DNA of 64,000 nucleotides, taken from an uncultured virus (IMG/VR IMGVR_UViG_3300021400_004213). Taxonomy: Duplodnaviria; Heunggongvirae; Uroviricota; Caudoviricetes. How positions within the stretch are numbered: the stretch's first letter is position 1; every line of letters starts with the position of its first letter. This document shows, in pieces, positions 1 to 64,000 of this stretch. The stretch lies in the IMG/VR virus record IMGVR_UViG_3300021400_004213; one strand, 5' to 3'. Made by a program: the position numbers and the translations under genes. The notes beneath the pieces were generated by a model, which was not told the origin of the DNA, ran no database searches, and worked only from the letters and a program-made list of their open reading frames with translations.

Positions 1-207
1 GGCTACATTCAGAAAAATCCTATGACAGGTAAGCGCTCTGTCGTTCTGATCGGCGCATACGACCCGCTCAAGGTTGTCTTAACAGACATTTTCGAAGAAC
101 ATCCCGACAGAGATCCTTACGAAGTCTTCTGCTCCTATTCGTATCAGACAGACATTAACATCCAGTTAGATCTTCAGCACTGGGTTCGTGACGAATATAA
201 GAAATAA
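1..207 (+). CDS. hypothetical protein, probably 5'-truncated by the window edge
   Basis: Frame is open from position 1 through the 22..207 ORF. Confidence 0.45.
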   Translation, partial: GYIQKNPMTGKRSVVLIGAYDPLKVVLTDIFEEHPDRDPYEVFCSYSYQTDINIQLDLQHWVRDEYKK

Positions 208-218
208 TCCATAGCCGT

Positions 219-440
219 ATGGCTCCCAAAAAGGAACATACGGCCTATTGCCGTATAATCAAGAAAGGAGCCACTATGGAAATTAAAGTGAATGACGACA
301 CATATCGTGTCATTTCTACCAAGCCCATATCAAACACTGATATTGACAAGATCAAAGATGCTATTCTCTTACGAGAAGCGCAGAAAACGCAGAAACCAAA
401 GACTTCGTCTAAAAAGTTCTGCGTAATCATCAAGAAATAA
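219..440 (+). CDS. small basic hypothetical protein
   Basis: Co-oriented ORF between the upstream gene and the SNF2 helicase. Confidence 0.45.
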   Translation: MAPKKEHTAYCRIIKKGATMEIKVNDDTYRVISTKPISNTDIDKIKDAILLREAQKTQKPKTSSKKFCVIIKK

Positions 441-465
441 AGAACAGAAATGGAGTTTAGATACA

Positions 466-1893
466 ATGCAAACAAATCAAATGAAGATACCTCTTCATGA
501 TTATCAAATCTATGCAAAAGATTTTGTACTCCAACATCCATATTGTGGTCTGTTCTTAAAAATGGGTCTCGGCAAAACAAGTATTGTCCTCGAAGCCTTA
601 TGGGAATTAAATCCCACCGAACATGTCCTCGTTGTTGCCCCTAAGACCATTGCCCGATGTACATGGGTCAATGAAATTGACAAATGGCAAATGCCATTCC
701 GTACGCAATCACTGGTTGTAAACGAACGTGGCAAACAACTGACACGAAAGAAACGTGACGAAATTTACGATACGATTTCTTCTGCACCACCCACGGTGTA
801 TTTCATAAACCGAGAGATGATAAATGACTTATATAAACGCTTTCCAAGCACCAAGAAGTCAAACATCTGGCCGTTTAGAACCATTATCATTGACGAAAGT
901 CAATCTTTCAAATCGTATAACTCAGTTCGTTTCAAAACGATGAAAAAGATCAGACCTTGGGTTTCTCGTATCGTTCTACTCACGGGCTCCCCTGCCCCCA
1001 AAAGTCTTGAAGACTTATGGGCACAAATCTGGATCCTTGACATGGGCAGACGATTAGAAACAACCATCACGAAATATCGTGAACGGTATTTCAATCCAGG
1101 GATAATCGTAAACAATTACCCTGTAAGTTGGAAACCAAAGTGGGGTGCTGAAGATGAAATCTACGATAAAATCTCTGATATCGTAATTTCCATGAAAAAT
1201 AAATACATTCAGCTACCACCACTAACATTTAACCCTGTTACTGTGACAATGGATGACGAAGCGCAAGCTCGTTACAAAACACTCATGAAAGAGAGTGTAC
1301 TGGAAATCAACGGTGAAACCATTGAAGCCGTTAATGCTGCCGTCTTATCAGCAAAGCTGTCACAGATGGCAAGCGGTGCAATTTACACCAACGCAAAAAC
1401 GGTAACTTATGAAACTATTCACACAAGCAAAGCTGAAATGTGTGAATATATCATCAATAATACGCCTGACAACGTCATTATTGCATATCATTTCAAAAGT
1501 GACCGAGAGATGATTATCAATCATCTAAGCAGCGTCGGAATTACCGCTATAGACTTTGACGGATCGCCAGAAATGGAACGAGCATGGAACGAAAAGAAAA
1601 TTCCTGTGCTACTCCTCCAACCCGCATCCTGTGGACACGGCTTGAATCTTCAAGAAGGAGGACATACCTTAATCTGGTATACGCTTCCATGGTCACTTGA
1701 ACACTACGAGCAAACAAATGCTCGTATTTATAGACAAGGACAAACAGAACCTGTGATTATCCATCAATTACTTACCAAAGGAACGATTGATACTCGCATC
1801 CTGAAGGCTCTCAGACTCAAAGACATGAGTCAAGAAAGACTCATTGCGGCTGTTGAAGCAACTGTAAATAACGAACCAGACGAAACAATATAA
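466..1893 (+). CDS. SNF2-family (SF2) helicase, phage/mobile-element type
   Basis: MGLGKT Walker A, IIDESQ, LTGSP, GHGLNLQ, QTNARIYRQGQ. Confidence 0.9.
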   Translation: MQTNQMKIPLHDYQIYAKDFVLQHPYCGLFLKMGLGKTSIVLEALWELNPTEHVLVVAPKTIARCTWVNEIDKWQMPFRTQSLVVNERGKQLTRKKRDEIYDTISSAPPTVYFINREMINDLYKRFPSTKKSNIWPFRTIIIDESQSFKSYNSVRFKTMKKIRPWVSRIVLLTGSPAPKSLEDLWAQIWILDMGRRLETTITKYRERYFNPGIIVNNYPVSWKPKWGAEDEIYDKISDIVISMKNKYIQLPPLTFNPVTVTMDDEAQARYKTLMKESVLEINGETIEAVNAAVLSAKLSQMASGAIYTNAKTVTYETIHTSKAEMCEYIINNTPDNVIIAYHFKSDREMIINHLSSVGITAIDFDGSPEMERAWNEKKIPVLLLQPASCGHGLNLQEGGHTLIWYTLPWSLEHYEQTNARIYRQGQTEPVIIHQLLTKGTIDTRILKALRLKDMSQERLIAAVEATVNNEPDETI

Positions 1894-1910
1894 TGGAAAG
1901 GAGACGCACT

Positions 1911-2183
1911 ATGGAAATCAAAACCATTAATCGTATTTACGATGATAATGGTGTGGAATGTTGCGAAGGTGACACAGTGTTAATCCAAACACAAACGATG
2001 GATGACATTGCACAAGCGTCCATAGACCAAATCATGACAAACATGGCGGTCTTCATCATAGATGATAGAGCACTCGGCTACATTCCATTGAAAGTACGTA
2101 AGCAAGATGTCAAATACATCACGCTATACGCACGAAAACCATCAGACAAAGATAAAGAGAAAAACAAAAGTTCCAGATATTAA
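1911..2183 (+). CDS. hypothetical protein
   Basis: GGAAAGGAG RBS precedes ATG at 1911. Confidence 0.6.
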   Translation: MEIKTINRIYDDNGVECCEGDTVLIQTQTMDDIAQASIDQIMTNMAVFIIDDRALGYIPLKVRKQDVKYITLYARKPSDKDKEKNKSSRY

Positions 2184-2188
2184 AACAT

Positions 2189-2228
2189 AAAAAAAATGCC
2201 GTCCAGCGAAATGCTGAACGGCATTATT
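2189..2228. terminator. intrinsic terminator between convergent genes
   Basis: AATGCCGT...ACGGCATT stem with an A-tract on the left. Confidence 0.7.
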
Positions 2229-2248
2229 AGTATCATCAGTTACATCGA

Positions 2249-3139
2249 TTAACCGCGACCAGGTGCTTCACTACCTGCAGTTGTGGTAAAAGCTGGAGCA
2301 TCGCCAGGTCTCTCATCAGGGAAACGAATGATATCGCCTTCATAAATCAGGTTCGGATCCTTAATACCACTCAGCTCAGCCAGCGGCATATAATCATTGA
2401 ATCCATACCTATTGGCGATACGGCTCAACCAGTCACCCTTGACAACAACGTAGTATGGCTTTCCGTTCTCATCGAGCTGCAAACCTTCAAGCAGGTTGCC
2501 GTTCTCATCGAACCACCACTCACCATGATCCTCCGTTGCAGGCACTTCAGCAGGCGGATTCTCATCCGTCGGAGGACTCTGAATATCAGGTTCCTCTACA
2601 TAAGGCGTCTGCGGAGTCACATTATCAGGCTCGTTCTCTGGCTTCTCTGTCGGCAGATCTTCAATATATGGTGTCTTCGGCGTACCGTCCTCATTGAAGA
2701 AATATGCACGACGAGCAGGATCATAAACTTCAGTTGTCGGGTCATCAACAAGATTACCATCCGCATCAACGGGCAGACCATATTCGTCATAACGAATATT
2801 ATTCTCATTCATCCACTTAATCTGCTCAGATGCATACGTAATCTCCTCCTTCTGCGGTTCAGTAGCAGGCTGAGTTGTCTCAACGGGTTCCTGTACAGGA
2901 GGCGGCGTTGTCTGATCTGTATTCGTAGCAGGTGGATTACTTGCCTCATTGGCGGCATTACGTGCCGCAGCGATTTGCTCCTCGCTTTGACGATTCATTG
3001 CATTAATGGCAGTATACGTACCTGCAACTGACAAACCAGTAACTGCTGTAACTAAACCTACACCAAGACCTACAAGCAAACGATTCGATGCTTTCTCATC
3101 CGCTTGTCCCATAGGTGTTCTTCTCTGTCTATCGCTCAT
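2249..3139 (-). CDS. membrane-anchored LysM-domain protein
   Basis: N-terminal TM helix, Pro/Glu/Thr-rich linker, C-terminal YVVVKGDWLSRIANRYG...IKDPNLIYEGDII LysM. Confidence 0.85.
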   Translation of the reverse strand: MSDRQRRTPMGQADEKASNRLLVGLGVGLVTAVTGLSVAGTYTAINAMNRQSEEQIAAARNAANEASNPPATNTDQTTPPPVQEPVETTQPATEPQKEEITYASEQIKWMNENNIRYDEYGLPVDADGNLVDDPTTEVYDPARRAYFFNEDGTPKTPYIEDLPTEKPENEPDNVTPQTPYVEEPDIQSPPTDENPPAEVPATEDHGEWWFDENGNLLEGLQLDENGKPYYVVVKGDWLSRIANRYGFNDYMPLAELSGIKDPNLIYEGDIIRFPDERPGDAPAFTTTAGSEAPGRG

Positions 3140-3252
3140 ATCGTGAATGTTCTCCTTTCCAAATGATTGTGGAATTCTTTACAATATTACTTCCCGTGAA
3201 ACGTGTGCACGGAACAGATCCACAGGATTGCGTAACAATCAGAACTACAAAC

Positions 3253-3281
3253 ATATTAACACATAAATCAGGATTTTACAA
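3253..3281 (-). promoter_or_regulatory. sigmaA-type promoter for the LysM gene
   Basis: TTGTAA-17 bp-TGnTAATAT on the minus strand. Confidence 0.55.
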
Positions 3282-3337
3282 GAATTTATTACTCAAAAAT
3301 TTTCTTCAGAAAAACACCATCAAATTAAGAAAATCGC

Positions 3338-3366
3338 TTGATTTATCAGCCTGTTTGTGGTATGAT
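3338..3366 (+). promoter_or_regulatory. sigmaA-type promoter with extended -10
   Basis: TTGATT-17 bp-TGnTATGAT. Confidence 0.7.
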
Positions 3367-3679
3367 AATAACACAGAATAAAACAAATTGCAAGACCTAC
3401 ATTAAAAATTAATCTGAAGGTCTTTATGAATTGAAAGGTGGTGATTCCAATGGGCTACTAATCACTGTATAGATAAACAAAACATCAGATGTCTCATGAT
3501 GAACTATACAGTTATAAATACCTGAAATTTTGATTTATTGCGCAATACATCAAAGATTTTGAGACAAAGCATCAGCTTTGTTCGTCCAGAAACGAAAATA
3601 TGGAATCGAAATATGGAAACAAAGTGTAGAACAGAAATTTTAACAAACCAAAATATGGAAAGAAAGGAAATTTAGAATT

Positions 3680-4573
3680 ATGCCTAATACTATTCCTGTA
3701 CAGCGTACAGTCCAGAACCGTGACCTTACTCCCAACACCAAAGTTATGGTGCGTGGTAACATTGAATTTTCTCGTCTGACCAAGATGGTCGATGGCGAAG
3801 CCCTCGAACAGGCTAATCAGCGCCGTGTCGCTCTTGGCATGCAGCCGATCAACAAGCCCTATACTTCCGTCACCCTGACAAACGCCCGTATCGTTCCGAT
3901 GAAGGCTGGCGTAAAGTCTCCTGAAGAGATTTATGTCGAAGAGCGTTTCTACAAGAGACAGGGCGACCCCGCAGGTGCTCCGTTCCACTATGCTTTTGAT
4001 AACAAGAGCAAGTTCGGCAATACTTTCTACATGGAGGAGCTGAAGGACGGTAAGACCGAATGGAACCAGTTCCAGCCTGATGGCGAACTTGCCAATGGTC
4101 TTGATGTTACCCTGCTGATGGAAGTCTTCCAGCCGAAGGGATTCGCTCAGAAGGGCCTCGCAATGCGTGGTGTTATCCTTCACGAGCCTGCTCGTTACTA
4201 TCAGCCTGCAACCGACCCCGATTTGGCGGCAGCTGGTATCATCATCAATAGAGACCCGTCTCTGCGTAATGACGCAAATACTGCTACTACTGCTCCTACC
4301 ACTCCTGCTGCTCCTGCGGCTGATACCATTCAGGTATCTGCACCTGCCGCAAATCCCTACGCTTCACAGCAGGCAGCTCCTGCAGCAACACCTGTTGCTC
4401 AGCCCGAACCTGACGGTCCGTGGACTTGCCCGAACTGTGGCACACTGAACCCTGCGGGTCAGATGTTCTGCGGCGGATGTGGCACTAAGAAGAGCGCACC
4501 TCAGCCTAATGTTGGCAATCCATACGCTCAGGGCGGTGGCATTCGTTACGACGGGAACGAGCGCAACTACTAA
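3680..4573 (+). CDS. putative ssDNA-binding-like protein with C-terminal zinc ribbon
   Basis: Beta-rich N-domain, Ala/Pro linker, WTCPNCG...FCGGCG zinc finger. Strong codon bias and adjacent to a primase. The SSB role is inferred. Confidence 0.5.
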   Translation: MPNTIPVQRTVQNRDLTPNTKVMVRGNIEFSRLTKMVDGEALEQANQRRVALGMQPINKPYTSVTLTNARIVPMKAGVKSPEEIYVEERFYKRQGDPAGAPFHYAFDNKSKFGNTFYMEELKDGKTEWNQFQPDGELANGLDVTLLMEVFQPKGFAQKGLAMRGVILHEPARYYQPATDPDLAAAGIIINRDPSLRNDANTATTAPTTPAAPAADTIQVSAPAANPYASQQAAPAATPVAQPEPDGPWTCPNCGTLNPAGQMFCGGCGTKKSAPQPNVGNPYAQGGGIRYDGNERNY

Positions 4574-4604
4574 TATAATTGACCATTAGGTCATACTGTA
4601 TCGG

Positions 4605-4636
4605 GGCCCTGGGGATTATATCCTCAGGGCTTCTTT
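4605..4636 (+). terminator. intrinsic terminator-like hairpin
   Basis: GCCCTGGGGA-TTATA-TCCTCAGGGC followed by TTCTTT. Confidence 0.6.
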
Positions 4637-4662
4637 AAATTAAACCGAAAGGACACGCCGAT

Positions 4663-5637
4663 ATGCAAGATCCATATCCAAAATTTCGAAATCATTCGTT
4701 CATCTCTACAATTGCTGGATTGAAGAAATGGACTGTGTCCACGAAAGACAAAATGCCTATCGACATGCGTCAACTTATTGATAGACATAAGCTATGCGGT
4801 GCAATATTCAATAACGAAGCGTCTCTCGTATCCTTAGATACGCTCCATGAAACATTACCATCTGCAGCTAACTATGCTTTCTACTTGGACGTATTAAATG
4901 ATAAATTTGCTGTTCTTGATATCGAGCCAAAATGTCCCGACGAAGAAAAGCAAAAATTAGCAAAGCTACCAGCAATTTATAGAGAAACATCCATGTCAGG
5001 TAAGGGAATTCATCTTATATTCCCTGTTCCAGACTGGCTTCTTGAAAAAGAGCCTATGGCTCGTCAGAAAGTGGTCTTCAAAGAAGAACATGGTTGGTAT
5101 GAAATACTTCTCAACCACTATGTCACTTTTACAGGAAATCAAATTCCCACACCAGCCGATGTATCGACTGATCCAAACGACTTTTTCAATTTCTTCTCTC
5201 AAATGGCATCAGTACAGACAATCACTGTGAAAGCCGAAACAGATGTTGAAGAAATAGAAAGCGTCGATACCTTTTATTCCAAACAGATTTTAGAAAAACT
5301 GTTGGAACACAAGAAAGACTACAGAAAGAAACTTGAAGACTTCAACAACGACTATTCCAAATATGAATTTGGATACATAGCGTTTGTATATCGCAACCTC
5401 ATGGGCTTGCTCAATGTTGATCTCATCAAGAAAGAACACAGCTATACTGACTCAGAAAAAGCATGGTTCTTATATCAAGTTGCAATGGATGCACTTCCCC
5501 ATCGCCCCAAACATGAGGAGATGAGAAGTGGTTTACCATGGCTTCTGTATCTTTCCCGTGAAGTGATTGCTGTCAACAATGCAGAATCACAAACACCCAA
5601 AAAGAAAGGTAAAAAGAAGAAAGGAGACAACGAATGA
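4663..5637 (+). CDS. archaeo-eukaryotic primase (Prim-Pol) family protein
   Basis: VLDIE (motif I) and ETSMSGKGIHL (motif II). Confidence 0.75.
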   Translation: MQDPYPKFRNHSFISTIAGLKKWTVSTKDKMPIDMRQLIDRHKLCGAIFNNEASLVSLDTLHETLPSAANYAFYLDVLNDKFAVLDIEPKCPDEEKQKLAKLPAIYRETSMSGKGIHLIFPVPDWLLEKEPMARQKVVFKEEHGWYEILLNHYVTFTGNQIPTPADVSTDPNDFFNFFSQMASVQTITVKAETDVEEIESVDTFYSKQILEKLLEHKKDYRKKLEDFNNDYSKYEFGYIAFVYRNLMGLLNVDLIKKEHSYTDSEKAWFLYQVAMDALPHRPKHEEMRSGLPWLLYLSREVIAVNNAESQTPKKKGKKKKGDNE

Positions 5638-6416
5638 CTTTCTCTGAGAATATATCGGACATTCTGTCCTTTGCAAATATGCAACCAATTCTCATCCTAG
5701 CCATCATTGTAGGCGTATGTGCCATCCTCCTATTTCTGCTCAGTGAACGAAATCGAATGATCGCTTCCGAAGCAGCAAATAAACTCAAAAAGATAACACA
5801 AGATGAGAAAACAATAAAGGCCATATCCGAACAATATGATGTCCATTCTTCGAAGAACATCATGCATGCGGAATACGAGAACCTTCAGAAAACGGCTGCG
5901 AAGCGCAAATGGCTTACCGCCATTAGCATCGTCACAGCTACGTTTATTATGCTATCAGCACTTACGATCTTCGCTATCGTTGATACCTATACAACAGCCA
6001 AAAAGCACGCTTACATGGGTGACTTAAATGTCACAGCAAGCAGTTTATGGCGAGGAATCAACGGTTCGCCAATTGAAAGCGAACTACCCGAAAATCTAAG
6101 TAAAGCAATCGTGATTTACTATCGTTTTGGTTGTCCAGATTGTGAAGCAACCTATCCAACACTTTCAAAAACGCTATCTGCTTACACAGACGTATATTGG
6201 GTTTCATCACGATCTGACCAAGGTGTTGCATTAAAAGAAAAATATCCTATCGAAGTTGTGCCAACAGGCATCTACATCAAAGATGATGGGACATATTTGA
6301 CTTACATCCTATATCAGTCCACAGCCGATGGACCTGTACTTGACACAACAGAATTACAACACCTCATATCCGCAGCAACATATGACCGCGGACAAAATAA
6401 AGATAAAGAAAACTAA
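5634..6416 (+). CDS. membrane protein with thioredoxin-like CxxC domain
   Basis: Two TM segments, YYRFGCPDC, and a VPT cis-Pro loop. Confidence 0.7.
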   Translation: MTFSENISDILSFANMQPILILAIIVGVCAILLFLLSERNRMIASEAANKLKKITQDEKTIKAISEQYDVHSSKNIMHAEYENLQKTAAKRKWLTAISIVTATFIMLSALTIFAIVDTYTTAKKHAYMGDLNVTASSLWRGINGSPIESELPENLSKAIVIYYRFGCPDCEATYPTLSKTLSAYTDVYWVSSRSDQGVALKEKYPIEVVPTGIYIKDDGTYLTYILYQSTADGPVLDTTELQHLISAATYDRGQNKDKEN

Positions 6417-6511
6417 AACCATACATCAAACAAAGCGAGAGAAAACTCAAAAGATACTGATGTGTCTGCAAGTTTTCTCTCTAATATTATATTCTGAAAG
6501 GAGGAATCACC

Positions 6512-7117
6512 ATGGGAGCAGGAAATGTGAACGTATCACTCAATGATGGACTGTTCTATGTACACTACGATTCCGTGAACGTATACAAAAACAAACGTGA
6601 TAAATCCATCATCTGTCAAAGAAAAGACATTACCCGTGGACAAGAGAAAGACTTCGTGTTCGACATGGGACTCTCCCAGCAGAACTACGATGTATGGCTC
6701 GAAGCATTTCGTCAGAAACTGATGAAACGTTATCCAAGTTATCGTAGAGTTGATAGATATAAGAAACGTGACCAAAGGATTGTCCTCGAAAACGACATGT
6801 TCTTCGTTGCCATTGAAGACAACGAATGGGGATTTGCCGTTGAGCTAATCGCTCGCACCAAATATCCGTATCCACAGTTCCAGAAACATCTCTTCCCACA
6901 CTTCTTCAAGGGGATGAAAGAGACCCTTCTGAGTCTCACGGAAACCATCTACATTCGTAGCGGTTCATGGACAACCCAAGCTGTCACAAAGGACAACATG
7001 GACGCTGTTGACCAGCATGTCATGGCATCTCGTATCGTTCTTGACCCTACCGTCAAAGCCGTAGGAGGATATAATGCAACAGACGCTCAGCGAAAAGTAC
7101 AGACCGACAACAATTGA
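6512..7117 (+). CDS. hypothetical protein
   Basis: GAAAGGAGG RBS, 201 aa. Confidence 0.7.
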   Translation: MGAGNVNVSLNDGLFYVHYDSVNVYKNKRDKSIICQRKDITRGQEKDFVFDMGLSQQNYDVWLEAFRQKLMKRYPSYRRVDRYKKRDQRIVLENDMFFVAIEDNEWGFAVELIARTKYPYPQFQKHLFPHFFKGMKETLLSLTETIYIRSGSWTTQAVTKDNMDAVDQHVMASRIVLDPTVKAVGGYNATDAQRKVQTDNN

Positions 7118-8282
7118 TGATGTCGTCGGACAAGAACGCATTGCTGGAACAAATGGCATCGTTCGTAGAATGTTAGACCAAAAAAATATCAGGTCATGTA
7201 TATTCTATGGTCCTCCTGGAAGTGGTAAAACCACCGTTGCACGCATCATTGCTGAACAAGGTGGTTACCCCTTCGTAGCATTAAATGCTACGATCGCCAA
7301 ACTTGACGATATTCGAAAAGCTATCGACAAGAAAGACGAAGATGCACCATTGTTATTGTATTTGGATGAAATCCAATACTTCAACAAAAAGCAACAGCAG
7401 TCGCTTCTTCCATACATCGAAAACGGAAGCATCATCCTTGTTGCCTCTACAACAGATAATCCATATTACTGTTGTTATGACGCACTACTCTCACGTTGCA
7501 CCGTGATGGAATTCCATCCAGTGCCATTAGATGCTGTCGAAAATCGACTTACCGACATTTGCAATGCCGAAGGTCTCGACATCACTAAAGAAGCTATACA
7601 CTTCATTGCGAGCAATTCAGCAGGCGATGTTCGCCGTGCCATCAACTTCTTAGAAGTCAACATATTGCAAGCAAACGGAACGCAAATCACAAAAGAAATG
7701 ATTCAGCAAAATCAACCTGCTGTATCCATGTCTGGATTTGACTTGCATGATGATGATCACTACTCACTCATGTCTGGACTCCAAAAGTCGATTCGTGGTT
7801 CCGACCCTAACGCCGCCGTCTTCTACCTCGCAAGAATGCTTGAAGGTGGTGACATACTGTCTCCATGCAGACGCTTACTCGTCATTGCACACGAAGACAT
7901 TGGACTTGGCAATCCTGATGCAGCAGCGTATGTACTCGCTTGCACCGAAGCAGCCAAACAACTCGGTATGCCCGAAGCAGCGAAACCTCTCACCAATGCA
8001 GTCATCTTCCTTGCCATCTCAAGGAAATGTTGTACGGCAGAAAACACCTACAATAAAGCTGCAGAAGATGTCCATAAAGGACTCGGTTCCGAACCGCCAA
8101 AATTCATGCGATTGGCCAGTGCAAAGGGATACTTATATCCACACAATTACCCTGACCATTGGGTACGTCAGCAATACTTGCCAGACGACCTGAAAGACCG
8201 CATTTATTATGAACCAGGCGACAATCCGTTTGAACAAAACGCAGCCGCTTACTGGGCTGGAATTATGGCGAGGCGTAAGTAA
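7074..8282 (+). CDS. rarA: replication-associated recombination protein A (RarA/MgsA AAA+ ATPase)
   Basis: LSEKYRP, GPPGSGKT, DEI, SGLQKSIRGSD, EDIGLG, YLYPHNY. Confidence 0.92.
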   Translation: MQQTLSEKYRPTTIDDVVGQERIAGTNGIVRRMLDQKNIRSCIFYGPPGSGKTTVARIIAEQGGYPFVALNATIAKLDDIRKAIDKKDEDAPLLLYLDEIQYFNKKQQQSLLPYIENGSIILVASTTDNPYYCCYDALLSRCTVMEFHPVPLDAVENRLTDICNAEGLDITKEAIHFIASNSAGDVRRAINFLEVNILQANGTQITKEMIQQNQPAVSMSGFDLHDDDHYSLMSGLQKSIRGSDPNAAVFYLARMLEGGDILSPCRRLLVIAHEDIGLGNPDAAAYVLACTEAAKQLGMPEAAKPLTNAVIFLAISRKCCTAENTYNKAAEDVHKGLGSEPPKFMRLASAKGYLYPHNYPDHWVRQQYLPDDLKDRIYYEPGDNPFEQNAAAYWAGIMARRK

Positions 8283-8354
8283 CCTTTCGTCTCGCCTTTA
8301 TTCTCTACCGAGACTGTAGCTCGAAACCCCGCACACAAACGAAAGGGGGCAAAA

Positions 8355-8735
8355 ATGAATTTCACTACAACCATAGGTCGTATTCATTTTTCACTTGATA
8401 ACATCAGCTCAGCTCTGAATCCATATACAAACGATCCAGATACACTTTACGAACATGCCAAATTGGATGTCAGAAAGAATGGACTCCATTCTCCTGAATA
8501 CGAAATTGAATACAATTTACGAACACTTGCATCCCTTCAGGATGAAGCAAAAAATTTTCCCAATTTGTACATCGTAATCTCTCCATCATACGACAGATGG
8601 GACCTAAAAAATATGCCCGAAAAGGGTATATTCGATATAGTAATTCACGATGAGGTCGTGTATAATGCCATTGAGCCGAAATTTGTCTTAGCATTCCTTG
8701 CAGGACTACGACATGGCACCAAACTGAACAATTAA
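8355..8735 (+). CDS. hypothetical protein
   Basis: GAAAGGGGG RBS. Confidence 0.6.
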   Translation: MNFTTTIGRIHFSLDNISSALNPYTNDPDTLYEHAKLDVRKNGLHSPEYEIEYNLRTLASLQDEAKNFPNLYIVISPSYDRWDLKNMPEKGIFDIVIHDEVVYNAIEPKFVLAFLAGLRHGTKLNN

Positions 8736-8750
8736 AGGAGAGAAACCCGC

Positions 8751-9545
8751 ATGAAAACACTTATTGTTGGACGGACGTCCACAGGCAAAGATAGCCTGAA
8801 AGATATTTTAATCAATACATACGGATGGAACTTCGTAAAGTCTACGACAAATAGACCGAAACGTACCGAAAACGAAGACACACATGTCTTCTTATCCGAT
8901 GAAGAAGCAAAAGCCGTACCTGATGAAGATAAGGTCGCAAAGACCGTCATCAACGGATACGAATACTTTGCTTCTCGTCAGCAAGTCAACGATGCAGATG
9001 CATATATTATCGACCCAGAAGGTGTCTATATGCTTCTTCGCAATATGCCTGAAGAATGGTTCATTATTGTCTACATGCAGCCCGCAAGTGCTGATGTACA
9101 GGAAGAGATGGCTCTTCGTCGTTCCGACGATCCTGAAAAGGAAATCAAAGTCTTCCATTCCAGAAAGGAATCTGAGGATGCACAGTTCACACTTTTCGAA
9201 GAAAAGATGAATAACGGTATAAAACTTGCCGACAACTGTGACACCATTCTTTCCTTCACCAATACTTACAAGTACAAAGACTTGGAAGATTTAGCAATCA
9301 GCCTTGAATTTAGGCGTAGATTCCACAAGAATATTCGTCCGATGATTCAAGACCTTATCGATACGAACATCATGAACCATGATGAGAACGGAAATCCGAT
9401 TCTCACCTTCTCAGACAATACACCAATTGCCATCCCTATTGATGGACTTGCTGAATATCTCTATGAGAACGAAGCAATGCTCGGCAACATGACGAAGCAT
9501 TGGCTTCAGCTTGCAAAGAAAGAGGCACCTGACGATGAAGGATAA
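8751..9545 (+). CDS. guanylate kinase-like nucleotide kinase
   Basis: GRTSTGKD P-loop, STTNRPKR..E, GYEY. Confidence 0.75.
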   Translation: MKTLIVGRTSTGKDSLKDILINTYGWNFVKSTTNRPKRTENEDTHVFLSDEEAKAVPDEDKVAKTVINGYEYFASRQQVNDADAYIIDPEGVYMLLRNMPEEWFIIVYMQPASADVQEEMALRRSDDPEKEIKVFHSRKESEDAQFTLFEEKMNNGIKLADNCDTILSFTNTYKYKDLEDLAISLEFRRRFHKNIRPMIQDLIDTNIMNHDENGNPILTFSDNTPIAIPIDGLAEYLYENEAMLGNMTKHWLQLAKKEAPDDEG

Positions 9546-10257
9546 ACCTATCATAGCAGGACTCCAAAAACTCACATTGCTCGATTATCCAGATAAAATG
9601 GCTGCCATATTATTCCTTCCAGGCTGTAATATGGCATGTCCATTCTGTCACAACAGTGAACTCATTCACGGACAACAGTCTGAAATCGATTATGATGACG
9701 TTATGGCGTTCCTAAAGAAACGCAAAAATATGCTCGACGGCGTAGTCATTACAGGTGGAGAACCAACCCTTCAAGACATCACGCCTCTACTTCAAGACAT
9801 CAAAAATCTTGGCTACAGCATAAAAGTGGACACCAATGGTTCCCATCCAGAAGCAATCTACAAATGGCTATCCGCCAATATCGTAGACTATCTTGCAATG
9901 GATATTAAAAATAGCCCACTTTATTATGCAAGAACATGTGGCACGTCAAAGATCACACCCGAAACAATTGACAAGTCAATGGTTTATCTAAAACATTCTA
10001 ACATTCCTCATGAATTCAGAACAACAGTCACACCGTCATTACATGACGTTGAGGACATTGAAACAATTGCCAAATGGATTGGCAAAGAAGAAAACTTTTT
10101 CATCCAACCATTCGTCAAAAGAGACACCGTTCCAGACCAGTCTTTAATTGAGCCTTCTGACCAATTTTTACTCGACTGTTTAAGAGCGGCTAAACCTCAT
10201 GTTTTTCATGCTGAAATCAGAGGAAGAGACCTGCCTTCGAACATTTTGACTAATTGA
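9535..10257 (+). CDS. nrdG: anaerobic ribonucleotide reductase activating enzyme (radical SAM)
   Basis: LLDYP, GCNMACPFCHN, TGGEPT, DTNGS; directly upstream of nrdD. Confidence 0.92.
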   Translation: MKDKPIIAGLQKLTLLDYPDKMAAILFLPGCNMACPFCHNSELIHGQQSEIDYDDVMAFLKKRKNMLDGVVITGGEPTLQDITPLLQDIKNLGYSIKVDTNGSHPEAIYKWLSANIVDYLAMDIKNSPLYYARTCGTSKITPETIDKSMVYLKHSNIPHEFRTTVTPSLHDVEDIETIAKWIGKEENFFIQPFVKRDTVPDQSLIEPSDQFLLDCLRAAKPHVFHAEIRGRDLPSNILTN

Positions 10258-10282
10258 CAACTACCCTATATAACTATATAAT
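10254..10282 (+). promoter_or_regulatory. consensus sigmaA promoter for nrdD
   Basis: TTGACA (10254-10259)-17 bp-TATAAT (10277-10282). Confidence 0.85.
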
Positions 10283-10322
10283 AATAAGAAAAAAATTTGA
10301 CCTACAAGGAGGAACACCAATC

Positions 10323-12740
10323 ATGTATCAGATCGTAAAACGAAACGGTACTATCGTACCTTTCGACTTAAATAAGATTGTTGTCGCCATCGGTAAAGCA
10401 TTCACATCCTTAAACAAGGACGTTCAGCCTGACGTTCTTCAGCTTCTCGCTGTTCGTGCCGTCGCCGATGCCGAAAAGAAAGCAAAAGACGACAAACTTG
10501 CCGTTGAAGACATTCAGGACTCTGTTGAAAAAGTCCTGTCTGAAGCAGGTTACTTTGACGTTGCTAAAGCATACATTCTGTATCGTCAGCAGCACGCCAA
10601 TATTCGTAAAACCCAGAGTACTCTTCTGAACTACCAGAAGGTAGTCGATGACTATCTGAAGATTGCCGACTGGCGTGTCAAAGAGAATTCCACCGTTTCT
10701 TATTCTCTTGGTGGATTGATTCTCGGTAACTCTGGTGCTATCACAGCCAACTATTGGTTGTCTGAGATTTATGACAAAGAGATTGCCGACGCACATCGTG
10801 ACGTTAGAATGCACATTCATGATCTCTCCATGCTCAGTGCCTACTGTGCTGGTTGGAATCTGAAACAGCTGATTGAAGTTGGTATTTCTGGCGTTGGCGG
10901 ACGTATCGCCTCCAAGCCTGCATCCCATCTAAGCACTCTGTGCAACCAGATGGTCAACTTCCTCGGCATTATGCAGAATGAATGGGCTGGCGCACAGGCA
11001 TTCTCATCTTTCGACACCTACCTTGCACCGTTTGTCAAGGTTGATAACCTCGACTTCAAACAGGTCAAGCAAGGCATTCAGAGCTTCGTCTTCGGTGTAA
11101 ATACACCGTCACGTTGGGGCACACAGGCACCATTCTCCAATATTACATTGGACTGGAAGGTTCCTGATGACCTGAAAGATCTTCCTGCCATTGTCGGTGG
11201 CAAAGAGATGGACTTCACCTATGGTGACTGTCAGAAAGAAATGGATATGGTCAACAAGGCATTCATTGAAGTCATGATCGAAGGCGATGCCAACGGTCGT
11301 GGATTCCAGTATCCTATTCCGACCTATTCCATCACACCTGACTTTGATTGGTCAGATACTGAGAACAACAGAATGCTGTTCGAGATGACTGCGAAGTATG
11401 GTATCCCGTACTTCTCCAACTATGTCAACTCTGACATGAAGCCATCTGACATTCGTTCGATGTGCTGCCGTCTGCGTCTTGATCTCCGTGAACTTCGCAA
11501 GAAGACAGGCGGTTTCTTCGGCGCTGGTGAATCCACAGGCTCTATCGGTGTCGTTACACTGAACCTTCCGAGACTTGCTTACGAATCCAAATCTGAAGAA
11601 GAATTCTACAAGAATCTTGACGCTCTGATGGATATCGCGGCACGTTCCTTAAAGGTGAAGAGAAATGTCGTATCCAAACTGCTCGATGCTGGTTTGTATC
11701 CTTATACCAAGGCATACCTTGGCAACTTCAATAACCACTTCAGCACTATCGGCATCGTCGGTATGAATGAAGCAGGACTTAACGCCTGCTGGTTGAGGAA
11801 GGATATGACCCATCCTGAAACTCAGAAGTTTGCCATTAATGTTCTGAATCACATGCGTGAACGTCTATCCGACTATCAGGAACAGTATGGCGACCTTTAT
11901 AACCTTGAAGCAACTCCTGCGGAGTCTACAGCTTATCGTTTCGCTAAGCATGATAAGGAAAAGTATCCTGACATCATCACAGCAAACATGAACGGTACAC
12001 CGTACTACACCAACTCCACTCACCTGCCTGTCGGCTACAGTGAAGACATCTTCAGTGCCCTCGATATTCAGGACGAACTGCAGACACTTTACACCTCTGG
12101 TACCGTATTCCACGGCTTCCTCGGTGAAAAGCTTCCAAGCTGGAAATCTGCTATGGAATTGGTGAGAAAGATTGCTGAGAACTATCGTCTGCCATATTAC
12201 ACCTTAAGTCCTACTTACTCTGTATGTATGGACCACGGCTATCTGACAGGCGAACAGGACACTTGTCCGTATTGTGGCAAGCCGACTGAAGTCTACAGCC
12301 GTATCACAGGTTACTATCGTGCCGTTCAGAACTGGAACGATGGTAAAGCCCAGGAATTTAAGGATCGCAAGACCTATGATATTGGCCACAGTCATATCAC
12401 CCACCATGGTCCTCTGAATAGTCTTCCGTCCGATGTCAAGAAGACACCTGAACATACCTGTGATGAGAACGGATGCCACATTGACTTTAGCAAAGCAAAT
12501 AACAATGCAAAAGGAACGAATACAGCAGGTCTTCGACTCGTCACAACAAAGACTTGCCCAAAGTGCAAGATTATTAAAGAGTTCCTGAACGAGAATAACA
12601 TTCCATTCGAAAATATCTTCGCAGAAGATAACATTGACTTTGTTCAGAATCTCGGTATTACCGAGGCACCTACGTTGATCCTGCCTGACGGTACCCTTAT
12701 CACAGGCATTGGTCATATTAGAGCTCATTTCACAAAGTAA
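10323..12740 (+). CDS. nrdD: class III anaerobic ribonucleoside-triphosphate reductase with ATP cone and C-terminal glutaredoxin-like domain
   Basis: AGGAGG RBS at 10307; IVKRNG ATP cone; SMCCRL; YSRITGYY glycyl radical loop; C-terminal TCPKC...TEAPTL. Confidence 0.95.
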   Translation: MYQIVKRNGTIVPFDLNKIVVAIGKAFTSLNKDVQPDVLQLLAVRAVADAEKKAKDDKLAVEDIQDSVEKVLSEAGYFDVAKAYILYRQQHANIRKTQSTLLNYQKVVDDYLKIADWRVKENSTVSYSLGGLILGNSGAITANYWLSEIYDKEIADAHRDVRMHIHDLSMLSAYCAGWNLKQLIEVGISGVGGRIASKPASHLSTLCNQMVNFLGIMQNEWAGAQAFSSFDTYLAPFVKVDNLDFKQVKQGIQSFVFGVNTPSRWGTQAPFSNITLDWKVPDDLKDLPAIVGGKEMDFTYGDCQKEMDMVNKAFIEVMIEGDANGRGFQYPIPTYSITPDFDWSDTENNRMLFEMTAKYGIPYFSNYVNSDMKPSDIRSMCCRLRLDLRELRKKTGGFFGAGESTGSIGVVTLNLPRLAYESKSEEEFYKNLDALMDIAARSLKVKRNVVSKLLDAGLYPYTKAYLGNFNNHFSTIGIVGMNEAGLNACWLRKDMTHPETQKFAINVLNHMRERLSDYQEQYGDLYNLEATPAESTAYRFAKHDKEKYPDIITANMNGTPYYTNSTHLPVGYSEDIFSALDIQDELQTLYTSGTVFHGFLGEKLPSWKSAMELVRKIAENYRLPYYTLSPTYSVCMDHGYLTGEQDTCPYCGKPTEVYSRITGYYRAVQNWNDGKAQEFKDRKTYDIGHSHITHHGPLNSLPSDVKKTPEHTCDENGCHIDFSKANNNAKGTNTAGLRLVTTKTCPKCKIIKEFLNENNIPFENIFAEDNIDFVQNLGITEAPTLILPDGTLITGIGHIRAHFTK

Positions 12741-12760
12741 CTTTTATTCATCCCCTCTTT

Positions 12761-12800
12761 AGAAGCGGCAGGAGCAAAAGCTCCTGTCGTTTCTTTTTTT
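12761..12800 (+). terminator. rho-independent terminator after nrdD
   Basis: GCGGCAGGAGC-AAAA-GCTCCTGTCGT followed by a T-tract. Confidence 0.85.
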
Positions 12801-12806
12801 CATATA

Positions 12807-12835
12807 TAGACATTTGCTCATTTATCTGCTAAAAT
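12807..12835 (+). promoter_or_regulatory. sigmaA-type promoter with operator in the spacer
   Basis: TAGACA-17 bp-TGnTAAAAT; CTCATTTATCTG box at 12817-12828. Confidence 0.65.
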
Positions 12836-12898
12836 AAATACGATATAAACACCGATAACACACAATATTATCGGTTAACCGATAAAGGAGATGCAGCA

Positions 12899-14554
12899 AT
12901 GGCTATGAATGATATCAGATTATGGCATGTTACCGCTCTCTGGCAAAGGAAAGATGCTCATCTCAAAAAAGAATTCATTGCATCTGCACCAACCAAAGAA
13001 GCAGCGATTAAATCTGCAGAAAGCAGATTACCGATTAATATTCGCAAAGCCGACGGATACAAAACATCCGCACGTGATTTAGGCACGATCAAAGATAATA
13101 AGATTTGGTTCAGTTCAGATGTCACGTCTAATGCCGTCATACGAATCGATGATCCGTTAGTTACATCAGAACTTATCGATTTATTCACTCTCTTATGGGG
13201 ACAAGAAATTGGATGGAGATCCACCAATCAATCTGCCACAGAAAAAGATAAACTGATTCTCAACAGATTGAGAGATGATAAAAATCGAAGAGAACTTATT
13301 CCACAATGGGCGGACGAATGCCTTCAGTTTCCTGAAACTGATACATCCGACTTTTTCCGTACTAAACTTTCCGAATATCTTGGCTCTGATGTAAAAAACA
13401 TGGAAGATATGATTCCAGTCAGTGATGACGAATACGACATGATTATGTCTAATGCTCGTGATAAAGCAAATGCTATTATCAACGAAGCACGTCAATCCGC
13501 AGATGACATCAGAACACAACTTGCCGAAGAAACAGCAAACTTAGCAAAAATCGCCGCTGCGTTAACGGGCCAAATGTCATGGAGAAACGTAACATCAAAT
13601 GTAGCGTCTATTAACACAGACGTTGTTGAAGATAAAGAAGAAATTCCACAGGATTCAGAACCAGAAACTGAAACATCCGATATTATCGTCGATGACGAAA
13701 CACAGGATGATGTCATCGAAACAAATCCCGATGACAATGACGATAGTGATAACATCAATATCGACAATACTGAACCTGAAGAAACGACAACTGATACACC
13801 TCTTGATAACACAGATACCGAGGATGACATACCAGTTGACGAAAATGTCGAAAGCCACAAGGAAGAATCCATCGACGAAACAATCGACAATTCAACAACC
13901 GACGATACACCACCAGAGGATGAACCAACAAACATCCCCGATGACAAAGATAACAAAGAAGATAACATAGAAGATTCCAATAAGTCTATAGAAGAATCCA
14001 TCGAAAATAAAAACGATACGTTGGAAGAAAACAACGAAGAGGAAGAAGCAGATGATGAACCATCTGCAGCCGACTACTTTGATGACTTCCCAGATTGGGA
14101 CGAATTTGACGAAACGCCAACACAAGAAGAGTTCCACATCTATCACGATGAAGATTTCGAACCATCTATCGATGATCTCATCTCCCCTTCCGATAACACG
14201 GAAAATGAAGATGCGAACAATGAAGTTGAAAACTCATCAGAAACACTTATTTCAGAACAAAAAGCATATGAAATTCTTCTATCGTTTCAATCAGACATTT
14301 TGATGGAAGCCCTTGATGATCTCACAATCATGACCATCGACAAAGGGCGTAAAAAGAAACAAAACCATGATCCTGCAAAGAAGACACTCAATGAAGCATA
14401 TCCTCTTACACCAGATATGTCTGAAGCAGATAAAGTCGCACACTTAGTCAAATTCATTGACTCATGTGATGACAAAAACGGAATGCCTGCTACTGTATAT
14501 GTCTACACTAAGTACACCATTCCAGAAGATACAGATGATGAACCATTCACCTAA
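12899..14554 (+). CDS. hypothetical protein with long Asp/Glu-rich disordered region
   Basis: AAGGAG RBS; coiled coil, then roughly 220 aa of D/E/T/N low-complexity sequence. Confidence 0.8.
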   Translation: MAMNDIRLWHVTALWQRKDAHLKKEFIASAPTKEAAIKSAESRLPINIRKADGYKTSARDLGTIKDNKIWFSSDVTSNAVIRIDDPLVTSELIDLFTLLWGQEIGWRSTNQSATEKDKLILNRLRDDKNRRELIPQWADECLQFPETDTSDFFRTKLSEYLGSDVKNMEDMIPVSDDEYDMIMSNARDKANAIINEARQSADDIRTQLAEETANLAKIAAALTGQMSWRNVTSNVASINTDVVEDKEEIPQDSEPETETSDIIVDDETQDDVIETNPDDNDDSDNINIDNTEPEETTTDTPLDNTDTEDDIPVDENVESHKEESIDETIDNSTTDDTPPEDEPTNIPDDKDNKEDNIEDSNKSIEESIENKNDTLEENNEEEEADDEPSAADYFDDFPDWDEFDETPTQEEFHIYHDEDFEPSIDDLISPSDNTENEDANNEVENSSETLISEQKAYEILLSFQSDILMEALDDLTIMTIDKGRKKKQNHDPAKKTLNEAYPLTPDMSEADKVAHLVKFIDSCDDKNGMPATVYVYTKYTIPEDTDDEPFT

Positions 14555-14574
14555 ATAGTAAAACCAAATAAAAC

Positions 14575-14614
14575 AAAATCTCACACCTTGCTATTATGCA
14601 AAGTGTGAGATTTT
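14575..14614. terminator. bidirectional terminator
   Basis: AAAATCTCACAC...GTGTGAGATTTT between convergent genes. Confidence 0.7.
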
Positions 14615-14710
14615 CAATTTTAAGCACATTTTTATGAAAATATGAAAAACAATACGTTTCAAACCGAAACTTGGCTCTCCGTTAAAATTTGGCGCATAAA
14701 AGTCTATATT

Positions 14711-15331
14711 TTAGTATCTAATCCACTGATACAAATATACAAATCCCCTACGGGATATGACGCACAAAAAAAGACAAAACAAAACAATCGTCACTAAAAG
14801 CCACGTCTCGGACTTCTCTCCCGCTTTATACAGTTTCAAAAAATGACCACGTGCCACAAAAGCTCCATTCGGATACTCTCTATACTTCGTAAAAGGATAC
14901 CAGAAACATACACCTGCTGCCGACACAGCATCTAACACTAGATGAAGACCGTATCCTATTACAAAAAAACGAAACACAGGCACATATATCGAAATAAATA
15001 TCGGTATAATCAACGCCCATGCACTATGTGTCCATGTTCTATGTTTAATCGGTAAATGTAAATGACGACCTAATAACGAATCTTTAGAATCTATATCTGG
15101 CATCAAACTACCCAACCATAACATGATTGCAGCCGCAAGCAAATATGCAGGAAATGATAACAACAAGCCTTTATCAAGATTCAACGATAAAGGCTCAGGA
15201 AAACCCAAAGATAACAATCCCCTGTTCATACGGGAAATAGCGTCAGATGATGACGCAGCCAAGGCGGCACAACATGTCGTTCCAGCTATCGTTATCGAGG
15301 CATTTACAATCACATGGTTTTTTCCCATCAT
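14711..15331 (-). CDS. YdjM-like membrane metal-dependent hydrolase
   Basis: MGKNH, LMPDID, HRTWTHS, HLVLD. Confidence 0.8.
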   Translation of the reverse strand: MMGKNHVIVNASITIAGTTCCAALAASSSDAISRMNRGLLSLGFPEPLSLNLDKGLLLSFPAYLLAAAIMLWLGSLMPDIDSKDSLLGRHLHLPIKHRTWTHSAWALIIPIFISIYVPVFRFFVIGYGLHLVLDAVSAAGVCFWYPFTKYREYPNGAFVARGHFLKLYKAGEKSETWLLVTIVLFCLFLCVISRRGFVYLYQWIRY

Positions 15332-15558
15332 GGCAAACACCACCAACTTTTATTTTTTCGACATTATAACACATAAATCAATAAAACAAAACACTACATA
15401 AACTAAATTTACATAAATAAATAGCCCGCCCAGCGAATACGTCACACTGGGCGGCGAGATACATTACGCAATTTCCAATTGCTAAATGCTAAATACAAAA
15501 AGCATAATAAAACAAAAAGAAACGGTATCAAAAAATTACCAGAAAGGAAACAAAAATT

Positions 15559-16773
15559 ATGAAATTCAACGACATTCTTATGAAACTCGTTGACGCTGAC
15601 ATCGAGAATGGTCTTATCCCCATGCTCCTGGGAGAGCCTGGTATCGGTAAGTCCAGTTGGGTTGAAGCCCTCGGTCAGCGTAACTGCACAGCCGTATTTG
15701 TGCTTCCCTGTAACCAGCTTGCTGATAAAGCCGACCTGACAGGCGCTCGTCTTGTTCCCATTGAAGGCACCAACGAATACAAGATGGTATTCTATCCTCA
15801 CTCTGTCATCATGGATGCCATCATGTATGCAAATGAGCATCCGCGTGAACAGCCGATTCTGTTCATGGATGAGTTGAATCGTACCACACCTGACGTTACG
15901 TCCGCATGCCTGTCCATTCCTACTCAGCGTAAGATTGGTGACAAGCGTCTTCCGCAGAATCTGCGTATCATTACCGCAGGTAACGACAAGGGTAACATTA
16001 CTTCCCTTGATGAAGCCAGCATTTCCCGTTTCGTGCTGTACAATGTCGCTCCCGACGTCGATACCTTCCTCGGTCTTGACACAAATCTGAACATCTTCGT
16101 CAAGCAGGTACTGCTCGACCATCCCGAAACCATCTTCTGCAAGAAAATCCGTGCCGTCAGTGGTTCTTCCACCGACGTAGATGAAGATGATGAAGTCGAT
16201 ATCGACGCCATCGTTGACGATGCTGAAGAAATGAACCAGATTGCGACTCCTCGTACCATCATGGGCGTCTCCAAGTGGCTGAATAGCTTCAGCAACACCG
16301 ATCTCGTAGACCTGCTCACCGACACCCGTCAGATTGACGGCGTTGAAGTGTCCGCTCTTCAGGAAGCCCTTGAAGGTCACACAGGTAAGACCAGCTTCAC
16401 TGCTTTCCTGCTCGCTGAGATTGCATCTAAAGTCAGCACCGTAAACAATCAGAGTAACTCTATCAATGTCACGAAGCCTCAGTGCTACGACAAGATGAAG
16501 GCTTGTCCCGATATGGGCGCGCTGAACGACTTTGTCGCCGACATGAACGACGCCGAAAAGTCTGGTTGCCTCGTCTACAGCCTGTACGAAAAGACTGATA
16601 ACAGCCGTTACATTCGTGTTCTGGCTCCCGCCACTGACGTGATCGGCACGCCTGACATGAAGCTGCTCATGAACCTCGCAGCAAACGACATGCTCGATGA
16701 GGGCAACAAGGACGCTCTGATGAAGTGTTCTTGCAATATCAGCCAGACTCTGTCTATCATCCTGAACACCTAA
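15559..16773 (+). CDS. MoxR/dynein-related AAA+ ATPase
   Basis: GEPGIGKS, LFMDELNR, ITAGN, SRF, TPR. Confidence 0.85.
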   Translation: MKFNDILMKLVDADIENGLIPMLLGEPGIGKSSWVEALGQRNCTAVFVLPCNQLADKADLTGARLVPIEGTNEYKMVFYPHSVIMDAIMYANEHPREQPILFMDELNRTTPDVTSACLSIPTQRKIGDKRLPQNLRIITAGNDKGNITSLDEASISRFVLYNVAPDVDTFLGLDTNLNIFVKQVLLDHPETIFCKKIRAVSGSSTDVDEDDEVDIDAIVDDAEEMNQIATPRTIMGVSKWLNSFSNTDLVDLLTDTRQIDGVEVSALQEALEGHTGKTSFTAFLLAEIASKVSTVNNQSNSINVTKPQCYDKMKACPDMGALNDFVADMNDAEKSGCLVYSLYEKTDNSRYIRVLAPATDVIGTPDMKLLMNLAANDMLDEGNKDALMKCSCNISQTLSIILNT

Positions 16774-16805
16774 TATCACCTCTCGACGAAAGGAGAACTA
16801 CAACA

Positions 16806-18464
16806 ATGAATATTGTTAATCAGAAACCTGTAGTTCTGACACCCGTCTACAGTGATAACATCAAAAAGGACTACGACCCCGTGGGCCTGCTGAAGCAGAC
16901 CATCGTGGAACCTTTGTTCACACCGCTGCTTCCAGGCTCACCCGTGAGTATGTCTGCCAACAACAAACCTATCACAGAGGACGATATCACCGATTTAATC
17001 GTTCGCTGTTGTGGTGAACAGGTTGATATTGTTGCAGAACAGTCTGCGAAAACCATCCTCGGTCAGACACTCATGACATATAACGCAAAGACGAACATCG
17101 GCGTGTCCGAACTCTTTGTCGTACAGTCTGCTACAGCAGAAAATCTGCCTGAGCCTGACAGCAACGTAGTCTATACTCCTGCAGCTGATGTCATTCCTAC
17201 AGCAAGACAGTTCCTTGCAGGAACTTGCTCATACGACAAGTTCTTTGCATCCCTTGCCTACTACGCAAGACCCGAAACCCTCGGATTCTACTTCGTTAAC
17301 GAAGTGGCATTCACAAACTTCATTCAGTGGTTCACTCAGCAGATGGCTATGCTCGGTAGCGTACTTACGCCCGACGTAAACAAACTTGCCGCTGACTTCA
17401 TGCAGCTGACGTTGCCTGGACTCACCGAATCGTTGCTGCTCCGCAATAACGACACAGACGGAACAGATCCGCTGTGCTTCCCTCGTTTGATTACGAACCT
17501 GCTGATGCAGTACACCAACGTAGCAGGACCTGCCGAATATGGCGTATTGCCATTCAACGTTGGTGAACTTATCAACCCTAAAACAATTGTCTTTGTCAAT
17601 GTTGAAAAGCATTCCCGTGCAACCGCAAGACAGGTTGCCGATGAATGGAAACTTATCAACAACTGTCTCCAGAAAAACCAGCGACCAAAGATGATTTCCA
17701 ATAAGTCTCTTCAGAGACTTACCGCAGTCCAGAGAAACATGCAAAAGATTGCCAGCATGGCAGCCACCGCAGCGGCTAACCAGTCGATGCAGGCTATGCG
17801 TGCCGCAAATATGCGTTTCTCTAAGACCAGACCCACTACGGTCAATATGACACGAGTCATCAAGAAGATTCTTGACAAGATGGCGTTCACGAACAAGTCC
17901 ATGAACATCTTCAAATCTGTCAAGACTTCGTTTGCAAAACCGAACCGTAGAGACCCCGATGATTACAACAAACAGGGCAAAGTTATCTCTACAAGATACA
18001 AGCCCGACTTGCATCTGTACATCGACACATCAGGCTCCATTTCGGAGAGAGACTATGAAGATGCCGTCAAGGCATGCATCGCAATGGCGAAGAAACTCAA
18101 CATTAACATGTACTTCAACTCTTTCTCTCACATTATGAGCCAGACTACAAGACTTCATCTTGAAGGCAAATCCAAATCTGCCATCTATGAAGAATTCCGT
18201 CGTGTACCGAAGGTCAGCGGCGGTACTGACTACGAACAGATTTGGCACTTCATCAACAAGTCGAAGAAGAGGTGTCGTGAACTGTCCATCATCATCTCCG
18301 ACTTCGAATGGACAGCAAGGTCTGCCTATGTCAGACATCCGAAGAATCTCTACTACATCCCTTGTTCAACTATGAACTGGGACTACATCACACGTGAAGC
18401 AGAACATTTCTGCAAGTCCGCGCTTCATAACGAGCCGAACATCAGGAACCACGTTCTCTTCTGA
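16806..18464 (+). CDS. VWA (MIDAS) domain protein, probable MoxR partner
   Basis: YIDTSGSIS, GGTDY, IISD; AAGGAG RBS before ATG 16806. Confidence 0.8.
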   Translation: MNIVNQKPVVLTPVYSDNIKKDYDPVGLLKQTIVEPLFTPLLPGSPVSMSANNKPITEDDITDLIVRCCGEQVDIVAEQSAKTILGQTLMTYNAKTNIGVSELFVVQSATAENLPEPDSNVVYTPAADVIPTARQFLAGTCSYDKFFASLAYYARPETLGFYFVNEVAFTNFIQWFTQQMAMLGSVLTPDVNKLAADFMQLTLPGLTESLLLRNNDTDGTDPLCFPRLITNLLMQYTNVAGPAEYGVLPFNVGELINPKTIVFVNVEKHSRATARQVADEWKLINNCLQKNQRPKMISNKSLQRLTAVQRNMQKIASMAATAAANQSMQAMRAANMRFSKTRPTTVNMTRVIKKILDKMAFTNKSMNIFKSVKTSFAKPNRRDPDDYNKQGKVISTRYKPDLHLYIDTSGSISERDYEDAVKACIAMAKKLNINMYFNSFSHIMSQTTRLHLEGKSKSAIYEEFRRVPKVSGGTDYEQIWHFINKSKKRCRELSIIISDFEWTARSAYVRHPKNLYYIPCSTMNWDYITREAEHFCKSALHNEPNIRNHVLF

Positions 18465-18560
18465 TACCGTTTCTCTCCAAAGGGACAGGGCGGGTAATAC
18501 CCCCAACCCGTCCTGTTTCCTACGGAACCATTCATCAAAAAATTAAAGGAGAACTGCCAT

Positions 18561-20411
18561 ATGGGCATCAAAAATTTCACAGGGCAAGACCCTGATAACA
18601 ACAGCAATAGTGGTGGTCTTCCTCCCACAGGCGGAAATGGCGGCGGAATGCCAGCCATCTTTCCTGGTATGGATATCCCTGGCGCACTCGACCCCATGGA
18701 AATGCTGATCAACTACAATGACGAGTTTAAGACCGCTGGTCCAACTCTCTATCGAGAGGAAGTTGTTCAGCAGACACTCAGCGTTCTTATCGGCAAGAAC
18801 AAGCCCAATGCATTGCTTGTCGGTCCTGCTGGTGTCGGTAAAACAAAAATCGTCGAAGACATCGCCTATCGTCTCGCAAACGATGACCCGCTTATCCCTG
18901 ACAAACTGAAAGGTCTTATCATATATGAACTTCCATTATCAAACGTCGTTTCAGGAAGTTCCCTTGTCGGTCAGTTGGAAGAAAAGGTTCTCGCTGTCGT
19001 AGACTTCATCGAAGACCCAAAGAACAAAGCCATCCTTTTCATGGATGAAATCCATCAGCTGGTATCTTCCACTTCACCTACGTATCAGAAGGTCGCACAG
19101 ATTCTCAAGCCTGCCCTTGCCAGAGGCAAGATGAAGGTTATCGGCGCAACCACTACACAGGAAGCCAAGGATATGATGGACGACCCTGCATTCAACAGAC
19201 GATTCTCTAAGATCATCGTCGATGAATTAACCAAGGCTCAGACGGTTGACATCCTCATCGCAGCTAAAGCTGGCTTCCTCGCACATCACAATCATCGCAT
19301 TGCTCTGAATGATGATATTCTTCAGACCGTGGTTGAACTTGCTGAGCAGTACAAGCCTGCTGGCAGTCATAGACCTGACAATGCACTTACACTGCTTGAC
19401 AGAACCATTGGCGATGCTATCATCAACCGCAAAAAGCAGGAAATTCTGCTCTCGAAAGACCCTAATCAGGCAACGGCTTTGGCTGCGCTCAAAGCCATCA
19501 AGCAGATTCCTGTCACAGAAAAACAGATTCGTCAGACAGCCGTCAAGTTGGCTACTGGCAACAGCAAGCCTGATACACTTGACATTGATGCGCTGAAACA
19601 GGCACTTTCTGCCATTAAGGGACAGGATACCATCATCAACCAGTTGATTCTGGAACTTCGCAAGCATGAGATGAATCTCCTGCCTACTACTCAGCCTATG
19701 ACGCTCCTTTTCATCGGACCGTCAGGTGTCGGTAAGACAGAAGTTACAAAAATCATCGCACGTGCAATCACAGGTTGTCCGCCTATCGTCCTCAACATGA
19801 CGGAATATAATTCCGCAGCATCTGTAAACCGCATCATCGGTTCCCCTGCAGGATACGTCGGAAGTGACTCTCATGCTGAGCTTCCTTTCGATGCTCTCGA
19901 ATCAAACCCGTATCAGATCATTCTGCTTGACGAGTTTGAAAAATGTGACGATGCCGTCAAGAAACTGTTCATGCAGGTCTTTGACGAAGGATATCTTAAA
20001 ACAAATAAGGGTTCCACAATCGACTTCTCACGTTCGATTATCATCGCAACGACCAATGCTGGTCACGATGTTGTCGAACAGCCTCTCGGCTTTATGAGCC
20101 GTATGGCAACACAGAACACCAAAACAGCCGTAAAAGATCTTACAGGCTACTTCGATATTGCTCTTCTGAACCGATTCAAGGACAGAATTACGTTCAATGC
20201 GATCAGCAAGGACGTTTATCGTGAAATTATCATTGCGAAATATCATAAAGCATTGGCTACCATTCGTGCATCCAAGCAGCGTGTTACGCTTCCCGATGAT
20301 ATTCCTGATGACGTACTTGATAAAATCGTCGAAGAAACTTACGTTCCTGAATTCGGTGCAAGGCCCGCAGCTAAAGCAGTCGAAGATTTCATCTACGGAG
20401 AGGTGCTGTAA
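18561..20411 (+). CDS. Clp/Hsp100 double-AAA+ ATPase lacking the N-terminal domain
   Basis: GPAGVGKT/MDEIH/GATT; GPSGVGKT/GSPAGYVG/LDEFEK; PLGF loop; FGARP. Confidence 0.9.
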   Translation: MGIKNFTGQDPDNNSNSGGLPPTGGNGGGMPAIFPGMDIPGALDPMEMLINYNDEFKTAGPTLYREEVVQQTLSVLIGKNKPNALLVGPAGVGKTKIVEDIAYRLANDDPLIPDKLKGLIIYELPLSNVVSGSSLVGQLEEKVLAVVDFIEDPKNKAILFMDEIHQLVSSTSPTYQKVAQILKPALARGKMKVIGATTTQEAKDMMDDPAFNRRFSKIIVDELTKAQTVDILIAAKAGFLAHHNHRIALNDDILQTVVELAEQYKPAGSHRPDNALTLLDRTIGDAIINRKKQEILLSKDPNQATALAALKAIKQIPVTEKQIRQTAVKLATGNSKPDTLDIDALKQALSAIKGQDTIINQLILELRKHEMNLLPTTQPMTLLFIGPSGVGKTEVTKIIARAITGCPPIVLNMTEYNSAASVNRIIGSPAGYVGSDSHAELPFDALESNPYQIILLDEFEKCDDAVKKLFMQVFDEGYLKTNKGSTIDFSRSIIIATTNAGHDVVEQPLGFMSRMATQNTKTAVKDLTGYFDIALLNRFKDRITFNAISKDVYREIIIAKYHKALATIRASKQRVTLPDDIPDDVLDKIVEETYVPEFGARPAAKAVEDFIYGEVL

Positions 20412-20476
20412 TACAGCCCTCTTCCGTCAGATGACGGAAAAAAATTCACTATAACAAAAATTAAAAGGAGATAACT

Positions 20477-23248
20477 ATGCCAATTCTTTTGAACGATCTC
20501 CAGAACACCGCGCCAGTCGTTAAGACATACAGTCCGAAATTCTTCGACAGTAAACTGACAGGCAAAGGTGGAACTTCTGCTGGATTGCTCTCTGCAAGAA
20601 ACAATCCCCTTTCCATTGACCCGACCGTGACGACATCTCCGTCTGATTACGAGACCTACAGACGTAACTATCGTGCGGGACAGACTACACTCAATCGGAT
20701 TCCGATGAATCCGCTGACCACACAGAGCTTACGCTACATGGACAGCGTAGAACGTCCCGACCTTAAGGACTTGGTCAAAATCGGCACGCAGAAAAATGTG
20801 GAGCTTTATATGAATATGAAGGCCCAGACCATTTCCATTGAAGAGACCACGGTACCCGATCCGTGGGGCGGTCCGAGCCAGACAAAGCGTGTGTTCACAG
20901 CATCTTATATCATCACTCTGTACTATGTACAGGATAGCACTAAGACCACACACGCACAGACGAATATGCTTCATGTTCGCCCAACGCGCAACTACTACAT
21001 CAACATCTTCCTGACAAATCCTTTGCAGGAAATGCAGTTCGATATCGCACAGCAGTTAAAATCCAATGGCTGGACAATTGACAATCAGGCCATTGTCGAC
21101 TACATCGTCAATTATGACCTGTATGACGCTGTTTGCGAAAGAAGTGAAGAATGGCAGACTTACATCGATAAGACGCTCGACTCATTCTTCACAAACATCC
21201 ACGACCACTATGCAAACGATTCTACCGCTATGCATTACGTGGAAGATCAGGTCAAGTACATCATGTCTTACAACATTCCGCTTGATCTCTACAAGAGCAT
21301 TTACGCCTCGATTGCCAAGAACTTCGGAGCAACAGATGCAAGACGGATCTGCAAGCAGAACCTGAACTTGCTGTTATCTGATACGCTGAGCAACCTCAAC
21401 GCTCACAAGACGCAGATTAACGGCTTCACGCCGACCACACAGTTGGCAAACCTGCCGTCCAGCATCAAGCGTTTGTCTAACGAACAGAAAAAAGCAGTCA
21501 TGTCTACCGAACCGCTCATCCTTGTTCAGGCTGGTGCAGGCACGGGTAAGTCTACGCTTATCCTTGGTCGAATCGACTACTTGGTTGACTCAGGCGTTGC
21601 TCCTGAAGATATCACGGTACTGTCCTTCACTAACGCTGCGGCAGACCACATCACGGATAAAAATCCGAACGTCCACTCCATGACCATCGCTCGCATGATT
21701 CATGAGATTTACACAGCAAACTTCCAGAATCATGAACTGTCGTCTCTGGATACTATCATCAATAGTATCGACATCTACTTCCCGCCGACACCTGGTGTTT
21801 CCACACCAAACGGTATCAACAGGAACATCGTAGATCAGTTCCAGCGTAAGCTGAAAGCTATGGTCAAAAATGATACCAACAACTTTACCGAGATGAATAA
21901 CTTCATCGAGGAAAACTATGATGATGTCATGGCTATCCTTGATACAATCAGCCAAACGTCTCTGGAACTGGAAATTATCATCTGTTACCAGAAAATCGAC
22001 ACGTTCGTTGAACCTGCATCTATTGCCAGCAAATTCCTCATCATTGACGAAGTGCAGGACAACTCGATTTTCGAGTTCGTCTATACGCTGAAGTATGTTG
22101 ACAAGCATAAGGAATCCTTGTTCATCGTTGGTGACTGCTCTCAGACACTGTACGAGTTCAGAGCTTCGAATCCTCGTGCGCTTAACATTCTGGAAGGTTC
22201 GAACACGTTCGCAACTTACCAGTTGAATGTCAACTACAGAAGCAATCAGGAAATCCTTGATTTCGCAAACATTGCTCTGCAGAACATCGAAGCAAACCAG
22301 TATGCACAGATTCAGTTACAGGCCAACTCATTGGCACAAGTAACGGAACAGTCATTCCTCGACCATGTGGAATTCAACTATCATCAGATGATGAAGATTA
22401 CGGATTTCCATCAGGAACTGCCTCAGATTTTCAGCATGGAAGTGCGTCCTTACATCGAAAGATGTCTTGCTCGTAACGAGCAGGTAGCAGTCCTTGCGTT
22501 CACGCGAAATGACGTTGCCGTCATTAAGCAGATTCTTGAGAATCAGTATCCTGGCACCACATGCGTCAGCCTTGTTCCGAAGAAAATGTACAACACGACT
22601 GTCATGTCTAGCTTCATCAAGAAGTATTGGAATGACATCAAGTTTGCTCCGTATCAGAATATCATCAACATCATTCACAGAGAAATTATGGCTCGCTTGA
22701 CATATCTCGTTTACAACGACAAGCAGGCTGCGCCTCGCATCTCTCAGATGTTAAATGATTGGGCAGCACAGGAAGGTCCGAAAATTCAGACCTGGATCAA
22801 TCAGTGCAAGAACGGTCAGTTGACCGAAACAGAACTCCGTGATCTTGTCATGGATAACATGATCAAGTACGAAATTAGCACAAACGCCATCAAGCAGTCG
22901 CTCTTGGCTGTAGAAAATCAGCTGGCAAAAGCCGATGGCGCCGCTGACAATGCCGATTTCGTCATCTCCACAATTCACTCTGCGAAAGGATTGGAGTTCC
23001 AGAACGTTATCGTCCTGTATCGTAACGAAAACCAAATGGAAGAAGACAAGAAACGTATGTATTACGTTGCGCTCACCAGAGCAATGCAGTCTGAATACAT
23101 CTTGGCATACGATACGATGGCTTCGCCTCAGATTCAGGCCGACTACGTAACTGTGTTGGAGCACTTGCATGCAATCGCTCCTGCACAGAACAGCCCGATT
23201 GATATGCTTGCTGCAAAGAGAAAACGCAGTAAGCGAATCAAGATTTAA
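20477..23248 (+). CDS. UvrD/PcrA-like SF1 helicase with long N-terminal extension
   Basis: AGAGTGKS, IDEVQD, VGDCSQTLYEFR, NYRS, TIHSAKGLEF, YVALTRA. Confidence 0.9.
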   Translation: MPILLNDLQNTAPVVKTYSPKFFDSKLTGKGGTSAGLLSARNNPLSIDPTVTTSPSDYETYRRNYRAGQTTLNRIPMNPLTTQSLRYMDSVERPDLKDLVKIGTQKNVELYMNMKAQTISIEETTVPDPWGGPSQTKRVFTASYIITLYYVQDSTKTTHAQTNMLHVRPTRNYYINIFLTNPLQEMQFDIAQQLKSNGWTIDNQAIVDYIVNYDLYDAVCERSEEWQTYIDKTLDSFFTNIHDHYANDSTAMHYVEDQVKYIMSYNIPLDLYKSIYASIAKNFGATDARRICKQNLNLLLSDTLSNLNAHKTQINGFTPTTQLANLPSSIKRLSNEQKKAVMSTEPLILVQAGAGTGKSTLILGRIDYLVDSGVAPEDITVLSFTNAAADHITDKNPNVHSMTIARMIHEIYTANFQNHELSSLDTIINSIDIYFPPTPGVSTPNGINRNIVDQFQRKLKAMVKNDTNNFTEMNNFIEENYDDVMAILDTISQTSLELEIIICYQKIDTFVEPASIASKFLIIDEVQDNSIFEFVYTLKYVDKHKESLFIVGDCSQTLYEFRASNPRALNILEGSNTFATYQLNVNYRSNQEILDFANIALQNIEANQYAQIQLQANSLAQVTEQSFLDHVEFNYHQMMKITDFHQELPQIFSMEVRPYIERCLARNEQVAVLAFTRNDVAVIKQILENQYPGTTCVSLVPKKMYNTTVMSSFIKKYWNDIKFAPYQNIINIIHREIMARLTYLVYNDKQAAPRISQMLNDWAAQEGPKIQTWINQCKNGQLTETELRDLVMDNMIKYEISTNAIKQSLLAVENQLAKADGAADNADFVISTIHSAKGLEFQNVIVLYRNENQMEEDKKRMYYVALTRAMQSEYILAYDTMASPQIQADYVTVLEHLHAIAPAQNSPIDMLAAKRKRSKRIKI

Positions 23249-23336
23249 TGACATAAGCAAAGCGGCATCGCCGATAAACTGACGGTGCCGCCACGCATGC
23301 ACTTTATCTTTATCAACTAAAGGAGATCACCCAACA

Positions 23337-23771
23337 ATGAATGCAAATATCAACAGAGGTGATATTTTCTATATTACAGAAGACCCATCCAAGTCTGCTA
23401 CAGGTGCTGAAATATGGGCAGACAGACCAGGTCTCGTCATTTCCAATGACGCACTAAACAAAACATCGAACTGCGTCGAAGTAGTTTATCTTACGACCAG
23501 TCCAAATAAACGTCCTGCGCCAACGCATATTGCCGTCAAGTCTGGCAATAAGATGGCAATGGCAATGTGTGAACAAATTCATACAGTTGACAAAGCACGA
23601 CTCACAGACTTCATTGGGTCTATCACCGAAGACGAAATGATGGATATTGAGGGAGGCATCTTATTCTCCCTCCAGATCAATCGAGGACGAAATCCACAAG
23701 GGATTTTCAAGAAATATCAGAAAATGCTCGAAAAATATCCTGAACTCAAAGAAGCATACGATATTCCGTAA
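23337..23771 (+). CDS. PemK/MazF-family endoribonuclease
   Basis: RGDIFY, RPGLVISND, LTTS, CEQIHTVDKARL. Confidence 0.85.
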   Translation: MNANINRGDIFYITEDPSKSATGAEIWADRPGLVISNDALNKTSNCVEVVYLTTSPNKRPAPTHIAVKSGNKMAMAMCEQIHTVDKARLTDFIGSITEDEMMDIEGGILFSLQINRGRNPQGIFKKYQKMLEKYPELKEAYDIP

Positions 23772-23825
23772 TTACTGTCAGACCGAATTCATCGGTCTGA
23801 CTTTCTTTAACAAAGGAGTCCCGAT

Positions 23826-24224
23826 ATGACAAAACATAATCAAATGACACTCGATGAACTCAACGATCATCTCACAAACGTCATTAACGCACGAGAATCA
23901 TATCCTGAAGATAGTCTCAATAAACGAGCTATCGCTTTAAATAACGACTATCTCGAAACAACCAATGCCATTACAATACTTACGCAGCTTATTGCTGACG
24001 TAAAGGCATGGATTTCCGACGACATTCATCGCAAAGAAATCTTTACCGACATTAAAATCTGCTGTGAAGATGACAACATCGATGCAAACGATACGATGAA
24101 TGAAATCATCGACGAGCGATACACCATCGACATTTGCAATCAGTTCCTTGACGCCATGAAAAATAATTATCAGCTCTGCTATGCAGGCTGGACAAAAGAT
24201 GGCGTAACATATCCTATTTCATAA
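23826..24224 (+). CDS. hypothetical protein
   Basis: AAAGGAG RBS. Confidence 0.6.
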   Translation: MTKHNQMTLDELNDHLTNVINARESYPEDSLNKRAIALNNDYLETTNAITILTQLIADVKAWISDDIHRKEIFTDIKICCEDDNIDANDTMNEIIDERYTIDICNQFLDAMKNNYQLCYAGWTKDGVTYPIS

Positions 24225-24227
24225 CAC

Positions 24228-24268
24228 AAAAAAGCCGAGATCTTATAGACCTCGGCTTTCCTTTTTTT
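24228..24268. terminator. bidirectional terminator
   Basis: AAAGCCGAG...CTCGGCTTT flanked by A and T tracts. Confidence 0.75.
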
Positions 24269-24269
24269 C

Positions 24270-25418
24270 TTATAGACTAAACGCTCCTGTAAACAACTTG
24301 ACGATATCATTATACGTCACATAGACCAACAAAACCATCAACAACACCATCCCAGCCGCATTGATAGCATATTCCACTCTTGCAGGAACTTTACGTCTAA
24401 ATAGACCCTCGAAAATACAAAGCAGGAATCGACCGCCATCCAATGCAGGCAAAGGAAACATATTCACAACACCCAAGTTGATAGAAATCAACGACAACAT
24501 ATACAAAAGGAAACTCATCGTCGCAGCGAAACCTGACATCTCACCAACAGCTGATGTAATAACTGCCGTAATACCAACAACACCACTCATGTCATTCAAT
24601 CCAGCTTGACCTGTCGCTAACAGATGGAACGTATCAGCAACACTATAAAACATATATCTAAACGAATCCCATGAGTATAGCATTACATTACTGAATGTTT
24701 TATCCACAGGTTTCTCTGTCAAATTCATACCGATAAGACCCGTCTCAGGATCTTCGACGACCCATACGGTCATCGGTTCATTATCACGCAAAATATGCAA
24801 ATTGAAACCATCTTTTGTTTCTAAGGCATGTGTTGCCTTATACTCCGCATAATCCATCCACACCAACGTTTCACGATCATTAATGCCAGTGATAATATCA
24901 CCAGGCTGTAATTGAGCCACTACAGCGGGGGAATTAGGCTCCAAACTTTCAATTTGGATAACATCCAAATTTGCGAAAAACGTGATTGAAATCAAACACG
25001 CAAGAGCACCAAGGATCACATTAAAAATTGGACCTGCTGCATAGATTATCATCTTCTGCCAAAAAGGCTTTGCAAGCAACTTTTGGTCATCTGTCCAATC
25101 CGTTTTGTAATCAGCAGGCTTTACAAAACGAAAGCGTTTTTCTTTATTTTGTTCAATCGTTTCAACGGACGTACCTTTTGCAGACGCTTCGGCACTCTCC
25201 TCTCCATACATCGCACAATATCCGCCAAACGGAATGGCTCGTATAGACCAAACGGTATCTCCCTTTCTCTTCGAGTAAAACGACGGTCCCATTCCGATTG
25301 AATACTCCACAACACCAACGTGGAATAATTTTGCTGCCACCAAGTGTCCAAATTCATGAAAACTAATGCAAAGCAAAATCACAAAGACGGAACCTAAGAT
25401 TCCAAGAACATATAACAT
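24270..25418 (-). CDS. RseP/RasP-like M50 intramembrane metalloprotease with PDZ domain
   Basis: HEFGH, IPFGGYC, AGP..N, NMFPLPALDGG. Start moved to ATG 25418 (AAAGGGGG RBS). Confidence 0.9.
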   Translation of the reverse strand: MLYVLGILGSVFVILLCISFHEFGHLVAAKLFHVGVVEYSIGMGPSFYSKRKGDTVWSIRAIPFGGYCAMYGEESAEASAKGTSVETIEQNKEKRFRFVKPADYKTDWTDDQKLLAKPFWQKMIIYAAGPIFNVILGALACLISITFFANLDVIQIESLEPNSPAVVAQLQPGDIITGINDRETLVWMDYAEYKATHALETKDGFNLHILRDNEPMTVWVVEDPETGLIGMNLTEKPVDKTFSNVMLYSWDSFRYMFYSVADTFHLLATGQAGLNDMSGVVGITAVITSAVGEMSGFAATMSFLLYMLSLISINLGVVNMFPLPALDGGRFLLCIFEGLFRRKVPARVEYAINAAGMVLLMVLLVYVTYNDIVKLFTGAFSL

Positions 25419-25450
25419 GATTCCACATGTCCCCCTTTCAATTAGTAAAC

Positions 25451-25568
25451 AAAAAAGCCCGAACAGAATGTGTAAGACGCACCCTGCTCGGACTTCTCTG
25501 CCCGACAAACTATGAACAATCTCACAGAATGTCTGTGACGTCAATCACCGAGGCTGCGCCTCAATGAT
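25451..25568 (-). ncRNA. structured 5' leader or small RNA ending in an intrinsic terminator upstream of the RseP-like gene
   Basis: Two hairpins, then AGUCCGAGCAGGGUG...CAUUCUGUUCGGGCU followed by a U-tract. Confidence 0.6.
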
Positions 25569-25569
25569 T

Positions 25570-25598
25570 ATTATAACATAAAACATGCCATTTATCAA
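25570..25598 (-). promoter_or_regulatory. sigmaA-type promoter
   Basis: TTGATA-17 bp-TGnTATAAT. Confidence 0.75.
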
Positions 25599-25610
25599 CA
25601 ATTTAAACAA

Positions 25611-26087
25611 TTATTCTCTCGGAGCAAAACCAAGCAATACTAAATCGTCATCATTTGCTAATACAAAATCATCTGATAACTCATATGGACGATAGCCAAG
25701 AGAATAAAAACATGAAGGCCAATACTTCAATGCAAATGCATTTTTACGCAATACGAGTAAACTATATACACCTTTATGACGAGTCATATAATCGGCCAAT
25801 ACATCTCGCATCAAATGCTTACCTCGATGAGCAGGTAACACATACGCTTCTCGAACAGATCGAATACTGTTCGGATGTATAAACCGACCCGCTTTTCCGA
25901 TGATAAGAAAACCAACAAGTTCTCCATTATCAAAGACATTGTGCCACGAACATTCAGATGAATTCAAATAACCTTCAAAATCTTCACGTACTTCATCATC
26001 ATTCTTAAAAGCAGGAACTGTACGAAAACCGTCCAGTTCCATCATATAAGCACGGTACAAAGCTAATTTCTCGTCATACATTGACAT
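25611..26087 (-). CDS. GNAT-family acetyltransferase
   Basis: LVGFLI, AYVLPAHRGKHL, N..ALKYW. Start uncertain. Confidence 0.75.
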   Translation of the reverse strand: MSMYDEKLALYRAYMMELDGFRTVPAFKNDDEVREDFEGYLNSSECSWHNVFDNGELVGFLIIGKAGRFIHPNSIRSVREAYVLPAHRGKHLMRDVLADYMTRHKGVYSLLVLRKNAFALKYWPSCFYSLGYRPYELSDDFVLANDDDLVLLGFAPRE

Positions 26088-26096
26088 AACTATCAA

Positions 26097-26291
26097 TCAT
26101 CCTTTCCGACGCACGCTATTTAACATACGCTGCGTTCTCGTGACGTCTTCAGTAACAGCTACACCAGATTCATACAATTGCTCGACACGCTTCTTATGAG
26201 CGGTAGCCTTCTTACGACCTTCCTGCATTTTCTGTTGCTGTTCAGGAGAAATTGTACGTTTCTTACCGCTATGTTTTCTTCTTTTCGCCAT
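26097..26291 (-). CDS. small basic hypothetical protein
   Basis: GGAGGT RBS before ATG (MAKRRK). Confidence 0.6.
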   Translation of the reverse strand: MAKRRKHSGKKRTISPEQQQKMQEGRKKATAHKKRVEQLYESGVAVTEDVTRTQRMLNSVRRKG

Positions 26292-26336
26292 TTCTGTATA
26301 CCTCCGATATAATAGAGTAGACATTCATCTATCCCT

Positions 26337-26365
26337 ATTATATCGAAAAACCTCTCATAAATCAA
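26337..26365 (-). promoter_or_regulatory. sigmaA-type promoter overlapped by the palindromic operator
   Basis: TTGATT-17 bp-TATAAT; box at 26354-26365. Confidence 0.7.
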
Positions 26366-26368
26366 GAT

Positions 26369-26782
26369 TTATTTGCCAAATTCCACACCCGCATCTTTCG
26401 ATACATCTTCTGACAAATCTACACCAAGAACACGAGCGGCTCTTTCATAACGTGACAAACTATTCTCAGATGACTGTACCACACCAGACTGTTTTGTTAA
26501 CATTTCCTTTGAAGCCATCTCTGTTCCCCATGTCACGCCATGTTCTGCATCCAAAGAAGGCACAGGTAAAGATTTACCTGTACGTTCCAAAACATGAGCA
26601 CCAGCAATACGAGCCTCAAAAGCCGACTCAACAAAATCCAGCTGATCCTCACGAGAACCTTTGGCATACACATCATTCTCAAGACCGCGATTGTATTTAT
26701 TCATAGACATCTGATAATCAACATACTGACGATCTACAGACGGCTGTTGTACAATTCCATTTATATCAAGTTTCTTAGCCAT
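26369..26782 (-). CDS. hypothetical protein
   Basis: GAAAGGAG RBS; C-terminus DAGVEFGK. Confidence 0.65.
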   Translation of the reverse strand: MAKKLDINGIVQQPSVDRQYVDYQMSMNKYNRGLENDVYAKGSREDQLDFVESAFEARIAGAHVLERTGKSLPVPSLDAEHGVTWGTEMASKEMLTKQSGVVQSSENSLSRYERAARVLGVDLSEDVSKDAGVEFGK

Positions 26783-26975
26783 AGCCAAAACACTCCTTTC
26801 AGTCTGATAGTGGAAGCATCATAATATCCTTCTGCTGCTTTCATCTATACTCTAAACCAAAAACCTCAATAATGGAAGAGGTTATTTTTCAAACTGATCA
26901 AAGAAATTCCAAAAGAAAATGGCTCAACATCATAGATGCAGAGCCATTTATTTGAAAATAACAAAACGAAAAGAT

Positions 26976-27743
26976 TTAAACCATGACAGCCTGATAAAGC
27001 AAGCCTAAGATTAAAAGATGCAACGGATAAAACACATAGAAACCATATCTACGAATGGCGTTGCGTTTTTGAATCTTCGTTCCATCATAGAAAAGCATAA
27101 ATGGGATTGCCAACAATGCGCCAGGTGTTCCATACGAAACTGCCACAAACAACGCCACGAACGAGCCTGGAATCCAAAATTGCCAGTCAGGATGTGCATT
27201 CCACATCCAGAACACCAAGCCACACAGCGGCACGATAATAAAGCAATAATCTACGATACAAAACACTGCTGCGATACTTAAAACGCCAATAACCAGCAGA
27301 TTCGCACTTAAATAAAAAGTTTTATCTAACTCTCCTGCTTCATACATCATATGAATCTTTCGCATACACATAATGGTCAGCGAACCAAAAAACCATGACA
27401 ACATGACATTTTGGTACGAAAATTCTAACCATACATGCTTAAATGCAAAATCAAAACAAGGTTCTGAAATCACGGCAAAAATACCGAGTAATAAAAGATG
27501 TTTTGTCATCTTCTTCGTGTACATCATACCTTGAATAAACAAGGTACAGAATATCGGAAAAGCAATACGTCCGATAACACTACGTAACAAAACATATAAA
27601 AACGAATTTTCGCCATACAATGGTAAGACAAAAACTTCACCAATATGATCACATAACATTGCGATACAAGCAATAATCTTCAAGACATCCCTTGATAATA
27701 CTTGTACCTTCTGTGGAATCACTACCGATTTTTTCGTATTCAT
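26976..27743 (-). CDS. traX: TraX-family membrane acyltransferase
   Basis: LKIIACIAMLCDH, GRIAFPIF, SEPCFD, QNV, FYVFYPLHL. Confidence 0.8.
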   Translation of the reverse strand: MNTKKSVVIPQKVQVLSRDVLKIIACIAMLCDHIGEVFVLPLYGENSFLYVLLRSVIGRIAFPIFCTLFIQGMMYTKKMTKHLLLLGIFAVISEPCFDFAFKHVWLEFSYQNVMLSWFFGSLTIMCMRKIHMMYEAGELDKTFYLSANLLVIGVLSIAAVFCIVDYCFIIVPLCGLVFWMWNAHPDWQFWIPGSFVALFVAVSYGTPGALLAIPFMLFYDGTKIQKRNAIRRYGFYVFYPLHLLILGLLYQAVMV

Positions 27744-27752
27744 ATCTCAATC

Positions 27753-27923
27753 TCACATACCAAATACCTTAGACATAACGAACATAAACAGCCTATCAAT
27801 TCCAAAAAAACAGCCACCAGTAATAACTGATAAAACTAATACACGCAACGACGTACCCATCAATGTACCAAACGATGGGTATTTCATATTATTTGCGTAC
27901 CTTGATTTGCCACCACTTCTCAT
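27753..27923 (-). CDS. secE: SecE-like preprotein translocase subunit (56 aa, absent from the ORF track)
   Basis: Hand translation MRSGGKSRYANNMKYPSFGTLMGTSLRVLVLSVITGGCFFGIDRLFMFVMSKVFGM matches the SecE K-x-W/Y-P...T..V...TM...D pattern. ATG is 1 nt after the secY stop. Confidence 0.7.
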   Translation of the reverse strand: MRSGGKSRYANNMKYPSFGTLMGTSLRVLVLSVITGGCFFGIDRLFMFVMSKVFGM

Positions 27924-27924
27924 A

Positions 27925-29280
27925 TTACGGCCTCACTTTCGAAAACAGTACGAACTGATTCGCAGTTCGTTCATGCTTGAACTCAGACATTTCCTTCATA
28001 TAACCAATGTACCGAGCACTACGCTTCTCTACCTTCCAAGTATACCATGTATCATTTACGACAGATACAATAATAATGAGTGATGTTCCAAGAAAACTCA
28101 ATGACGGAACACCAAACACACGACTCATTACAATTGGAAGTGCTGCCAATATACAGAGTCCAAAACAACCTAAGAAATTCAGCTTACCGCCATATTTTTT
28201 CAAATAATTCTCTGTCTCAACGCCAGGAGCCACACCGACAATGACGGCACCTGATTTCTTCAAGTTTGATGCCACTTCAATTGGATTCATATTGACCAGC
28301 TGTGTATAATAACCAAACACAAAGATCATAAAGAAATAAATCAGCAATCCAATCGAAGCCACTGGATCTGAAAAATCCAACCACTTGTTCATATCAAAGA
28401 TACGAAGCCACGCAGCATTACCACCGAAAAGAGATGCAATAATCGAAAATACACTCAAAAAACTCGATGCAAAAATAACAGGTAAAACTGAATTTGGCAA
28501 CATCTTCAACGGCAAAACGCTGTTTTCATATACCAATTCATTATCAGACGTTGATTTATGATTATATTCCAAACGCACATCACGTTCTACATAATTCAAC
28601 CAATTTACAAAAATCAACATCACTAAACTAACAAAGACTACAACACTGACGAAAATCCAGTATTCAGATGATTTTCCTGACACTGACTGTGCTCTCGTAA
28701 GCATATTCGCAATTTCATGCGGAACATTACTTAAAATACCAGCAAGTAGGAACAACGAAATACCATTACCAAACAATTCGTCATCAATATAGTTTCCCAT
28801 AAAGGCAAACAGAATGGAACAAAGTGCCATGATGACAGTGCAAACTAACATTGCAACCCAATCGGTACGTACAAAAACACCATACGACATATAGGTGTTT
28901 AAAATTCCCAAAGAGGAAACAATACTTGTTATAATACTTAACCCGATTGTCAGCTGTTTAATCTTCTTCCGTCCAATCGCACCACTTCTTTGCAATTCAG
29001 CAATACTCGGAATCACAATTCCAAAGATTTGAATAAAAATCGATGCTGAAATATACGGTGAAATACCAAGCCCTGCGATGGATACACGTGACAACGCACC
29101 ACCCGTAAGAATATTCAACACACCAAATGATTCACCTAAACCTGATCCTGCAAAAAATGCATTTACATCAGTGAATGGTAATGGTATACAACATAACAGT
29201 CGATAAATTAGCAAAAACAAAATCGAACCGATCACTCGCTTTGCTAATGATTTTTTCTTCCACTTTCCTGCTACAATCAT
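27925..29280 (-). CDS. secY: preprotein translocase SecY (divergent)
   Basis: IPLP, LGISPYISASIFIQ, GNGISL, PVIFAS, NLKKSGAVIVGVAPG.ET, GTSLIIIVSV; about 10 TM helices. Confidence 0.92.
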   Translation of the reverse strand: MIVAGKWKKKSLAKRVIGSILFLLIYRLLCCIPLPFTDVNAFFAGSGLGESFGVLNILTGGALSRVSIAGLGISPYISASIFIQIFGIVIPSIAELQRSGAIGRKKIKQLTIGLSIITSIVSSLGILNTYMSYGVFVRTDWVAMLVCTVIMALCSILFAFMGNYIDDELFGNGISLFLLAGILSNVPHEIANMLTRAQSVSGKSSEYWIFVSVVVFVSLVMLIFVNWLNYVERDVRLEYNHKSTSDNELVYENSVLPLKMLPNSVLPVIFASSFLSVFSIIASLFGGNAAWLRIFDMNKWLDFSDPVASIGLLIYFFMIFVFGYYTQLVNMNPIEVASNLKKSGAVIVGVAPGVETENYLKKYGGKLNFLGCFGLCILAALPIVMSRVFGVPSLSFLGTSLIIIVSVVNDTWYTWKVEKRSARYIGYMKEMSEFKHERTANQFVLFSKVRP

Positions 29281-29334
29281 ACGTGAAAACTCCTTTTGTC
29301 CGATCAATCTTTAAAACTGCTCGTTTATGAACCT

Positions 29335-29363
29335 ATTATAACACATAGGCCCAACAATCGCAA
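29335..29363 (-). promoter_or_regulatory. sigmaA-type promoter for secY-secE-traX
   Basis: TTGCGA-17 bp-TGnTATAAT. Confidence 0.7.
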
Positions 29364-29418
29364 GCAAAATCCAAATAAAAAAACTTCATTTATGAACCAC
29401 TTTTTTTTCGCAAAAGTA

Positions 29419-29447
29419 TTGACATATGCATCAATTTAATGTAGAAT
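29419..29447 (+). promoter_or_regulatory. sigmaA promoter for the HU gene
   Basis: TTGACA-17 bp-TAGAAT. Confidence 0.8.
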
Positions 29448-29515
29448 AGGAGCATAAAGAAAAGATGGCGGTAATAAGTCAGCCGCCACTAATAAAAAAA
29501 TGGAGGATAACAAAA

Positions 29516-29797
29516 ATGACAAATCTGACAAAAGAACATGTGATTGAAGCTATGGTTGCACAGGAAAAGGGCCTCTCTAAGGCTGCTGCTGACAGACTTC
29601 TGAGACTGACAGCAAAGATGATCAAGGAAGCCGTCGCTGAAGGTGGTCGTGCTACATTCCCTGGTTTTGGCACCTTTGTTGCTGTTGACACCAAAGAGCG
29701 TGAAGCTGCCAATCCTCGTACTGGCGAAAAGATCACTGTTCCTGCAGGCCGCCGTATCAAGTTCAAGGCTGGTAAGGCGTTCAAAGAATCTCTGTAA
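29516..29797 (+). CDS. hup: HU-family DNA-binding protein
   Basis: GFGTF, REAANPRTGEKITVPA, KFKAGK; GGAGG RBS. Confidence 0.92.
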   Translation: MTNLTKEHVIEAMVAQEKGLSKAAADRLLRLTAKMIKEAVAEGGRATFPGFGTFVAVDTKEREAANPRTGEKITVPAGRRIKFKAGKAFKESL

Positions 29798-29819
29798 TTA
29801 TCACTTTACAGATAGAAAT

Positions 29820-29850
29820 AAGGCCGAGTGCATCAGCACTCGGTCTTTTT
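29820..29850 (+). terminator. intrinsic terminator
   Basis: GGCCGAGTGC-ATCA-GCACTCGGTC followed by TTTTT. Confidence 0.85.
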
Positions 29851-29857
29851 CTTATTA

Positions 29858-30559
29858 TTAGCAACAATCCCATGTATAAAACACATCAGAAAAATCCATC
29901 TGTTCTAAATCTTCTTTTCGAATAAAGAAATTCGCAACACCCACATCGCCCCACATGATAATGTCTTTATAAGAATCCATCTGGAACAATAACATATCGT
30001 ATTGTTTGTTACTACCCTTTCGTGGGTCATATTGTGTGAAAAAAGGATATCCTAACAACTTACTACCGCCACCGCTGAAAAAATTATAAGCTTCTTCATC
30101 TTCGATAATCTCCGACTCATCCGCATAATCAGCGAAACGATAATCTGAATATGACATGAACTCTGTAGTCAATTCAAAAGTCATTCGACATGGCTTCAAC
30201 ACAGGAGAATCTTTGTATTGCTTCCAAATCTCAATCCCATCATCTCGTACACACTCGTGATAAACAACCAAACTTCCATTTTCCTTGAACAAACCATAGG
30301 TATTATCCGTTCCAACAAAAAATTGCAACATACCATGATTCGGGAAAATGTCGTTCTCTGGCAACTCAGCAAGATTAATCTGTGCTAAAAACATCAAATC
30401 TGGTGATTCGCCACTATTGGGCCAATAAAATGACCCACCAATCTTACTTGTTCGATAATCACCACTATCATCTTCGATGTATGTGATATCAAACATCGGT
30501 GTTGATGGTAGAATAGACTTCAACTCATCAATCAAAGTTCCTTTCTCTTCAGCATTCAT
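29858..30559 (-). CDS. YwqG/DUF1963-family protein
   Basis: SKIGG, FLAQIN, GMLQFF, LLGYPFFTQ.DPR, WGDVG, WDCC. Confidence 0.85.
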   Translation of the reverse strand: MNAEEKGTLIDELKSILPSTPMFDITYIEDDSGDYRTSKIGGSFYWPNSGESPDLMFLAQINLAELPENDIFPNHGMLQFFVGTDNTYGLFKENGSLVVYHECVRDDGIEIWKQYKDSPVLKPCRMTFELTTEFMSYSDYRFADYADESEIIEDEEAYNFFSGGGSKLLGYPFFTQYDPRKGSNKQYDMLLFQMDSYKDIIMWGDVGVANFFIRKEDLEQMDFSDVFYTWDCC

Positions 30560-30587
30560 ATTGCACCTCTCTATAATTATATTATCA

Positions 30588-31979
30588 TCACCAAATAATT
30601 ATTGGTGTATATACATCACGATTTTTAATTACATTGAAAATATAATCTACTGTTTCATATGGTGTATTAATACACCCATGAGAACCATCACTTACATAAA
30701 TATTTCCACCGTAAGATGAACGCCAAGAAGAATCATGAATACCAACGCCATCCAGCGTAACACGAATAAAATAATGACAGAAAGCACTACCATATGACCC
30801 AGTCATGGTATGCTCTGTATACAAATCAGTAGTACGATACATACCTGTTGGAGTTGCACGAGATGGATCATCACGAGTACCCGTGATAACATTAGCATCA
30901 GCCGTACATACACCATTCTCAATAAACCACAGGTGTTGATCATTAATACTAATTTCAACATATGTATCGCCAAAATCGTTGTCTTCTCCATGCGCAACGG
31001 ATTTATAAATCCATGGCACAGTGATTTCCGCGTTGCGACCAGAGCGTAACGCCTCAATCAGCAGGTCATACAGACCAGCATCATCCAAAAGCCAACCAGA
31101 CAAATGACAAACCGTCCTGTTCTCAGATGACACATCATCCAATATTACCGTTTCGCCTGTAGACGTATGGAAAGTACGAGACTGTCCTCTCGTATTATAC
31201 TTCGTACCGAGAGATATAACATATTCCCGCACCTTATCTTCATCAATCGTAAAACGACCATTCACGACATTTCCAATGTCGTTTAGAACATCTTTCGGCA
31301 CTTGGATAGATGTACCATCACCAAGATCCAATTCAATCTGAGTTTCTTTGAAACTACTTGCCTGTTCTTTTAGATTCAATAAATTTTCATCATCTTCTCG
31401 AACATCGGCAAGCGCATAGCAACCATCTTCTAACAAATCGACATCATATGATGCATCAGCAAGACTTGCAACAATTGCATCTTTCAATTTATAAATATCG
31501 ATTTGCGTTCCTATCATATCAGGAACAATCTGATAGTCTCCATCTTCTGTTTTAACTACATATGCATCAGTTGGTGCTAAATTTCCCGCAGAAACACAAC
31601 CCAAACGACTTACTGCATTCAGCAACGTCGTTTCATTATATGACAACGCATTATCCGTTGTATAATAGCGCTCCGTAAAAAACGAAATAGGCCATATAAA
31701 AGGACTTGTCAATTTCGAAGCAGACTGTAAATCACCAACACGTGTAATTCCGAGTTGATCAAAAGTTGCAACTTCAGTTGCACCATCAGGCATATAAATC
31801 GTAACAATACGATTTCTTGTTCGATTGGTCATTTCAATGGATAAATCCATACTCGTCTTATAAAACACATCTTGCCCATCAATATGGTCACCATATAAGA
31901 AATGCCCAGAAAAAACCAAAACACCAGAGAAATAAACAAAGAGCAGACATACTATTAATATCCACCATCGACGCCTCAT
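30588..31979 (-). CDS. membrane-anchored L,D-transpeptidase (YkuD domain)
   Basis: N-terminal TM helix, YVEISINDQHL, TPTG, GIHD, SHGCIN. Confidence 0.88.
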   Translation of the reverse strand: MRRRWWILIVCLLFVYFSGVLVFSGHFLYGDHIDGQDVFYKTSMDLSIEMTNRTRNRIVTIYMPDGATEVATFDQLGITRVGDLQSASKLTSPFIWPISFFTERYYTTDNALSYNETTLLNAVSRLGCVSAGNLAPTDAYVVKTEDGDYQIVPDMIGTQIDIYKLKDAIVASLADASYDVDLLEDGCYALADVREDDENLLNLKEQASSFKETQIELDLGDGTSIQVPKDVLNDIGNVVNGRFTIDEDKVREYVISLGTKYNTRGQSRTFHTSTGETVILDDVSSENRTVCHLSGWLLDDAGLYDLLIEALRSGRNAEITVPWIYKSVAHGEDNDFGDTYVEISINDQHLWFIENGVCTADANVITGTRDDPSRATPTGMYRTTDLYTEHTMTGSYGSAFCHYFIRVTLDGVGIHDSSWRSSYGGNIYVSDGSHGCINTPYETVDYIFNVIKNRDVYTPIIIW

Positions 31980-32101
31980 AAACGACAACCCTCTTTTCCA
32001 TAAAAGACCTAAAAAATAAGCGCCGCCCCTGTCAAATCAAGAGCGGCACTCAGGCGAACTATCAAGCACAAACATGCCGTCAATCGACCATGCCATGTTG
32101 A

Positions 32102-32437
32102 TTACTCACGATCACTATCGCGAACCTTCTTGTTCAACACGTTAGAAGATGCAAACTTCACGACACGATAGTCACGAACAGCACCTTTCTTTCCACCAAA
32201 CTGAACTGGATGTCCCTTATGAAGTTGTGCGTAAAACGATCCAAATCCAGTAAACGCTACGCGATGACCAGCACAAATTAATTCAATTAACTCGTCAATG
32301 CAAGCCTTAAATACCTCTTCGACGGTATACAAATCACGAACAGTTCCATCCTCAGATGGGTACTGCTCGGCTAGTTTTGCTTTTACATTTTCGAGAAATT
32401 TATCTTTATTGATTTTGTCATATGCTTGTTTATTCAT
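32102..32437 (-). CDS. second, divergent HU/IHF-like protein
   Basis: GHRVAFTGFGSF, VVKFASS..L. Confidence 0.75.
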   Translation of the reverse strand: MNKQAYDKINKDKFLENVKAKLAEQYPSEDGTVRDLYTVEEVFKACIDELIELICAGHRVAFTGFGSFYAQLHKGHPVQFGGKKGAVRDYRVVKFASSNVLNKKVRDSDRE

Positions 32438-32552
32438 AATCCAAATACTCTCCTTATCATACAAAAAAATTTGTAGATAAGCGTTGCTCATTCACACACT
32501 CAATCATGTTTTATTCATAAATGAACAAAACGTTTTACCCTCTTTAACAGTC

Positions 32553-32581
32553 AGTATACAACAGATTTTCAAAAAATACAA
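32553..32581 (-). promoter_or_regulatory. sigmaA-type promoter with downstream operator box
   Basis: TTGTAT-17 bp-TATACT; TTCATAAATGAA at 32514-32525. Confidence 0.6.
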
Positions 32582-32628
32582 CTGGGTTTTGAAAAAAACT
32601 CATATTTATGAGCAGATTTCCAAAAAAA

Positions 32629-33060
32629 TCAATACTCATACTCTTGGTGATCTTTATCGCCAATACCAGTGATGCCAGAAATATCAGGTAAACGACGAAG
32701 GTCTTTACCAAATAAAGCTCCGCCAATATCATTCGAAAGGTTATCCACACCTTTCTGCATCTTATGACGAGTATAAGCAGCACCGCCAACAACTGCGCCA
32801 ACTGCAACGGCATTGGCAATACCAACTTTCGTTAAAAAACCACTCTTATTCGGATCTTCCTCCTCAGCAGACATATCGTCCTCTTCAGCCTTCTTGTTCT
32901 TTGCATCATCAGGTGATTCTTTTTCATCTTTCTTGTTCTTCACATCACCAGATTCATCGTTTTCTTTACCAGAATTCTTCTTATTCTTTTTCTTTTCAGC
33001 GTCCTCAGCTGTCGTTTGAGCCAAAGTCATATCCATTTCGGTTTCATCATACATAGCCAT
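32629..33060 (-). CDS. charged hypothetical protein with C-terminal RRLPDISG motif
   Basis: AAGGGAG RBS; acidic/Lys-rich N-half and one hydrophobic segment. Confidence 0.7.
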   Translation of the reverse strand: MAMYDETEMDMTLAQTTAEDAEKKKNKKNSGKENDESGDVKNKKDEKESPDDAKNKKAEEDDMSAEEEDPNKSGFLTKVGIANAVAVGAVVGGAAYTRHKMQKGVDNLSNDIGGALFGKDLRRLPDISGITGIGDKDHQEYEY

Positions 33061-33083
33061 GATTCAATCTCCCTTCTCACAAA

Positions 33084-33902
33084 TCATTTAGAAAAATCCT
33101 CTAATGCGGCTTCATAATCATCTACAGAAACACCCATATCGTGAATCAAAGGATTATCTATACCAAGTTTTGATAATTTCAAATCATCACTCTTAGTTTC
33201 TGTATATCCTGCATGAGCCAACGCAGCGGCTCTTGCTTCATCATGAATCTCACGTTTCATTGCTTCCCCAGCAGCTTTACGTTCAACCAAATCACCAGTT
33301 TCTTTTCCTGCTGCCACAGCAACCATCGTTTCACGTAATGCGGCATTACGATCTTCCAAATCCACATGGAAGGCATCGTCAGGAGCAGACGGAGCCTGTT
33401 CTTTCAAATCTTCTACATATTCATTATATTCAGCCGTACCCATCTGCAACGACGTTTGCGTCTTTGCATCATTTTCATGTGTATCAAGAGGCTTGAATAC
33501 AATAAACTGTTGCCTACGTTTCTGTTGTTTATCTTTTGCAACAAGTTTCTCAAGCTTCGTCATTTCCTGTACTTCAGCTTGTCTCGTCAAATGCAACTCT
33601 TCCGCTTCTTCAAAATGATGTTTTGCCTGACAATACGGGCAATCCACATCTCGCTCATCACGACCTATATAAAATACGTGACCGCAATTTGGACACAAAC
33701 ACTCAACCAAATTATCTTTGCTCGTATCAACAACATAAGTATCTGATTGAACAGCACGCTTACGAGAAGCATCCTTTGACTTTTGCATAAGACGGAGATT
33801 GCGGTCATCATCATTCGTATCGTTTGAACGGGAACCGCCAAACACATCGACTATATCCAGGTCATCATCCATGACCATAATATCATCGGGAACCATAATG
33901 CC
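33084..33902 (-). CDS. acidic protein with zinc ribbon
   Basis: CPNCG...CPYC. The AGGAGGT RBS suggests a start near 33896-33902; start uncertain. Confidence 0.65.
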   Translation of the reverse strand, partial: GIMVPDDIMVMDDDLDIVDVFGGSRSNDTNDDDRNLRLMQKSKDASRKRAVQSDTYVVDTSKDNLVECLCPNCGHVFYIGRDERDVDCPYCQAKHHFEEAEELHLTRQAEVQEMTKLEKLVAKDKQQKRRQQFIVFKPLDTHENDAKTQTSLQMGTAEYNEYVEDLKEQAPSAPDDAFHVDLEDRNAALRETMVAVAAGKETGDLVERKAAGEAMKREIHDEARAAALAHAGYTETKSDDLKLSKLGIDNPLIHDMGVSVDDYEAALEDFSK

Positions 33903-33969
33903 GTACCTCCTTTCATTTCCCATAATAACACTAAAAACAGCAAAACAAAAGAGGTAAAATATTGATTAA

Positions 33970-34572
33970 TCAGCCAAATTCATCAAAATGATATCCATCA
34001 TCAGGTAAATCATGGTTCGGACCGTCAATACTAGACACATAATTACCACGCTCATCATCATAATAAACATGTCCATCTTTCGTGGCTGTATCCTTCGCTA
34101 ACGCCCTAAAATTTTCTCGATTTGCACGCTTCTCTGCTGCCATACGTTCTTTACGATACGCAGAATATTCATCACCAAGTGCCTGAAGAGTATCAGCCGA
34201 CAAAACATCGTCAACATGATAGACAGCATCGTACAAATTTTCTCTTGCACCAGCAATATTATCCTGATGATTCACATCACCAAAATTTTCGTTATGAACT
34301 AACGAATCCATATATGCAGGCAGACGACCTGCTTCCATATCTTCACGAGTAAATCCTTCACGTTCTAAAACAGCATCATTTAATGCTGGAACTTGAGGTT
34401 CATATTCGGCACGCACCGATTCCTGTGCTTCATAATCATAAAATGATTCTGTTGCGGCAATAACCCTATCGTTAATGAATGGAACAGATGCTGAACGAAC
34501 TTCACCAAATTTACTCATATCTTTATCATATCGATCCACGAATGACAAATCCAATTTATAGCTTTCAGCCAT
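33970..34572 (-). CDS. acidic hypothetical protein downstream of the RNAP gene
   Basis: GGGAGG RBS; C-terminus HDLPDDGYHFDEFG. Confidence 0.7.
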   Translation of the reverse strand: MAESYKLDLSFVDRYDKDMSKFGEVRSASVPFINDRVIAATESFYDYEAQESVRAEYEPQVPALNDAVLEREGFTREDMEAGRLPAYMDSLVHNENFGDVNHQDNIAGARENLYDAVYHVDDVLSADTLQALGDEYSAYRKERMAAEKRANRENFRALAKDTATKDGHVYYDDERGNYVSSIDGPNHDLPDDGYHFDEFG

Positions 34573-34647
34573 CTCAAAAACCTCCCATATAGAACGATTG
34601 CACAGTCAATGACCATTACAGCCATTGGCTGTGCATATCATTACTCA

Positions 34648-37600
34648 TTAACTATTCGGACCATCATTGCCATCTTGCAAATCTTCAGGGCCTTTCACAC
34701 CACTGATATCAGGCAACTCACGATGCATTTTCTTACCATCAGTAGGTGCAGAAGATTTCTCTGTATCCGTTACAGGCGCCTCAGCTGTCTTCGTAAAGTC
34801 ATACTTGAAAGTACTACCCTTACCAGCAGCGGCGGCCTTCGCAGCAGGATCAAATCCAGCAGATGTCGAAACATCTTTACCACGGAACGCCTTTACGTCG
34901 CCTTCACTCTCAACAGAAAGGTCCACCGCACTATTTCTAACATCAATAGTGTTATGTACCATACGAGTATCCGATGGCTGAATAGCCTTCATCTCATCGG
35001 CATGACCATCTGCAGCCAATTGCATATTACGACGAATCTGTTCAGGCGCAAACTGATAGCTCGCAGAACCCTCATACAGATTACGTCCTTCCTGTGCCAT
35101 AGAGTTCAACAAATCACGCGCACGACCATCTGTCTGATAATAAGCAAGCTGGTCAACAGGAGATACATACTTACTGATAACCTGCGGATCCTCGATATTC
35201 AACATACGACCATCTGGACCAACCATAGCATCAGCAACACGCTCAACATCTTCGCGGCTCACAGAACCGCCAAGGTCAAGACCCTTCTTATCTTCATGAA
35301 CTTCCATGAATGTCTTAACCCATTCATCACGGGTAGCCTGAATTGGCTTACCTGTACCTCTATCATAAGCCACACGCCAATGAGGAACGCCCTTATCATC
35401 CGTACTCTTCTCCATGGAATAACCACGCCACAAATTACGGATATCAGCGTTTACTTTATCTTCCAGAATCTGAGCCTTTACTGGGTCATGCTTTGCCTGC
35501 AAAATACCCTGCGTTGCCAAATAAGACAAACGCAAACCCGACTCCAAAGCACCCGCATTCGGTTGCTCAGGTTCAAACTCAGACGCCTTATTACGAAGGA
35601 ACGATACCATTCGCTGCGAAACAGCACCCGCATTACCAGTACAATGTGCCTTGATAGCAGTAGATTTCTCGACATCACGAATATTCTGTTGTGTAACCAA
35701 CTGTTCCTCGGAAACCTTAACACTCTCTGGCAAAATACGTCCATCAGCATCATGGTCAGCCGTAAATCCTGCATACTGCATATAAGAATTCAGCTTACCC
35801 ATACTACCTTTTGCCTTATGGTCAACGACCGTAATCAAAGATTGCATTAAAGCTTCAGGACTCTTAAACGACAATGCTTCAGAGCCAACACCCTTGAATA
35901 CATCCTTCGTATAATCAGACAATTCACGCATCAAGTCCTTATTCTTCTGCATACGATCTTCAGCAGACAAAGATGTATCACGATAAACATCATTGTATTC
36001 ACGCTCTAAACGAATACGACGCTCACGAAGCGTTTCAGGCAATGCATCAACAGCACTCTTATATGCATCAGTTCCTTCGCCGTACTGTGCTTTCAACTTT
36101 TCCAAAGTTTCAGCACGACGCTCATTGTCAACTTCCTCATTGGAAATGACATCCATCGAATCGTTGAACATCAGTGCATAATCACCTTGACGGAAACCTG
36201 CAGATGCATCTTTTTCGCCACGAACACGTGAAAAATCAAGCATATTCTGATCAAACGAGAACAGACGATAGGCTTCTTCCTTCGCAGCATCTGTCTGAAC
36301 AGACTGAATAGCAACAGAGTCACCATCGAAGTCACCATCAAACGAAACAGCAATCGCTGGGTTAACAGCACAACCATGAAGTTCAGGATCAACCTTCACA
36401 TCCATATAACGCATACCATACGTACGAAGCAACGGGTCACGTGCAATCAATACACGGTCACCATCTTTCACACCGAGCTTGTCAGACAAACCAGGTGACA
36501 ATGACACTTGATTCAAATCCAAAGATGGATCTGGTGTCCAAACAGCCGTTGCAGACTTCGACATACGACGTGCCATCACAGAATCACGGAACAAATTATG
36601 TTTCGTATCCAAGATACGAGCATATACATCGTCCATGATACCATTATAATCTTGCTGAGCACTCCTCTGAGCATCAGACATTGCTTTACGACATTTCTCT
36701 TTATCAGCATCCGTTCCAGCAGTTGCCAAGTCAGCCTCAGCCTTCAAATATTTAACACCATTCTCATAAATACGCTGATACTGATTCGTATAATCATGCG
36801 TCATCTTCGTACCATCTTCGAATGTCTGTCCACTACGCAAATGCGAGGACATGACAGGTAACGCATACATTGCATGACCATTACGCTCCACACCTTCAAT
36901 CGGCTCTGTCTTCTGAGAAACACCCGTTTCTGGATTCGAAGCCATCTGTTCCAACGGGAACGGAAGTTCCATGAAACCGCCACGGCTACCAACCGTATCG
37001 GCAAACAACTTACCAAGATCTTTCGATTCAATATTAGCCAATGTTGCATCGTCAGGCATATGGAACGGATATCTCTCTTCGCCATTATGTGGCTTATATC
37101 CAAAACGGACATCACCTGTCTCAGAGAAATCCCAACCTAACGTATTCATATATTCACGAAGATTCGTTACTGCAGAACTGTTCGGACCATAATATTCAGC
37201 CATCATTGCAGGAGCGCCTTTAGCTGTCAACATCCAGCCCTGCTGAGCGGAGACCTTACGGCCTTTACCCTGCTTAACATCATCATCGTCATAACTCTTT
37301 GTATGATCTTCTGCTGTATGATGTGTAATCGTTACAGGCATGTAAGCAATACCGCCTTCCACAACACGATCATCAGACAACTTTAAATCTTCATGAGATT
37401 CAAGACCAAACTTCGCAGCAGCCGCATTAAAACGGCTACATGGTGAATATGGAGACTGAACAATATCCAAAGTTGGATTGTTCTTAAACAACTCAACGAT
37501 ATCCGTCAGTCCACGTTTCTCCGCCTCTGCTGGATCCATATTACGGTCTACAACCAGACCAACGATACTCTTGTTACCAGAGCTATCGCAAATCTTATCA

Positions 37601-40600
37601 CCAGGCATCAACGGACGAAGCTTACCATTCTCATCAAGCTGTTGATATTTCTCCGCCAAATCCTTCGAAATAACAGCACCATCATCGTATGTATAACCGC
37701 CGATAGTCAAAAACGCTACGCCAACACCTTTCAGTTTTGTCGTACCATCTTCTTGCTTAACCATTTCCGCACCAGCAATACCCGAACCTGTCATCAAGTT
37801 AGACACAGCCATCTGCTGACGGTCTGCAGGAATATTCGACGCATATTGCATCTCAGGTGCATACATAATTGGAGCACGACCATTCGGATTATCAGAAAAA
37901 TGAGGTGTACCATCAATATTAACACCTGCACCGACCATGAAATAACGAATCGCACCCTGATTCTTACCAGAACCAGACATAACAGGGTCAAATAACCTAT
38001 CGCTATTCTCAGCCGTGATGGCAAAGTTCTTATGACCCAATTCGTTATACCAATCATGACCATTATCATTCGTCAGTTCATGAACAGACACAAAATCACT
38101 GTTCTTTTCTCTCTGAGCAAAACGATATTCAGCATTAACCGATGATTCCTCAATCAATTCTTTCGGAAGATGACAAAGACGACGGTTTGTTTTAAAAATC
38201 AACTGAAGTCGATCCTCAGGCATATTTGTCATAGCCATCTGGCGCAAATATGTCTCTTTCAAACTCTCCTGCTCACCATTCTCCTTCACTTCAGGTTCAA
38301 TCATAATCTTATATCCAGTAGTATATAAGCCACGATAAGTATTATTAATACTCGTTGTCGTACCTGTATGGAGAACCATATCATCTGGAATAGCAGACAA
38401 ATCTGACGGAACATTCTCCGCAACATTCTGAACATCATAACGAATACGATTTTGAATGTTTTCTACCAAAACCTGTGGCAAACCACGGAAACGATAACGC
38501 TCTTCAATGCTCTGACCTGTACCATCGTCAGGTGCAATATACGCATCGTATCCAGGTGTAAACAACTTATTCTTCGAACCATTATAATGGGTCTCTACAA
38601 GACCATATTCATCAGGTTCAAATACCTGTCCAATCTCACCTTGTAAAGGAACGAACTTATTGACATCAGTGCCAACCGCCACCTGTGCATCATAACGAAT
38701 GACACCCATCTTATCAATCTTGATATCATTCGGATCAACCTTACAAGCCGTCTCACGTAACGATGTTACCATCGTATCAAGCACAACACGTAAATACTCA
38801 GATGTCTTGGCTTTCTCAACCAAAGGCTCTGCAGATGCTTCATCAAAACGAAGAAGCTTATCTTGCATCGTTCCTGTCTCAAAATCATTACCAAGTAATT
38901 CTTTACCAGTAAACTCAAGTGTTCTCATCGCAGAAACAAGATTATCCTTATTTCTCGGAACGCCATGAGGACCCTCCATGAACTGTGCGACCAATGACGG
39001 CGAAAAACGCAAACCATCAGCATTTGGCTCAAACTGACCAAACATCATATCAACACTATCACGAAGATGTGCTCTGATATTCTGTTCAGGTGTACCAACA
39101 TACGTATTCTGTCCAGTCAGACTATTATACGATGTTGGAACAGCACTTAATTCGTCATCTTCAATTTCCGAATCAGATTCACGGTCTTCCGTCAGATTCA
39201 TTGACTCAAACAACTCTGCAAACACAGGATCGTTATCTCTAAAGGTCTGACTACCATCTGGCTGATTTAAAGTCAAACGACCACGAAGCACATTCCAATA
39301 AGTAAGCTGTGCAGGTGCGATCGTCGGATCACCAGACAAATCAGGAATATAACTCTCATTTGGATCATCAGGTTCACCGTTTAACGGGTGATTATGATGT
39401 TCCTCAATCAAATGATCGAGATTAATACGCTGCTCAAAATTATCACGAGCTGACGAAATAGCATCACGCAAGAAATCTTCCGCAGCTTCCTTTGTCTCAA
39501 ACATCAAATGCGCATCGCTATGATTATTCGAACTGTTCAAACCTAAGAACATATTGTTCTTAACTTCACGACCCCTTGCATCACGACGTGTCGGATTAAT
39601 AGGATTCTGAACAGTACCAAAGGAAAACTGCATCTCCAGCTTACCTTCAGGTGAACCCTTCTTCGGACGCATGAAAGTAGTACGTTCGTCTTCATTTCCA
39701 GCACCACGAGCACGGCGCGTACTAATCGTACCGACCTTACCACCAGAACTAGACAAACTAGCAGGACGATCTACACTACGCCCCATCGCATAATCAACCA
39801 ACTTAAGCGTATCATCAATTGATGGTGTATACGCATCTCTATCAGCTTTGGAACGAGCAGTCAAATACAAACTATTGCCATCATTGTAAACACGTCCAAT
39901 ATACAAACCATTCTGACGGTCAGTAGCACCAGGCTGACGAGTATCGGTCAAACGAATAGATACCTTTGTTCTATCAATCACAGCCTTCAACTGACCTGGA
40001 TTCGTATCTGGACGAATCGAATATTGCGTACCTGTTTCGTCCAAATGCTCCAAAATAGCAATCGAACGATCCGTCATCTGACGAGTCATACGACGGTCTT
40101 CAGGAACCTGTTCCATCCAGCGACTTGCTTCACGAAATTCCTTATCAGTCATGAAACCACGCAAACGGGACAAACCCGACGCATCAGCAATTGTCGCCAC
40201 AGGACCAGCATTACGCAATTCATAAACACTCGTACGCTCATCAGCTGGAGCTCGACCTGTACCATCTTCCTTACGGAATCTCATCTGTAAGAACTGATCA
40301 CCACGCTGACGTTCTGCTTCGATAGGCAAATCTCTATCCACGAAAACATATTCCATGCGACCATCACGAGAAATCTGACGTGGTACAAACACATCAGATG
40401 GATTTCGATACAAAATCTCCGTACCGTGTTCCAAAATCGTTTCGCGTTCCGCATAACGCTCATCAAAAGGAGAACAAGGAATCACATTATCCGTGCTGAA
40501 TTTCATACCCTCTGTCTTACGCTTAGCCGCTTCAGCTCCTCGCAAAGCAATACCTGTGACATCGACCCATTCAGCCAAATAACTATTGTACTTATCATTA

Positions 40601-40932
40601 AACGCATCAATATCACTATACGTTGCATTGTTCGGGTCTAACGGACTAAAAACCTGTTGAAAAGCTACACGAACCTGACTAGGACGAATCGTATCCAGCG
40701 TACAAGGAATCTGATTTCCTTCAGAATCTAAAACAGGCTCCCATTGTCCTGACGGACCACGACGATCCTGTGCCTGTTGCCCAACAGCATCCAACCATTT
40801 ATCGTGTAACGCTCTACCTTTTGATGCCGAAATATACTCGCCACCAGATTGGCGAACACCAACATTATAGTCCTCTACCATACGAGCAAACACATATTCA
40901 TTCAAATTTGCATTAACATTAAAAACGCTCAT
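34648..40932 (-). CDS. single-chain two-barrel (beta + beta'-like) DNA-dependent RNA polymerase
   Basis: beta-like: DRQQMAVSNLM, GYTYDDGAVIS, PGDKICDSSGNKSIV, DIVQSPYSPCSRFN, HHTAED, GRKVSAQQGWML. beta'-like: RRMSKSATAVWTPDP, VLIARDPLL, NPAIAVSFDGDFDGD, KAKGS, TGNAGAVSQRM, ATQGILQAKH. Confidence 0.88.
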   Translation of the reverse strand: MSVFNVNANLNEYVFARMVEDYNVGVRQSGGEYISASKGRALHDKWLDAVGQQAQDRRGPSGQWEPVLDSEGNQIPCTLDTIRPSQVRVAFQQVFSPLDPNNATYSDIDAFNDKYNSYLAEWVDVTGIALRGAEAAKRKTEGMKFSTDNVIPCSPFDERYAERETILEHGTEILYRNPSDVFVPRQISRDGRMEYVFVDRDLPIEAERQRGDQFLQMRFRKEDGTGRAPADERTSVYELRNAGPVATIADASGLSRLRGFMTDKEFREASRWMEQVPEDRRMTRQMTDRSIAILEHLDETGTQYSIRPDTNPGQLKAVIDRTKVSIRLTDTRQPGATDRQNGLYIGRVYNDGNSLYLTARSKADRDAYTPSIDDTLKLVDYAMGRSVDRPASLSSSGGKVGTISTRRARGAGNEDERTTFMRPKKGSPEGKLEMQFSFGTVQNPINPTRRDARGREVKNNMFLGLNSSNNHSDAHLMFETKEAAEDFLRDAISSARDNFEQRINLDHLIEEHHNHPLNGEPDDPNESYIPDLSGDPTIAPAQLTYWNVLRGRLTLNQPDGSQTFRDNDPVFAELFESMNLTEDRESDSEIEDDELSAVPTSYNSLTGQNTYVGTPEQNIRAHLRDSVDMMFGQFEPNADGLRFSPSLVAQFMEGPHGVPRNKDNLVSAMRTLEFTGKELLGNDFETGTMQDKLLRFDEASAEPLVEKAKTSEYLRVVLDTMVTSLRETACKVDPNDIKIDKMGVIRYDAQVAVGTDVNKFVPLQGEIGQVFEPDEYGLVETHYNGSKNKLFTPGYDAYIAPDDGTGQSIEERYRFRGLPQVLVENIQNRIRYDVQNVAENVPSDLSAIPDDMVLHTGTTTSINNTYRGLYTTGYKIMIEPEVKENGEQESLKETYLRQMAMTNMPEDRLQLIFKTNRRLCHLPKELIEESSVNAEYRFAQREKNSDFVSVHELTNDNGHDWYNELGHKNFAITAENSDRLFDPVMSGSGKNQGAIRYFMVGAGVNIDGTPHFSDNPNGRAPIMYAPEMQYASNIPADRQQMAVSNLMTGSGIAGAEMVKQEDGTTKLKGVGVAFLTIGGYTYDDGAVISKDLAEKYQQLDENGKLRPLMPGDKICDSSGNKSIVGLVVDRNMDPAEAEKRGLTDIVELFKNNPTLDIVQSPYSPCSRFNAAAAKFGLESHEDLKLSDDRVVEGGIAYMPVTITHHTAEDHTKSYDDDDVKQGKGRKVSAQQGWMLTAKGAPAMMAEYYGPNSSAVTNLREYMNTLGWDFSETGDVRFGYKPHNGEERYPFHMPDDATLANIESKDLGKLFADTVGSRGGFMELPFPLEQMASNPETGVSQKTEPIEGVERNGHAMYALPVMSSHLRSGQTFEDGTKMTHDYTNQYQRIYENGVKYLKAEADLATAGTDADKEKCRKAMSDAQRSAQQDYNGIMDDVYARILDTKHNLFRDSVMARRMSKSATAVWTPDPSLDLNQVSLSPGLSDKLGVKDGDRVLIARDPLLRTYGMRYMDVKVDPELHGCAVNPAIAVSFDGDFDGDSVAIQSVQTDAAKEEAYRLFSFDQNMLDFSRVRGEKDASAGFRQGDYALMFNDSMDVISNEEVDNERRAETLEKLKAQYGEGTDAYKSAVDALPETLRERRIRLEREYNDVYRDTSLSAEDRMQKNKDLMRELSDYTKDVFKGVGSEALSFKSPEALMQSLITVVDHKAKGSMGKLNSYMQYAGFTADHDADGRILPESVKVSEEQLVTQQNIRDVEKSTAIKAHCTGNAGAVSQRMVSFLRNKASEFEPEQPNAGALESGLRLSYLATQGILQAKHDPVKAQILEDKVNADIRNLWRGYSMEKSTDDKGVPHWRVAYDRGTGKPIQATRDEWVKTFMEVHEDKKGLDLGGSVSREDVERVADAMVGPDGRMLNIEDPQVISKYVSPVDQLAYYQTDGRARDLLNSMAQEGRNLYEGSASYQFAPEQIRRNMQLAADGHADEMKAIQPSDTRMVHNTIDVRNSAVDLSVESEGDVKAFRGKDVSTSAGFDPAAKAAAAGKGSTFKYDFTKTAEAPVTDTEKSSAPTDGKKMHRELPDISGVKGPEDLQDGNDGPNS

Positions 40933-41081
40933 AATTTTACTCCTTTCCGCTCCTGCACGCGAATGTCAGGATGCGCCCATTTGGGTCATGATATTGAGTA
41001 AAACGAAATATCTCCGTTTCTTAAATAAGTATAATCGAGAAGGAAAAAGAACGCAAGATACTAAAAAATATATCAGAAATG

Positions 41082-41124
41082 AAAAAAGACACCCTGTTGC
41101 ACGCACTACAACAGAATGTCTTTT
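41082..41124 (-). terminator. terminator hairpin inside the roughly 300-nt leader of the RNAP gene
   Basis: Minus-strand AAAAGACAUUCUGUUG-9 nt-CAACAGGGUGUCUUUUUU. The G-U pairs form only on this strand. Confidence 0.7.
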
Positions 41125-41236
41125 CTCCAAGAAAGAGGTAAAAAACAAAAAAAGAACGACCTGACCTGCGGAACACCACCGCACCACACAAAAAGAAAAC
41201 AAGAATGAGCAATTCTTATCCCTATCTGATAGTCAC

Positions 41237-41265
41237 ATCATACCAAAGAAAATACAAAATGTCAA
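41237..41265 (-). promoter_or_regulatory. sigmaA promoter facing the RNAP gene
   Basis: TTGACA-17 bp-TGnTATGAT. Confidence 0.8.
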
Positions 41266-41389
41266 CACAGATTTATTCATTTATGAACACTTACGATTGC
41301 ATGACAACAAATTGAGCATCAGAGCCAATAAAACCTAGTTCATCCACAAAAAATTTTCAAAATCTACTCATTTATCAGATAGAAACATG

Positions 41390-41418
41390 TTGACATTTGC
41401 TTTCCTACCAACTATAAT
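41390..41418 (+). promoter_or_regulatory. consensus sigmaA promoter for the HTH-helicase operon
   Basis: TTGACA-17 bp-TATAAT, followed by AGACTCA twice. Confidence 0.85.
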
Positions 41419-41470
41419 AGACTCAGAAAGACTCAACTTTACTATATTTCGTTAAAGGAGGTATAATATC

Positions 41471-41680
41471 GTGAAAAATGGTACAAGATGTCCATATATG
41501 ACGACATCCGAATTCGCAGAGCGAATTGGAATCCATCCGCAAACCTTGCGTAAATGGGATAAATCAGGTACGCTAAAAGCACACCATAAAACCGCCAGTG
41601 GTCGCCGCTACTACTCGGAAGAGCAAGCGCAGGAATTTTTAAACGGAAATAATCAAGAGGAAAAAACAGACGCGAGGTAA
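41471..41680 (+). CDS. stand-alone MerR/excisionase-like HTH protein
   Basis: EFAERIGIHPQTLRKWDKSG...GRRYYS; AAGGAGGT RBS. Confidence 0.85.
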   Translation: MKNGTRCPYMTTSEFAERIGIHPQTLRKWDKSGTLKAHHKTASGRRYYSEEQAQEFLNGNNQEEKTDAR

Positions 41681-41722
41681 TCGCAATGATTAAAAAATAC
41701 ACAAGAAAGGAGGTAAATCAGA

Positions 41723-43372
41723 TTGGCACGCACGAAAGACGAAACATTGCGAGACCTTACGACAGCCTACCTTTCGAACATCAACCTAAATTCACCGCCA
41801 GATCCAGCGACTGTTCAAGCAGATATTCTCGACCAAACACAACTTGCGTTTCAAACCGAGAATGCAATTAGAGCCAAGGCCAAGCTGAACCAGTGGAAAA
41901 TTCCAGATAAACTGGCACCAGCCCAAATTGCCGATATTATCATGACGCTCTACCCTGTTGCCAACATCGCTTATGGCAGTATGAATGCAGACCCAGAATA
42001 TGATGTTTTATCCATCTATCAAAATGATGGACCCGACAAAGGCATTTATACATCCAATCAGCAGATGTTTTACAGATTGATTCATCAATACTGTTACACA
42101 CTGTCCGATAAAGAAACAAACGAAACGATTGCTATGCTTCGCAATAATGCACCTCGCAAAACGCGAAACGATAAACGCAATCTCATCGCTGTGAACAATG
42201 GAATCTTTGATTATGATACAAAGACGCTCCATCCATTTGACCCGAACTTGATTTTCACATCAAAATCAAAGGTCAATTACAATCCAAACGCCACCAATCC
42301 CGTCATTCATAACAATGACGACGGAACCGACTGGGACGTTGAATCTTGGATGAAAGAACTCTTCGATGACCAAGAAATTATTGACCTGATGTGGCAAATT
42401 CTCGGAGCGATTATCAGACCGAATGTTCCATGGGGCAAATCAGCGTGGTTCTATTCCAGCACAGGCAATAACGGCAAAGGAACCCTTTGCGAACTGATGC
42501 GTCAGATTGCAGGCGAAGGCACATATGCATCCATCCCACTGGCCGACTTCAGTAAAGACTTCATGCTTGAACCACTCCTGAAAGCATCAGCAATCATTGT
42601 CGATGAAAATGATGTAGGAACATTCGTAGATAGAGCGGCAAACTTGAAAGCCATCATCACAAATGATGTCATTCAGATGAACAGAAAGTTTAAGATGCCC
42701 ATCGCCTTCCAATTCAAAGGCTTCATGGTACAATGCTTAAACGAAATGCCGCGAATCAAAGATAAATCCGACTCATTCTATCGTCGTCAATTGTTCATTC
42801 CGTTCAATAAATGCTTTACAGGCAGAGAAAGGAAATACATTAAACATGATTATCTGCACAGACAGGATGTTTTGGAATATATACTCAACAAAGTTCTGAA
42901 CACAAATTACTACACACTGTCGGAACCTGAAGCATGCAAGATTGTCCTTGAAGAATACAAGGAGTTTAACGACCCAATCCGTCAATTTGTGGAAGAGATT
43001 CTTCCTACATGCAAATGGGATCTACTCCCCTACACATTCCTCTACGACTTGTATCAACAATGGTTCAAAAAGAACGCACCAACAGGTACTATCTCAGGAC
43101 GCAATACATTTATTAACGACCTGAACAAAGTTCTCTACGGAAATCCATACTGGTATCCGATACCTGATAACAAAGCTATCAGACCTGGACACAAAATGGA
43201 TGCTTCAGAACCTCTGATTAAAGAATATCATCTTCAGTCGTGGATGAACCCAACTTATCGAGGTACTGACCCAGAGAAACTGTGTCACCCAGAACTCAAG
43301 AGTAATTATAAAGGTATCTTGCGATACGAAACGAAAGATGATAATACATCAGATAACGATGCCACTTCATAA
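41723..43372 (+). CDS. P4/D5-family SF3 helicase (primase-associated)
   Basis: NNGIFD (D5_N), STGNNGKGT Walker A, IVDEND, QCLNEMP, FYRR. Confidence 0.88.
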   Translation: MARTKDETLRDLTTAYLSNINLNSPPDPATVQADILDQTQLAFQTENAIRAKAKLNQWKIPDKLAPAQIADIIMTLYPVANIAYGSMNADPEYDVLSIYQNDGPDKGIYTSNQQMFYRLIHQYCYTLSDKETNETIAMLRNNAPRKTRNDKRNLIAVNNGIFDYDTKTLHPFDPNLIFTSKSKVNYNPNATNPVIHNNDDGTDWDVESWMKELFDDQEIIDLMWQILGAIIRPNVPWGKSAWFYSSTGNNGKGTLCELMRQIAGEGTYASIPLADFSKDFMLEPLLKASAIIVDENDVGTFVDRAANLKAIITNDVIQMNRKFKMPIAFQFKGFMVQCLNEMPRIKDKSDSFYRRQLFIPFNKCFTGRERKYIKHDYLHRQDVLEYILNKVLNTNYYTLSEPEACKIVLEEYKEFNDPIRQFVEEILPTCKWDLLPYTFLYDLYQQWFKKNAPTGTISGRNTFINDLNKVLYGNPYWYPIPDNKAIRPGHKMDASEPLIKEYHLQSWMNPTYRGTDPEKLCHPELKSNYKGILRYETKDDNTSDNDATS

Positions 43373-43476
43373 AAGAAGTGGCATTCGCTTTATATAACAA
43401 CAAATACACTTACACAAGTTATTCCGAGTGCAACACGGATATAACTTCTTACACACAAAGGAGAAAAAGACTCGTT

Positions 43477-43917
43477 ATGATCAATAAAATTGACATTTTT
43501 GACGGCGAACACGCTTTCCTCAGCAACTTCTATCGTGCTGATGTCGAATTTGAAGGCGTCATTTATCCCACAAATGAACATGCCTTCCAAGCCGCCAAAA
43601 CCTTAGACCCGAAAATCAGACAGGAATTCCTCACCGAATGTCCGACTCCTGGCAAAGCCAAACGAAAAGGCCGCCACGTTGACCTTCGACCCGACTGGGA
43701 AAAAATCAAAGTGAACATCATGAGAACCATTGTGCGGAACAAGTTCAACGCACACCCTACGCTCGCAGCAAAGCTTCTCGCTACGGGAGATGCCACTCTC
43801 ATTGAAGGAACTACATGGCATGACCTCTTCTGGGGTATAGACATTACCACAGGTAAAGGTGAAAATCATCTCGGTCAGATTCTCATGCAGGTCCGAAAGG
43901 AACTTCGTCCTAAGTAA
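43477..43917 (+). CDS. NADAR (YbiA-like) family protein
   Basis: FLSNFY, YPTNEHAFQAAK, LRPDWE, KF, LLATGD..LIE, FWG, GENHLGQILM. Confidence 0.92.
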   Translation: MINKIDIFDGEHAFLSNFYRADVEFEGVIYPTNEHAFQAAKTLDPKIRQEFLTECPTPGKAKRKGRHVDLRPDWEKIKVNIMRTIVRNKFNAHPTLAAKLLATGDATLIEGTTWHDLFWGIDITTGKGENHLGQILMQVRKELRPK

Positions 43918-44049
43918 AACAAAAAAAAAAATAAAACAAAACCTATATACAAAATACACACTGATACAACGAGGGTACTCCACACATACACTCACGTTTT
44001 GTATCGGTGTATTTTTATTACTATATCATTATAAAGGAGATTCTTCATT

Positions 44050-44712
44050 ATGCCTGTCGTACCAAAAGAAGGAGGACCATGGACCCTATTTTGCACAGAC
44101 TGCAAAACATGGACTCCCAATACTGCAAATGTTGAAATGCAAAAAGAAGGATACTTTGCACACAACCATATTTGCGGACATCTCTCAGAAGATGAAGTCC
44201 CAGATGAAAAGTGGCAAGCTATCGTAAAAGAAACAGAAGCTCGCAGAAAGGAAAAGACTATGACACAACCACAGATGTTAAGAGAACAAGTCTTTCGAAA
44301 TGTTCAGCACGATTATTTCATACAAGACGCAATGAACCAAGTCTTAACCTATCTTGAAAGTGAAAATGTTCCTGCCGATCTATTCGAAGGCTGTTTCGAC
44401 TATGACTACTTAGCCGAGCTCTTCGAAGAACACAAAGACTGTAATGTCGCCGACAACGACACCTGGCGAAACATCATTACAGAGTATATCAAGACAAATA
44501 ACATTGACCTTCATGCATCCATTCAGGACTACGAAGTCGTTATTGCTGTCAGCGGAAGATTCCGCACTTCCGTCAAAGCACGTTCCATTGATGAAGCCAA
44601 GAAACTGGGCGAATATCAATTCCAAGAAGCAGACTTCGGCGTTCTTGAAGACTGCGACGGACATGTTGTCCATGTAGAGGACACAGACGGTCAGTATCAC
44701 TATTTCGATTAA
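44050..44712 (+). CDS. hypothetical protein
   Basis: AAAGGAG RBS. Confidence 0.6.
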   Translation: MPVVPKEGGPWTLFCTDCKTWTPNTANVEMQKEGYFAHNHICGHLSEDEVPDEKWQAIVKETEARRKEKTMTQPQMLREQVFRNVQHDYFIQDAMNQVLTYLESENVPADLFEGCFDYDYLAELFEEHKDCNVADNDTWRNIITEYIKTNNIDLHASIQDYEVVIAVSGRFRTSVKARSIDEAKKLGEYQFQEADFGVLEDCDGHVVHVEDTDGQYHYFD

Positions 44713-44722
44713 GGAGGTTTGC

Positions 44723-44902
44723 ATGGACAAGAAAACAAACGGCGCTATGCGCCTCCTCGTTATCAATCTTCGCAACGCTTGTGACCTCTACACACTGTAT
44801 GGTAACGATTCCTCAAAAGAGGAAGACCGTACCTTGCAGTTGACAAAAATCATTGAATTAGGAGACCAAATCAAACGAATTGCCGAGAAGAAAGGAGAAT
44901 AA
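44723..44902 (+). CDS. 59-aa hypothetical protein (absent from the ORF track)
   Basis: AAGGAGGT RBS; MDKKTNGAMRLL...KKGE fills the operon gap. Confidence 0.65.
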   Translation: MDKKTNGAMRLLVINLRNACDLYTLYGNDSSKEEDRTLQLTKIIELGDQIKRIAEKKGE

Positions 44903-44904
44903 TC

Positions 44905-45561
44905 ATGCCTTCAGCAACATCTTCCTCCTTAGCTCATGAACTCTTCGAGGCTGAGCAAAAAAACATATTAGCAATTCGCACCATATCGGACTCTGACATC
45001 GTAACAGATGATTTCGACGAAGATCGAATCATTAATTACCACATAGCGCCAATCACTAAAAACTGGCTCAAAGAGCGGTTTATTTGGTGTGATGGAACGC
45101 TCGATATCCAGCAAACTTACGAAAATCGATTGGTGGACATGTTCTATCGAATCGATCCACAAATGTTGATAACACTCAACAAAGTTATCTTCATTCGATA
45201 TGAAGCAGATATACCCAAAGTTTGCGAGAAAATCCACGCAGACGAAGATGAATGGCCATCCGTCATTAATTTTGATGAAAATAAAGCACTGGGATGCCAT
45301 TGGTGGGCACATAGCTGCGTCATCATCAATGTTTCATCCATCGACAAAACCCTTGCCGAAATGAAACAGGAGTCCGAAAATGACGGATTATACTTCAACG
45401 AAGCAACAGAAGAATGGATTGGAATTGCCACTACTCTTCTTCATGAAATTCGTCATCTCGGTCTATCAAATCCATTTCTGGATATAACTGCGTATCCGAC
45501 TTCCGCAGAATCCGAACAAGAAGTCGAAGCATGGGCTATCGAACAATTCGAAGCCTTGTAA
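44905..45561 (+). CDS. HExxH zincin-like protein
   Basis: TLLHEIRH with downstream E..VE. Confidence 0.6.
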   Translation: MPSATSSSLAHELFEAEQKNILAIRTISDSDIVTDDFDEDRIINYHIAPITKNWLKERFIWCDGTLDIQQTYENRLVDMFYRIDPQMLITLNKVIFIRYEADIPKVCEKIHADEDEWPSVINFDENKALGCHWWAHSCVIINVSSIDKTLAEMKQESENDGLYFNEATEEWIGIATTLLHEIRHLGLSNPFLDITAYPTSAESEQEVEAWAIEQFEAL

Positions 45562-45582
45562 AATAAATAAAGGAGAACCCAT

Positions 45583-45801
45583 ATGAATACCGAAACATTT
45601 GATTCCCACATCTGCCCATACTGCGGCAGCACACGCGTCGGCGTTAAGAAGAGCGAAAAAGTTCGCAGCGTTCAGCGTCAGACCAAATTCTGCCCTAAGT
45701 GCAAGCGTGTATGGTACATTGACTGGCGCAACTTTGAAATGGTTGCAGCAAGTGATGATTCAGGAAATCAACTGTTCAAAGCACCAAAAAAGAAAGGATA
45801 A
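45583..45801 (+). CDS. small zinc-ribbon protein
   Basis: CPYCG...CPKC. Confidence 0.7.
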   Translation: MNTETFDSHICPYCGSTRVGVKKSEKVRSVQRQTKFCPKCKRVWYIDWRNFEMVAASDDSGNQLFKAPKKKG

Positions 45802-45807
45802 TACATC

Positions 45808-46320
45808 ATGTCTATGAATACCTACCCGCTCAAAGAAGACGCGGGCTTCGTCATCGACATCCATACAGGGGCACTCATTGTCCTTATGGATAATATCAAA
45901 CACAACAAATGTTCCGAAGCAGTCAAAAAACTGCTCGAAACAGAAACACCTATGTCCATCATCACTAAGAAACTCATTCCAGATGAAGAGTTCGATGATT
46001 ATTACGATGCACAATATGCTTACGAAATTCTCACCGACGATGATGTTTGCGGCGTCGTATTCGCATCAGAATTTACTGGCGAAGTAACCGCCCTGGATCG
46101 GCAAATCAATCTTGCATTTCCACTCCCATTAGATGAGGACTATCAGGACGACTTATTGGTTTATATCGAACCAAATCACATGCCTGACTATTTCCTGAAA
46201 GCCTATGATTGTGTCAACGATCTTTTAGACGAATATAAAGAAAAATTGGCACCCTATCTTCCTGAAGGATTTCCTATTGAAAGAAATGTTGCTAAAATCT
46301 CTGGTACATATTTCTGTTAA
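45808..46320 (+). CDS. hypothetical protein
   Basis: GAAAGGA RBS; operon context. Confidence 0.65.
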   Translation: MSMNTYPLKEDAGFVIDIHTGALIVLMDNIKHNKCSEAVKKLLETETPMSIITKKLIPDEEFDDYYDAQYAYEILTDDDVCGVVFASEFTGEVTALDRQINLAFPLPLDEDYQDDLLVYIEPNHMPDYFLKAYDCVNDLLDEYKEKLAPYLPEGFPIERNVAKISGTYFC

Positions 46321-46366
46321 AACGGGAGTTTCCCAGAAATCCAACTAAAACAAGGAGATAAAACAA

Positions 46367-46801
46367 ATGATTCACTTTGTTCAGGGCGATATGTTCGCCA
46401 CACCATACGATGCACTCGTAAATGCCGTGAATTGCGTCGGCGTTATGGGTAAGGGACTTGCCCTTACCTTCCGAAATAAGTATCCGAATAACTACACGCA
46501 ATACGCACAAATCTGCAAAAGCAAACAACTTCGCCCTGGACAGATTTTCGTGACCGATATTAACGGTCAGACAATCATCAATGCCGCAACAAAAGACCAT
46601 TGGAAAAACCCATCTTACGAAGAATGGGTTATCAATGCAATCGTCCACATTGCCACGTGGCTTATGTTACACCCGTCCGTAAAGACCATTGCCGTGCCAA
46701 AGCTTGGCTGCGGTCTCGGTGGACTTGATTGGAATCGCATCCGTCCTGTCATGGAAGACGCGTTCTCCGATTGTCCGCAGGACATCTATATCTTCGAATA
46801 G
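46367..46801 (+). CDS. macrodomain ADP-ribosylhydrolase (DarG/TARG-like)
   Basis: GDMF, VNAVNCVGVMGKGLA, TKDHW, PKLGCGLGGLDW. Confidence 0.9.
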   Translation: MIHFVQGDMFATPYDALVNAVNCVGVMGKGLALTFRNKYPNNYTQYAQICKSKQLRPGQIFVTDINGQTIINAATKDHWKNPSYEEWVINAIVHIATWLMLHPSVKTIAVPKLGCGLGGLDWNRIRPVMEDAFSDCPQDIYIFE

Positions 46802-46810
46802 GAGACGCCT

Positions 46811-47515
46811 ATGAATGACCCATTCTACAAACAGGACTTAACTGATGAAGTTTGGCCCTATAATCTCATCTTAGAGGTTAAAACTTGTGCTGGAATACAC
46901 ACAAGAAATGATGACGGCACGCCCGTCATGATTATCAAGGACGAACTTCCATCAGATATCGAAGGCACCATTGCCTATCTTCTCTGCAGACTTACTGACA
47001 GAGAACAAAACATGCTTCTTTGCCGCTATAAGGACGGCATGACACTCGAACAGATTGGTCGTGACAATAACCTCACGAAAGAACGTGTCCGCCAAATCAT
47101 CAACAAGACTATCCGCAAGATGAGTCATGGTGCTGGCAGACGCATGATTACCAGCGGACTTCGTAACTATTTCTATGAAACTATACGAAACGAAATGCAA
47201 TCTGAAATCGACCGTGCAAAGAAAGAAGCCTATGCTAACGGTTGGAACTCAGCCTACACTACCAATGACGGAACAAAAGTCGTACCGAAAATCAATAAGA
47301 TGGACAATGTTTCCATCATAGAATTAGATTTATCGGTTCGAACGTACAATGCACTCAAGCATTACGGCATTTGCACCGTCAAAGAGCTCAATGCACTTTC
47401 CGTTGATGAAATCAAAAACATTCGCAACCTCGGTTCCAAATGTTGTGTCGAAATCTTCAACAAACTCACAGACTGTGGCTACGACACCACAGAAAAAGAA
47501 GCTTTGCTTATCTAA
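46811..47515 (+). CDS. sigma70 region-4 / RNAP alpha-CTD fusion protein
   Basis: LTDREQ...TLEQIG....LTKERVRQI (sigma4) and IIELDLSVRTYNALK..GI.TV.EL...IRNLGSKC..EI (alpha-CTD). Confidence 0.85.
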   Translation: MNDPFYKQDLTDEVWPYNLILEVKTCAGIHTRNDDGTPVMIIKDELPSDIEGTIAYLLCRLTDREQNMLLCRYKDGMTLEQIGRDNNLTKERVRQIINKTIRKMSHGAGRRMITSGLRNYFYETIRNEMQSEIDRAKKEAYANGWNSAYTTNDGTKVVPKINKMDNVSIIELDLSVRTYNALKHYGICTVKELNALSVDEIKNIRNLGSKCCVEIFNKLTDCGYDTTEKEALLI

Positions 47516-47539
47516 ACTAACATACAGAGGTGATCATAA

Positions 47540-47806
47540 ATGAACACGGATATCTCCAAAAAAGAGGAATCCAGCAAAGCACTAACCATCAAAAATACGC
47601 TGTTAGCTATTCTCTGTTTCATTCTGCTCGTAGCGATTGTCGGTGAAATCTACCTTGGTGTTTGGATTCTCAAACATTCTATTGACCTGAATGCCACAGG
47701 ACCCGACTACATTCCAAACGTGCAAATTGCTGCAGATAACTCCACACCAACACCTCACACAGAAAGGACTGCACCAAATGCCGAAATTCAATACCAACAA
47801 GGTTAA
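47540..47806 (+). CDS. small single-TM protein
   Basis: GAGGTGA RBS; hydrophobic helix. Confidence 0.6.
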   Translation: MNTDISKKEESSKALTIKNTLLAILCFILLVAIVGEIYLGVWILKHSIDLNATGPDYIPNVQIAADNSTPTPHTERTAPNAEIQYQQG

Positions 47807-48029
47807 AAACGAAAACCTGCCAGAACTGGTAGGTCAGCTCATTGATATTTTCGAAGACTTCCTAGCCAAAAAAGGCGTCGAAATCGAAAACCCAGAAAAG
47901 GCTGAAGTTGTTGCCGACGGTGAAGATCCCGAAAGCATCTGCATCCTTTACGGAACTGACTATGGTGACCTCCAGTCTTCCATTGAAGAAACACTCATCA
48001 ATTGGAAACTGGCTGAGCCATGGAAGTAA
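47778..48029 (+). CDS. hypothetical protein
   Basis: GAAAGGA RBS before ATG 47778. Confidence 0.6.
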   Translation: MPKFNTNKVKNENLPELVGQLIDIFEDFLAKKGVEIENPEKAEVVADGEDPESICILYGTDYGDLQSSIEETLINWKLAEPWK

Positions 48030-48068
48030 ACCACCATTCTATACCCAGCAAATTAAGGAGAATACATT

Positions 48069-48569
48069 ATGGGCAGAGGATACATCTACGAAGCATCCGA
48101 TAACATCGACTTTATCGGCGGAATGGGCGAAGAAGACTTCTATGAAGATCTATCAGCCCTCTCCGTGGATTACGTTGCTAACATGGACCCAGAAGACCAA
48201 AAGACCTTACGGAAATCGTTTGCTGAACAGCTCAAAAGCCATGGTGCTACTGTGAAACTCATCACAGTTGACCCGCCAGCCGAGTTCCCCGAAGGCGTAC
48301 TCGCCGTGTCGAATCTCAACGACACATTCAAAAAGAACTACTTCTGCGATCGATACAAGGAAATGAAGAAGCTGGCAGAGTCAATCACATTGTCTCAGTT
48401 TGCCATCGATTCTTCTGACCTCACGCTCTACAAGCTGAAGAAGTCCATCTCAGATGACTACGACGATGTCGTATATCTGAACGGTTCGTACTACAACCTC
48501 GACTATTTCATCCGAAATGCCGATGGCAAGAAAACCTATTATCTTGGCAATGTAGTACGCATGCACTAA
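48069..48569 (+). CDS. hypothetical protein
   Basis: AAGGAG RBS. Confidence 0.65.
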   Translation: MGRGYIYEASDNIDFIGGMGEEDFYEDLSALSVDYVANMDPEDQKTLRKSFAEQLKSHGATVKLITVDPPAEFPEGVLAVSNLNDTFKKNYFCDRYKEMKKLAESITLSQFAIDSSDLTLYKLKKSISDDYDDVVYLNGSYYNLDYFIRNADGKKTYYLGNVVRMH

Positions 48570-48588
48570 CTGCAAGAAAGGAGTCACT

Positions 48589-49149
48589 ATGGGTTATACA
48601 ACCGACTTTTACGGAACAGTCACATTCAATAAGCCTGTTACCGACGAAATGAAGACTTTCATCAACAACTTCAGTCACAACCGTCACATGACACGTGACC
48701 CCGAACTCATCAAGCAGATGGATCCCGATTGGGAAAAACATTGCTTCAAGGGCAATCTCGGACCCAATGGAATCTACTACTATCCACCCGACAAAATTCC
48801 TGAAGATAAGATCTCCAGAAAAATGTCATGGGAAAAACCCGATGAAAACAAGATGATCAACAACATGTTTGGACAGTTGGTTGACATCTCCGTCACAGCC
48901 GATAGCCCCGCCAAAGACGTTCCTGGATATTGGTGTCAATGGATCATCAACGACAATAATGAACTCGAATGGGACGGCGGCGAAAAATTCTACGCCTACG
49001 ACCGTTGGATGGAATTCCTCATCAAACATTTCTTCGCACCCGAAGGCTACATTCTTAATGGAGCCATCGACTTTCAGGGCGAAGATCGTGACGACAGAGG
49101 AACCATGTATGTCACAAACAATGTAGTCCATATGGAATACGACGATTGA
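48589..49149 (+). CDS. phage-like hypothetical protein
   Basis: MGYTTDF N-terminus, PGYWCQW, WDGGEKFY. Confidence 0.7.
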   Translation: MGYTTDFYGTVTFNKPVTDEMKTFINNFSHNRHMTRDPELIKQMDPDWEKHCFKGNLGPNGIYYYPPDKIPEDKISRKMSWEKPDENKMINNMFGQLVDISVTADSPAKDVPGYWCQWIINDNNELEWDGGEKFYAYDRWMEFLIKHFFAPEGYILNGAIDFQGEDRDDRGTMYVTNNVVHMEYDD

Positions 49150-49171
49150 TGAAAAGCGAGGGTGTTGTATT

Positions 49172-50905
49172 ATGAAACTTCTACCACACAATAAAACTAC
49201 ACTTGCCGAAATAGAAACATTCGACAAACATAACATGAATTGCTGTGTGGTAAATCCATGCGGATCGGGTAAAACTTCCGTAATGGCAGCTTTTATTCAA
49301 CAGCACCCTCGCAATTCATTTACTATCATTACAAAACAAAAAAATGCAAAGAAATACTATCAAGAAAAAGATAAAGTATTTCAAAAAAATAATGTAAATA
49401 TTGTAACGTATAATAAAATGCTTTCCGACTATCGCAAAAAAAATACGGCACAATATAACACAACCTATTTTCTCATTGATGAAGCCCATTACCTTGGTGC
49501 ACCACAATGGAAAATTGCATTTGAATTCTTACAAAACGAATATAAACCCAGAATCATTGGGTTTACAGCAACACCGCAACGATTTGAAGATCAATTTACG
49601 AAGAATGATATCGTAAAAACATTCTTTGATGACAATCGTGCTGGAAATTACACCACAACCGACTTAGAAGCCGAAGGTGTCTTCGTCAAACCAGAATATA
49701 TATTATCCATATACGATTTTCCAACCCTCATGAATAACATGGTTGTAAAAATAAAAACATCTGACTTAGACGAAGATCAAAAACAAAAATTATACACTCG
49801 ATTAGACACAGCTGGAACAAAATGGCGTAACGAATCTATGCCACAAATAGTATTTCAGCATTACATTCCAAAATATCTTTACAAAAAGAACAACAATCGA
49901 ATTCTTGTTTACGTTTCTAATATCAAAGATTTAGATTCAAAGAAAACTTTCATCGATTTATTATTTAAAACACTATTTCCTAAAAAGCATATTGTTTCAT
50001 ATGTATACACATATAAAAATTCAGAAACAGAACTTCAAAAGTTCTTATCCGACGATGAAAGCACAGACATAAAAATACTCTATTCGATTGATAAAATCAT
50101 GGAAACCATTCACATAGATGATCTACGAATCCTCGTTATGCTCAGACCATCCGTGTCTAATCGAATCATCACGCAACAATTTGGTCGAATCAATAGTATC
50201 ACAAATAAAAAGAAGCCATTAATCATTGACATGGTTGATAACTTATCCGTAATCGATACAAATGGAAATCCAAAACGGGATTACACAAAAACTGCCTTCG
50301 ACACGGAATTACCAACAACCAATCAAAATGTTGGCATATCATTGCCTCATATTGCATACTACGCTGACTTATTTGCTACCATTGACAAGACCATATCCCA
50401 AATCCAACGATACACCTATCGCGGATATACAGGAACACTCACCAATATCTGTAAAATATTTGATATTGATATCAACCAACTCAAAGAGTTGCTAAAAACA
50501 ACAATCGATGTTGAAACAGCATTGGATCAATCTCAAACAAAAAAATACAGATTGACACAAGCAATATTCGACATGTCACCGACAGAACGTCATTTTGAAC
50601 TCACATCTGAAGAACAAGATATGGCTCAAAAGAACCTTAATATTGTTGACACATTCATTCAAAACAACAACATAGACGATGATGATTTAAAACAAGAATT
50701 ATATATGGAATACCTTTATGCAATTCATAAAAATAAATCATCAGATACGCCACTAACAATTCGTATTGCAAACGCCTTACGAAACGAATACATTTACTAT
50801 TGTCGCAATAAATTGAGACATGACGAATTGTACACTGAATTACCGCTTGATTGTATTGACGACGAGCCCTCACATGGACCCATACTTCTATGCCATGCAC
50901 AATGA
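49172..50905 (+). CDS. SF2 (DEAH) helicase-like protein with sigma region-2-like C-terminus
   Basis: PCGSGKT, IDEAH, FTATP.R, QQFGR; AT-rich. Confidence 0.75.
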   Translation: MKLLPHNKTTLAEIETFDKHNMNCCVVNPCGSGKTSVMAAFIQQHPRNSFTIITKQKNAKKYYQEKDKVFQKNNVNIVTYNKMLSDYRKKNTAQYNTTYFLIDEAHYLGAPQWKIAFEFLQNEYKPRIIGFTATPQRFEDQFTKNDIVKTFFDDNRAGNYTTTDLEAEGVFVKPEYILSIYDFPTLMNNMVVKIKTSDLDEDQKQKLYTRLDTAGTKWRNESMPQIVFQHYIPKYLYKKNNNRILVYVSNIKDLDSKKTFIDLLFKTLFPKKHIVSYVYTYKNSETELQKFLSDDESTDIKILYSIDKIMETIHIDDLRILVMLRPSVSNRIITQQFGRINSITNKKKPLIIDMVDNLSVIDTNGNPKRDYTKTAFDTELPTTNQNVGISLPHIAYYADLFATIDKTISQIQRYTYRGYTGTLTNICKIFDIDINQLKELLKTTIDVETALDQSQTKKYRLTQAIFDMSPTERHFELTSEEQDMAQKNLNIVDTFIQNNNIDDDDLKQELYMEYLYAIHKNKSSDTPLTIRIANALRNEYIYYCRNKLRHDELYTELPLDCIDDEPSHGPILLCHAQ

Positions 50906-51137
50906 AGTTCACGATAAAATTGAACAACTCTTTGGCATACTTATGCCAAGACAAGCAGGAATTATCAAATTTCGCTATGGATTCATTGATGGCCACGAGC
51001 ATACACTCGAAGAAGCAGGACTTATGTACGATCTCACAAGAGAACGTGTCAGACAAATCGAAGCAAAAGGTCTCAGAATCCTTAGAAATCCATGGAGAAG
51101 CAAATTTCTCAAAGATTATCTAAACGATTATGCATAG
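50874..51137 (+). CDS. sigma70 region-4 domain, possibly the frameshifted end of the preceding gene
   Basis: LMPRQ..IIKFRYG...HTLEEAG....LTRERVRQIEAKGLRILR. Confidence 0.75.
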   Translation: MDPYFYAMHNEVHDKIEQLFGILMPRQAGIIKFRYGFIDGHEHTLEEAGLMYDLTRERVRQIEAKGLRILRNPWRSKFLKDYLNDYA

Positions 51138-51149
51138 GAGAAAAAAATC

Positions 51150-51884
51150 ATGACAAAACTCCATTTTGACAATCTCGTAGTTGAGGTCACCCGCAAATGC
51201 AACATGCACTGTGCACATTGCATGCGAGGTGAAGCTGAAAATAGAGATCTCAATCTCGATAGATTTGCGTCATTCCTAAAGGATGTCGCATCTATCAATT
51301 CCATCACATTCACGGGTGGTGAACCCACTCTGAATGTTGATGCCATCAATTTCGTTTTGCACATGTGCAAAGCCCTCGAAATACCAGTCTACGAGTTCTA
51401 CATCGTCACCAATGGCAAGGAAATCACATCAAAATTCCTTAACGCCATGATTGACTGGTATGTCTACTGCATCGAATGTGGCGGTGAACCTGAGATGTGC
51501 GGCGTAGCCTTATCTCAAGACCAGTTCCACGATCAAATCGACCCAGAAAATGTCGCTAAACTTCGTGCGCTCTCCTTCTATCGTCCCGATGACAAAAAGA
51601 CACGTAGTTGGAAAAACGGAGGTCTTATCGACCTCGGTAGAGCCAGAGGTCTTGTAAGCGACCCCAAACGTGATCCCATGCGTTATCCGCCTGAAGTGGA
51701 TTTGCATGATGATAATATCTACACCACTGATTCCACCATCACCTTCACGGTAGATGGCGAACTCCTCTTCGATTGCGACTACGAGTACGAATCGACAGAT
51801 GACATCAAAGCCTGCGATTGGAACAACGCAGTCGAAATGTTCACTCGCATGGCAACCGACCCCAATTACACATTTCCTGTGTAA
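51150..51884 (+). CDS. radical SAM protein
   Basis: EVTRKCNMHCAHC, TGGEP, VTNG. Confidence 0.88.
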   Translation: MTKLHFDNLVVEVTRKCNMHCAHCMRGEAENRDLNLDRFASFLKDVASINSITFTGGEPTLNVDAINFVLHMCKALEIPVYEFYIVTNGKEITSKFLNAMIDWYVYCIECGGEPEMCGVALSQDQFHDQIDPENVAKLRALSFYRPDDKKTRSWKNGGLIDLGRARGLVSDPKRDPMRYPPEVDLHDDNIYTTDSTITFTVDGELLFDCDYEYESTDDIKACDWNNAVEMFTRMATDPNYTFPV

Positions 51885-51909
51885 AATCTCAAGAAAGGAC
51901 AAAGAACCT

Positions 51910-52116
51910 ATGGAATTCGAATTCGAACTTTTCATCTCTGATCAGACAGGAGAAAAGATGGTCTTTATCTCTGCTGGTGACGGTGCATCAGGCGCAGAAT
52001 ATCCATATGAGACTGCCGAAGATATCGGCAAAGCCATCACAACATATCTTTCCAACTACTATTCAGAAGCGGTAAAAACCGCTGGATGGGACATGACTGA
52101 ACCCGAGGAGGTGTGA
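51910..52116 (+). CDS. small hypothetical protein
   Basis: GAAAGGA RBS before ATG 51910. Confidence 0.6.
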   Translation: MEFEFELFISDQTGEKMVFISAGDGASGAEYPYETAEDIGKAITTYLSNYYSEAVKTAGWDMTEPEEV

Positions 52117-52118
52117 TT

Positions 52119-52868
52119 ATGCCTATCAACGCCTTTGAAAATACACAAATCAGGAATAGCATTACATACAAAAAGCCAATGCTTAGCAGCTTAAAACGCA
52201 ATTCCTTATGGTACGGAGGAGACGTTGCATCCTTTGAATACAAAGGAAACACCTACACCTTATGTGCCAATGGTGACGTTGTTGCAACGCTCATCATTCA
52301 TAACGATCATGAATCCAGTTCCATCCCTGTACAAGACAGATCCAATCTTGACATTTTTAATGAAATCATGTCAAGATATATTGATACGGACGAAACCCTT
52401 CATAAACTTATGATGGGCTTCAACGTCAATGGTATGGAACTCTCATTACAGAACAATAACTGGTGGGAAGTCTTTGTCGTTGACCAGAAAGGCAATACAA
52501 ACACATTCTGTTGCGATAGTGAAAACTACGACGAAGCACTTTCCGAAATGATTGAAAGTGTCACATGGGCAAGCCCCGTACCACAACTTGACGATGAACA
52601 CATCGTCTACGTCTATCATGAAACAAACGATGACGCACCCTTCGGTGAAATGCTCACCGTTGTTTTCAAGAACCAAAAAGACGCTCGTAACTACTTGCGT
52701 CAACGTGTGGAATCCTACTTCCACAAACCTTGGGCACAATGCAGAGAACTCGTCGTTCCATCAGACGAACCAGAACCTGACAACACGTTCACTACAGACT
52801 ATGTCTGTTATGGACCGACTCATGACGGTTACTGCTTTTGGTCCATCGAAAATCACACCATTCACTAA
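52119..52868 (+). CDS. hypothetical protein
   Basis: GAGGAGGTG RBS. Confidence 0.65.
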   Translation: MPINAFENTQIRNSITYKKPMLSSLKRNSLWYGGDVASFEYKGNTYTLCANGDVVATLIIHNDHESSSIPVQDRSNLDIFNEIMSRYIDTDETLHKLMMGFNVNGMELSLQNNNWWEVFVVDQKGNTNTFCCDSENYDEALSEMIESVTWASPVPQLDDEHIVYVYHETNDDAPFGEMLTVVFKNQKDARNYLRQRVESYFHKPWAQCRELVVPSDEPEPDNTFTTDYVCYGPTHDGYCFWSIENHTIH

Positions 52869-52874
52869 GAAAGG

Positions 52875-53564
52875 ATGAAAGAATATATGGGAACTGTTAT
52901 TATCATGCCCGAAACGGTCAAAGACCCAATTTCACTCATCGGTCGCTGTGCTGGCGTATGCTGGGGTGGTGACATCACCGACCCCAAGAAGAATCTCAAT
53001 CGAGGATTGAGCTGCATTCGTTCCAATCACGGACGCACACTGGAATATCCTGATATCTATGCTATCTTGGATGGCTATTCAGCTCGTGTCATTCGTGAGT
53101 GGTACACACACATCGGTGGTGCTCCGACCCGTCTTCAGGCATCCACTCGCTACATCAACTATGAAAAGCTCGACATGTTCATCCCCGATTCTATCCATAA
53201 CAACGCTACAGCATGGGATGCTTTCATTGATGCCAAAAAGGCAATTCAGAAAGCCTACGGAATCATGCTCGAAGCGGGTATTCCAAAGGAAGACGCCGCT
53301 AACATTCTGCCACTCGGTATGACTACACGAATTGTGGACAAGAGAAATGTTCGTAACGTCATGGATATGTCCCGTCAGCGTATGTGTTCTCGTGCATATC
53401 ACGAATACAGACAGATGTTTAACGACTATCTGAAAGCTCTGTCTGATTACTCAGACGAATGGGCTGACTTCGTTGAACTCGTCATGATGCCGAAGTGCGA
53501 AGCGCTCGGCTATTGCCCTGAGGAACATTCTTGTGGCCGCATGCCCAAGAAAGACGAAAAGTAA
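52875..53564 (+). CDS. thyX: flavin-dependent thymidylate synthase
   Basis: H.RTLE, QASTRY, GIPKEDA..ILP, NVR, RMCSRA..E. Confidence 0.85.
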   Translation: MKEYMGTVIIMPETVKDPISLIGRCAGVCWGGDITDPKKNLNRGLSCIRSNHGRTLEYPDIYAILDGYSARVIREWYTHIGGAPTRLQASTRYINYEKLDMFIPDSIHNNATAWDAFIDAKKAIQKAYGIMLEAGIPKEDAANILPLGMTTRIVDKRNVRNVMDMSRQRMCSRAYHEYRQMFNDYLKALSDYSDEWADFVELVMMPKCEALGYCPEEHSCGRMPKKDEK

Positions 53565-53596
53565 TATCTCGGTAAAACCGAAGAAAGGAACATCAG

Positions 53597-54043
53597 ATGT
53601 CGTACAATATCATCGGATACGGAATTGACATTAGCAAACTGCATCTCAAAGAGAATGCAGCATTCCTCCTCTTACAGGACCACATGCCTGAAATGATCGG
53701 TGAACACTACAATGATATCTGTTCCACCGAAAATGGCGAAGTTATGAGCCTCACACCTGCTACGGCACAGATGTTTGCGGACGATTACGAAAACGAAACA
53801 TATTGCTATCATGGCATTTATGGACTGCTCACTGATATTATCAACGAAGAACGCAATCTGACAGTCTATACCTTCAGCTTTGAAGACAATTGCATCTACG
53901 TGCCATCGCACGTTCCTGCAAACAACAAAGACAAAGCCGAAATGCTCACGCAGGAAGATATTCGCAGACTGCTCACAGCATACATCAGTATCATCACAGA
54001 TGATCCGCTCCACTTTGCCTTCCTTGACATTAACATTCCGTAA
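53597..54043 (+). CDS. hypothetical protein
   Basis: GAAAGGA RBS. Confidence 0.65.
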   Translation: MSYNIIGYGIDISKLHLKENAAFLLLQDHMPEMIGEHYNDICSTENGEVMSLTPATAQMFADDYENETYCYHGIYGLLTDIINEERNLTVYTFSFEDNCIYVPSHVPANNKDKAEMLTQEDIRRLLTAYISIITDDPLHFAFLDINIP

Positions 54044-54067
54044 TTCACCACCAAAAGGAGAACCATC

Positions 54068-54397
54068 ATGCGATATAAGCTTACTCTTGTTCCTGATGAT
54101 ACGAACGAACCTGAGTCCGTTCTCGACATCAGCTCAGCGGGAGAACCAACGATTGCTATCGAGTGTGCCGCAGGCACTCTGCACGCAGATGTTGAGTCAA
54201 GACGCAACACTAATCACAACTCGATTTACATCCGTTTCACACCAAAAGGGGCAACGGATAGTATCGACATTGCAGCCTTAAAGGACAGCGATGATAACGA
54301 TACTGTAAATCTCCTCGTATGGGGTGACATCACGTCAGAAGATCCTGATTTAATCATCCCATTTAGTGCAGACGAAGTATCACAGGTTCTCGCCTAA
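54068..54397 (+). CDS. hypothetical protein
   Basis: AAGGAG RBS. Confidence 0.65.
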   Translation: MRYKLTLVPDDTNEPESVLDISSAGEPTIAIECAAGTLHADVESRRNTNHNSIYIRFTPKGATDSIDIAALKDSDDNDTVNLLVWGDITSEDPDLIIPFSADEVSQVLA

Positions 54398-54401
54398 ATA
54401 C

Positions 54402-54448
54402 AAAAATATCCCACCCTTGTCATAACGACTTGGGTGGGATTTCTTTTT
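54402..54448. terminator. bidirectional terminator
   Basis: ATCCCACCC...GGGTGGGAT followed by a T-tract, between convergent operons. Confidence 0.8.
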
Positions 54449-54454
54449 CTCATA

Positions 54455-55114
54455 TCAATTTGTCAAGACATAACACTGAATATTCGATACAACACCTTGA
54501 TCATCTACATCATAAGTGGCAATCAACTGACCTGAAGAAGTTCCCTTACCACCATAACCAGAAGATACGATATTAATCTGTGCAAAATACGAATAAACCG
54601 TTCCTTTCACATCCATCACAAACGTCTGTAAGTCTGTAAACTGCATGTTGCGTCCATCATCCAACGGATTGCTAACAATCTCGCCAGAAGCATCTCGAAC
54701 CACAACACGATCTACTGCTGGAAAGAACTCTCGTAAAAATTGAGAGTTTTCATCTAAGAAATCATACTTGTTCACAAGATGATTTCTCTGCGATTCATAC
54801 GTTTGAGAACTGCTCCATGTCGTAGCATACTTAAATATATCAGCCGCTATCCCATCATCAACAGTCTTACGCCCAATCTCGTAACCAGCAGGAACAACAT
54901 CCTTATCGACCCTGTTTGTAATATCTTTCTGAGTATCACTATTTGATTCCGATGAAACACTCAATTCATTGATCTCGGCATCCAATTTACCAAGTTCTCT
55001 CGTCCACTGTTGATTCGCAATAGACGTACCAACAAAGAGACCAATGGCCACCAAGACCAACGCAAGCGGAATGCCGAAATTAGACCAAAAAGCACTTGCA
55101 AAAAACTTCTTCAT
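54455..55114 (-). CDS. bitopic membrane protein (possible conjugation-channel accessory)
   Basis: N-terminal TM helix, coiled coil and extracellular domain; in an operon with a PG hydrolase. Confidence 0.6.
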   Translation of the reverse strand: MKKFFASAFWSNFGIPLALVLVAIGLFVGTSIANQQWTRELGKLDAEINELSVSSESNSDTQKDITNRVDKDVVPAGYEIGRKTVDDGIAADIFKYATTWSSSQTYESQRNHLVNKYDFLDENSQFLREFFPAVDRVVVRDASGEIVSNPLDDGRNMQFTDLQTFVMDVKGTVYSYFAQINIVSSGYGGKGTSSGQLIATYDVDDQGVVSNIQCYVLTN

Positions 55115-55881
55115 CAGTCGCTACCTCCTGAATCTTCTGTAGAATCTTTCGAAGAACCAAGTCCCGAAATACCAATCAATTCTTTCACACTATCAACAAA
55201 CTCATCGACTTCGCGATCATCGTCGTTGATATCATCGTTTCCCGTAAATGCAACAGCATTACTACCATACGCAGTCCAATGCAAAGATGCGTACTTAAAC
55301 GAATTTGTCGCTTCGGAATAATATGCCGAAACATATACTAAAATATGATTCACATCATCCGTCAACAACCAAACAACAGGCACATAATCGCTATTCATCT
55401 GCGACGCAACATAGGCTGTCCACTTTACATTACCAACCTTTTCATCAGGCATAAACCATGACTCTCTAAACGCAGAATCCTCAGGAAAATACGGCGCCAA
55501 GCCATCTTCTCTAAGAGAAATGATAGCAGCTTTCGCATCTTCATCCTCATCGAACTCAGAAATACCAATCTTCGATATAAGCTCAGGGTATTTCATCTGC
55601 ATTTCTGTCACCGCATCCGCCGCAGACTTTGCTCGAACAAATACAGCTTTCGTATCATCATCCACCACAGATGATGATGTACCATCATTTGACGAAGTCT
55701 GTGGTTGCTGATTTACAGAATCCATAGTCTGCGATTGACTCTGTTGTGCCAGCCGAAGAGTTTCCATCTTAGCATCACGTGCACGAACATACGCTGATTG
55801 AGATTGCATAAAATACACAGCACCTACAATCAATATCATTGCACTTATGCCAAGAACCACATATTTAATCGTTTTACTCAT
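55114..55881 (-). CDS. bitopic membrane protein
   Basis: GGAGGAG RBS before MSKTIK; TM helix and Ser/Gln linker. Confidence 0.65.
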   Translation of the reverse strand: MSKTIKYVVLGISAMILIVGAVYFMQSQSAYVRARDAKMETLRLAQQSQSQTMDSVNQQPQTSSNDGTSSSVVDDDTKAVFVRAKSAADAVTEMQMKYPELISKIGISEFDEDEDAKAAIISLREDGLAPYFPEDSAFRESWFMPDEKVGNVKWTAYVASQMNSDYVPVVWLLTDDVNHILVYVSAYYSEATNSFKYASLHWTAYGSNAVAFTGNDDINDDDREVDEFVDSVKELIGISGLGSSKDSTEDSGGSD

Positions 55882-55898
55882 AAGTCTCTCCTCCTGCA

Positions 55899-57743
55899 TC
55901 AACTATCACCGCTGGCATTGCCAATATATGCATTTTTCTTAATGCCATTATAACTACCAATATAACGATATACTTTGTATCCTTCGTTATGTCCATAGTT
56001 ACCCATTTCACCAATACCTGGGGAACGCGATTCATATGATGCATGCACCATCTCGCCTGGATTTCCAGGATATTTCTTTTGGACTTCTTCGTTACCGACA
56101 TACATCCAAATATGACCATGCTCACAATGCTTACCACGAGCTTCGCTACGACGTTGTCTCGTTGTTACAAAAATATCACCTGGCTGGAGCGGTTCACTCA
56201 ATGTATCATAAAGACCTAAGTCTTTCCACAATTCTGGATGCGTAGACATATACACATCCTGTGCACTTGTATCACCAACAGGGAAATTATCATCAGCGCC
56301 AGACCACACAACGGCAGTCGCAACACCACGGTCACACGACTGATAAATCCAGTCGCCAGGATACACAGCGTCCTTGACAGCCTTATATAACTCTGTGCCA
56401 TCGTTACCACGACTTTCGTCAATTGTCGGCCATGCATACGCAACAGCCGCCGCTGCAAGTGTCGAATTATCAGCCTGCGGTTCCTTTGGTAAACATTCTT
56501 CCTCTACCGCTTTCTTATGTTTATCTGTCGCCGCAGATACTACAGAACCTGCCATAGTAACCACATCATTTGCAAATCCACTAAATTCTCGTGTAATCGC
56601 TGCAGACTGTGGCGCAAGTGCTGTATACCAATACTGAGCGTATTGTTGTCTCTCAGGAGATTCGTATCTCTCATATTCAGGCGTATTCGATGTTCGTTCA
56701 ACATATCCCAGCCATGCGGCAGCCGCATCACGAACATTCGTCTTTGCCTTTGCATCATTCATGAAAGCCTGAATGTGTGCTTGCCACTCTGCACTACCAA
56801 ATAAATTGGCTAACTGCAGATCCATATCATACCAATGTTTACCAGCATGTCCTCTTGCATACTCAATTAACTCTTTTGCTTCATGCCCTGTCCATTGTAT
56901 CAAACCCAAACCACAAATATAACCCGACGACGGATTACCATATTCAATACAATAACCAGGCATAGATGGATTAGAGAACGTACCAGACTTATACGCATGG
57001 TAAATCGTGTTCAAAACATGAGACTTCATCTGCTCATTCGGAAACTCATTGCCTTCAGGCAACAACGCTGCCTTTTTCGGTCCAATCTGAAATGGTTCAC
57101 TAGAAACACATTCCACCGCGAATGGATCAAAATAACCACTCTCTTGCTGCATGTTACCAAGCATACCAGCACACTGTTCATCGGTCATACCCAATGCTTT
57201 GCCAACAGCCCAAATCTTCTTGGCGTTTTCAAGCATCTGCTCATTCACATCAACTGCAGGGGGTGTCATTCCGCTCAATTTATTCGCTTCATCTACCATA
57301 TCTGCACAAGGATCCCAATAATCCTCCTGCTTAAAAATCATCTGTTGATGCTGATAATTTATAAGACTAATTACACCTGATGAACCACCACCGAGTAACA
57401 AGACAGCTAGAGTGATACTCATAACCTTTTTAGATACATTCATGAATGATGCGGCTTTACCGACACCATCAGACACACCATGAGCAATTGGCTTAATACC
57501 AAACCAACTGTTCTTGACTGCATAGAAAACATTTTTCATTGCACCGCCAGCTGTATTAGCGGCAGAATCTGCAAATTCTTTTGCATTCTTCACAAAATTC
57601 ACATTCTGTTTGGAATATACATTAGTTACATCACGAGATTCACCTTCAGGCTTCACTTCGTTTGGAGAGTTAATTGGAACAACTTTTCTGACAAACGGCT
57701 GCGGAGTATTTCCGCCAGAAGAATCATTTGCTCGCTTCAACAT
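55899..57743 (-). CDS. membrane-anchored bifunctional peptidoglycan hydrolase (lysozyme-like + NlpC/P60-CHAP-like)
   Basis: AGMLGNMQQES, GLGLIQWT, WYDMDLQL; C-terminal SCDRGV, LQPGDI, GHIWMY. Confidence 0.8.
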   Translation of the reverse strand: MLKRANDSSGGNTPQPFVRKVVPINSPNEVKPEGESRDVTNVYSKQNVNFVKNAKEFADSAANTAGGAMKNVFYAVKNSWFGIKPIAHGVSDGVGKAASFMNVSKKVMSITLAVLLLGGGSSGVISLINYQHQQMIFKQEDYWDPCADMVDEANKLSGMTPPAVDVNEQMLENAKKIWAVGKALGMTDEQCAGMLGNMQQESGYFDPFAVECVSSEPFQIGPKKAALLPEGNEFPNEQMKSHVLNTIYHAYKSGTFSNPSMPGYCIEYGNPSSGYICGLGLIQWTGHEAKELIEYARGHAGKHWYDMDLQLANLFGSAEWQAHIQAFMNDAKAKTNVRDAAAAWLGYVERTSNTPEYERYESPERQQYAQYWYTALAPQSAAITREFSGFANDVVTMAGSVVSAATDKHKKAVEEECLPKEPQADNSTLAAAAVAYAWPTIDESRGNDGTELYKAVKDAVYPGDWIYQSCDRGVATAVVWSGADDNFPVGDTSAQDVYMSTHPELWKDLGLYDTLSEPLQPGDIFVTTRQRRSEARGKHCEHGHIWMYVGNEEVQKKYPGNPGEMVHASYESRSPGIGEMGNYGHNEGYKVYRYIGSYNGIKKNAYIGNASGDS

Positions 57744-57784
57744 ACCATTTCTTGTGCCTCCTTGAATCCTCTACAAGTTTTTAT

Positions 57785-57842
57785 AAAAAAATAAAAAGCG
57801 AGTAGTGGAACAATCAAATAACCCTGATGTTCACTACTCGCC
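57785..57842 (-). terminator. long terminator hairpin upstream of the PG-hydrolase operon
   Basis: GCGAGTAGTGAACA...TGTTCCACTACTCGC followed by a U-tract on the minus strand. Confidence 0.7.
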
Positions 57843-58033
57843 TTCATTCACTTTATTTGAGAATACGGAACAATAATGCTCCAAAAATAGGCATTACGTC
57901 CATCGTATAAGTATACGCATTTCCTACGGAAATTAAACAGTATTATATATATCCAACGGACATAACCACGTGAACAATATACTGTTGTAAGAAACAATCA
58001 CCTACCATGCGCATCAATTAATTCTCAAATCTC

Positions 58034-59692
58034 TTATCCATTATTCACATCTGCGCCCGCTTCAGCATCAGCGTCAGCAGCAACCTCAGCCTCAGCTTCA
58101 GCAGCGGCAGCAGCATCTTCATCTGCTGTATCAGCAGCATTCACTGCAGATGCTTCAACAACCATATCCTCCGTAATTTCATTCACAACACCATAGAATG
58201 CAATGTCCTCATTCTCTGCATCACCAATGTAATACAAGAACGGACGATCACAAACAATGTTAATCACATCGAGATCATCATTGTAATCTACAATAGGAGT
58301 AGATGCAGGAGTCTTCTCCTCAGTCTGACAAACACCGCTATGCGTGATTGACGTCTTCGCAATCTGTGAGAACACAGGCTCAAAAGAAGTAGGCAGACCA
58401 GTCAAAATCTCGCTTAAAACATTGCCAATAGGAAGAGCGAACTGAGACAACTTCAACTGATACATAGATTCAACTGTAAACTCTGGCATATAGAAACGCA
58501 CATGTGCTTTCTTAGACGCCAACTCACCGTTCATCAGTTTCGTTACGTTCACATCTTCCAGCTTTACGCCCTTATTAGGCATAACAACCATCACATAGTT
58601 TCCACCCTCCAAATACATGCAATAAGCATAGGCATTACCAAGATCCCAATAAGTCAGACCTTCATCGCGAAGCATAACAGTCTTCACTTCGCTACCGTCA
58701 GCATTATAGAAGATACGATTCTTCGTATCATAAGCTTTCGGTCCATTCTTCCATCCATCTGACAAATACACAACACTTGTCAAATCAATCTTGGTATCAC
58801 CAGTAAAGAATGACGGAGTATACGGAATATACCCATTTGTTGCATCCGAAACAAACCAATTCTTTTCAGTTGTTGCAGAAGGAGAATTCATATCCACCGC
58901 AGTCAAAAGACCATTCAAACGACTATCTGAACCAACAGTTGGCTTCAAAGACTTATCAACCCAAATATGTCTGATAATCTTCATTGTCTCCGTATCATCA
59001 AACTGTAAATAATCACGATTGATATACTTCTTCAGAACAGCCTTATCAGGCTCGCCAACCATTTCTTCCCACATATCCATTGCAGACAGCAGAGACTCGC
59101 CACTAATTACAGCATTATCTGTACCTGCTTTAGACAGCAAAAACGCCTGATAACGATACCCATTGGTCCCCATTGGATCCAGTTCAGCAACAGTAGGAGC
59201 TTCCGTTGTAGGCTCATCTGATTTCTCTTCCACAGATGGCTCTGTCACAGCAGGATCTTCGGCAGGCTCAGTCGTTTCCTCTTCAGTGACTTCCTTTTCA
59301 ACAAGACCCGCTACAGCATCTTCAATGGCCTTTGCCATAGCATCAACAGCTGCCTGCTCTTCAGGAGCCTTACCTCTAACTACAGCATTTACTGCTTCCG
59401 TCACAACCGCAGCAGTTTCATCTGTATAAATGCTCAAATCAGTCGGAACTTTTAACAACGCCGCATCAACCGCCTCATAATTCGCCTCATCGGACACTAC
59501 AGGCTCCTCTGTTGCACTCGGCTGATTCTGACCGTCACGCTCAGCAAGCTGATCCGATGTCATAATGTTGGTCTTTGCAGGTGTCTTTCCACTTTCTACT
59601 ACACCGCCATTATCTGTCGATGACTGTGAGCCACAAGCAGCTAACGAAAGTGTCATTAAAAGAGCCAACATAAGACACAAAACTCGTTTCAT
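58034..59692 (-). CDS. lipoprotein with serpin-like domain
   Basis: Lipobox LAAC; FYNADGSEVKTVML, VVMPN, MPEFTVE, CDRPFLYYI...FYGVV. Confidence 0.75.
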   Translation of the reverse strand: MKRVLCLMLALLMTLSLAACGSQSSTDNGGVVESGKTPAKTNIMTSDQLAERDGQNQPSATEEPVVSDEANYEAVDAALLKVPTDLSIYTDETAAVVTEAVNAVVRGKAPEEQAAVDAMAKAIEDAVAGLVEKEVTEEETTEPAEDPAVTEPSVEEKSDEPTTEAPTVAELDPMGTNGYRYQAFLLSKAGTDNAVISGESLLSAMDMWEEMVGEPDKAVLKKYINRDYLQFDDTETMKIIRHIWVDKSLKPTVGSDSRLNGLLTAVDMNSPSATTEKNWFVSDATNGYIPYTPSFFTGDTKIDLTSVVYLSDGWKNGPKAYDTKNRIFYNADGSEVKTVMLRDEGLTYWDLGNAYAYCMYLEGGNYVMVVMPNKGVKLEDVNVTKLMNGELASKKAHVRFYMPEFTVESMYQLKLSQFALPIGNVLSEILTGLPTSFEPVFSQIAKTSITHSGVCQTEEKTPASTPIVDYNDDLDVINIVCDRPFLYYIGDAENEDIAFYGVVNEITEDMVVEASAVNAADTADEDAAAAAEAEAEVAADADAEAGADVNNG

Positions 59693-59835
59693 AATATATA
59701 GACCTCCATTTGTAATATCGCAAAATAAATGCATGATTTATCCAACATATATAGAATAGCACAGAAAGATTGATTTATCAACATATTATCTAAAAGAGCC
59801 GTGAAAAGAATTATTCACGGCCCTATTTAGCGCAA

Positions 59836-62487
59836 TTACTCTTCAAGGATATCATCTAACAAACTTGATTCAGACGCATCGTCGTCCTCTGGACTCTCCT
59901 CTTCATCATCAGACGTTTCTTCCTCTTCTGAAACTTCTGGAACGACAAGAGTTTCCTCTTCTTGAACTTCATCCTCAAATTCGTCATCATCCTGCTCTTC
60001 ACAAGGCTCTTCATGAATCGTAGCGACTACATCTGCCACTACACCATTCGGATTACCCGAAAGATTAATCATTCGAGTACCCATCGCCTTTCGTGAATAC
60101 ACAGGTACCTTGTCAATCGGCGTCTTAATAATCTGACCGTTATCCATCATGATAACCAAATCATTGGAGATATCCTCCAAAAGGAACGCCTTACTGACAT
60201 TACCAACCTTATCTTCAGCGGAAGTCTTTACGCAACGATTACCACGAGCGGTACGACCCTTAAACACCGTGAAGTCTTCACAACGAACACGCTTTGCATA
60301 ACCCTTTTCCGTGATAATAATCACTTCTTTACCAAGTTCCTGCTTCTGCATAGCGATAACTTCATCACCCTTAGAAAGAGTGATACCCTTCACGCCACGA
60401 GCTTGACGACCCATCGGACGCACCTTCGCAACAGGATATGCTGCACAATAACCGTGCTTTGTGGTCACCATGACATTATCATCATCCTGAACGACCACTG
60501 TACTACGAACTTCGTCACCATCATCCAGCTTGATCATAAACAGACCATTAGAACGTACATGTGGCAGATTCGACATTGATACACGCTTGATAACACCACG
60601 CTTTGTAATCATCGTCAGATATTTATCTTCCGAATACTCATTCTCAGCAATCATGCCTGTGACAAACTCACCAGGCTGCAACTTAGTAAGAATACTTACA
60701 AGAGCCGTACCACGTGACGTTCTTGCCGTCTCAGCAATCTGATACGCCTTCATAGTGTATACACGACCAAAGTTCGTGAAGAAAATAATGTCAGACAGAA
60801 GGCTTGTTGAAATCATATCTTCGATATAATCTTCAGAAAGTGTTGCCACATGACTACCCTTTCCACCCTTCTTCTGCAGACGGAACGTACCAGGCTTCAT
60901 ACGCTTCAAATAACCGAAGTTAGTACGAATAATGACACAAGGTTCGTCTTCAATCAGGTCTTCCATCGTAATATCGGAATAATCGACCTTATGCTGAGTC
61001 TTTCTATCATCTGCATACTTACGACGAATCTCCTTCAGTTCCTTACGAATCTGCTTCAAAAGAACCTTACGGTTACCCAGCAATTCAGTACAACGAGTAA
61101 TCTCCGCTGTCAAATCATTTAATTCATCGACCAACTTCTGATGTTCCAGACCAGTAAGAGCACGAAGTCTCAAATCCAAAATTGTCTGAGCCTGCATTTC
61201 ATCCAGTCCAAACTTATCCATCAACTTCTGCCTTGCATCATCAGGATCTGCACCATTGCGGACAATATCAATGACCTCGTCGATGTCATTTACAGCAAGA
61301 ATCAAACCTTCGACAATGTGCTTACGTTTCTCAGCCTTTTCCTTCTCAAAGACCGTTCTACGGCCAACAACATCCATCTGATGATCCAGATAATAACGTA
61401 ACATCTGAACCAAATTCAACGTCATAGGATGCCCATCAACCAAGCACAGCATATTGGCAGAAAAACTGCTACGAAGCTTTGTATGCTGAAGCAGATTATT
61501 CATTACCAACTCAGGAATAGCAGACCTCTTTAATTCAATAACAATACGAACACCATGACGATTCGTCTCATCACGAACGTCCACTACATCCAGCTTCTTT
61601 TCACGACAATACTTCGCAATATCTTCAACAAGTGTCTTCTTATTGACCTGATACGGAATCTCGGTGATCACAATCTGCGATTTCTTGCCGACCTGTTCAA
61701 TGTCATAGACACATTCCATGTCGACCTTACCACGACCCGTCTCATAGATATCACGATAATCGCGACCAAGAATGACAGCACCTGTCGGAAAATCAGGACC
61801 CTTTACAATGTCCAAAAGTTCAGAAACAGTCGTTTCTTTATCCTTCAGGTCATTCTCAATCATCTGTACCGTAGCGTCAATAACTTCACCCAGATTATGA
61901 GGCGGAATATTACACGCCATACCAACGGCAATACCCATCGAACCATTCACAAGAAGGTTCGGAAAACGACTCGGAAGAACAGACGGCTCATTCTCTGTAC
62001 CATCGAAGTTCGGAACCCAATCTACAGTGTTCTTATCAATGTCACGAAGCATTTCATCGGCAATCTTTGACATACGAGCTTCCGTATAACGGTAAGCAGC
62101 AGGCGGATCGCCATCCATAGAACCAAAGTTACCATGTCCATCTACGAGCGGATGCCTCAGGTTGAAATCCTGTGCCAAACGAACCAGCGCATCATACACA
62201 CTGGCATCACCATGCGGATGGTAATGCCCAAGCACGTCACCAACAGTGGTTGCGCACTTACGATACGCAGCAGAATGGGTGATACCAGCCTTATACATTG
62301 CGTACATAATACGACGATGAACAGGCTTAAATCCATCACGCACATCAGGCAAAGCACGGTCTGTAATGACAGACATGGCATAGTCAATGAAGTTACGACC
62401 CATAATATCAGGCAAACACACCTGTTCATAATGTGGATCATCTTCATTAATATCAAAAAATGTATTCAAATTCTTTTCATTATCCAT
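59836..62487 (-). CDS. gyrA: DNA gyrase subunit A
   Basis: [29 protein letters not shown], GyrA-box QKKGGKG, acidic tail. Confidence 0.95.
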
Positions 62488-62499
62488 ATCTGACTCTCC

Positions 62500-64000
62500 T
62501 TAAGCATCAACATTTGCCAGATGAGCATTATCTTCGATATAACGTCTACGAGGCAATACCGAATCACCCATCAAAGTTACGACCAAATCTTCCGTCTCTT
62601 CAGCACGAATATCATCAAAATATACAGCTCTCATAATACGACGGTTAGGATCCATTGTGGTCTCCCAAAGCTGCTCTGGGTTCATCTCACCAAGGCCCTT
62701 ATAACGCTGAATATTATCCTTACCCTTTGCAGGACCAAGCTTCTTCAAAAGAGCATCCAATTCTTCGTCCGTATAGGCATAATATTCCTTCTTACCTCTC
62801 GTCAGCTTATACAACGGAGGTTTAGCCACAAAAATATGACCCTGTTTAATCAACTCAGGCATATAACGATAGAAGAAAGTCAGAAGCAGAATCGCAATAT
62901 GACTACCGTCAACATCGGCATCTGCCATAATCACAATCTTACCATAGCGAAGCTTGTTGATATCAAAATCATTACCAACGCCAGTGCCAAGTGCGGCAAT
63001 AACAGGCTGAAGCTTATCGTTATTGTAAACCTTACTCGGCTGAACACGCTCGACGTTCAGCATCTTACCCCAAAGAGGAAGAATAGCTTGGAACTTACGA
63101 TCACGACCCAACTTTGCACTACCACCTGCGGAATCACCCTCAACAATAAACAACTCAGTTTCATCCACATTCTTAGACTGACAATCTGCCAGCTTACCAG
63201 GTAATGTACTATTGGCCTCCATCGCAGTCTTACGACGAGTATTCTCACGAGCCTGACGGGCAGCATCTCTCGCCTGCTGAGCCAAAACAGCCTTCTCGCA
63301 AATCGCTCGACCGACATCAGGATGGAGTTCCAGATAAACTGTCAACTGCTCGCCCATAATGGTCTCAACGATACCACGAACTTCAGCATTACCAAGTTTC
63401 TGCTTCGTCTGACCCTCAAACTCAGGCTCCATAACACGACAAGAAACAACTGCAGAAAGACCTTCCTTCAAGTCCTCTGTGGACAAAGACATATCTTTCT
63501 TCTTAAACAGATTGTTATTCTTCGCATAGTTATTCAAGATACGCGTCATTGCAGCCCTAAAGCCTGTAATATGCGTACCACCTTCAGGTGTATGAATATT
63601 GTTGACATAGCCAAGCAAACGTTCCGAATAATCCTTTGTATGCTGAAAAGCAACTTCGACCTTCGTATCACCCTTCTCACCAGAAAGAACGATAATATCG
63701 TCATACATTGGCTCTCTACCCTTGTTCAAGAACTCAATATAACTGATAAGACCATTCTCCGAAGAAAACGTCTCAGTCCGCTCCTTACCTTCACGTTCAT
63801 CTGTCAACACAAGCGTTAAGCCCTTCGTAAGGAAAGAAACCTCACGCATACGTTCCTTCAATGTATCGTAGTCATATTCTGACACACTAAAAATCGATGG
63901 ATCAGGCAGGAAAGTAACTTTCGTTCCATGATCATTCACATCGGCAGTGCCGACACGACCAAATGGAACCGTTATCTTACCCTTGGAAAATTCCATTCCC
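62500..64000 (-). CDS. gyrB: DNA gyrase subunit B (N-terminus outside the window)
   Basis: EGGTH, FEGQTK, LPGKLADC, VEGDSAGG, DADVDGSHI, RYKGLGEM. Confidence 0.95.
   Translation of the reverse strand, partial: GMEFSKGKITVPFGRVGTADVNDHGTKVTFLPDPSIFSVSEYDYDTLKERMREVSFLTKGLTLVLTDEREGKERTETFSSENGLISYIEFLNKGREPMYDDIIVLSGEKGDTKVEVAFQHTKDYSERLLGYVNNIHTPEGGTHITGFRAAMTRILNNYAKNNNLFKKKDMSLSTEDLKEGLSAVVSCRVMEPEFEGQTKQKLGNAEVRGIVETIMGEQLTVYLELHPDVGRAICEKAVLAQQARDAARQARENTRRKTAMEANSTLPGKLADCQSKNVDETELFIVEGDSAGGSAKLGRDRKFQAILPLWGKMLNVERVQPSKVYNNDKLQPVIAALGTGVGNDFDINKLRYGKIVIMADADVDGSHIAILLLTFFYRYMPELIKQGHIFVAKPPLYKLTRGKKEYYAYTDEELDALLKKLGPAKGKDNIQRYKGLGEMNPEQLWETTMDPNRRIMRAVYFDDIRAEETEDLVVTLMGDSVLPRRRYIEDNAHLANVDA

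Follow-up and report, generated by a model that had tools for sequence, protein, structure and literature searches.

Few genes are as conserved and as essential to cells as those of SecY and SecE, which usually count as core genes that do not move. The closest described counterpart of the locus analysed here is found on the Hodors, conjugative megaplasmids of the human gut with a Rep_3/ParAB/VirB4/VirD4 backbone, whose Sec genes follow the order hyp-SecY-SecG-SecE and lie close to genes for trigger factor and sortase B (PMC12934698, a preprint of February 2026). The authors of the preprint read the Sec genes as a pore for giant surface proteins encoded by the plasmid, and state that classification routinely mistakes megaplasmids with genes of this kind for huge phages (PMC12934698). 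By title and abstract, this preprint was the only relevant item among the papers listed for secY, secE and megaplasmids. SecY combined with huge phages gave no paper, and among the papers listed for SecY with jumbo-phage, megaphage or phage-encoded terms only PMC12934698 contains both SecY and 'jumbo phage', the latter solely in its reference list. A term search of the accessible text of the Jug-phage paper (PMC12880540) did not find secY, secE or translocase.

The DNA under study, referred to as the window, is a 64-kb stretch of a 114-kb contig, and statements on gene absence cover this 64-kb window (66 ORFs, Pfam). As in the Hodors, the genes for SecY and SecE sit on a gut mobile element of the Bacillota type which is very large and appears phage-like to classifiers; both kinds of element also have NrdD, a TraX-family gene and Phage_lysozyme2 domains (PMC12934698 including its supplementary tables, as far as available), and the role proposed for the Sec genes is in both cases the export of element-encoded envelope proteins. 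There is, in contrast to the Hodors, no SecG between secY and secE, which are 1 nt apart, and trigger factor, sortase, Rep_3, ParA/B, VirB4 and VirD4 genes are absent from the 64-kb window. traX is part of the window operon, whereas in one Hodor genome TraX (gene _194) is about 40 genes away from SecY (gene _236). The window in turn has gyrase, an RseP-type protease, a YkuD-type L,D-transpeptidase (Ldt) and a 2094-aa RNA polymerase (RNAP)-like protein. The part of the Hodor supplement examined mentions neither gyrase nor M50, YkuD or transpeptidase (PMC12934698). In the SecY tree, the one locus of Hodor-like layout and sizes (L004; 443 aa, 86 aa, 80 aa) is far from the window clade. L004 and a further locus, L003, are presumably Hodors. 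A claim of novelty for the context of the window genes is weakened by the SecY-SecG-SecE series already described on gut conjugative megaplasmids (PMC12934698). The window operon therefore appears to represent a lineage of its own, and a variant, within a recently recognised kind of megaplasmid Sec locus.

Organization of the operon

The operon lies on the minus strand, where a promoter-like site is followed by secY, after 1 nt by a 56-aa ORF, after 9 nt by traX, and then by a terminator hairpin; the gene order, both gaps and the coordinates are as originally predicted. The open frame of secY (29307..27925) reaches a TTG at 29307, but the probable start is the ATG at 29280, which has AAAGGAG 8 nt before it and gives a protein of 451 aa (27925..29280), i.e. 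the same length as a 99%-identical database protein (P0001). The stop codon TAA (27927-27925) is separated by a single base from the ATG (27923) of the 56-aa ORF, a probable secE (27753..27923, minus strand) that has GTGAGG before its start, ends in TGA and encodes one predicted transmembrane helix. traX (26976..27743, minus strand), which encodes a TraX-family polytopic membrane protein of 255 aa, begins with the ATG at 27743, 9 bases after the secE stop. The operon is closed, about 20 nt past traX, by an intrinsic-terminator-like hairpin with a U-run (26900..26957, minus strand); hairpin (26957-26907) and U-run have an energy of -22 kcal/mol (z = -5.5), and none of 200 shuffles was as good.

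The promoter-like site upstream of secY, TTGCGA-17-TATAAT with a TG-extended -10 (29335..29363, minus strand), matches the consensus in 10 out of 12 positions. It sits in the divergent intergenic region common to secY and the gene of an HU-type DNA-binding protein (29465..29797, plus strand; PF00216, E 8.5e-23). A promoter of its own had been predicted for secY, and on the consensus match a putative one is plausible, but plausible only, since sigma-70-like sites are just mildly enriched in the region (39 versus 28.6 +/- 5.4 in shuffles).

No ribosomal-protein or adk genes were found flanking secY, whose neighbours are the HU gene, a DUF1963 gene, the YkuD Ldt and traX. Both the spc context (rplO-secY-adk) and the nusG-secE context are absent, whereas the arrangement rplO-secY(-adk) is seen in two cellular controls, L005 and L021. 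The initial description of a secY outside any ribosomal-protein operon, followed by a secE-like ORF and traX, is thus borne out by a tight operon outside the spc and nusG contexts.

In 4 metatranscriptome runs of bovine gut, which come from 3 studies, contigs cover parts of secY. One of these RNA-library contigs, X16 (27734-28202), spans the whole of secE and the secY/secE junction, and another one falls inside traX. The secE/traX junction is bridged by none of them under the criterion used; neither the uncovered stretches nor the 10 nt by which X16 (record 12) reaches into traX speak for or against the co-transcription of traX. The deepest cover is seen at the divergent HU gene, in 4 out of 4 runs (depth 12-46). 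We note that such cover falls short of proving transcription, as DNA can occur in such libraries.

Identity and lineage of SecY

The window SecY matches the Pfam family PF00344 along profile positions 1-305 of 306 (E 7.7e-68; 229.5 bits, cut-off 32.2), passes the cut-off of the equivalog TIGR00967 (263.9 versus 253.6 bits), and aligns end to end with the Geobacillus SecY (7xha_Y). Its AlphaFold2 model (pLDDT 73.7, pTM 0.71) has the predicted ten-helix SecY/Sec61-alpha fold; the best 17 Foldseek matches in the PDB are all bacterial SecY, the best 16 with TM scores of 0.72-0.81 (target length). The similarity to housekeeping SecYEG (Geobacillus/Bacillus 7xha and 5eul, E. coli 5abb) therefore extends to full-length homology, the fold with its 10 transmembrane helices, the TIGR00967 assignment and the single-helix architecture of SecE. 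The differences are an identity of only about 30%, the location on a mobile element without spc or nusG context, the absence of secG, and the loop and tail features described below.

The SecA2/SecY2 accessory Sec system of Gram-positive cocci and lactobacilli resembles the window operon as a second SecY-type channel, possibly with dedicated substrates. The two had been predicted to differ, and they do: the SecY2 models remain far under their cut-offs (NF009082, 112.3 versus 353; TIGR02920, 101 versus 249.6), genes for SecA2, Asp1-3, Gtf and serine-rich adhesins are absent from the window, and a probable SecE partner is present.

The closest SecYs are 14 metagenome proteins (37-99% identity, E <= 2.3e-77), followed by cellular Clostridia/Lachnospiraceae proteins with at most 37% identity. 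A SecY phylogeny had been proposed as a check, and in a tree of 67 SecYs the window protein falls into a separate clade of 16 rows (SH-aLRT 100), all full length, that branches beside Lachnospiraceae-like SecYs. This clade evolves fast: its branches measure 0.2-1.5 changes/site, whereas the median for all rows of the tree is 0.13. All 16 members are intact (34-70% identity), and their alignment has 44 invariant columns, including the GG, PYI-SASI and FGNG-S motifs. When phage and plasmid collections were searched with SecY by tblastn, identities stayed at 22-33% and those matches that bore an annotation were called secY (or secY2); a SecY profile scan of the IMG/VR contigs found only other SecY lineages (27-33% identity).

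The sister group of the window clade (SH-aLRT 99) consists of the SecYs of five two-gene loci from other gut contigs of low GC (L001, L011, L014, L012 and L013), in which secY is likewise followed immediately by a SecE-like ORF (52-59 aa) outside ribosomal operons. These loci differ in GC content (33-34% versus about 38-42% for the window), have no traX nearby, and have other neighbours, namely type I R-M and RecJ genes and, in L011, signal peptidase S26. Their SecYs keep the C5 arginine discussed below (T in L013) and have short tails. Sec genes on mobile elements recur in several separate lineages, as SecYE here and as SecYGE in the Hodors; SecA-SecY and YidC-SecDF-SecY combinations were seen on other contigs.

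The C4 and C5 loops of E. coli SecY contact SecA and the ribosome. The loop region tested here corresponds to that of E. coli R255/R256 and R357. A subclade of 10 rows, which includes the window, deviates in this region: the C5-loop arginine is absent in 10 out of 10 rows (A in six, N in two, S and E in one each; Ala in the window), while the 6 basal rows of the clade and 38 out of 42 cellular rows keep it. The net charge of the C4 loop shows the same tendency, with a cellular mean of +4.0, +2.7 in the basal rows, +0.7 in the subclade and -1 in the window. The same 10 rows have a tail that is about 20 aa longer and ends in F/L-x-L/M-L/F-x-K/R, in contrast to the cellular ending Y-x-G-F-L; in the window model the tail is predicted to be disordered (pLDDT <50, residues 435-451).

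The 56-aa ORF as a probable SecE

SecE (PF00584) is the sole Pfam match of the 56-aa ORF, with 22.4 bits just under the cut-off of 22.7 (E 1.2e-4), and TIGR00964 gives 17.2 bits (cut-off 27.55). Two other contigs of the lineage, L009 and L010, have an ORF at the same position, and these pass the Pfam cut-off with 36.0 and 29.3 bits respectively, as does the one in L003 (46.6 bits); the TIGR00964 cut-off is unmet by those of L009 and L010 (the ones scored). The profile search suggested originally as a check on this peptide hence has a divided outcome, with support coming from its positional equivalents. A profile (A3) built from seven small ORFs including that of the window gave 15 matches with E <= 1 in the PDB; the best 13 of these, headed by one of E 1.2e-8, were SecE chains throughout. 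The window peptide aligned to the other six members with a probability of 56.7% (hhalign, E 1.1e-4), and Pro16 and Ser32 are invariant across the seven. The layout of SecE is also recognisable, with a conserved Pro in a short basic stretch ahead of a single C-terminal transmembrane helix (residues 21-39 in the window peptide). Finally, the ORF adjoins secY in all three lineage contigs read (window, L009, L010). Judged by these similarities the 56-aa ORF is probably SecE.

TraX and the envelope island

TraX belongs to PF05857 (E 3.5e-33), and its nearest Atlas clusters are TraX-family proteins of Bacillota. With the TraX of the F plasmid and the TrbP of RP4 it shares the family, the polytopic membrane topology and the location on a mobile element; the window protein however fails their models (19 bits versus 149.35 for the F-type pilin-acetylase model TIGR02755, 37.8 versus 206 for the TrbP model NF010454), no F-type pilin gene accompanies it (pilin families were not found among the window ORFs with Pfam), and the hosts are probably Gram-positive. 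By its profile scores the window TraX is different from the F-type pilin acetylase, and the link to pilin made in the original prediction is not carried over. L009 and L010 each have a traX relative downstream of their secE, so that the linkage to secYE is seen in 3 out of 3 lineage contigs read. traX adjoins secE directly in the window only; a 242-aa gene lies between the two in L010 and about 3.7 kb in L009.

The region is flanked by two backbone genes, that of a UvrD-like helicase (20477..23248, plus strand; 56% identical in L010, 45% in the 151-kb contig G001:C8) and that of an HU-like protein (32102..32491, minus strand), which has relatives in L009, L010 and G001:C8. These flanks are 8.9 kb apart in the window but only about 0.8 kb apart in G001:C8, which has no secY-secE-traX/Ldt block; the only secY of its genome is cellular and located on another contig. 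Since a collinear relative does without it, the block is accessory and constitutes an envelope island. Its core is the secY-secE-traX operon, and the YkuD-type Ldt (30588..31988, minus strand; Pfam), which carries an N-terminal signal anchor with a transmembrane helix at residues 10-28 and has relatives in L009 and L010, is conserved with the core. In this window the island also includes an RseP/RasP-type site-2 intramembrane protease with M50 and PDZ domains (24270..25544, minus strand; PF02163, E 1.1e-52; TIGR00054, 214.8 versus 147.55). L009 and L010 keep secY, secE, a traX further on, and the YkuD and HU-like genes; L010 additionally has MazF, UvrD and ClpB-like genes.

Nature of the element

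G001:C8 is matched by 19 out of the 66 window ORFs, mostly in one collinear block. It carries a MobL relaxase (E 3e-55), a coupling-protein-like match to T4SS-DNA_transf (E 4e-7), an ALP/ParM-like protein, a topoisomerase, a sortase and Gram-positive pilins, and no phage structural genes were found in it (113 of 123 ORFs scanned by Pfam, 62 by PHROGs). The scanned ORFs of the window likewise contain no terminase, portal, capsid or tail families (PHROGs, Pfam), a Phage_lysozyme2 domain aside, and conjugation, replication and partition genes were not identified in the 64 kb. Full-length relatives of the 2094-aa RNAP-like protein (30% identity) occur on actinobacterial megaplasmids, next to a coupling protein in Gordonia pGKT2, and the phage collection gave no match to it. 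Based on this collinearity with a relaxase-, coupling-protein-like-, ParM-like-, sortase- and pilin-bearing backbone free of phage structural genes, the element is probably plasmid-like, neither phage nor chromosome; G001:C8, on which this reading rests, is distant (30-59% protein identity) and itself without secY. The original prediction that the operon belongs to a mobile element rather than a chromosome agrees with this. Its hosts are likely to be Clostridia-type Bacillota living in animal guts.

A huge phage was the first reading held. It was dropped as only plasmid relatives were found for the RNAP-like protein and G001:C8 has relaxase, ParM-like and sortase genes but, among its scanned ORFs, no phage structural gene; a megablast search of positions 26000-34000 against the phage collection was also without match, and the tblastn search with SecY described above gave nothing closer than 33% identity.

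Possible functions

The explanation that we lean towards, and consider slightly more probable than not, is that of a plasmid-like element with an envelope island, in which a second SecYE translocon serves the element's own membrane and surface proteins. Co-translated from one mRNA, SecY and SecE would combine into another core translocon within the membrane of the host. The original prediction had proposed a search for secA, secG and yidC; these, as well as SRP and signal-peptidase genes, are absent from the 64-kb window, therefore such a channel would have to use host factors or a further partner. Its role would most likely be to secure or enlarge the capacity to insert and export the element's own proteins, for which the window offers candidate Sec clients: the Ldt, a LysM protein, a lipobox serpin, TraX, RseP, YdjM, and three N-terminally anchored proteins including the Phage_lysozyme2 hydrolase. 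The TraX-type acyltransferase and the transpeptidase may modify exported or envelope substrates. The part of the original prediction that dedicates the channel to conjugation proteins is not supported.

The loss of the C5 arginine and of the basic C4 loop makes a simple use of host SecA or ribosomes doubtful. Another explanation is that the subclade SecY is a specialised private channel which has given up the usual docking of SecA and ribosomes, and which forms, with TraX and a partner recruited by the tail, a dedicated export-and-acylation pathway for one or a few surface substrates encoded by the element. The lengthened tail with its shared end motif and the constant linkage of traX to secYE would fit such a pathway. 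However, no partner or substrate has been identified, the tail is predicted to be disordered, the roles assigned to the loop residues are those of the E. coli protein, and traX is directly adjacent in the window only; we consider this explanation unlikely, if worth keeping in mind. A broader version, in which the captured SecYE of one lineage of gut megaplasmids is uncoupled from SecA and the ribosome, having lost the basic docking residues of both loops and gained the tail motif, and forms, with TraX and perhaps the Ldt and the protease, a new accessory secretion-and-modification system for surface proteins of the element, appears to us quite unlikely.

A protective role is also conceivable, i.e. 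a divergent spare SecYE that would let host or element expression survive SecY-targeting agents, such as contact-dependent toxins or other inhibitors, or SecY-degrading stress. The very long branches of the clade are expected under diversifying pressure, and conflict genes occur in the window (MazF toxin, NADAR, Macro); but fast evolution is equally expected of a relaxed paralogue, nothing in the locus points to immunity, and we know of no toxin or inhibitor of SecY for these hosts. We regard this explanation as improbable, even though CDI toxins are reported, in the part of the source available, to exploit SecY (PMC7858069).

Just as improbable, in our opinion, is that the contig stems from a jumbo phage which would use SecYE for host take-over or for the export of virion or lysis proteins. 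Such a phage would account for the replication and nucleotide-metabolism genes of the window (NrdD/NrdG, ThyX, gyrase, a D5-type primase-helicase), its many PHROG matches and the Phage_lysozyme2 protein, for an SNF2 helicase 43-45% identical to helicases of Firmicutes phages, and for the 3 tRNAs carried by L010. It is at odds with the lack of phage structural families among the scanned ORFs of both the window and its 151-kb relative, with the relaxase, coupling-protein-like and ParM-like genes of the latter, and with the IMG/VR contigs, where single-protein scans (SecY, RNAP-like protein, UvrD) gave no relative and the profile scan no member of the lineage; the misclassification of such megaplasmids mentioned in the opening also speaks against it.

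Finally, a decaying hitch-hiker, that is, a captured host secY-secE pair which is now functionless, would explain the lost loop residues and the long branches but is very improbable given 16 out of 16 intact clade members with their invariant motifs, the preserved ribosome-binding site and operon coupling, the constant secE-secY adjacency and the cover in RNA libraries.

Significance

Copies of SecY borne by mobile elements can confound marker-gene phylogenies as well as bin-quality estimates that assume a single-copy secY. At the same time the window subclade is a natural experiment, as it represents SecY without the residues thought necessary for coupling to SecA and the ribosome. The presence of SecY and SecE on large mobile elements of the gut changes the picture of immobile core genes. 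It suggests that big plasmids bring along an envelope-biogenesis capacity of their own, which could widen their host range or permit the display of very large surface proteins.

Organization and transcription of the operon

The secY, secE and traX genes of this plasmid-like gut element make up an operon that is real, intact and conserved. All its features are on the minus strand within 26900-29363: a sigma-70-like site matching the consensus (TTGCGA-17-TATAAT, 29363..29335), a ribosome binding site (AAAGGAG, 8 nt before the ATG at 29280), secY (451 aa, 29280..27925), one base, a 56-aa ORF with GTGAGG in front of it (27923..27753), nine bases, traX as the third gene (255 aa, 27743..26976) and, about 20 nt further downstream, a hairpin plus U-run (26957-26907; -22 kcal/mol, z -5.5). 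Every observed detail of the original prediction, i.e. a secY with its own promoter-like site, then a 1-nt gap, the 56-aa ORF, a 9-nt gap and traX, is confirmed. Divergent from secY is an HU gene (29465-29797, plus strand) with its own TTGACA-17-TAGAAT site, and the two genes have a 184-nt upstream region in common.

Near-identical DNA was found in runs of 16 studies recorded as animal gut, with sheep and bovine gut named. Logan contigs with at least 90% likeness to the window were examined in four bovine-gut metatranscriptome libraries (three studies). The HU gene was by far the deepest in all four (depth 12-46), and the depth was 0-7 in the bins of the three operon genes and of the genes past traX. 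Pieces of secY were found in all four libraries (X15, 28797-29272; X16, 28691-28913 and 29056-29281; X18, 28023-28173), the cover in X17 being seen only in the depth table. One X16 contig (record 12, 27734-28202) spans all of secE and the secY/secE junction and another (record 11, 27132-27356) lies within traX; by the criterion of the tool, no contig of the four libraries bridges the secE/traX junction. Because the depth is uneven, the pattern fits RNA better than contaminating DNA, in contigs that show neither strand, ends nor a single transcript.

Products of the downstream genes

The 56-aa ORF has one transmembrane helix and, as judged from sequence comparison, is very probably SecE. SecE is its sole Pfam match (22.4 bits, cut-off 22.7, E 1.2e-4), and the match to TIGR00964 is weak (17.2, cut-off 27.55). 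The ORFs after secY in L009 and L010, two contigs of the same SecY lineage, exceed the Pfam cut-off (36.0 and 29.3 bits, respectively). When a profile of seven secY-following ORFs, including that of the window, was run against all PDB sequences, the 13 best of the 15 matches with E <= 1 were SecE chains, headed by 3dl8_C (E 1.2e-8). The window peptide is the most divergent of the seven; aligned by hhalign to a profile of the other six, it gave a probability of 56.7% (E 1.1e-4, 41 columns), with the conserved proline in register. The tight coupling of secY and secE fits the fact that E. coli SecY is unstable when uncomplexed.

TraX matches PF05857 (E 3.5e-33), a family grouped in Pfam with membrane acyltransferases, and its closest Atlas clusters are Bacillota TraX-family proteins. 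It scores far under the F-type pilin-acetylase equivalog (19 vs 149) and TrbP (37.8 vs 206), and the suggested link to conjugation and pilin acetylation is left without support.

Derived features of SecY

The SecY protein matches the whole PF00344 profile (E 7.7e-68) and exceeds the cut-off of the SecY equivalog TIGR00967 (263.9 vs 253.6 bits). It is far under the cut-offs of both SecY2 models (112 vs 353 and 101 vs 249.6), in agreement with the predicted contrast with SecA2/SecY2 systems. Residues 11-428 align with 13-429 of Geobacillus SecY 7xha_Y. An AlphaFold2 model based on a 14-sequence alignment of the clade has a mean pLDDT of 73.7 and a pTM of 0.71; its best 17 Foldseek matches are all bacterial SecY chains, with TM scores of 0.72-0.81 by target length (best 16).

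The C5 loop of cellular SecYs reads G-I/V-R-P-G, with the arginine in 38 of 42 cellular rows. This arginine is kept in all six rows of the basal clade, L009 and L010 among them, and is missing in all ten rows of the window's subclade (A in six, N in two, S and E in one each); the window itself has GVAPGVET. The mean net charge of the C4 loop is +4.0 in the 42 cellular rows, +2.7 in the six basal ones and +0.7 in the subclade of ten, with -1 in the window. The same ten sequences that lost the C5 arginine also extend about 20 residues further at the C terminus; their tail includes a basic stretch and closes with the motif F/L-x-L/M-L/F-x-K/R, the ending of cellular SecYs being Y-x-G-F-L. In the window SecY this tail is a low-confidence region of the model. 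R255/R256 and R357 of E. coli SecY are contact residues for the ribosome and SecA, and the secY39 mutation is R357H. In the light of these contacts, the changes in the subclade suggest that coupling to SecA and ribosomes may be weakened or changed.

Possible role of the putative translocon

A private translocon serving the element is a reasonable proposal. SecY and the 56-aa SecE would build a second core channel, and the window encodes several candidate Sec-dependent proteins: an L,D-transpeptidase with a signal anchor, a LysM protein, TraX, RseP and YdjM. The same set includes a 566-aa serpin (58034-59734, minus strand), which has a lipoprotein-type signal peptide with the lipobox LAAC after its likely true start and would thus be a protease inhibitor tethered to the cell surface but encoded by a mobile element. 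It also includes three N-terminally anchored proteins encoded in a row (57743..54455, minus strand; 614 aa with a Phage_lysozyme2 domain, 262 aa and 219 aa). This layout resembles that of Gram-positive conjugation systems, with their genes for a cell-wall hydrolase and a scaffold, a likeness with no family match behind it. The collinear relative C8 encodes a sortase, Gram-positive pilins and a dockerin protein. In the best reading, an auxiliary, element-borne translocon would ensure that the envelope proteins of the element are exported and inserted, and TraX, the L,D-transpeptidase and the site-2 protease would modify or tidy what is exported; proteases of the RseP/RasP type clear signal peptides, and Eep matures pheromones. 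Given the changes in the docking loops, a channel that is more specialised and depends on a partner is a serious alternative to this reading.

The element and its accessory island

The window also encodes NrdD/NrdG, ThyX, GyrA/GyrB, a D5-type primase-helicase, MgsA-like and ClpB-like ATPases, UvrD-like and SNF2 helicases, MazF, NADAR and Macro proteins. A 2094-aa protein (34648-40932, minus strand) has RNA polymerase Rpb1 domain 2 (residues 1487-1558) as its sole family match. It has no match among 50,697 phage records; full-length matches of about 30% identity occur on actinobacterial megaplasmids (Rhodococcus, Streptomyces, Gordonia) and partial ones on Lactococcus and Staphylococcus plasmids. 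On Gordonia pGKT2 the relative adjoins the gene for a T4SS coupling protein; MgsA/RarA and SSB genes are close by. The 2094-aa protein appears to be an unnamed protein, widespread on plasmids, with an RNA polymerase-like core.

Species genomes scanned with the UvrD-like helicase yielded G001:C8 (C8; 150,958 bases, GC 55%), a contig filed in a Muribaculaceae (Bacteroidota) bin despite its Gram-positive-type genes and probably representing mis-binned plasmid DNA of a Gram-positive host. Nineteen of the 66 window ORFs match C8, mostly in one collinear block: SNF2 (53%), primase-like (37%), MgsA-like (51%), HNH-like (55%), ClpB-like (59%), UvrD (45%), HU-like and RNA polymerase-like (30%) proteins; the D5-type helicase has a 55% match away from this block. 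C8 also carries a MobL relaxase (E 3e-55), a T4SS-DNA_transf match (E 4e-7), an ALP/ParM-like protein, a topoisomerase and a type I R-M system. The Pfam scan covered 113 of its 123 ORFs of at least 110 aa, the other 10 being already matched to window proteins. When 62 of these ORFs, almost all lacking a Pfam match, were scanned with PHROGs, no structural phage family was found.

A huge phage, our first reading, was dropped because of the phage-record and megaplasmid results for the 2094-aa protein, the collinearity with C8 and the MobL, T4SS-DNA_transf and ParM-like genes of C8. Since, in addition to the 2094-aa protein and C8 results, the window's lineage was not found in IMG/VR scans, the element is regarded as plasmid-like and probably conjugative or mobilisable; no transfer gene was seen in the 64-kb window of the 114-kb contig.

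Two further loci may be mentioned. Two long ORFs overlap on opposite strands, one (15442-16779, minus) with a 35% tblastn match to C8 over 424 aa, the other (15559-16773, plus) with an AAA_5 match (E 4.5e-9). A 234-aa protein (46811-47515, plus strand) joins sigma-70 region 4 (58-105) to the C-terminal domain of the RNA polymerase alpha subunit (160-220); both modules contact promoters, and their fusion is unusual.

By its gene context, the secY-secE-traX operon is located in an accessory island. The UvrD to HU-like distance is about 0.8 kb in C8 and 8.9 kb in the window, and the only secY of the C8 genome is a cellular one on another contig. The order in the window is MazF, a 132-aa ORF, an RseP-type site-2 protease (TIGR00054, 214.8 vs cut-off 147.55), GNAT, two small ORFs, traX, secE, secY, HU, DUF1963 and a YkuD L,D-transpeptidase. 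The core of the island is kept in L009 and L010, both from human-gut assemblies. L010 has HU-like, YkuD, HU, four unknown genes, secY, secE, a 242-aa ORF, traX, three tRNAs, MazF, UvrD (56%) and ClpB-like (53%); L009 has YkuD, secY, a 126-aa SecE with an N-terminal extension, an insertion that by eye looks like IS200/IS605, a 480-aa ORF and traX. The tRNA genes in the L010 island (11628-12437) are Leu-TAA, Asn-GTT and Leu-CAA, whereas the window has none.

Relation to other mobile sec loci

The closest published case is that of the Hodors, 211-389-kb human-gut conjugative megaplasmids (GC 44-48%) that had been misfiled as huge phages (PMC12934698). As described in the available part of that preprint, they have a conserved hyp-SecY-SecG-SecE operon close to trigger factor, sortase B and giant surface proteins, their core families include SecY (447 aa), SecG (87 aa), SecE (84 aa) and NrdD, and TraX-family genes occur in them. 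Compared with this part of the description, the window's operon is without SecG and has traX inside, the backbone genes differ, and the derived SecY features set the window apart; it is found mainly in runs recorded as animal gut, while the related contigs L009 and L010 were assembled from human gut. Two other contigs, L003 (7767-9822) and L004, have secY, an 86-aa two-helix ORF and an 80-aa SecE (46.6 bits), in agreement with the order and sizes reported there for Hodors. If, as this agreement suggests, they represent Hodors, the window's SecY lineage is separate.

Other combinations were also seen. L011 has secY-secE at 7995-9429 and signal peptidase I (Peptidase_S26, 14327-14845) 5 kb downstream. 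L007 (5758-9438) and L006 (IMG/VR; 325 and 125 kb, GC ~30%) have a 747-aa SecA (four SecA Pfam domains), SecY and a 65-aa ORF in a row, and L007 also has AAA_10 (VirB4-like), ParA-like, T2SSE, Replic_Relax and class I RNR genes; judged by gene content, L007 is a further mobile element, and its Sec set differs. On the 71-kb metagenome contig L046 (3048-9278), YidC (60KD_IMP), SecDF and SecY are clustered away from ribosomal genes, next to HNH and TROVE-domain genes, possibly a third export-gene combination on a mobile element.

A large protein search with the window SecY scored 8000 candidates, 4611 of them at E <= 0.001. Among the best 120 of these, 14 unnamed metagenome proteins are 37-99% identical to the window SecY (E <= 2.3e-77); beyond a gap, the remaining relatives are at most 37% identical, the named ones being Clostridia or Lachnospiraceae SecYs. 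The SecY tree (IQ-TREE quick search, LG+C20, rooted on Bacteroidota SecY) contains 67 rows: 16 of the window's clade, nine other loci labelled as mobile-element SecYs, i.e. without ribosomal-operon neighbours, and 42 labelled cellular, several of which are unnamed metagenome proteins. Long branches are present, the end branches of the clade having 0.06-1.5 changes per site (median for all rows, 0.13). The clade is monophyletic (SH-aLRT 100). Its sister (support 99) comprises the two-gene secY-secE loci L001, L011 and L013, a further SecY locus, L052, and one unnamed protein, and this divergent group as a whole (22 rows, support 98) has the Lachnospiraceae-like SecYs as its sister. The SecYs of L004, L006/L007, L046 and a further contig, L002, are placed elsewhere. 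Since the other mobile-element label requires at least five changes on the tree, SecY seems to have been captured by mobile elements several times. Mobile SecY-SecE modules were first described in 2026 (PMC12934698) and, relative to the available part of that description, the window represents a differing form of them.

Follow-up and report, generated by a model that had tools for sequence, protein, structure and literature searches.

Two unrelated proteins encoded in the same operon of the 64-kb window (the whole stretch of DNA analyzed here) carry the same motif near their C-termini, which raises the question of what such a tag does on an RNA polymerase (RNAP). The 2094-aa RNAP ends in ...HRELPDISGVKGPEDLQDGNDGPNS and the 143-aa protein in ...LRRLPDISGITGIGDKDHQEYEY, and the R-x-L-P-D-I-S-G common to both lies about 22 to 24 residues before the stop, with the arginine at position -24 in the RNAP and at -22 in the 143-aa protein, as a sequence-only reading of this DNA had claimed (Table 1). 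Six-frame translation of the whole 64 kb gave exactly two matches to LPDISG, both 14 to 16 residues before a stop. The same reading had held that synonymous codons differ between the copies, and four of the seven shared tag residues do have different codons (L, TTG/TTA; I, ATC/ATT; S, AGT/TCT; G, GGT/GGC). None of the 11 direct-repeat families in positions 32500 to 35000 links the two tag sites, so the similarity does not stem from a DNA repeat. Aligned without gaps, the two 35-aa tails scored 45 with BLOSUM62, the highest value among 2016 tail pairs from the 64 window genes (mean, 16.6; standard deviation, 3.8; runner-up, 35); when both tails were shuffled 5000 times, this score was reached once. 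The last 15 residues of both proteins have a net charge of -3, the RNAP ending in ..GPNS and the 143-aa protein in ..EYEY, and the RNAP tag is preceded by a low-complexity linker rich in Ala, Gly, Ser, Thr, Lys, and Asp.

Table 1. Features of the window that bear on the C-terminal tag
Feature	Coordinates	Strand	Basis or remark
ClpA-like double-ring AAA+ unfoldase without N-domain, candidate tag reader	18561..20411	+	NCBIfam ClpA, 1.8e-101, below the family cutoff
139-aa ORF ending in DAGVEFGK	26369..26788	-	Looser acidic/aromatic ending only
Terminator-like hairpin at the end of the RNAP operon	32017..32052	-	15-bp stem with 8 GC pairs, then a T-run
HU-like DNA-binding protein, final operon gene	32102..32491	-	Pfam Bac_DNA_binding, 4.5e-5
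143-aa protein with C-terminal tag RRLPDISGITGIGDKDHQEYEY	32629..33060	-	Core at 32674-32697
279-aa zinc-ribbon protein ending in DDYEAALEDFSK	33084..33923	-	Weak Zn_ribbon_4 match
Very acidic 200-aa protein (net charge, -23) ending in HDLPDDGYHFDEFG	33970..34572	-	First gene downstream of RNAP
RNAP C-terminal tag RELPDISGVKGPEDLQDGNDGPNS	34648..34722	-	Core RELPDISG at 34699-34722
Single-chain beta/beta'-type (two-barrel) RNAP, 2094 aa	34648..40932	-	Pfam RNA_pol_Rpb1_2, 5e-9, above the cutoff
Promoter-like site 5' of the RNAP gene	41237..41265	-	TTGACA-17-TATGAT with TG, 11/12 matches; consensus match only
Cell-wall hydrolase module	54455..57743	-	Pfam Phage_lysozyme2, 4.7e-26

Two further ORFs had been said to share this ending. 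The 200-aa protein does end in ...HDLPDDGYHFDEFG, as had been described. The 139-aa ORF also has the reported ending, but it had been placed at 26369-26782, and its start codon lies 6 nt farther upstream; no family was found for it, and it has one homologue in the RNAP loci. What these ORFs share is a looser acidic/aromatic ending, and the RNAP and the 143-aa protein are the only window proteins with the full tag.

The motifs of both catalytic barrels are present in the RNAP, which places it among the two-barrel enzymes. The beta'-type metal-binding motif D-x-D-G-D occurs as DFDGD at residue 1534, and GDK...GNK, which we take to be the motif of the beta-type barrel (Rpb2 domain 6), occurs as GDKICDSSGNKS at residue 1111. 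In a 23-sequence alignment, D1532-D1538 were invariant, as were G1111, D1112, K1113, G1119, N1120, and K1121. Matches in the PDB were weak and fell around residues 1438 to 1592. A total of 74 RNAP homologues were found, and Pfam PF00562 is precomputed on the distant ones. Downstream of the RNAP gene, the 200-aa protein matched no Pfam, PHROG, or NCBIfam family, and its Atlas structure model has a pLDDT of 0.45. The 279-aa protein is 35% identical (BLASTP, 7e-9) to a 406-aa protein of the related element L055 that carries Sigma70_r4, and homologues of the HU-like protein adjoin RNAP in 64 loci. The N-terminal half of the 143-aa protein is charged and variable; a hydrophobic segment rich in Gly and Ala (residues 75 to 93; KD19 maximum, 1.56) comes next, and then the tag. 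A translocated substrate would hardly be expected to have a hydrophobic, possibly membrane-spanning segment, as one of the tagged proteins does.

The tag is conserved at the protein level in RNAP homologues, and the objection that it might not be conserved there therefore fails. R-x-[LVIM]-P was present at -20 to -29 in 22 of the 38 nonredundant closer homologues, which are only 40 to 57% identical over the C-terminal region (residues 1500 to 2094), and its density in the RNAP homologues was 15.65 per 1000 positions in tails versus 0.77 in bodies. It was found in none of the 19 distant homologues and in only 4 of the 36 nonredundant locus RNAPs. Nine homologues of the 143-aa protein were found; in a 14-row alignment of this family, G88, R122, and P125 do not vary and L124 and I127 almost never do, R122, L124, P125, and I127 being the most conserved positions, and the N-terminal half varies freely. 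The motif is also present on further proteins, unrelated to these two, that related elements encode in their syntenic RNAP operons, where gene order is conserved; in L072, for example, four proteins are tagged. Across relatives, the general core is basic-x-hydrophobic-Pro-x-hydrophobic followed by an acidic Gly-rich tail, and in most of them a hydrophobic or aromatic residue sits 1 to 4 positions from the C-terminus.

In this gene set, the motif is concentrated at C-termini, in line with the enrichment that the sequence-only reading had anticipated: it was found at 22 of 5846 positions in the tails of downstream proteins of the RNAP operon versus 16 of 38781 in their bodies. The tail excess is small over all proteins of at least 140 aa (23 versus 14 in an internal control window; n = 430). 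Acidic/aromatic ends in the nonredundant loci were found on 15 of 36 RNAPs, 22 of 36 first downstream genes, and 14 of 342 other genes. The sequence of the tag also covaries within some elements. In L055, an RNAP with ..LPHGMVDVL..DGDFGG stands beside neighbors with ..LPPGMVDML..DSFDF and ..LPPGMDEMV..QMFGV, and in Actinomyces elements, ..DDGFEL occurs on the RNAP and on neighboring proteins. Over 36 loci, the mean tail similarity score was 27.6 within the same element versus 22.8 for other elements, and none of 20000 permutations was as high, a statistic inflated by related loci among the 36. The tail from the same element scored best in only 1 of the 36 loci and was among the three best in 8; the covariation is partial.

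The window belongs to a family of circular plasmids of 105 to 230 kb from Bacillota and Actinomycetota that encode a MobL relaxase and a VirD4-type coupling protein, a point on which the earlier reading holds. Complete circular relatives have the backbone of the window plus MobL (2e-64) and VirD4-like proteins; their VirB4-like protein is weak (NCBIfam, 32.6 bits versus a cutoff of 590), and VirB4 was not found in them with Pfam AAA_10. The coupling protein is encoded within 10 kb of RNAP in 71 loci and in 20 of the 36 nonredundant loci, and in Gordonia pGKT2 it lies directly upstream of RNAP. No relaxase, coupling protein, or other type IV secretion system (T4SS) gene was found within the 64-kb window or, in its closest clade (L019 to L026 and L052), within 10 kb of RNAP. 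Homologues of the cell-wall hydrolase in three complete relatives (G001 to G003) adjoin the relaxase and coupling-protein genes in a transfer-gene cluster.

A PSSM made from the RNAP ends ranked MobL 18th of 103, 8th of 105, and 2nd of 169. The terminal tripeptide [FLMYW]-G-[DE], a pattern composed after both sets of tails had been seen, was found on 12 of 80 nonredundant MobL relaxases and 10 of 56 nonredundant RNAP homologues; among other genes it was rare, with 1 occurrence in 342 from the loci and 3 in 377 from three complete elements. The comparison with relaxase C-termini that had been asked for gives partial support: RNAP homologues share this end, and the RNAP of the window lacks it; none of the 64 window genes, including those of the two tagged proteins, has this end, and no alternative frame supplies it to either of the two. 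The carriers of the tag are the plasmid RNAP and several unrelated proteins of its operon, with a putatively related form on MobL and on the protein encoded just upstream of it.

We tentatively favor, at somewhat below even probability, the reading that the tag is a short linear motif ending a putatively disordered C-terminal linker, by which the coupling-protein apparatus would dock or translocate the proteins that carry it. The earlier proposal of delivery into a recipient cell thus has partial support. The resemblance of the tails to that of the family's DNA-transfer enzyme suggests an address label for the conjugation machinery. The VirD4-type coupling protein would read the tag, possibly aided by the adjoining ClpB/ClpV-like unfoldase, and this apparatus would recruit and unfold the RNAP along with its cofactors and send them with the DNA into the recipient, where they could start transcription of the incoming plasmid. 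In all 5 cases examined, the unfoldase paralogue encoded beside the coupling protein has no loop of the ClpP-docking type, which fits this reading. In its fullest form, which we hold to be rather unlikely, the proposal is that widespread conjugative plasmids of 100 to 230 kb in Bacillota and Actinomycetota inject their own multisubunit-type RNAP through the T4SS channel, together with a sigma-like factor and cofactors, using a relaxase-related C-terminal tag and a dedicated ClpV-like unfoldase adjoining the coupling protein.

The tag could instead, as the sequence-only reading had allowed, be read by a Clp-type unfoldase, either for the timed degradation of RNAP, cofactors, and relaxase by the ClpA-like ATPase of the element with host ClpP or for unfolding alone, with no link to transfer. 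The ClpA-like unfoldase of the window has Pfam matches to AAA, AAA_2, and ClpB_D2-small and is 45 to 51% identical to genes of complete relatives. After TTNAG of its second ring it has PLGF, a putative ClpP-docking loop at what we take to be the place of the ClpP-docking IGL loop of ClpA. Similar loops are kept in the orthologues of G001 to G003 (VGF, MGF, and IGI), G003 encodes ClpP (1e-70), and ssrA likewise works as a C-terminal, disordered, bipartite tag. However, ClpP was not found in any of the five other complete elements searched, although host ClpP could serve. The window ATPase has no N-domain and no known adaptor, and its sole link to the tag is co-occurrence. Acidic substitutions in ssrA block recognition by ClpX and ClpA, and the tails here are acidic near the end. 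We consider degradation, or unfolding unconnected with transfer, by a Clp-type enzyme improbable as the role of the tag.

A second alternative, to which we likewise assign a low probability, is that the tag docks its carriers onto one hub, a transcription/replication "establishment" complex on the plasmid DNA, with no role in export. The carriers are DNA and RNA enzymes and their operon partners (RNAP, the sigma-region-4-related protein, and relaxase), encoded beside genes for HU-like, SSB, RarA, UvrD-like, and D5-primase proteins. The acidic, aromatic-ended tips of SSB and of T7 gp2.5 and gp4 bind common partners, and the acidic ends with an aromatic residue seen here recall SSB tips, the SSBs of these elements ending in ..DDDDIPF and ..SEDAPF. 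Because the aromatic residue is seldom last and there is no Pro-Phe end (the window tails end in PNS and EYEY), the tails are not SSB-tip mimics. Tags also occur far from the RNAP operon in L072 and L073, and on the protein encoded upstream of the relaxase; no candidate for the hub was found. That the tag has no function, being due to chance, to the compositional bias of acidic disordered tails, or to a remnant of a small duplication, is very improbable and already disfavored: such tails do score above average with each other, a shuffle did reach the observed score, and many elements show weak similarity, but the motif is the best-conserved part of the 143-aa family, keeps a fixed position in RNAP homologues of low C-terminal identity, has different codons in its two copies, and recurs on several unrelated families.

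A role as a transfer signal would make the tag the first protein-translocation motif to be defined in Gram-positive conjugation systems, and plasmids could then bring their own RNAP into a new host, which would change how we understand the way plasmids become established, the range of their hosts, and their escape from host transcriptional control. Injection of the RNAP would parallel, in conjugation, the packaging of RNAPs in phage virions, and early plasmid transcription would no longer depend on the host polymerase. The tag offers a handle for experiments (reporter fusion and deletion) and a means of listing plasmid proteins in metagenomes that might be transferred. Under the alternatives, too, it is a new short linear motif that ties together an uncharacterized RNAP, unknown cofactors, and a relaxase in a large, unstudied plasmid family that is common in gut and oral metagenomes.

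Like the C-terminal signals of T4SS substrates, which are short, unstructured, located in the last 20 to 40 residues, and common to unrelated substrates of one system, the tag is found on unrelated operon proteins, and its carriers may include the family of the relaxase, the defining substrate of conjugative T4SSs. Its position, within the last 20 to 50 residues and after a low-complexity, putatively unstructured linker, also appears to agree with such a signal. The Dot/Icm signal combines a Glu-rich "E-block" and a near-terminal hydrophobic residue and is acidic, as are the tails here. In contrast, VirB/D4 tails are positively charged, and the net acidic ends of both tagged proteins do not fit that type. 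Literature searches found no T4SS signal described as having a proline-containing core like that of the tag, and the hosts of these plasmids, whose transfer is predicted, are Gram-positive. The type VII signal of EsxB is an extreme C-terminal peptide with hydrophobic-Gly-type last residues that is read by the FtsK/VirD4-like ATPase EccC; the ends ..QFGE, ..GLGE, and ..DFGG may resemble it, but it belongs to another secretion system, and there is no WXG fold or YxxxD/E motif here. The ssrA peptide is also bipartite, C-terminal, and read by a Clp ATPase such as this element encodes, but tmRNA adds that peptide, whereas the tag is part of the genes for specific proteins. C-terminal degrons of the ssrA/Clp type are defined by nonpolar last residues (Leu-Ala-Ala type), an end that neither window protein has, and those of relatives are acidic with Gly. 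The SSB tip, in which an acidic run at the very C-terminus of an OB-fold protein closes with hydrophobic-Pro-Phe, does not match either, and no tagged protein has an SSB domain. The sortase signal is found on proteins with a signal peptide and has LPXTG ahead of a hydrophobic stretch and basic residues at the end; in LPD[IV]SG, Thr is replaced by a hydrophobic residue, the tail that follows is acidic and Gly rich, and the carrier is a cytoplasmic RNAP. Genuine LAHTG pilin signals are present elsewhere in relatives.

Among polymerases, YonO of the SPbeta prophage is likewise a one-chain enzyme of a mobile element that has both double-psi beta-barrel catalytic motifs (PMC5467207). At about 100 kDa, YonO is roughly half the size of the RNAP here, which is plasmid borne and linked to a coupling protein, and the available part of that source mentions no C-terminal tag. 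Virion-type RNAP modules are reported solely in phages in the available part of PMC5512222, which also describes conjugative transfer of the primases TraC1 of RP4 and Sog of R64, and the F-plasmid T4SS transfers ParA, ParB, SSB, and PsiB, as far as the available part of PMC8406263 describes it. In these cases, as with the virion RNAP of phage N4, early enzymes are delivered with the DNA. The enzyme here is a 2094-aa two-barrel RNAP rather than a primase or a T7-like RNAP, and we infer its delivery; an RNAP encoded beside a coupling protein would fit this pattern.

The tag R-x-L-P-D-I-S-G, present near the C termini of the window RNAP and of a 143-aa protein (the small protein), is a real short linear motif under selection, located at the end of a disordered linker. 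The RNAP terminates in HRELPDISGVKGPEDLQDGNDGPNS and the small protein in LRRLPDISGITGIGDKDHQEYEY. LPDISG occurs at only two sites in a six-frame translation of the window, and these are the two tails. The RNAP/small-protein tail pair ranked first among 2016 window pairs, with a score of 45 compared to a mean of 16.6 (standard deviation, 3.8), and this score was reached by 1 of 5000 shuffles. The observation made from the sequence alone that the two copies differ in synonymous codons was confirmed for 4 of the 7 shared residues (e.g., Ser AGT versus TCT), and no DNA repeat joins the two tag sites. A match of the NrdD tail (..LPDGTLITGIG) to the small protein, with a score of 35, was judged to be due to chance, and a LysM-like reading (cf. 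PLAELSGIKDP of the LysM protein encoded at 2249-3139) to be coincidental. A sortase signal was rejected, since a hydrophobic residue replaces the Thr of LPXTG and the motif precedes an acidic, Gly-rich tail on a cytoplasmic RNAP, and an SH3-ligand-like reading of R-P-L-P-x-x-P is a lead only.

Both tagged proteins are encoded in a single operon.

Features of the RNAP operon in the window
Feature	Position	Strand	Remark
Promoter-like site	41265-41237	-	5' border of RNAP operon
2094-aa ORF, fused beta/beta'-type RNA polymerase	34648-40932	-	Pfam RNA_pol_Rpb1_2, 5e-9
200-aa ORF	33970-34572	-	RNAP operon
279-aa ORF	33084-33923	-	RNAP operon
143-aa ORF (small protein)	32629-33060	-	RNAP operon
HU-like gene	32102-32491	-	RNAP operon
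Terminator-like hairpin, strong	32052-32017	-	3' border of RNAP operon

The catalytic motifs of the RNAP (GDK...GNK at residue 1111 and DFDGD at residue 1534) are invariant in an alignment of 23 sequences, and solved RNAPs match it weakly, around the catalytic barrel. An Atlas search with the 200-aa protein gave no usable lead to its function. The operon order is kept in relatives, with the RNAP followed by an acidic protein of ~200 aa, sometimes a ~480-aa protein, a zinc-ribbon protein related to a sigma-region-4 protein, a small hydrophobic protein, an HU-like protein, and a YkuD transpeptidase. Elsewhere in the window (46811-47515, plus strand), a 234-aa protein joins sigma-70 region 4 (2e-12) to an RNA polymerase alpha C-terminal domain (1e-17), an unusual fusion of promoter-recognition modules on a plasmid with its own RNAP.

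The tag is conserved in RNAP homologues, as the sequence-only reading required. The 74 homologues gave 57 nonredundant tails, 38 from closer and 19 from distant homologues. R-x-[LVIM]-P was present in 22 of the 38 closer tails, always between positions -20 and -29 counted back from the stop, and in none of the 19 distant ones; a looser pattern was found in 30 of the 38. Its density in RNAP homologues was 15.65 per 1000 positions in tails versus 0.77 in bodies. The sub-types were R-x-LPD[IVT]S[GN], RE[LV]PASFEA, RPLP[DENG]G.E, and R.VP..MQE[IV]AD. When the small protein was aligned with nine database homologues and four syntenic counterparts, G88, R122, and P125 were invariant and L124 and I127 nearly so, with a variable N-terminal half. 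R-P-L-P-type tails also occur on several unrelated protein families of the RNAP operon and, in two related RNAP loci (L072 and L073), on more proteins 8 to 10 kb upstream.

Enrichment at C termini was examined in 36 nonredundant loci, many related loci being near-duplicates that were thinned by tail identity only. With genes called as the longest nonoverlapping ORFs, some of them spurious, R-x-[LVIM]-P occurred at 22 of 5846 tail positions in the first five downstream proteins versus 16 of 38781 body positions, which agrees with the expected C-terminal placement; the tails of other genes had 9 in 12654 positions. When every protein of 140 aa or longer was included (n = 430), the excess was small, with the tag in 23 tails versus 14 internal control windows. 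At least two tagged proteins were found in 10 of the 36 elements, and the three counted for the window element include a 78-aa ORF judged to be spurious. A looser acidic/aromatic feature, defined as a net charge of -3 or below over the last 12 residues together with an aromatic among the final 4, was far more widespread than the tag: it ended 15 RNAPs and 22 first-downstream proteins (of 36 each), 41 of the 158 downstream proteins, and 14 of the 342 other genes. Single elements can repeat one ending, such as LP.GM.[DE].[LV] plus ..F[GD].. on three proteins of locus L055, ..DDGFEL on the RNAP and its neighbors in Actinomyces elements, and acidic/aromatic ends on six consecutive genes of the complete relative G003. 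The mean tail similarity score was 27.6 within elements versus 22.8 between elements, with none of 20000 permutations as high in a test that is inflated by related loci. The same-element tail match ranked first in 1 of the 36 loci and in the top three in 8.

The elements carrying these operons are read as a family of large conjugative plasmids, because phage matches and structural families are lacking and MobL, a VirD4-like protein, and plasmid genes are present. The RNAP and the small protein had no tblastn match in 50,697 phage records, PHROG structural families were absent from 27 window proteins, and capsid, terminase, and portal Pfam families were absent from 57 scanned G003 proteins. RNAP-alignment scans yielded 16 loci from genomes, 78 from metagenomes, and 24 from IMG/VR, with hosts assigned from record titles. 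Rhodococcus, Streptomyces, and Gordonia plasmids encode full-length RNAP homologues (30% identity), and the carriers of relatives include the cultivable, nonpathogenic Gordonia sp. KTR9 (pGKT2) and Lachnospiraceae bacterium A4. Three complete circular relatives were analyzed whole (G001, 192.5 kb; G002, 111.9 kb; G003, 116.7 kb). They share with the window a backbone of an SNF2 helicase, a primase-like protein, RarA, a 579-aa protein, a ClpA-like ATPase (45-51% identity), a UvrD-like helicase, an HU-like protein, the RNAP, a D5-type primase-helicase, and a cell-wall hydrolase module. All three encode a MobL relaxase (2e-64; MobP2-like) and a VirD4-like coupling protein. A VirB4-like fragment was a weak match, and Pfam AAA_10 found no VirB4 in the three. 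G003 also carries an actin-like partition protein, topoisomerase III, a sortase, and adhesins. The 64-kb window itself has neither a relaxase nor a coupling protein nor a T4SS ATPase. Six IMG/VR records filed as viral (G001-G003 and G006-G008) are complete, 105 to 230 kb, with terminal repeats. They have relaxase and coupling-protein genes, their scanned proteins gave no match to a capsid or terminase family, and their filing as viruses is probably an error for circular plasmids.

Other genes of these elements were also recorded. The window encodes NrdD (anaerobic ribonucleotide reductase) and its activase, ThyX, and gyrase A/B (9511-12740, 52875-53564, and 59836-63996), a nucleotide and topology gene set seen more often in large phages. 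The cluster at 24270-29307 (minus strand) comprises an M50/RseP-like protease with a PDZ domain, a GNAT acetyltransferase, TraX, and a second SecY, and may serve the plasmid as an accessory set for export; SecY and TraX also occur in locus L019, and G001 has a SecY homologue. A MazF/PemK-like gene (23337-23771, plus strand) comes after that of the UvrD-like helicase and has no ORF of antitoxin size upstream; the two genes are paired again in 39 loci, and in Actinomyces elements the MazF/PemK-like protein has a long basic tail. A 566-aa protein (58034-59734, minus strand) combines a serpin domain (1.3e-17) with a tail rich in Ala, Asp, and Glu. NADAR and macro domain proteins (43378-43917 and 46367-46801, plus strand) near the D5-type primase-helicase may have ADP-ribosylation reversal functions, and a NADAR protein with an acidic/aromatic end is present in G003.

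The RNAP gene is linked to transfer machinery. In 71 loci, or 20 of the 36 nonredundant loci, a coupling-protein homologue is encoded no more than 10 kb from the RNAP, usually in the order ClpB/ClpV-like ATPase, ~730-aa protein, coupling protein, variable stretch, and RNAP. The coupling protein has a conserved C-terminal extension of ~300 aa. The VirD4-like coupling-protein gene of G003 (57626-71901, L128-L129) is in three ORFs (583, 209, and 404 aa) separated by stretches with several ORFs, which include ORFs of 382 and 612 aa with DUF7487, one of 310 aa with DUF723, and a gene with a NADAR domain; that of locus L088 is similarly split, possibly by introns or homing elements. LAGLIDADG and Hint matches in the 1382-aa coupling-protein-linked Clp-like ATPase of G002 (29749-33897, L121) suggest a putative intein.

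The MobL relaxases of eight elements end in ..DVSDDIELG, ..TDRSFGD, ..DSQDFGN, ..DFVDSVELG, ..MDSMELG, ..KEPEYEF, ..ELEYGF, and ..RNELTL, and the protein just upstream has an acidic/aromatic tail in all eight. A matrix derived solely from the ends of 52 RNAPs ranked the relaxase 18th of 103, 8th of 105, and 2nd of 169 genes in the three complete elements, a ranking made before the relaxase database search but after its three relaxase tails had been seen. The G003 relaxase retrieved 979 homologues, and among the 120 matches listed the ends were mostly ..S[VM]Q[FL]GE. The proposal that the RNAP tail resembles that of a secretion substrate held in part: [FLMYW]-G-[DE] ends 12 of 80 relaxases and 10 of 56 RNAP homologues (nonredundant sets), but the window RNAP lacks it, ending in ..GPNS with no such end in alternative frames. 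Its relatives ending in ..LPDVSGILENDGNDGHGGLGE do carry it. The same end was found in 1 of 158 downstream, 1 of 342 other locus, 3 of 377 complete-element, and 0 of 64 window genes; these counts are descriptive and not a test, since the pattern was picked after both tail sets were viewed.

We tentatively favor the coupling-protein apparatus as the reader of the tag, because of the gene linkage, the terminal signature common to RNAP homologues and the relaxase, which is the one certain T4SS substrate, and the presence of the tag on several unrelated proteins. Against this stand the absence of transfer genes from the window and from the flanks of its nearest clade, the lack of a relaxase-like end on the window RNAP, the acidic charge of the tail, and one tag carrier that is possibly membrane anchored.

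It is unlikely that the tag is instead read by a Clp unfoldase. Each complete element has two Clp ATPase paralogues, one UvrD linked and one coupling-protein linked, and that of the window (18561-20411) is UvrD linked. UvrD-linked ATPases have PLGF, VGF, MGF, or IGI directly after the second-ring TTNAG, the position of the ClpP-docking loop in ClpA. A loop of this type was absent from all five coupling-protein-linked paralogues examined, and G003 alone among the complete elements searched has a ClpP gene. Docking to a shared assembly hub, with the tag as the docking site on its several carriers, is likewise doubtful. A MazF-like receptor was considered because MazE-type antitoxins bind MazF through acidic tails, and it was rejected, the gene being missing from the complete G001, which has tagged proteins. 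The PDZ domain of the M50 protease was dropped because it is presumably extracytoplasmic, and phage origin and a capsid-targeting peptide were rejected given the lack of matches in the phage records and of structural families in the proteins scanned, and the plasmid-type genes.

In the open-access literature searched, we found neither the tag nor a two-barrel RNAP encoded by bacterial conjugative plasmids described, and the portion of PMC2919709 available covers RNAPs of yeast plasmids and phages only. In Gordonia pGKT2, the RNAP gene comes after that of a type IV coupling protein, and RarA and SSB are encoded close by. Recognition by the coupling-protein apparatus is further favored by precedents, in the accessible parts of PMC5512222 and PMC8406263, of enzymes that travel with conjugative DNA.

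Follow-up and report, generated by a model that had tools for sequence, protein, structure and literature searches.

A predicted single-chain RNA polymerase with beta-like and beta'-like modules, encoded by a family of genes linked to conjugation functions in large Gram-positive elements

Fused RNA polymerases of the NCgl1702 type have been described by sequence analysis since 2003 (Iyer et al. 2003 as cited in PMC2919709; PMC7824862). In PMC2919709, NCgl1702 is a distant beta::beta' fusion in which only barrel, switch and funnel motifs are recognisable; it is attributed to a mobile element, and most of the protein had no relatives in that 2010 paper. Enzymes of this type are described as having no SBHM 'flap' inserted into the beta barrel (PMC7824862). 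A natural beta::beta' fusion also exists in Helicobacter (table in PMC2919709), and Orf6 of the yeast killer plasmid pGKL2 is an extrachromosomal, strongly size-reduced Rpb2::Rpb1 fusion (PMC2919709). YonO of the SPbeta prophage is a single chain from a Gram-positive mobile element, distantly related to the multisubunit enzymes (PMC5467207), and has been placed with the RdRP-like branch (PMC7824862). The phage virion RNA polymerases phi14:2 gp66 (6vr4) and P23-45 gp96 (8h2n) are giant single-chain two-barrel enzymes that enter with the DNA. We came across no experimental study of a fused beta::beta' polymerase from a bacterial mobile element in the literature searched.

We analysed a 64-kb stretch of DNA (the window) that contains an unbroken open reading frame of 2094 aa, encoding a protein of about 230 kDa designated P0001. 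The gene, its modules and its upstream region are laid out as follows.

34648..40932, minus strand: P0001, single-chain beta::beta'-like RNA polymerase; ATG at 40932, stop codon at 34648-34650 (reading frame, Pfam, conservation)
38833..40932, minus strand: N-terminal module, aa 1-700, family-specific (model, structure and sequence searches)
37123..38805, minus strand: beta/Rpb2-like module, aa ~710-1270, with a beta1-like N-terminal domain and a double-psi barrel (VIA, PF00562)
35029..37122, minus strand: beta'/Rpb1-like module, aa ~1271-1968 (Foldseek, VIA, PF00623)
34651..34950, minus strand: C-terminal tail, aa 1995-2094, acidic and charged, poorly conserved and outside the modelled span
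41237..41265, minus strand: candidate sigma-70-like promoter facing the RNAP gene, TTGACA-17-TATGAT with a TG extension, 11/12 (consensus match only)
41081..41127, minus strand: 20-bp hairpin followed by a T run, between the candidate promoter and the P0001 start codon (pattern match only)

A ribosome-binding site, AAAGGAG, lies 7 nt 5' of the start codon, and the upstream hairpin is possibly a leader or attenuator of the RNAP gene. RNA-library contigs fall on the P0001 reading frame in 4/4 runs, which agrees with, but does not prove, transcription of the gene. Sigma-70-like promoter matches in the region numbered 43, against 31.5 +/- 5.9 expected, and a search of the 64-kb window for a repeated non-canonical promoter motif of a second polymerase found none. 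Since promoter-like matches are common and no such motif recurs, host RNA polymerase may transcribe the element.

The earlier note had read P0001 as one chain carrying beta-like and then beta'-like motifs, among them catalytic residues, and this reading is borne out by domain searches, structural models and alignment. PF00623 (RNA_pol_Rpb1_2) is the sole domain that Pfam recognises in P0001, scoring 37.1 bits against a cut-off of 25.3 over aa 1487-1558. PF00562 was not detected in P0001 itself by the Pfam scan; it is above cut-off in 7/7 actinobacterial homologues and maps to P0001 aa 1098-1195. An AlphaFold model of aa 800-1995 (pLDDT 87.6, pTM 0.85) was compared with known structures, as the note had proposed, and each of the 50 Foldseek matches listed is a chain of a bacterial RNAP (E 3.8e-13 to 1.6e-11). 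With VIA, second-largest-subunit chains align over model residues 1-473 (Z 10.8-12.2, chain 6j9e_C giving 10.8) and largest subunits over model residues 471-1169 (Z 13.6-16.6), the Rpb1/beta' chain alignments extending to model residue 1165-1169. The scores of 16.6, 16.5 and 16.4 belong to the Pol I, archaeal and Pol II largest subunits and 13.6 to M. tuberculosis 6edt_D; 6edt_D is read as beta', and 6j9e_C as beta, by the chain-naming convention. At the level of the model, these comparisons show P0001 to have the fold of a single-chain two-barrel polymerase, with its beta-like module upstream of the beta'-like module.

The two-barrel fold is also common to QDE-1-like RNA-dependent RNA polymerases and PolD-like DNA polymerases (PMC7824862), and the alignment of single-chain QDE-1 covers both barrels (model residues 16-1185, 444 residues, Z 11.9), with ZmRDR2 at Z 9.5. 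However, multisubunit DNA-dependent enzymes match better, with Z up to 16.6 and alignments reaching model residue 1169, and the Pfam matches are Rpb1 and Rpb2 domains; we regard either of these other chemistries as very unlikely. By the same scores (13.6-16.6 versus 11.9) P0001 may stand closer to the multisubunit enzymes than to the YonO/QDE-1 branch. No YonO structure is among the VIA matches listed, and YonO is much the smaller protein, at ~100 kDa (PMC5467207). Phage single-chain RNAPs also align (VIA Z 10.3 for P23-45 gp96, 10.5 for P74 gp62 and 6.9 for crAss gp66).

The ten peptides that the earlier note had quoted were all recovered in P0001 by a scripted string search, at the residues it had given. 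The E. coli strings set beside them for comparison were supplied by the earlier reader.

37681..37686, minus strand: D1083-D1084, invariant acidic pair of the beta-like barrel (alignment), within GYTYDDGAVIS (aa 1079-1089, beta-like part)
37570..37596, minus strand: K1113 and K1121, two invariant lysines 8 apart (alignment), in GDKICDSSGNK (aa 1111-1121, beta-like part)
aa 1156-1169 of P0001: DIVQSPYSPCSRFN
aa 1204-1209 of P0001: HHTAED
aa 1224-1235 of P0001: GRKVSAQQGWML
aa 1455-1464, beta'-like part: RRMSKSATAV
aa 1494-1502, beta'-like part: VLIARDPLL
nt 36433-36441, minus strand: R1498-D-P1500, upstream of DFDGD
nt 36319-36333, minus strand: DFDGD metal-binding motif, D1534-F-D-G-D1538 (string search, alignment)
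35488..35640, minus strand: TGNAGAVSQRM (aa 1765-1775) and TQGILQAKH (aa 1807-1815), candidate bridge-helix and trigger-loop segments

Conservation was assessed in an alignment of 46 sequences sharing 31-55% identity with P0001. All 46 are invariant at D1083, D1084, K1113, K1121, R1498, P1500, D1534, D1536 and D1538, as well as at T1807, Q1808, K1814 and H1815, and G1766 and G1769 of TGNAGAVSQRM do not vary either; we infer that TGNAGAVSQRM forms the bridge helix and TQGILQAKH the trigger loop. In a phmmer search of the PDB, RRMSKSATAV, VLIARDPLL and DFDGD are aligned with their counterparts in Rpa190 and NRPD1. The motif set is not due to chance, because PF00623 scores above its cut-off, the phmmer alignments pair the motifs and the residues are invariant in 46 relatives. 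That P0001 is a catalytically dead relic, its fold retained for a structural or DNA-binding role, is extremely improbable given the invariance of every catalytic residue at this level of divergence and a reading frame that is intact across 6.3 kb. In its two double-psi barrels, DFDGD motif, paired lysines and beta-then-beta' order P0001 resembles bacterial beta and beta' and the Helicobacter fusion. E. coli beta has ~1340 aa and beta' ~1400 aa; the P0001 core is much smaller (~560 + 700 aa), contains one Pfam-recognised domain and is preceded by an additional 700-aa module.

An unrecognised N-terminal part of about 950 aa had been noted earlier. Such a part exists, but it is nearer 700 aa long, since aa 710-859 resemble the beta N-terminus (VIA Z 4.5-5.8); aa 710-950 thus fall within the beta-like module. 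The model of aa 1-700 is confident (pLDDT 86.2) and matches no solved fold, the best VIA score being Z 6.0 and Foldseek returning 0 matches at E<=1e-3. The suggestion that the N-terminal half replaces alpha or sigma finds no support. No alpha or omega gene adjoins the P0001 gene. Invariant residues of the module include S154, P155, G170, D309, G313, Q314, R327, G346 and G352. A search with aa 1-700 gave 173 library matches, nearly all of them in proteins of 1780-3138 aa and at the protein's own N-terminus; judged from these sequences, the module occurs almost only at the N-terminus of P0001 family proteins.

Full-length relatives of P0001 occur widely among Actinomycetota and metagenomic elements, and well over 100 proteins are conserved from end to end, N-terminal 700 aa included. 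P0001 fits the NCgl1702-like fused RNAPs, a group already known computationally and one that the earlier reader had named; NCgl1702 is compared here by its description, that of a single ~2000-aa chain with beta-like before beta'-like parts and mostly unrecognisable sequence (PMC2919709). The two proteins are alike in being one polypeptide of ~2100 aa (NCgl1702 2169 aa, P0001 2094 aa), whereas the whole-length conservation of the P0001 family in >100 proteins contrasts with the lack of relatives for most of NCgl1702 in the same account. pGKL2 Orf6, in contrast, is a eukaryotic, cytoplasmic protein of 982 aa with, as described there, no conjugation link (PMC2919709).

To place the gene in its context, we list the neighbouring features of the window.

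33084..34572, minus strand: two co-oriented downstream ORFs of 200 aa and 279 aa, without known family
32102..32491, minus strand: HU/IHF-like DNA-binding protein downstream of the RNAP gene (PF00216, HMM E 1e-24)
32017..32052, minus strand: strong terminator-like hairpin after the HU-like gene, 15 pairs and a T run (pattern match only)
18561-20411, plus strand: ClpA/B-like double AAA+ ATPase
20477-23248, plus strand: UvrD-like helicase
55899..57743, minus strand: 614-aa protein with a Phage_lysozyme2 (PF18013) domain

The 279-aa ORF is kept downstream of the RNAP gene in 7/10 relative loci checked, and HU-like homologues are present in 78/93 related loci. The hairpin at 32017..32052 would end an operon running from the RNAP gene to the HU-like gene, with the promoter-like site at its other end. 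The ClpA/B-like and UvrD-like genes (18561..23248) are part of the backbone, syntenic with the RNAP locus in relatives.

In most relatives the genes run MobL relaxase, AAA+ ATPase, unknown gene, type IV coupling protein (T4CP), RNAP, unknown gene and HU-like protein. In 86/91 related loci the gene immediately upstream of the RNAP gene, and co-oriented with it, encodes a T4CP (median gap 254 nt), although these loci are not independent, many being from Streptomyces and 24 from one metagenome. The T4CP was confirmed by Pfam in L035, L008, L093 and G001, and at 6/6 places in 5/5 genomes a co-oriented MobL relaxase gene precedes the RNAP gene by 11-19 kb; the C. glutamicum control genome matches both families. 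G001, a complete circular relative of 121,615 nt (121.6 kb) with terminal repeats, carries MobL, T4CP, LPXTG adhesins, a sortase, an actin-like partition protein and SSB, a gene content that makes it a conjugative plasmid of the MobL/T4CP kind. Twelve ORFs of the window have matches in G001, their order preserved, and the G001 orthologue of the lysozyme-domain protein sits within the G001 transfer region.

The earlier note had placed P0001 on a conjugative-type element. The shared gene order with G001 and the upstream T4CP in relatives favour this assignment, but no relaxase, T4CP or VirB4-like gene was found in the 64-kb window, so the label 'conjugative' rests on the relatives. In the five closest relative loci searched (L102, L104-L107; 41-52% identity) no T4CP was found in the flanks searched, three of which extend <10 kb upstream, and T4CP adjacency is thus a feature of the 30%-identity branch. 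The RNAP gene is one of the conserved backbone genes shared by large plasmids and integrative elements in Gram-positive bacteria.

The window also encodes NrdD/G, ThyX, GyrA/B and a D5-like primase. Together with the Phage_lysozyme2 domain, the 24 related loci in IMG/VR viral contigs and the structural matches to P23-45 gp96, P74 gp62 and crAss gp66, this is what might be expected if the element were a jumbo phage and P0001 its virion or non-virion RNAP. However, tblastn against 50,697 phage records gave no match, the HK97 capsid family was found in 0/5 complete relatives, G001 included, and the Pfam scan of G001 returned no capsid, portal or terminase families. A PHROGs scan of 31 window ORFs yielded a single weak tail-protein match, on the lysozyme-domain ORF. 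Moreover, G001 has a relaxase, T4CP, sortase, adhesins and partition actin, and the named homologues are on plasmids and actinobacterial chromosomes. A huge-phage origin therefore seems highly improbable.

More serious is the proposal that P0001 transcribes a plasmid gene set in the established host, in the manner of killer-plasmid and phage non-virion RNAPs, without any particular part in transfer. A polymerase fold and active site would be equally expected, and in the window and the five closest loci searched the RNAP gene belongs to a block with HU, L,D-transpeptidase, SecY and TraX genes and no adjoining T4CP. The element also encodes a sigma-r4/alpha-CTD fusion and many housekeeping-like genes, suggestive of a semi-autonomous lifestyle. 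Against this stand the tight position of the RNAP gene behind a T4CP in 86/91 related loci, its place downstream of a MobL relaxase in relatives, and the lack of a repeated candidate second-polymerase promoter in 64 kb. We consider a purely resident transcriptase possible but unlikely.

On balance, we think it probable that P0001 is a DNA-templated RNA polymerase, made by host RNA polymerase, that acts in transfer and establishment of the element. Host RNA polymerase would express it from a sigma-70-type promoter, and P0001 would then make RNA on element DNA during transfer and establishment, whether as early transcripts, as primers on the entering single strand or as both. The element would thereby rely less on the transcription apparatus of the recipient. 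The HU-like protein and UvrD-like helicase may serve as helpers, and the N-terminal module may function in template recognition or docking. Primase-like genes are present in both the window and G001, so that a priming role for P0001 is not needed.

Sog and TraC, primases of conjugative plasmids, are transfer-linked enzymes and synthesise RNA on the transferred strand once it is in the recipient; their fold is unrelated, and transfer of P0001 to the recipient would be pure inference. A more elaborate and rather doubtful version, drawn by analogy, makes P0001 the conjugative counterpart of a phage virion RNAP: it would be unfolded by the ClpA/B-like ATPase, passed by the adjacent T4CP to the type IV system and refolded in the recipient to make RNA, as early transcripts and/or primers, on the incoming strand. 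The 700-aa module would then confer specificity or docking, assisted by the HU-like and UvrD-like proteins as co-factors. The likeness to phi14:2 gp66 and P23-45 gp96 is one of function; their structural similarity is weaker (Z 6.9 and 10.3), and P0001 has no phage context.

The P0001 family has many members, is conserved from end to end and is physically linked to genes for conjugative transfer, and its 700-aa N-terminal module is predicted to be a confidently folded domain with no solved counterpart. If active, P0001 would represent the cellular RNA polymerase core in minimal, single-chain form, useful for learning what that core requires and possibly as an orthogonal transcription tool. It would also point to an unstudied step of plasmid establishment in Gram-positive bacteria and, should the virion-RNAP-like reading be true, to a host-independent establishment system for broad-range plasmids.

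The RNA polymerase (RNAP) gene is a single open frame of 2094 codons on the minus strand (window 34648–40932), with an AAAGGAG ribosome-binding site 7 nt 5′ of its ATG. The earlier note had cited ten polymerase motifs in the product, P0001; a script check of the ORF located all ten at the residues assigned to them, with DFDGD at aa 1534–1538 (nt 36319–36333) as proposed. The sole Pfam domain in P0001 is RNA_pol_Rpb1_2 (aa 1487–1558; score 37.1 bits, cut-off 25.3). NCBIfam gave matches to archaeal subunit A′, all sub-threshold, and PHROGs gave weak matches to phage RNAP beta families. In a phmmer search of PDB chains, aa 1439–1568 aligned with Rpa190, NRPD1, Rpo1N and bacterial beta′, and RRMSKSATAV, VLIARDPLL and DFDGD were each paired with a counterpart motif; with a profile built from 46 relatives, the bacterial beta′ matches reached E 5.8e-12. 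No Pfam domain was detected in the beta half of P0001. PF00562 (RNA_pol_Rpb2_6) scored above its cut-off in all seven actinobacterial homologues tested and in none of five closer relatives; through the family alignment this match projects to aa 1098–1195 of P0001, a region that contains GDK...GNK and DIVQSPYSPCSRFN.

In order to examine the fold of the polymerase half, we built an AlphaFold2 model of aa 800–1995 with the family alignment as input (pLDDT 87.6, pTM 0.85). In a Foldseek search of the PDB, all 50 matches listed were bacterial RNAP chains (E 3.8e-13 to 1.6e-11); these are beta′ by customary chain naming, and several of the entries were confirmed by the profile search with the 46 relatives. 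Comparison of the model with representative structures by the structural search VIA gave the following matches.

Structural matches of the aa 800–1995 model (VIA; model-residue numbering)
7ob9_A, human Pol I largest subunit: Z 16.6, rmsd 4.4 Å, 558 residues aligned, model 473–1165
2pmz_A, archaeal: Z 16.5
9mu7_A, Pol II: Z 16.4
6edt_D, M. tuberculosis: Z 13.6, rmsd 4.3 Å, 564 residues aligned
8qma_A, second-largest-subunit type: Z 12.2, within model 1–473
4c2m_B, second-largest-subunit type: Z 11.0, within model 1–473
6j9e_C, second-largest-subunit type: Z 10.8, within model 1–473

The fused beta-then-beta′ order claimed from the motifs is thus reproduced in the model, aa ~800–1270 being beta-like and aa ~1271–1968 beta′-like. 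Known single-chain two-barrel enzymes, in contrast, gave lower scores (QDE-1, Z 11.9; P74 gp62, 10.5; P23-45 gp96, 10.3; crAss gp66, 6.9). Against predicted viral structures, giant-virus RPB1 homologues ranked best, followed by a few phage proteins, and none was close. That P0001 is a two-barrel homologue of RNAP, its active site intact, is close to certain; it probably synthesises RNA.

A search of 5.8 billion proteins returned 148 matches to P0001 at E≤0.001 among the 7999 candidates scored, and the majority of the relatives are annotated as hypothetical. Metagenomic relatives are 1943–2277 aa long, with 37–54% identity over 94–100% of P0001; actinobacterial relatives, from genera including Streptomyces, Arthrobacter, Kocuria and Saccharopolyspora, are ~1850 aa long, with ~30% identity over 87–95%. 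The 46 sequences that we aligned share 31–55% identity with P0001. The positions invariant among them include D1083, D1084, K1113 and K1121 in the beta-like part and R1498, D1499, P1500, D1534, D1536, D1538, G1766, G1769, T1807, Q1808, K1814 and H1815 in the beta′-like part. The invariant columns indicate that P0001 is conserved end to end, with selection on every expected catalytic residue.

The N-terminal module was modelled separately (aa 1–859; pLDDT 86.2, pTM 0.77). Residues 710–859 resemble the beta N-terminal domain, with weak scores to 8qma_A (Z 5.8), 6j9e_C (Z 5.5) and the M. tuberculosis beta B1–B2 fragment 4kbj_A (Z 4.5); in the models, this likeness fits the beta-like continuation predicted from aa 800 onwards. 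For aa 1–700, the best VIA match was to an SRP54 GTPase (Z 6.0) over 80 residues only, which we took as chance level; Foldseek found no PDB match at E≤1e-3, and a search of the ESM Atlas with the module gave no usable match. A phmmer search of 1.84 billion representatives with aa 1–700 found 173 proteins (E≤0.001), nearly all of them 1780–3138 aa long and aligned through their own N-terminal part; a few short matches may be fragments. This distribution indicates that the module is confined to the P0001 branch and accompanies the polymerase core. Homologues on Lactococcus and Staphylococcus plasmids align to P0001 only from aa 684 or 933 on, and 22 positions within its first 812 residues are invariant in the 46-sequence alignment. 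The suggestion that the N-terminal half replaces alpha or sigma found support in none of these results.

To learn in what company the gene is found, we collected related loci. In a plasmid collection, 13 records matched P0001. Three plasmids carry full-length matches: Rhodococcus pGS01, one from Streptomyces and one from Gordonia sp. KTR9. A scan of IMG/VR gave 24 related loci and a one-genome-per-species scan 67; the named genomes, judged from their titles, are all Actinomycetota. Of 401 genomes sampled from a single actinobacterial order, with at most two candidates scored in each, the centre genome alone matched at E≤1e-20; weak members may have escaped. We read this distribution only as sporadic, as expected for mobile DNA. 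Near-identical DNA occurs in runs from 10 studies, one run possibly being the source, and those with an organism label are mostly bovine gut metagenomes. One homologue, a 7.1-kb ORF annotated as hypothetical (12802–19950), lies on Lactococcus cremoris pJM1A, a 182-kb plasmid typed as non-mobilizable, where it adjoins an exopolysaccharide cluster, a Y-family polymerase and a CHAP-domain protein (locus L101).

Clustering of the ORFs of 91 related loci placed one cluster immediately 5′ of the RNAP gene, on the same strand, at 86 of them (median gap 254 nt). It is a VirD4/TraG-type coupling protein (PF02534 and PF12696) in every member scanned; in pGS01, for example, a 4.2-kb type IV coupling-protein gene precedes the RNAP gene. 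Among the five loci lacking a member of the cluster, the coupling-protein gene is split in two in L093, L033 has many broken frames and the contig of L039 is just 5.5 kb. Genes for a ClpA/B-like AAA+ ATPase (78 loci) and a 690-aa protein (68 loci) also recur nearby, as do those for a 600-aa protein immediately 3′ of the RNAP gene (71 loci) and an HU-like protein (53 loci by strict clustering; 78 of 93 by tblastn). A MobL relaxase gene lies 11–19 kb 5′ of the RNAP gene, on the same strand, at all six places in the five genomes examined. The VirB4-like family AAA_10 was found in none of five relatives; it is one VirB4 family among several, and nothing firm follows. In a Streptomyces chromosome (L035), LAGLIDADG_3 domains occur in the AAA+ ATPase and the coupling protein (45–2291 and 4646–9787), which suggests inteins within transfer genes.

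We compared the window with G001, the IMG/VR record behind locus L016, which has 121,615 nt, direct terminal repeats and 38% G+C. Pfam identified in it a MobL relaxase, a coupling protein, a Phage_lysozyme2 wall hydrolase, a sortase, LPXTG adhesins (antigen I/II, SpaA, TQ), an actin-like partition protein, SSB and a D5-type primase-helicase, and no capsid. Its transfer region runs hydrolase, MobL, AAA+, a 653-aa protein, coupling protein, RNAP, HU. G001 is a conjugative plasmid misfiled in the viral catalogue, and the 24 related IMG/VR contigs may likewise be misfiled plasmids. The catalogue lists G001, a circular element, as a virus (loci L094–L100) and rates it 100% complete. Twelve window ORFs are collinear with their G001 matches (SNF2 helicase, primase-like, guanylate-kinase-like, YdjM, AAA_5, a 579-aa protein, ClpB-like, UvrD-like, HU, D5 primase, macro and hydrolase), making, with the RNAP, thirteen genes in common. 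Compared with G001, the window has an additional block with NrdD/G, an M50 peptidase, TraX, SecY and an L,D-transpeptidase, and an additional plus-strand block (41.7–54.4 kb) at the position of the G001 coupling protein and MobL. No relaxase or coupling protein was found within the 64-kb window, which belongs to a contig of about 150 kb.

We also searched the five closest relative loci (L107, 52% identity; L102, 45%; L104–L106, 41%). No coupling protein was found in their flanks, which in three extend less than 10 kb upstream. Window genes that recur in L107 are those for the RNAP, the 279-aa protein, HU, the L,D-transpeptidase, SecY and TraX; all of these except SecY and TraX recur in L104 and L105, and the gene for the 279-aa protein recurs in L102. 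The adjacency of RNAP and coupling protein has been lost in the window's own branch.

A phage origin, the alternative that the catalogue entry implies, was considered and rejected: tblastn of P0001 against 50,697 phage records found no relative, and none of five relatives gave a match to the HK97 capsid family. Pfam detected no capsid, portal or terminase families in the window, and PHROGs, run on 31 window ORFs, gave a single weak tail-protein match, on the lysozyme-domain ORF.

The window carries several further genes of note.

9511–12740, plus strand; 52875–53564, plus strand; and 59836–63996, minus strand: NrdD and activase, ThyX, and GyrA and GyrB
23337–23771, plus strand: PemK/MazF-like toxin, immediately 3′ of the UvrD-like helicase gene, a pairing seen in 20 related loci
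27925–29307, minus strand: SecY paralogue (PF00344, E 7.7e-68), beside TraX, DUF1963 and the L,D-transpeptidase; the block is kept in L107 at 37–40% identity
43378–43917 and 46367–46801, plus strand: NADAR and Macro proteins near each other, both ADP-ribose-processing folds; G001 has a NADAR gene too
46811–47515, plus strand: 234-aa protein with sigma-70 region 4 (aa 58–105, E 2.1e-12) and the RNAP alpha C-terminal domain (aa 160–220, E 9.9e-18)
58034–59734, minus strand: 566-aa protein with a serpin domain (PF00079, E 1.3e-17), immediately 5′ of the Phage_lysozyme2 wall-hydrolase gene

With gyrase, NrdD and ThyX, this plasmid-like element has a housekeeping-like load of a kind more often associated with huge phages or megaplasmids. 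The fusion of sigma-70 region 4 to the alpha C-terminal domain, which joins promoter- and activator-contact domains, is unusual and may redirect the host polymerase.

Around the RNAP gene, pattern matching and gene order gave the following arrangement.

41265–41237, minus strand: sigma-70-like promoter, 11/12 (pattern match only)
41127–41081, minus strand: 20-bp hairpin and T run, between the promoter-like site and the RNAP gene (pattern match only)
3′ of the RNAP gene, co-oriented: four ORFs (200 aa, 279 aa, 143 aa and HU-like)
32052–32017, minus strand: strong terminator-like hairpin (pattern match only)

These patterns and the gene order suggest that the host polymerase makes the RNAP, as part of an RNAP-to-HU operon. 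Divergent from the promoter-like site is a perfect 12/12 sigma-70 consensus match (TTGACA-17-TATAAT; 41390–41418, plus strand), aimed at the D5-type primase-helicase gene. Besides the 41081–41127 hairpin, the intergenic region 40900–41760 holds short repeats only. The 64 kb were also searched for direct repeats of at least 18 nt that might serve a second polymerase as promoters; the families found were all of low copy number and low identity. RNA libraries contained contigs on the RNAP ORF and the HU-like gene in all four runs (92–100% identity); such libraries can contain DNA, so these contigs are consistent with expression and no proof of it. None lay on 41225–42595 in the four runs, a gap that proves nothing.

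The earlier note's observation of an RNAP is real and well supported, and the kind of enzyme is known but uncharacterised. Ruprich-Robert & Thuriaux (2010; PMC2919709) describe NCgl1702 as a distant beta::beta′ fusion of 2169 aa, probably of phage or mobile-element origin, and their account gives no relatives or biochemistry as known; YonO is presented elsewhere as the sole characterised bacterial single-chain relative (PMC5467207). Our literature searches found no experimental study of the fused-RNAP family, and the word 'polymerase' is absent from a survey of type IV secretion components (PMC4027160). The synteny of RNAP and transfer genes may already be in print, for example in Iyer et al. 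(2003) or Iyer & Aravind (2012). The present analysis refines the domain map, shows the family to be large and links it strongly to conjugation. That the gene keeps its place after those for the relaxase and coupling protein, in the company of genes for HU-like, UvrD-like and SSB proteins, suggests a role in transfer or establishment. In E. coli, recipient UvrD is reported to be required for conversion of transferred single-stranded DNA to double-stranded DNA (PMC10085688), and an element carrying its own helicase and polymerase would suit this step in the recipient. The polymerase might serve in early transcription, in priming or in ordinary plasmid transcription.
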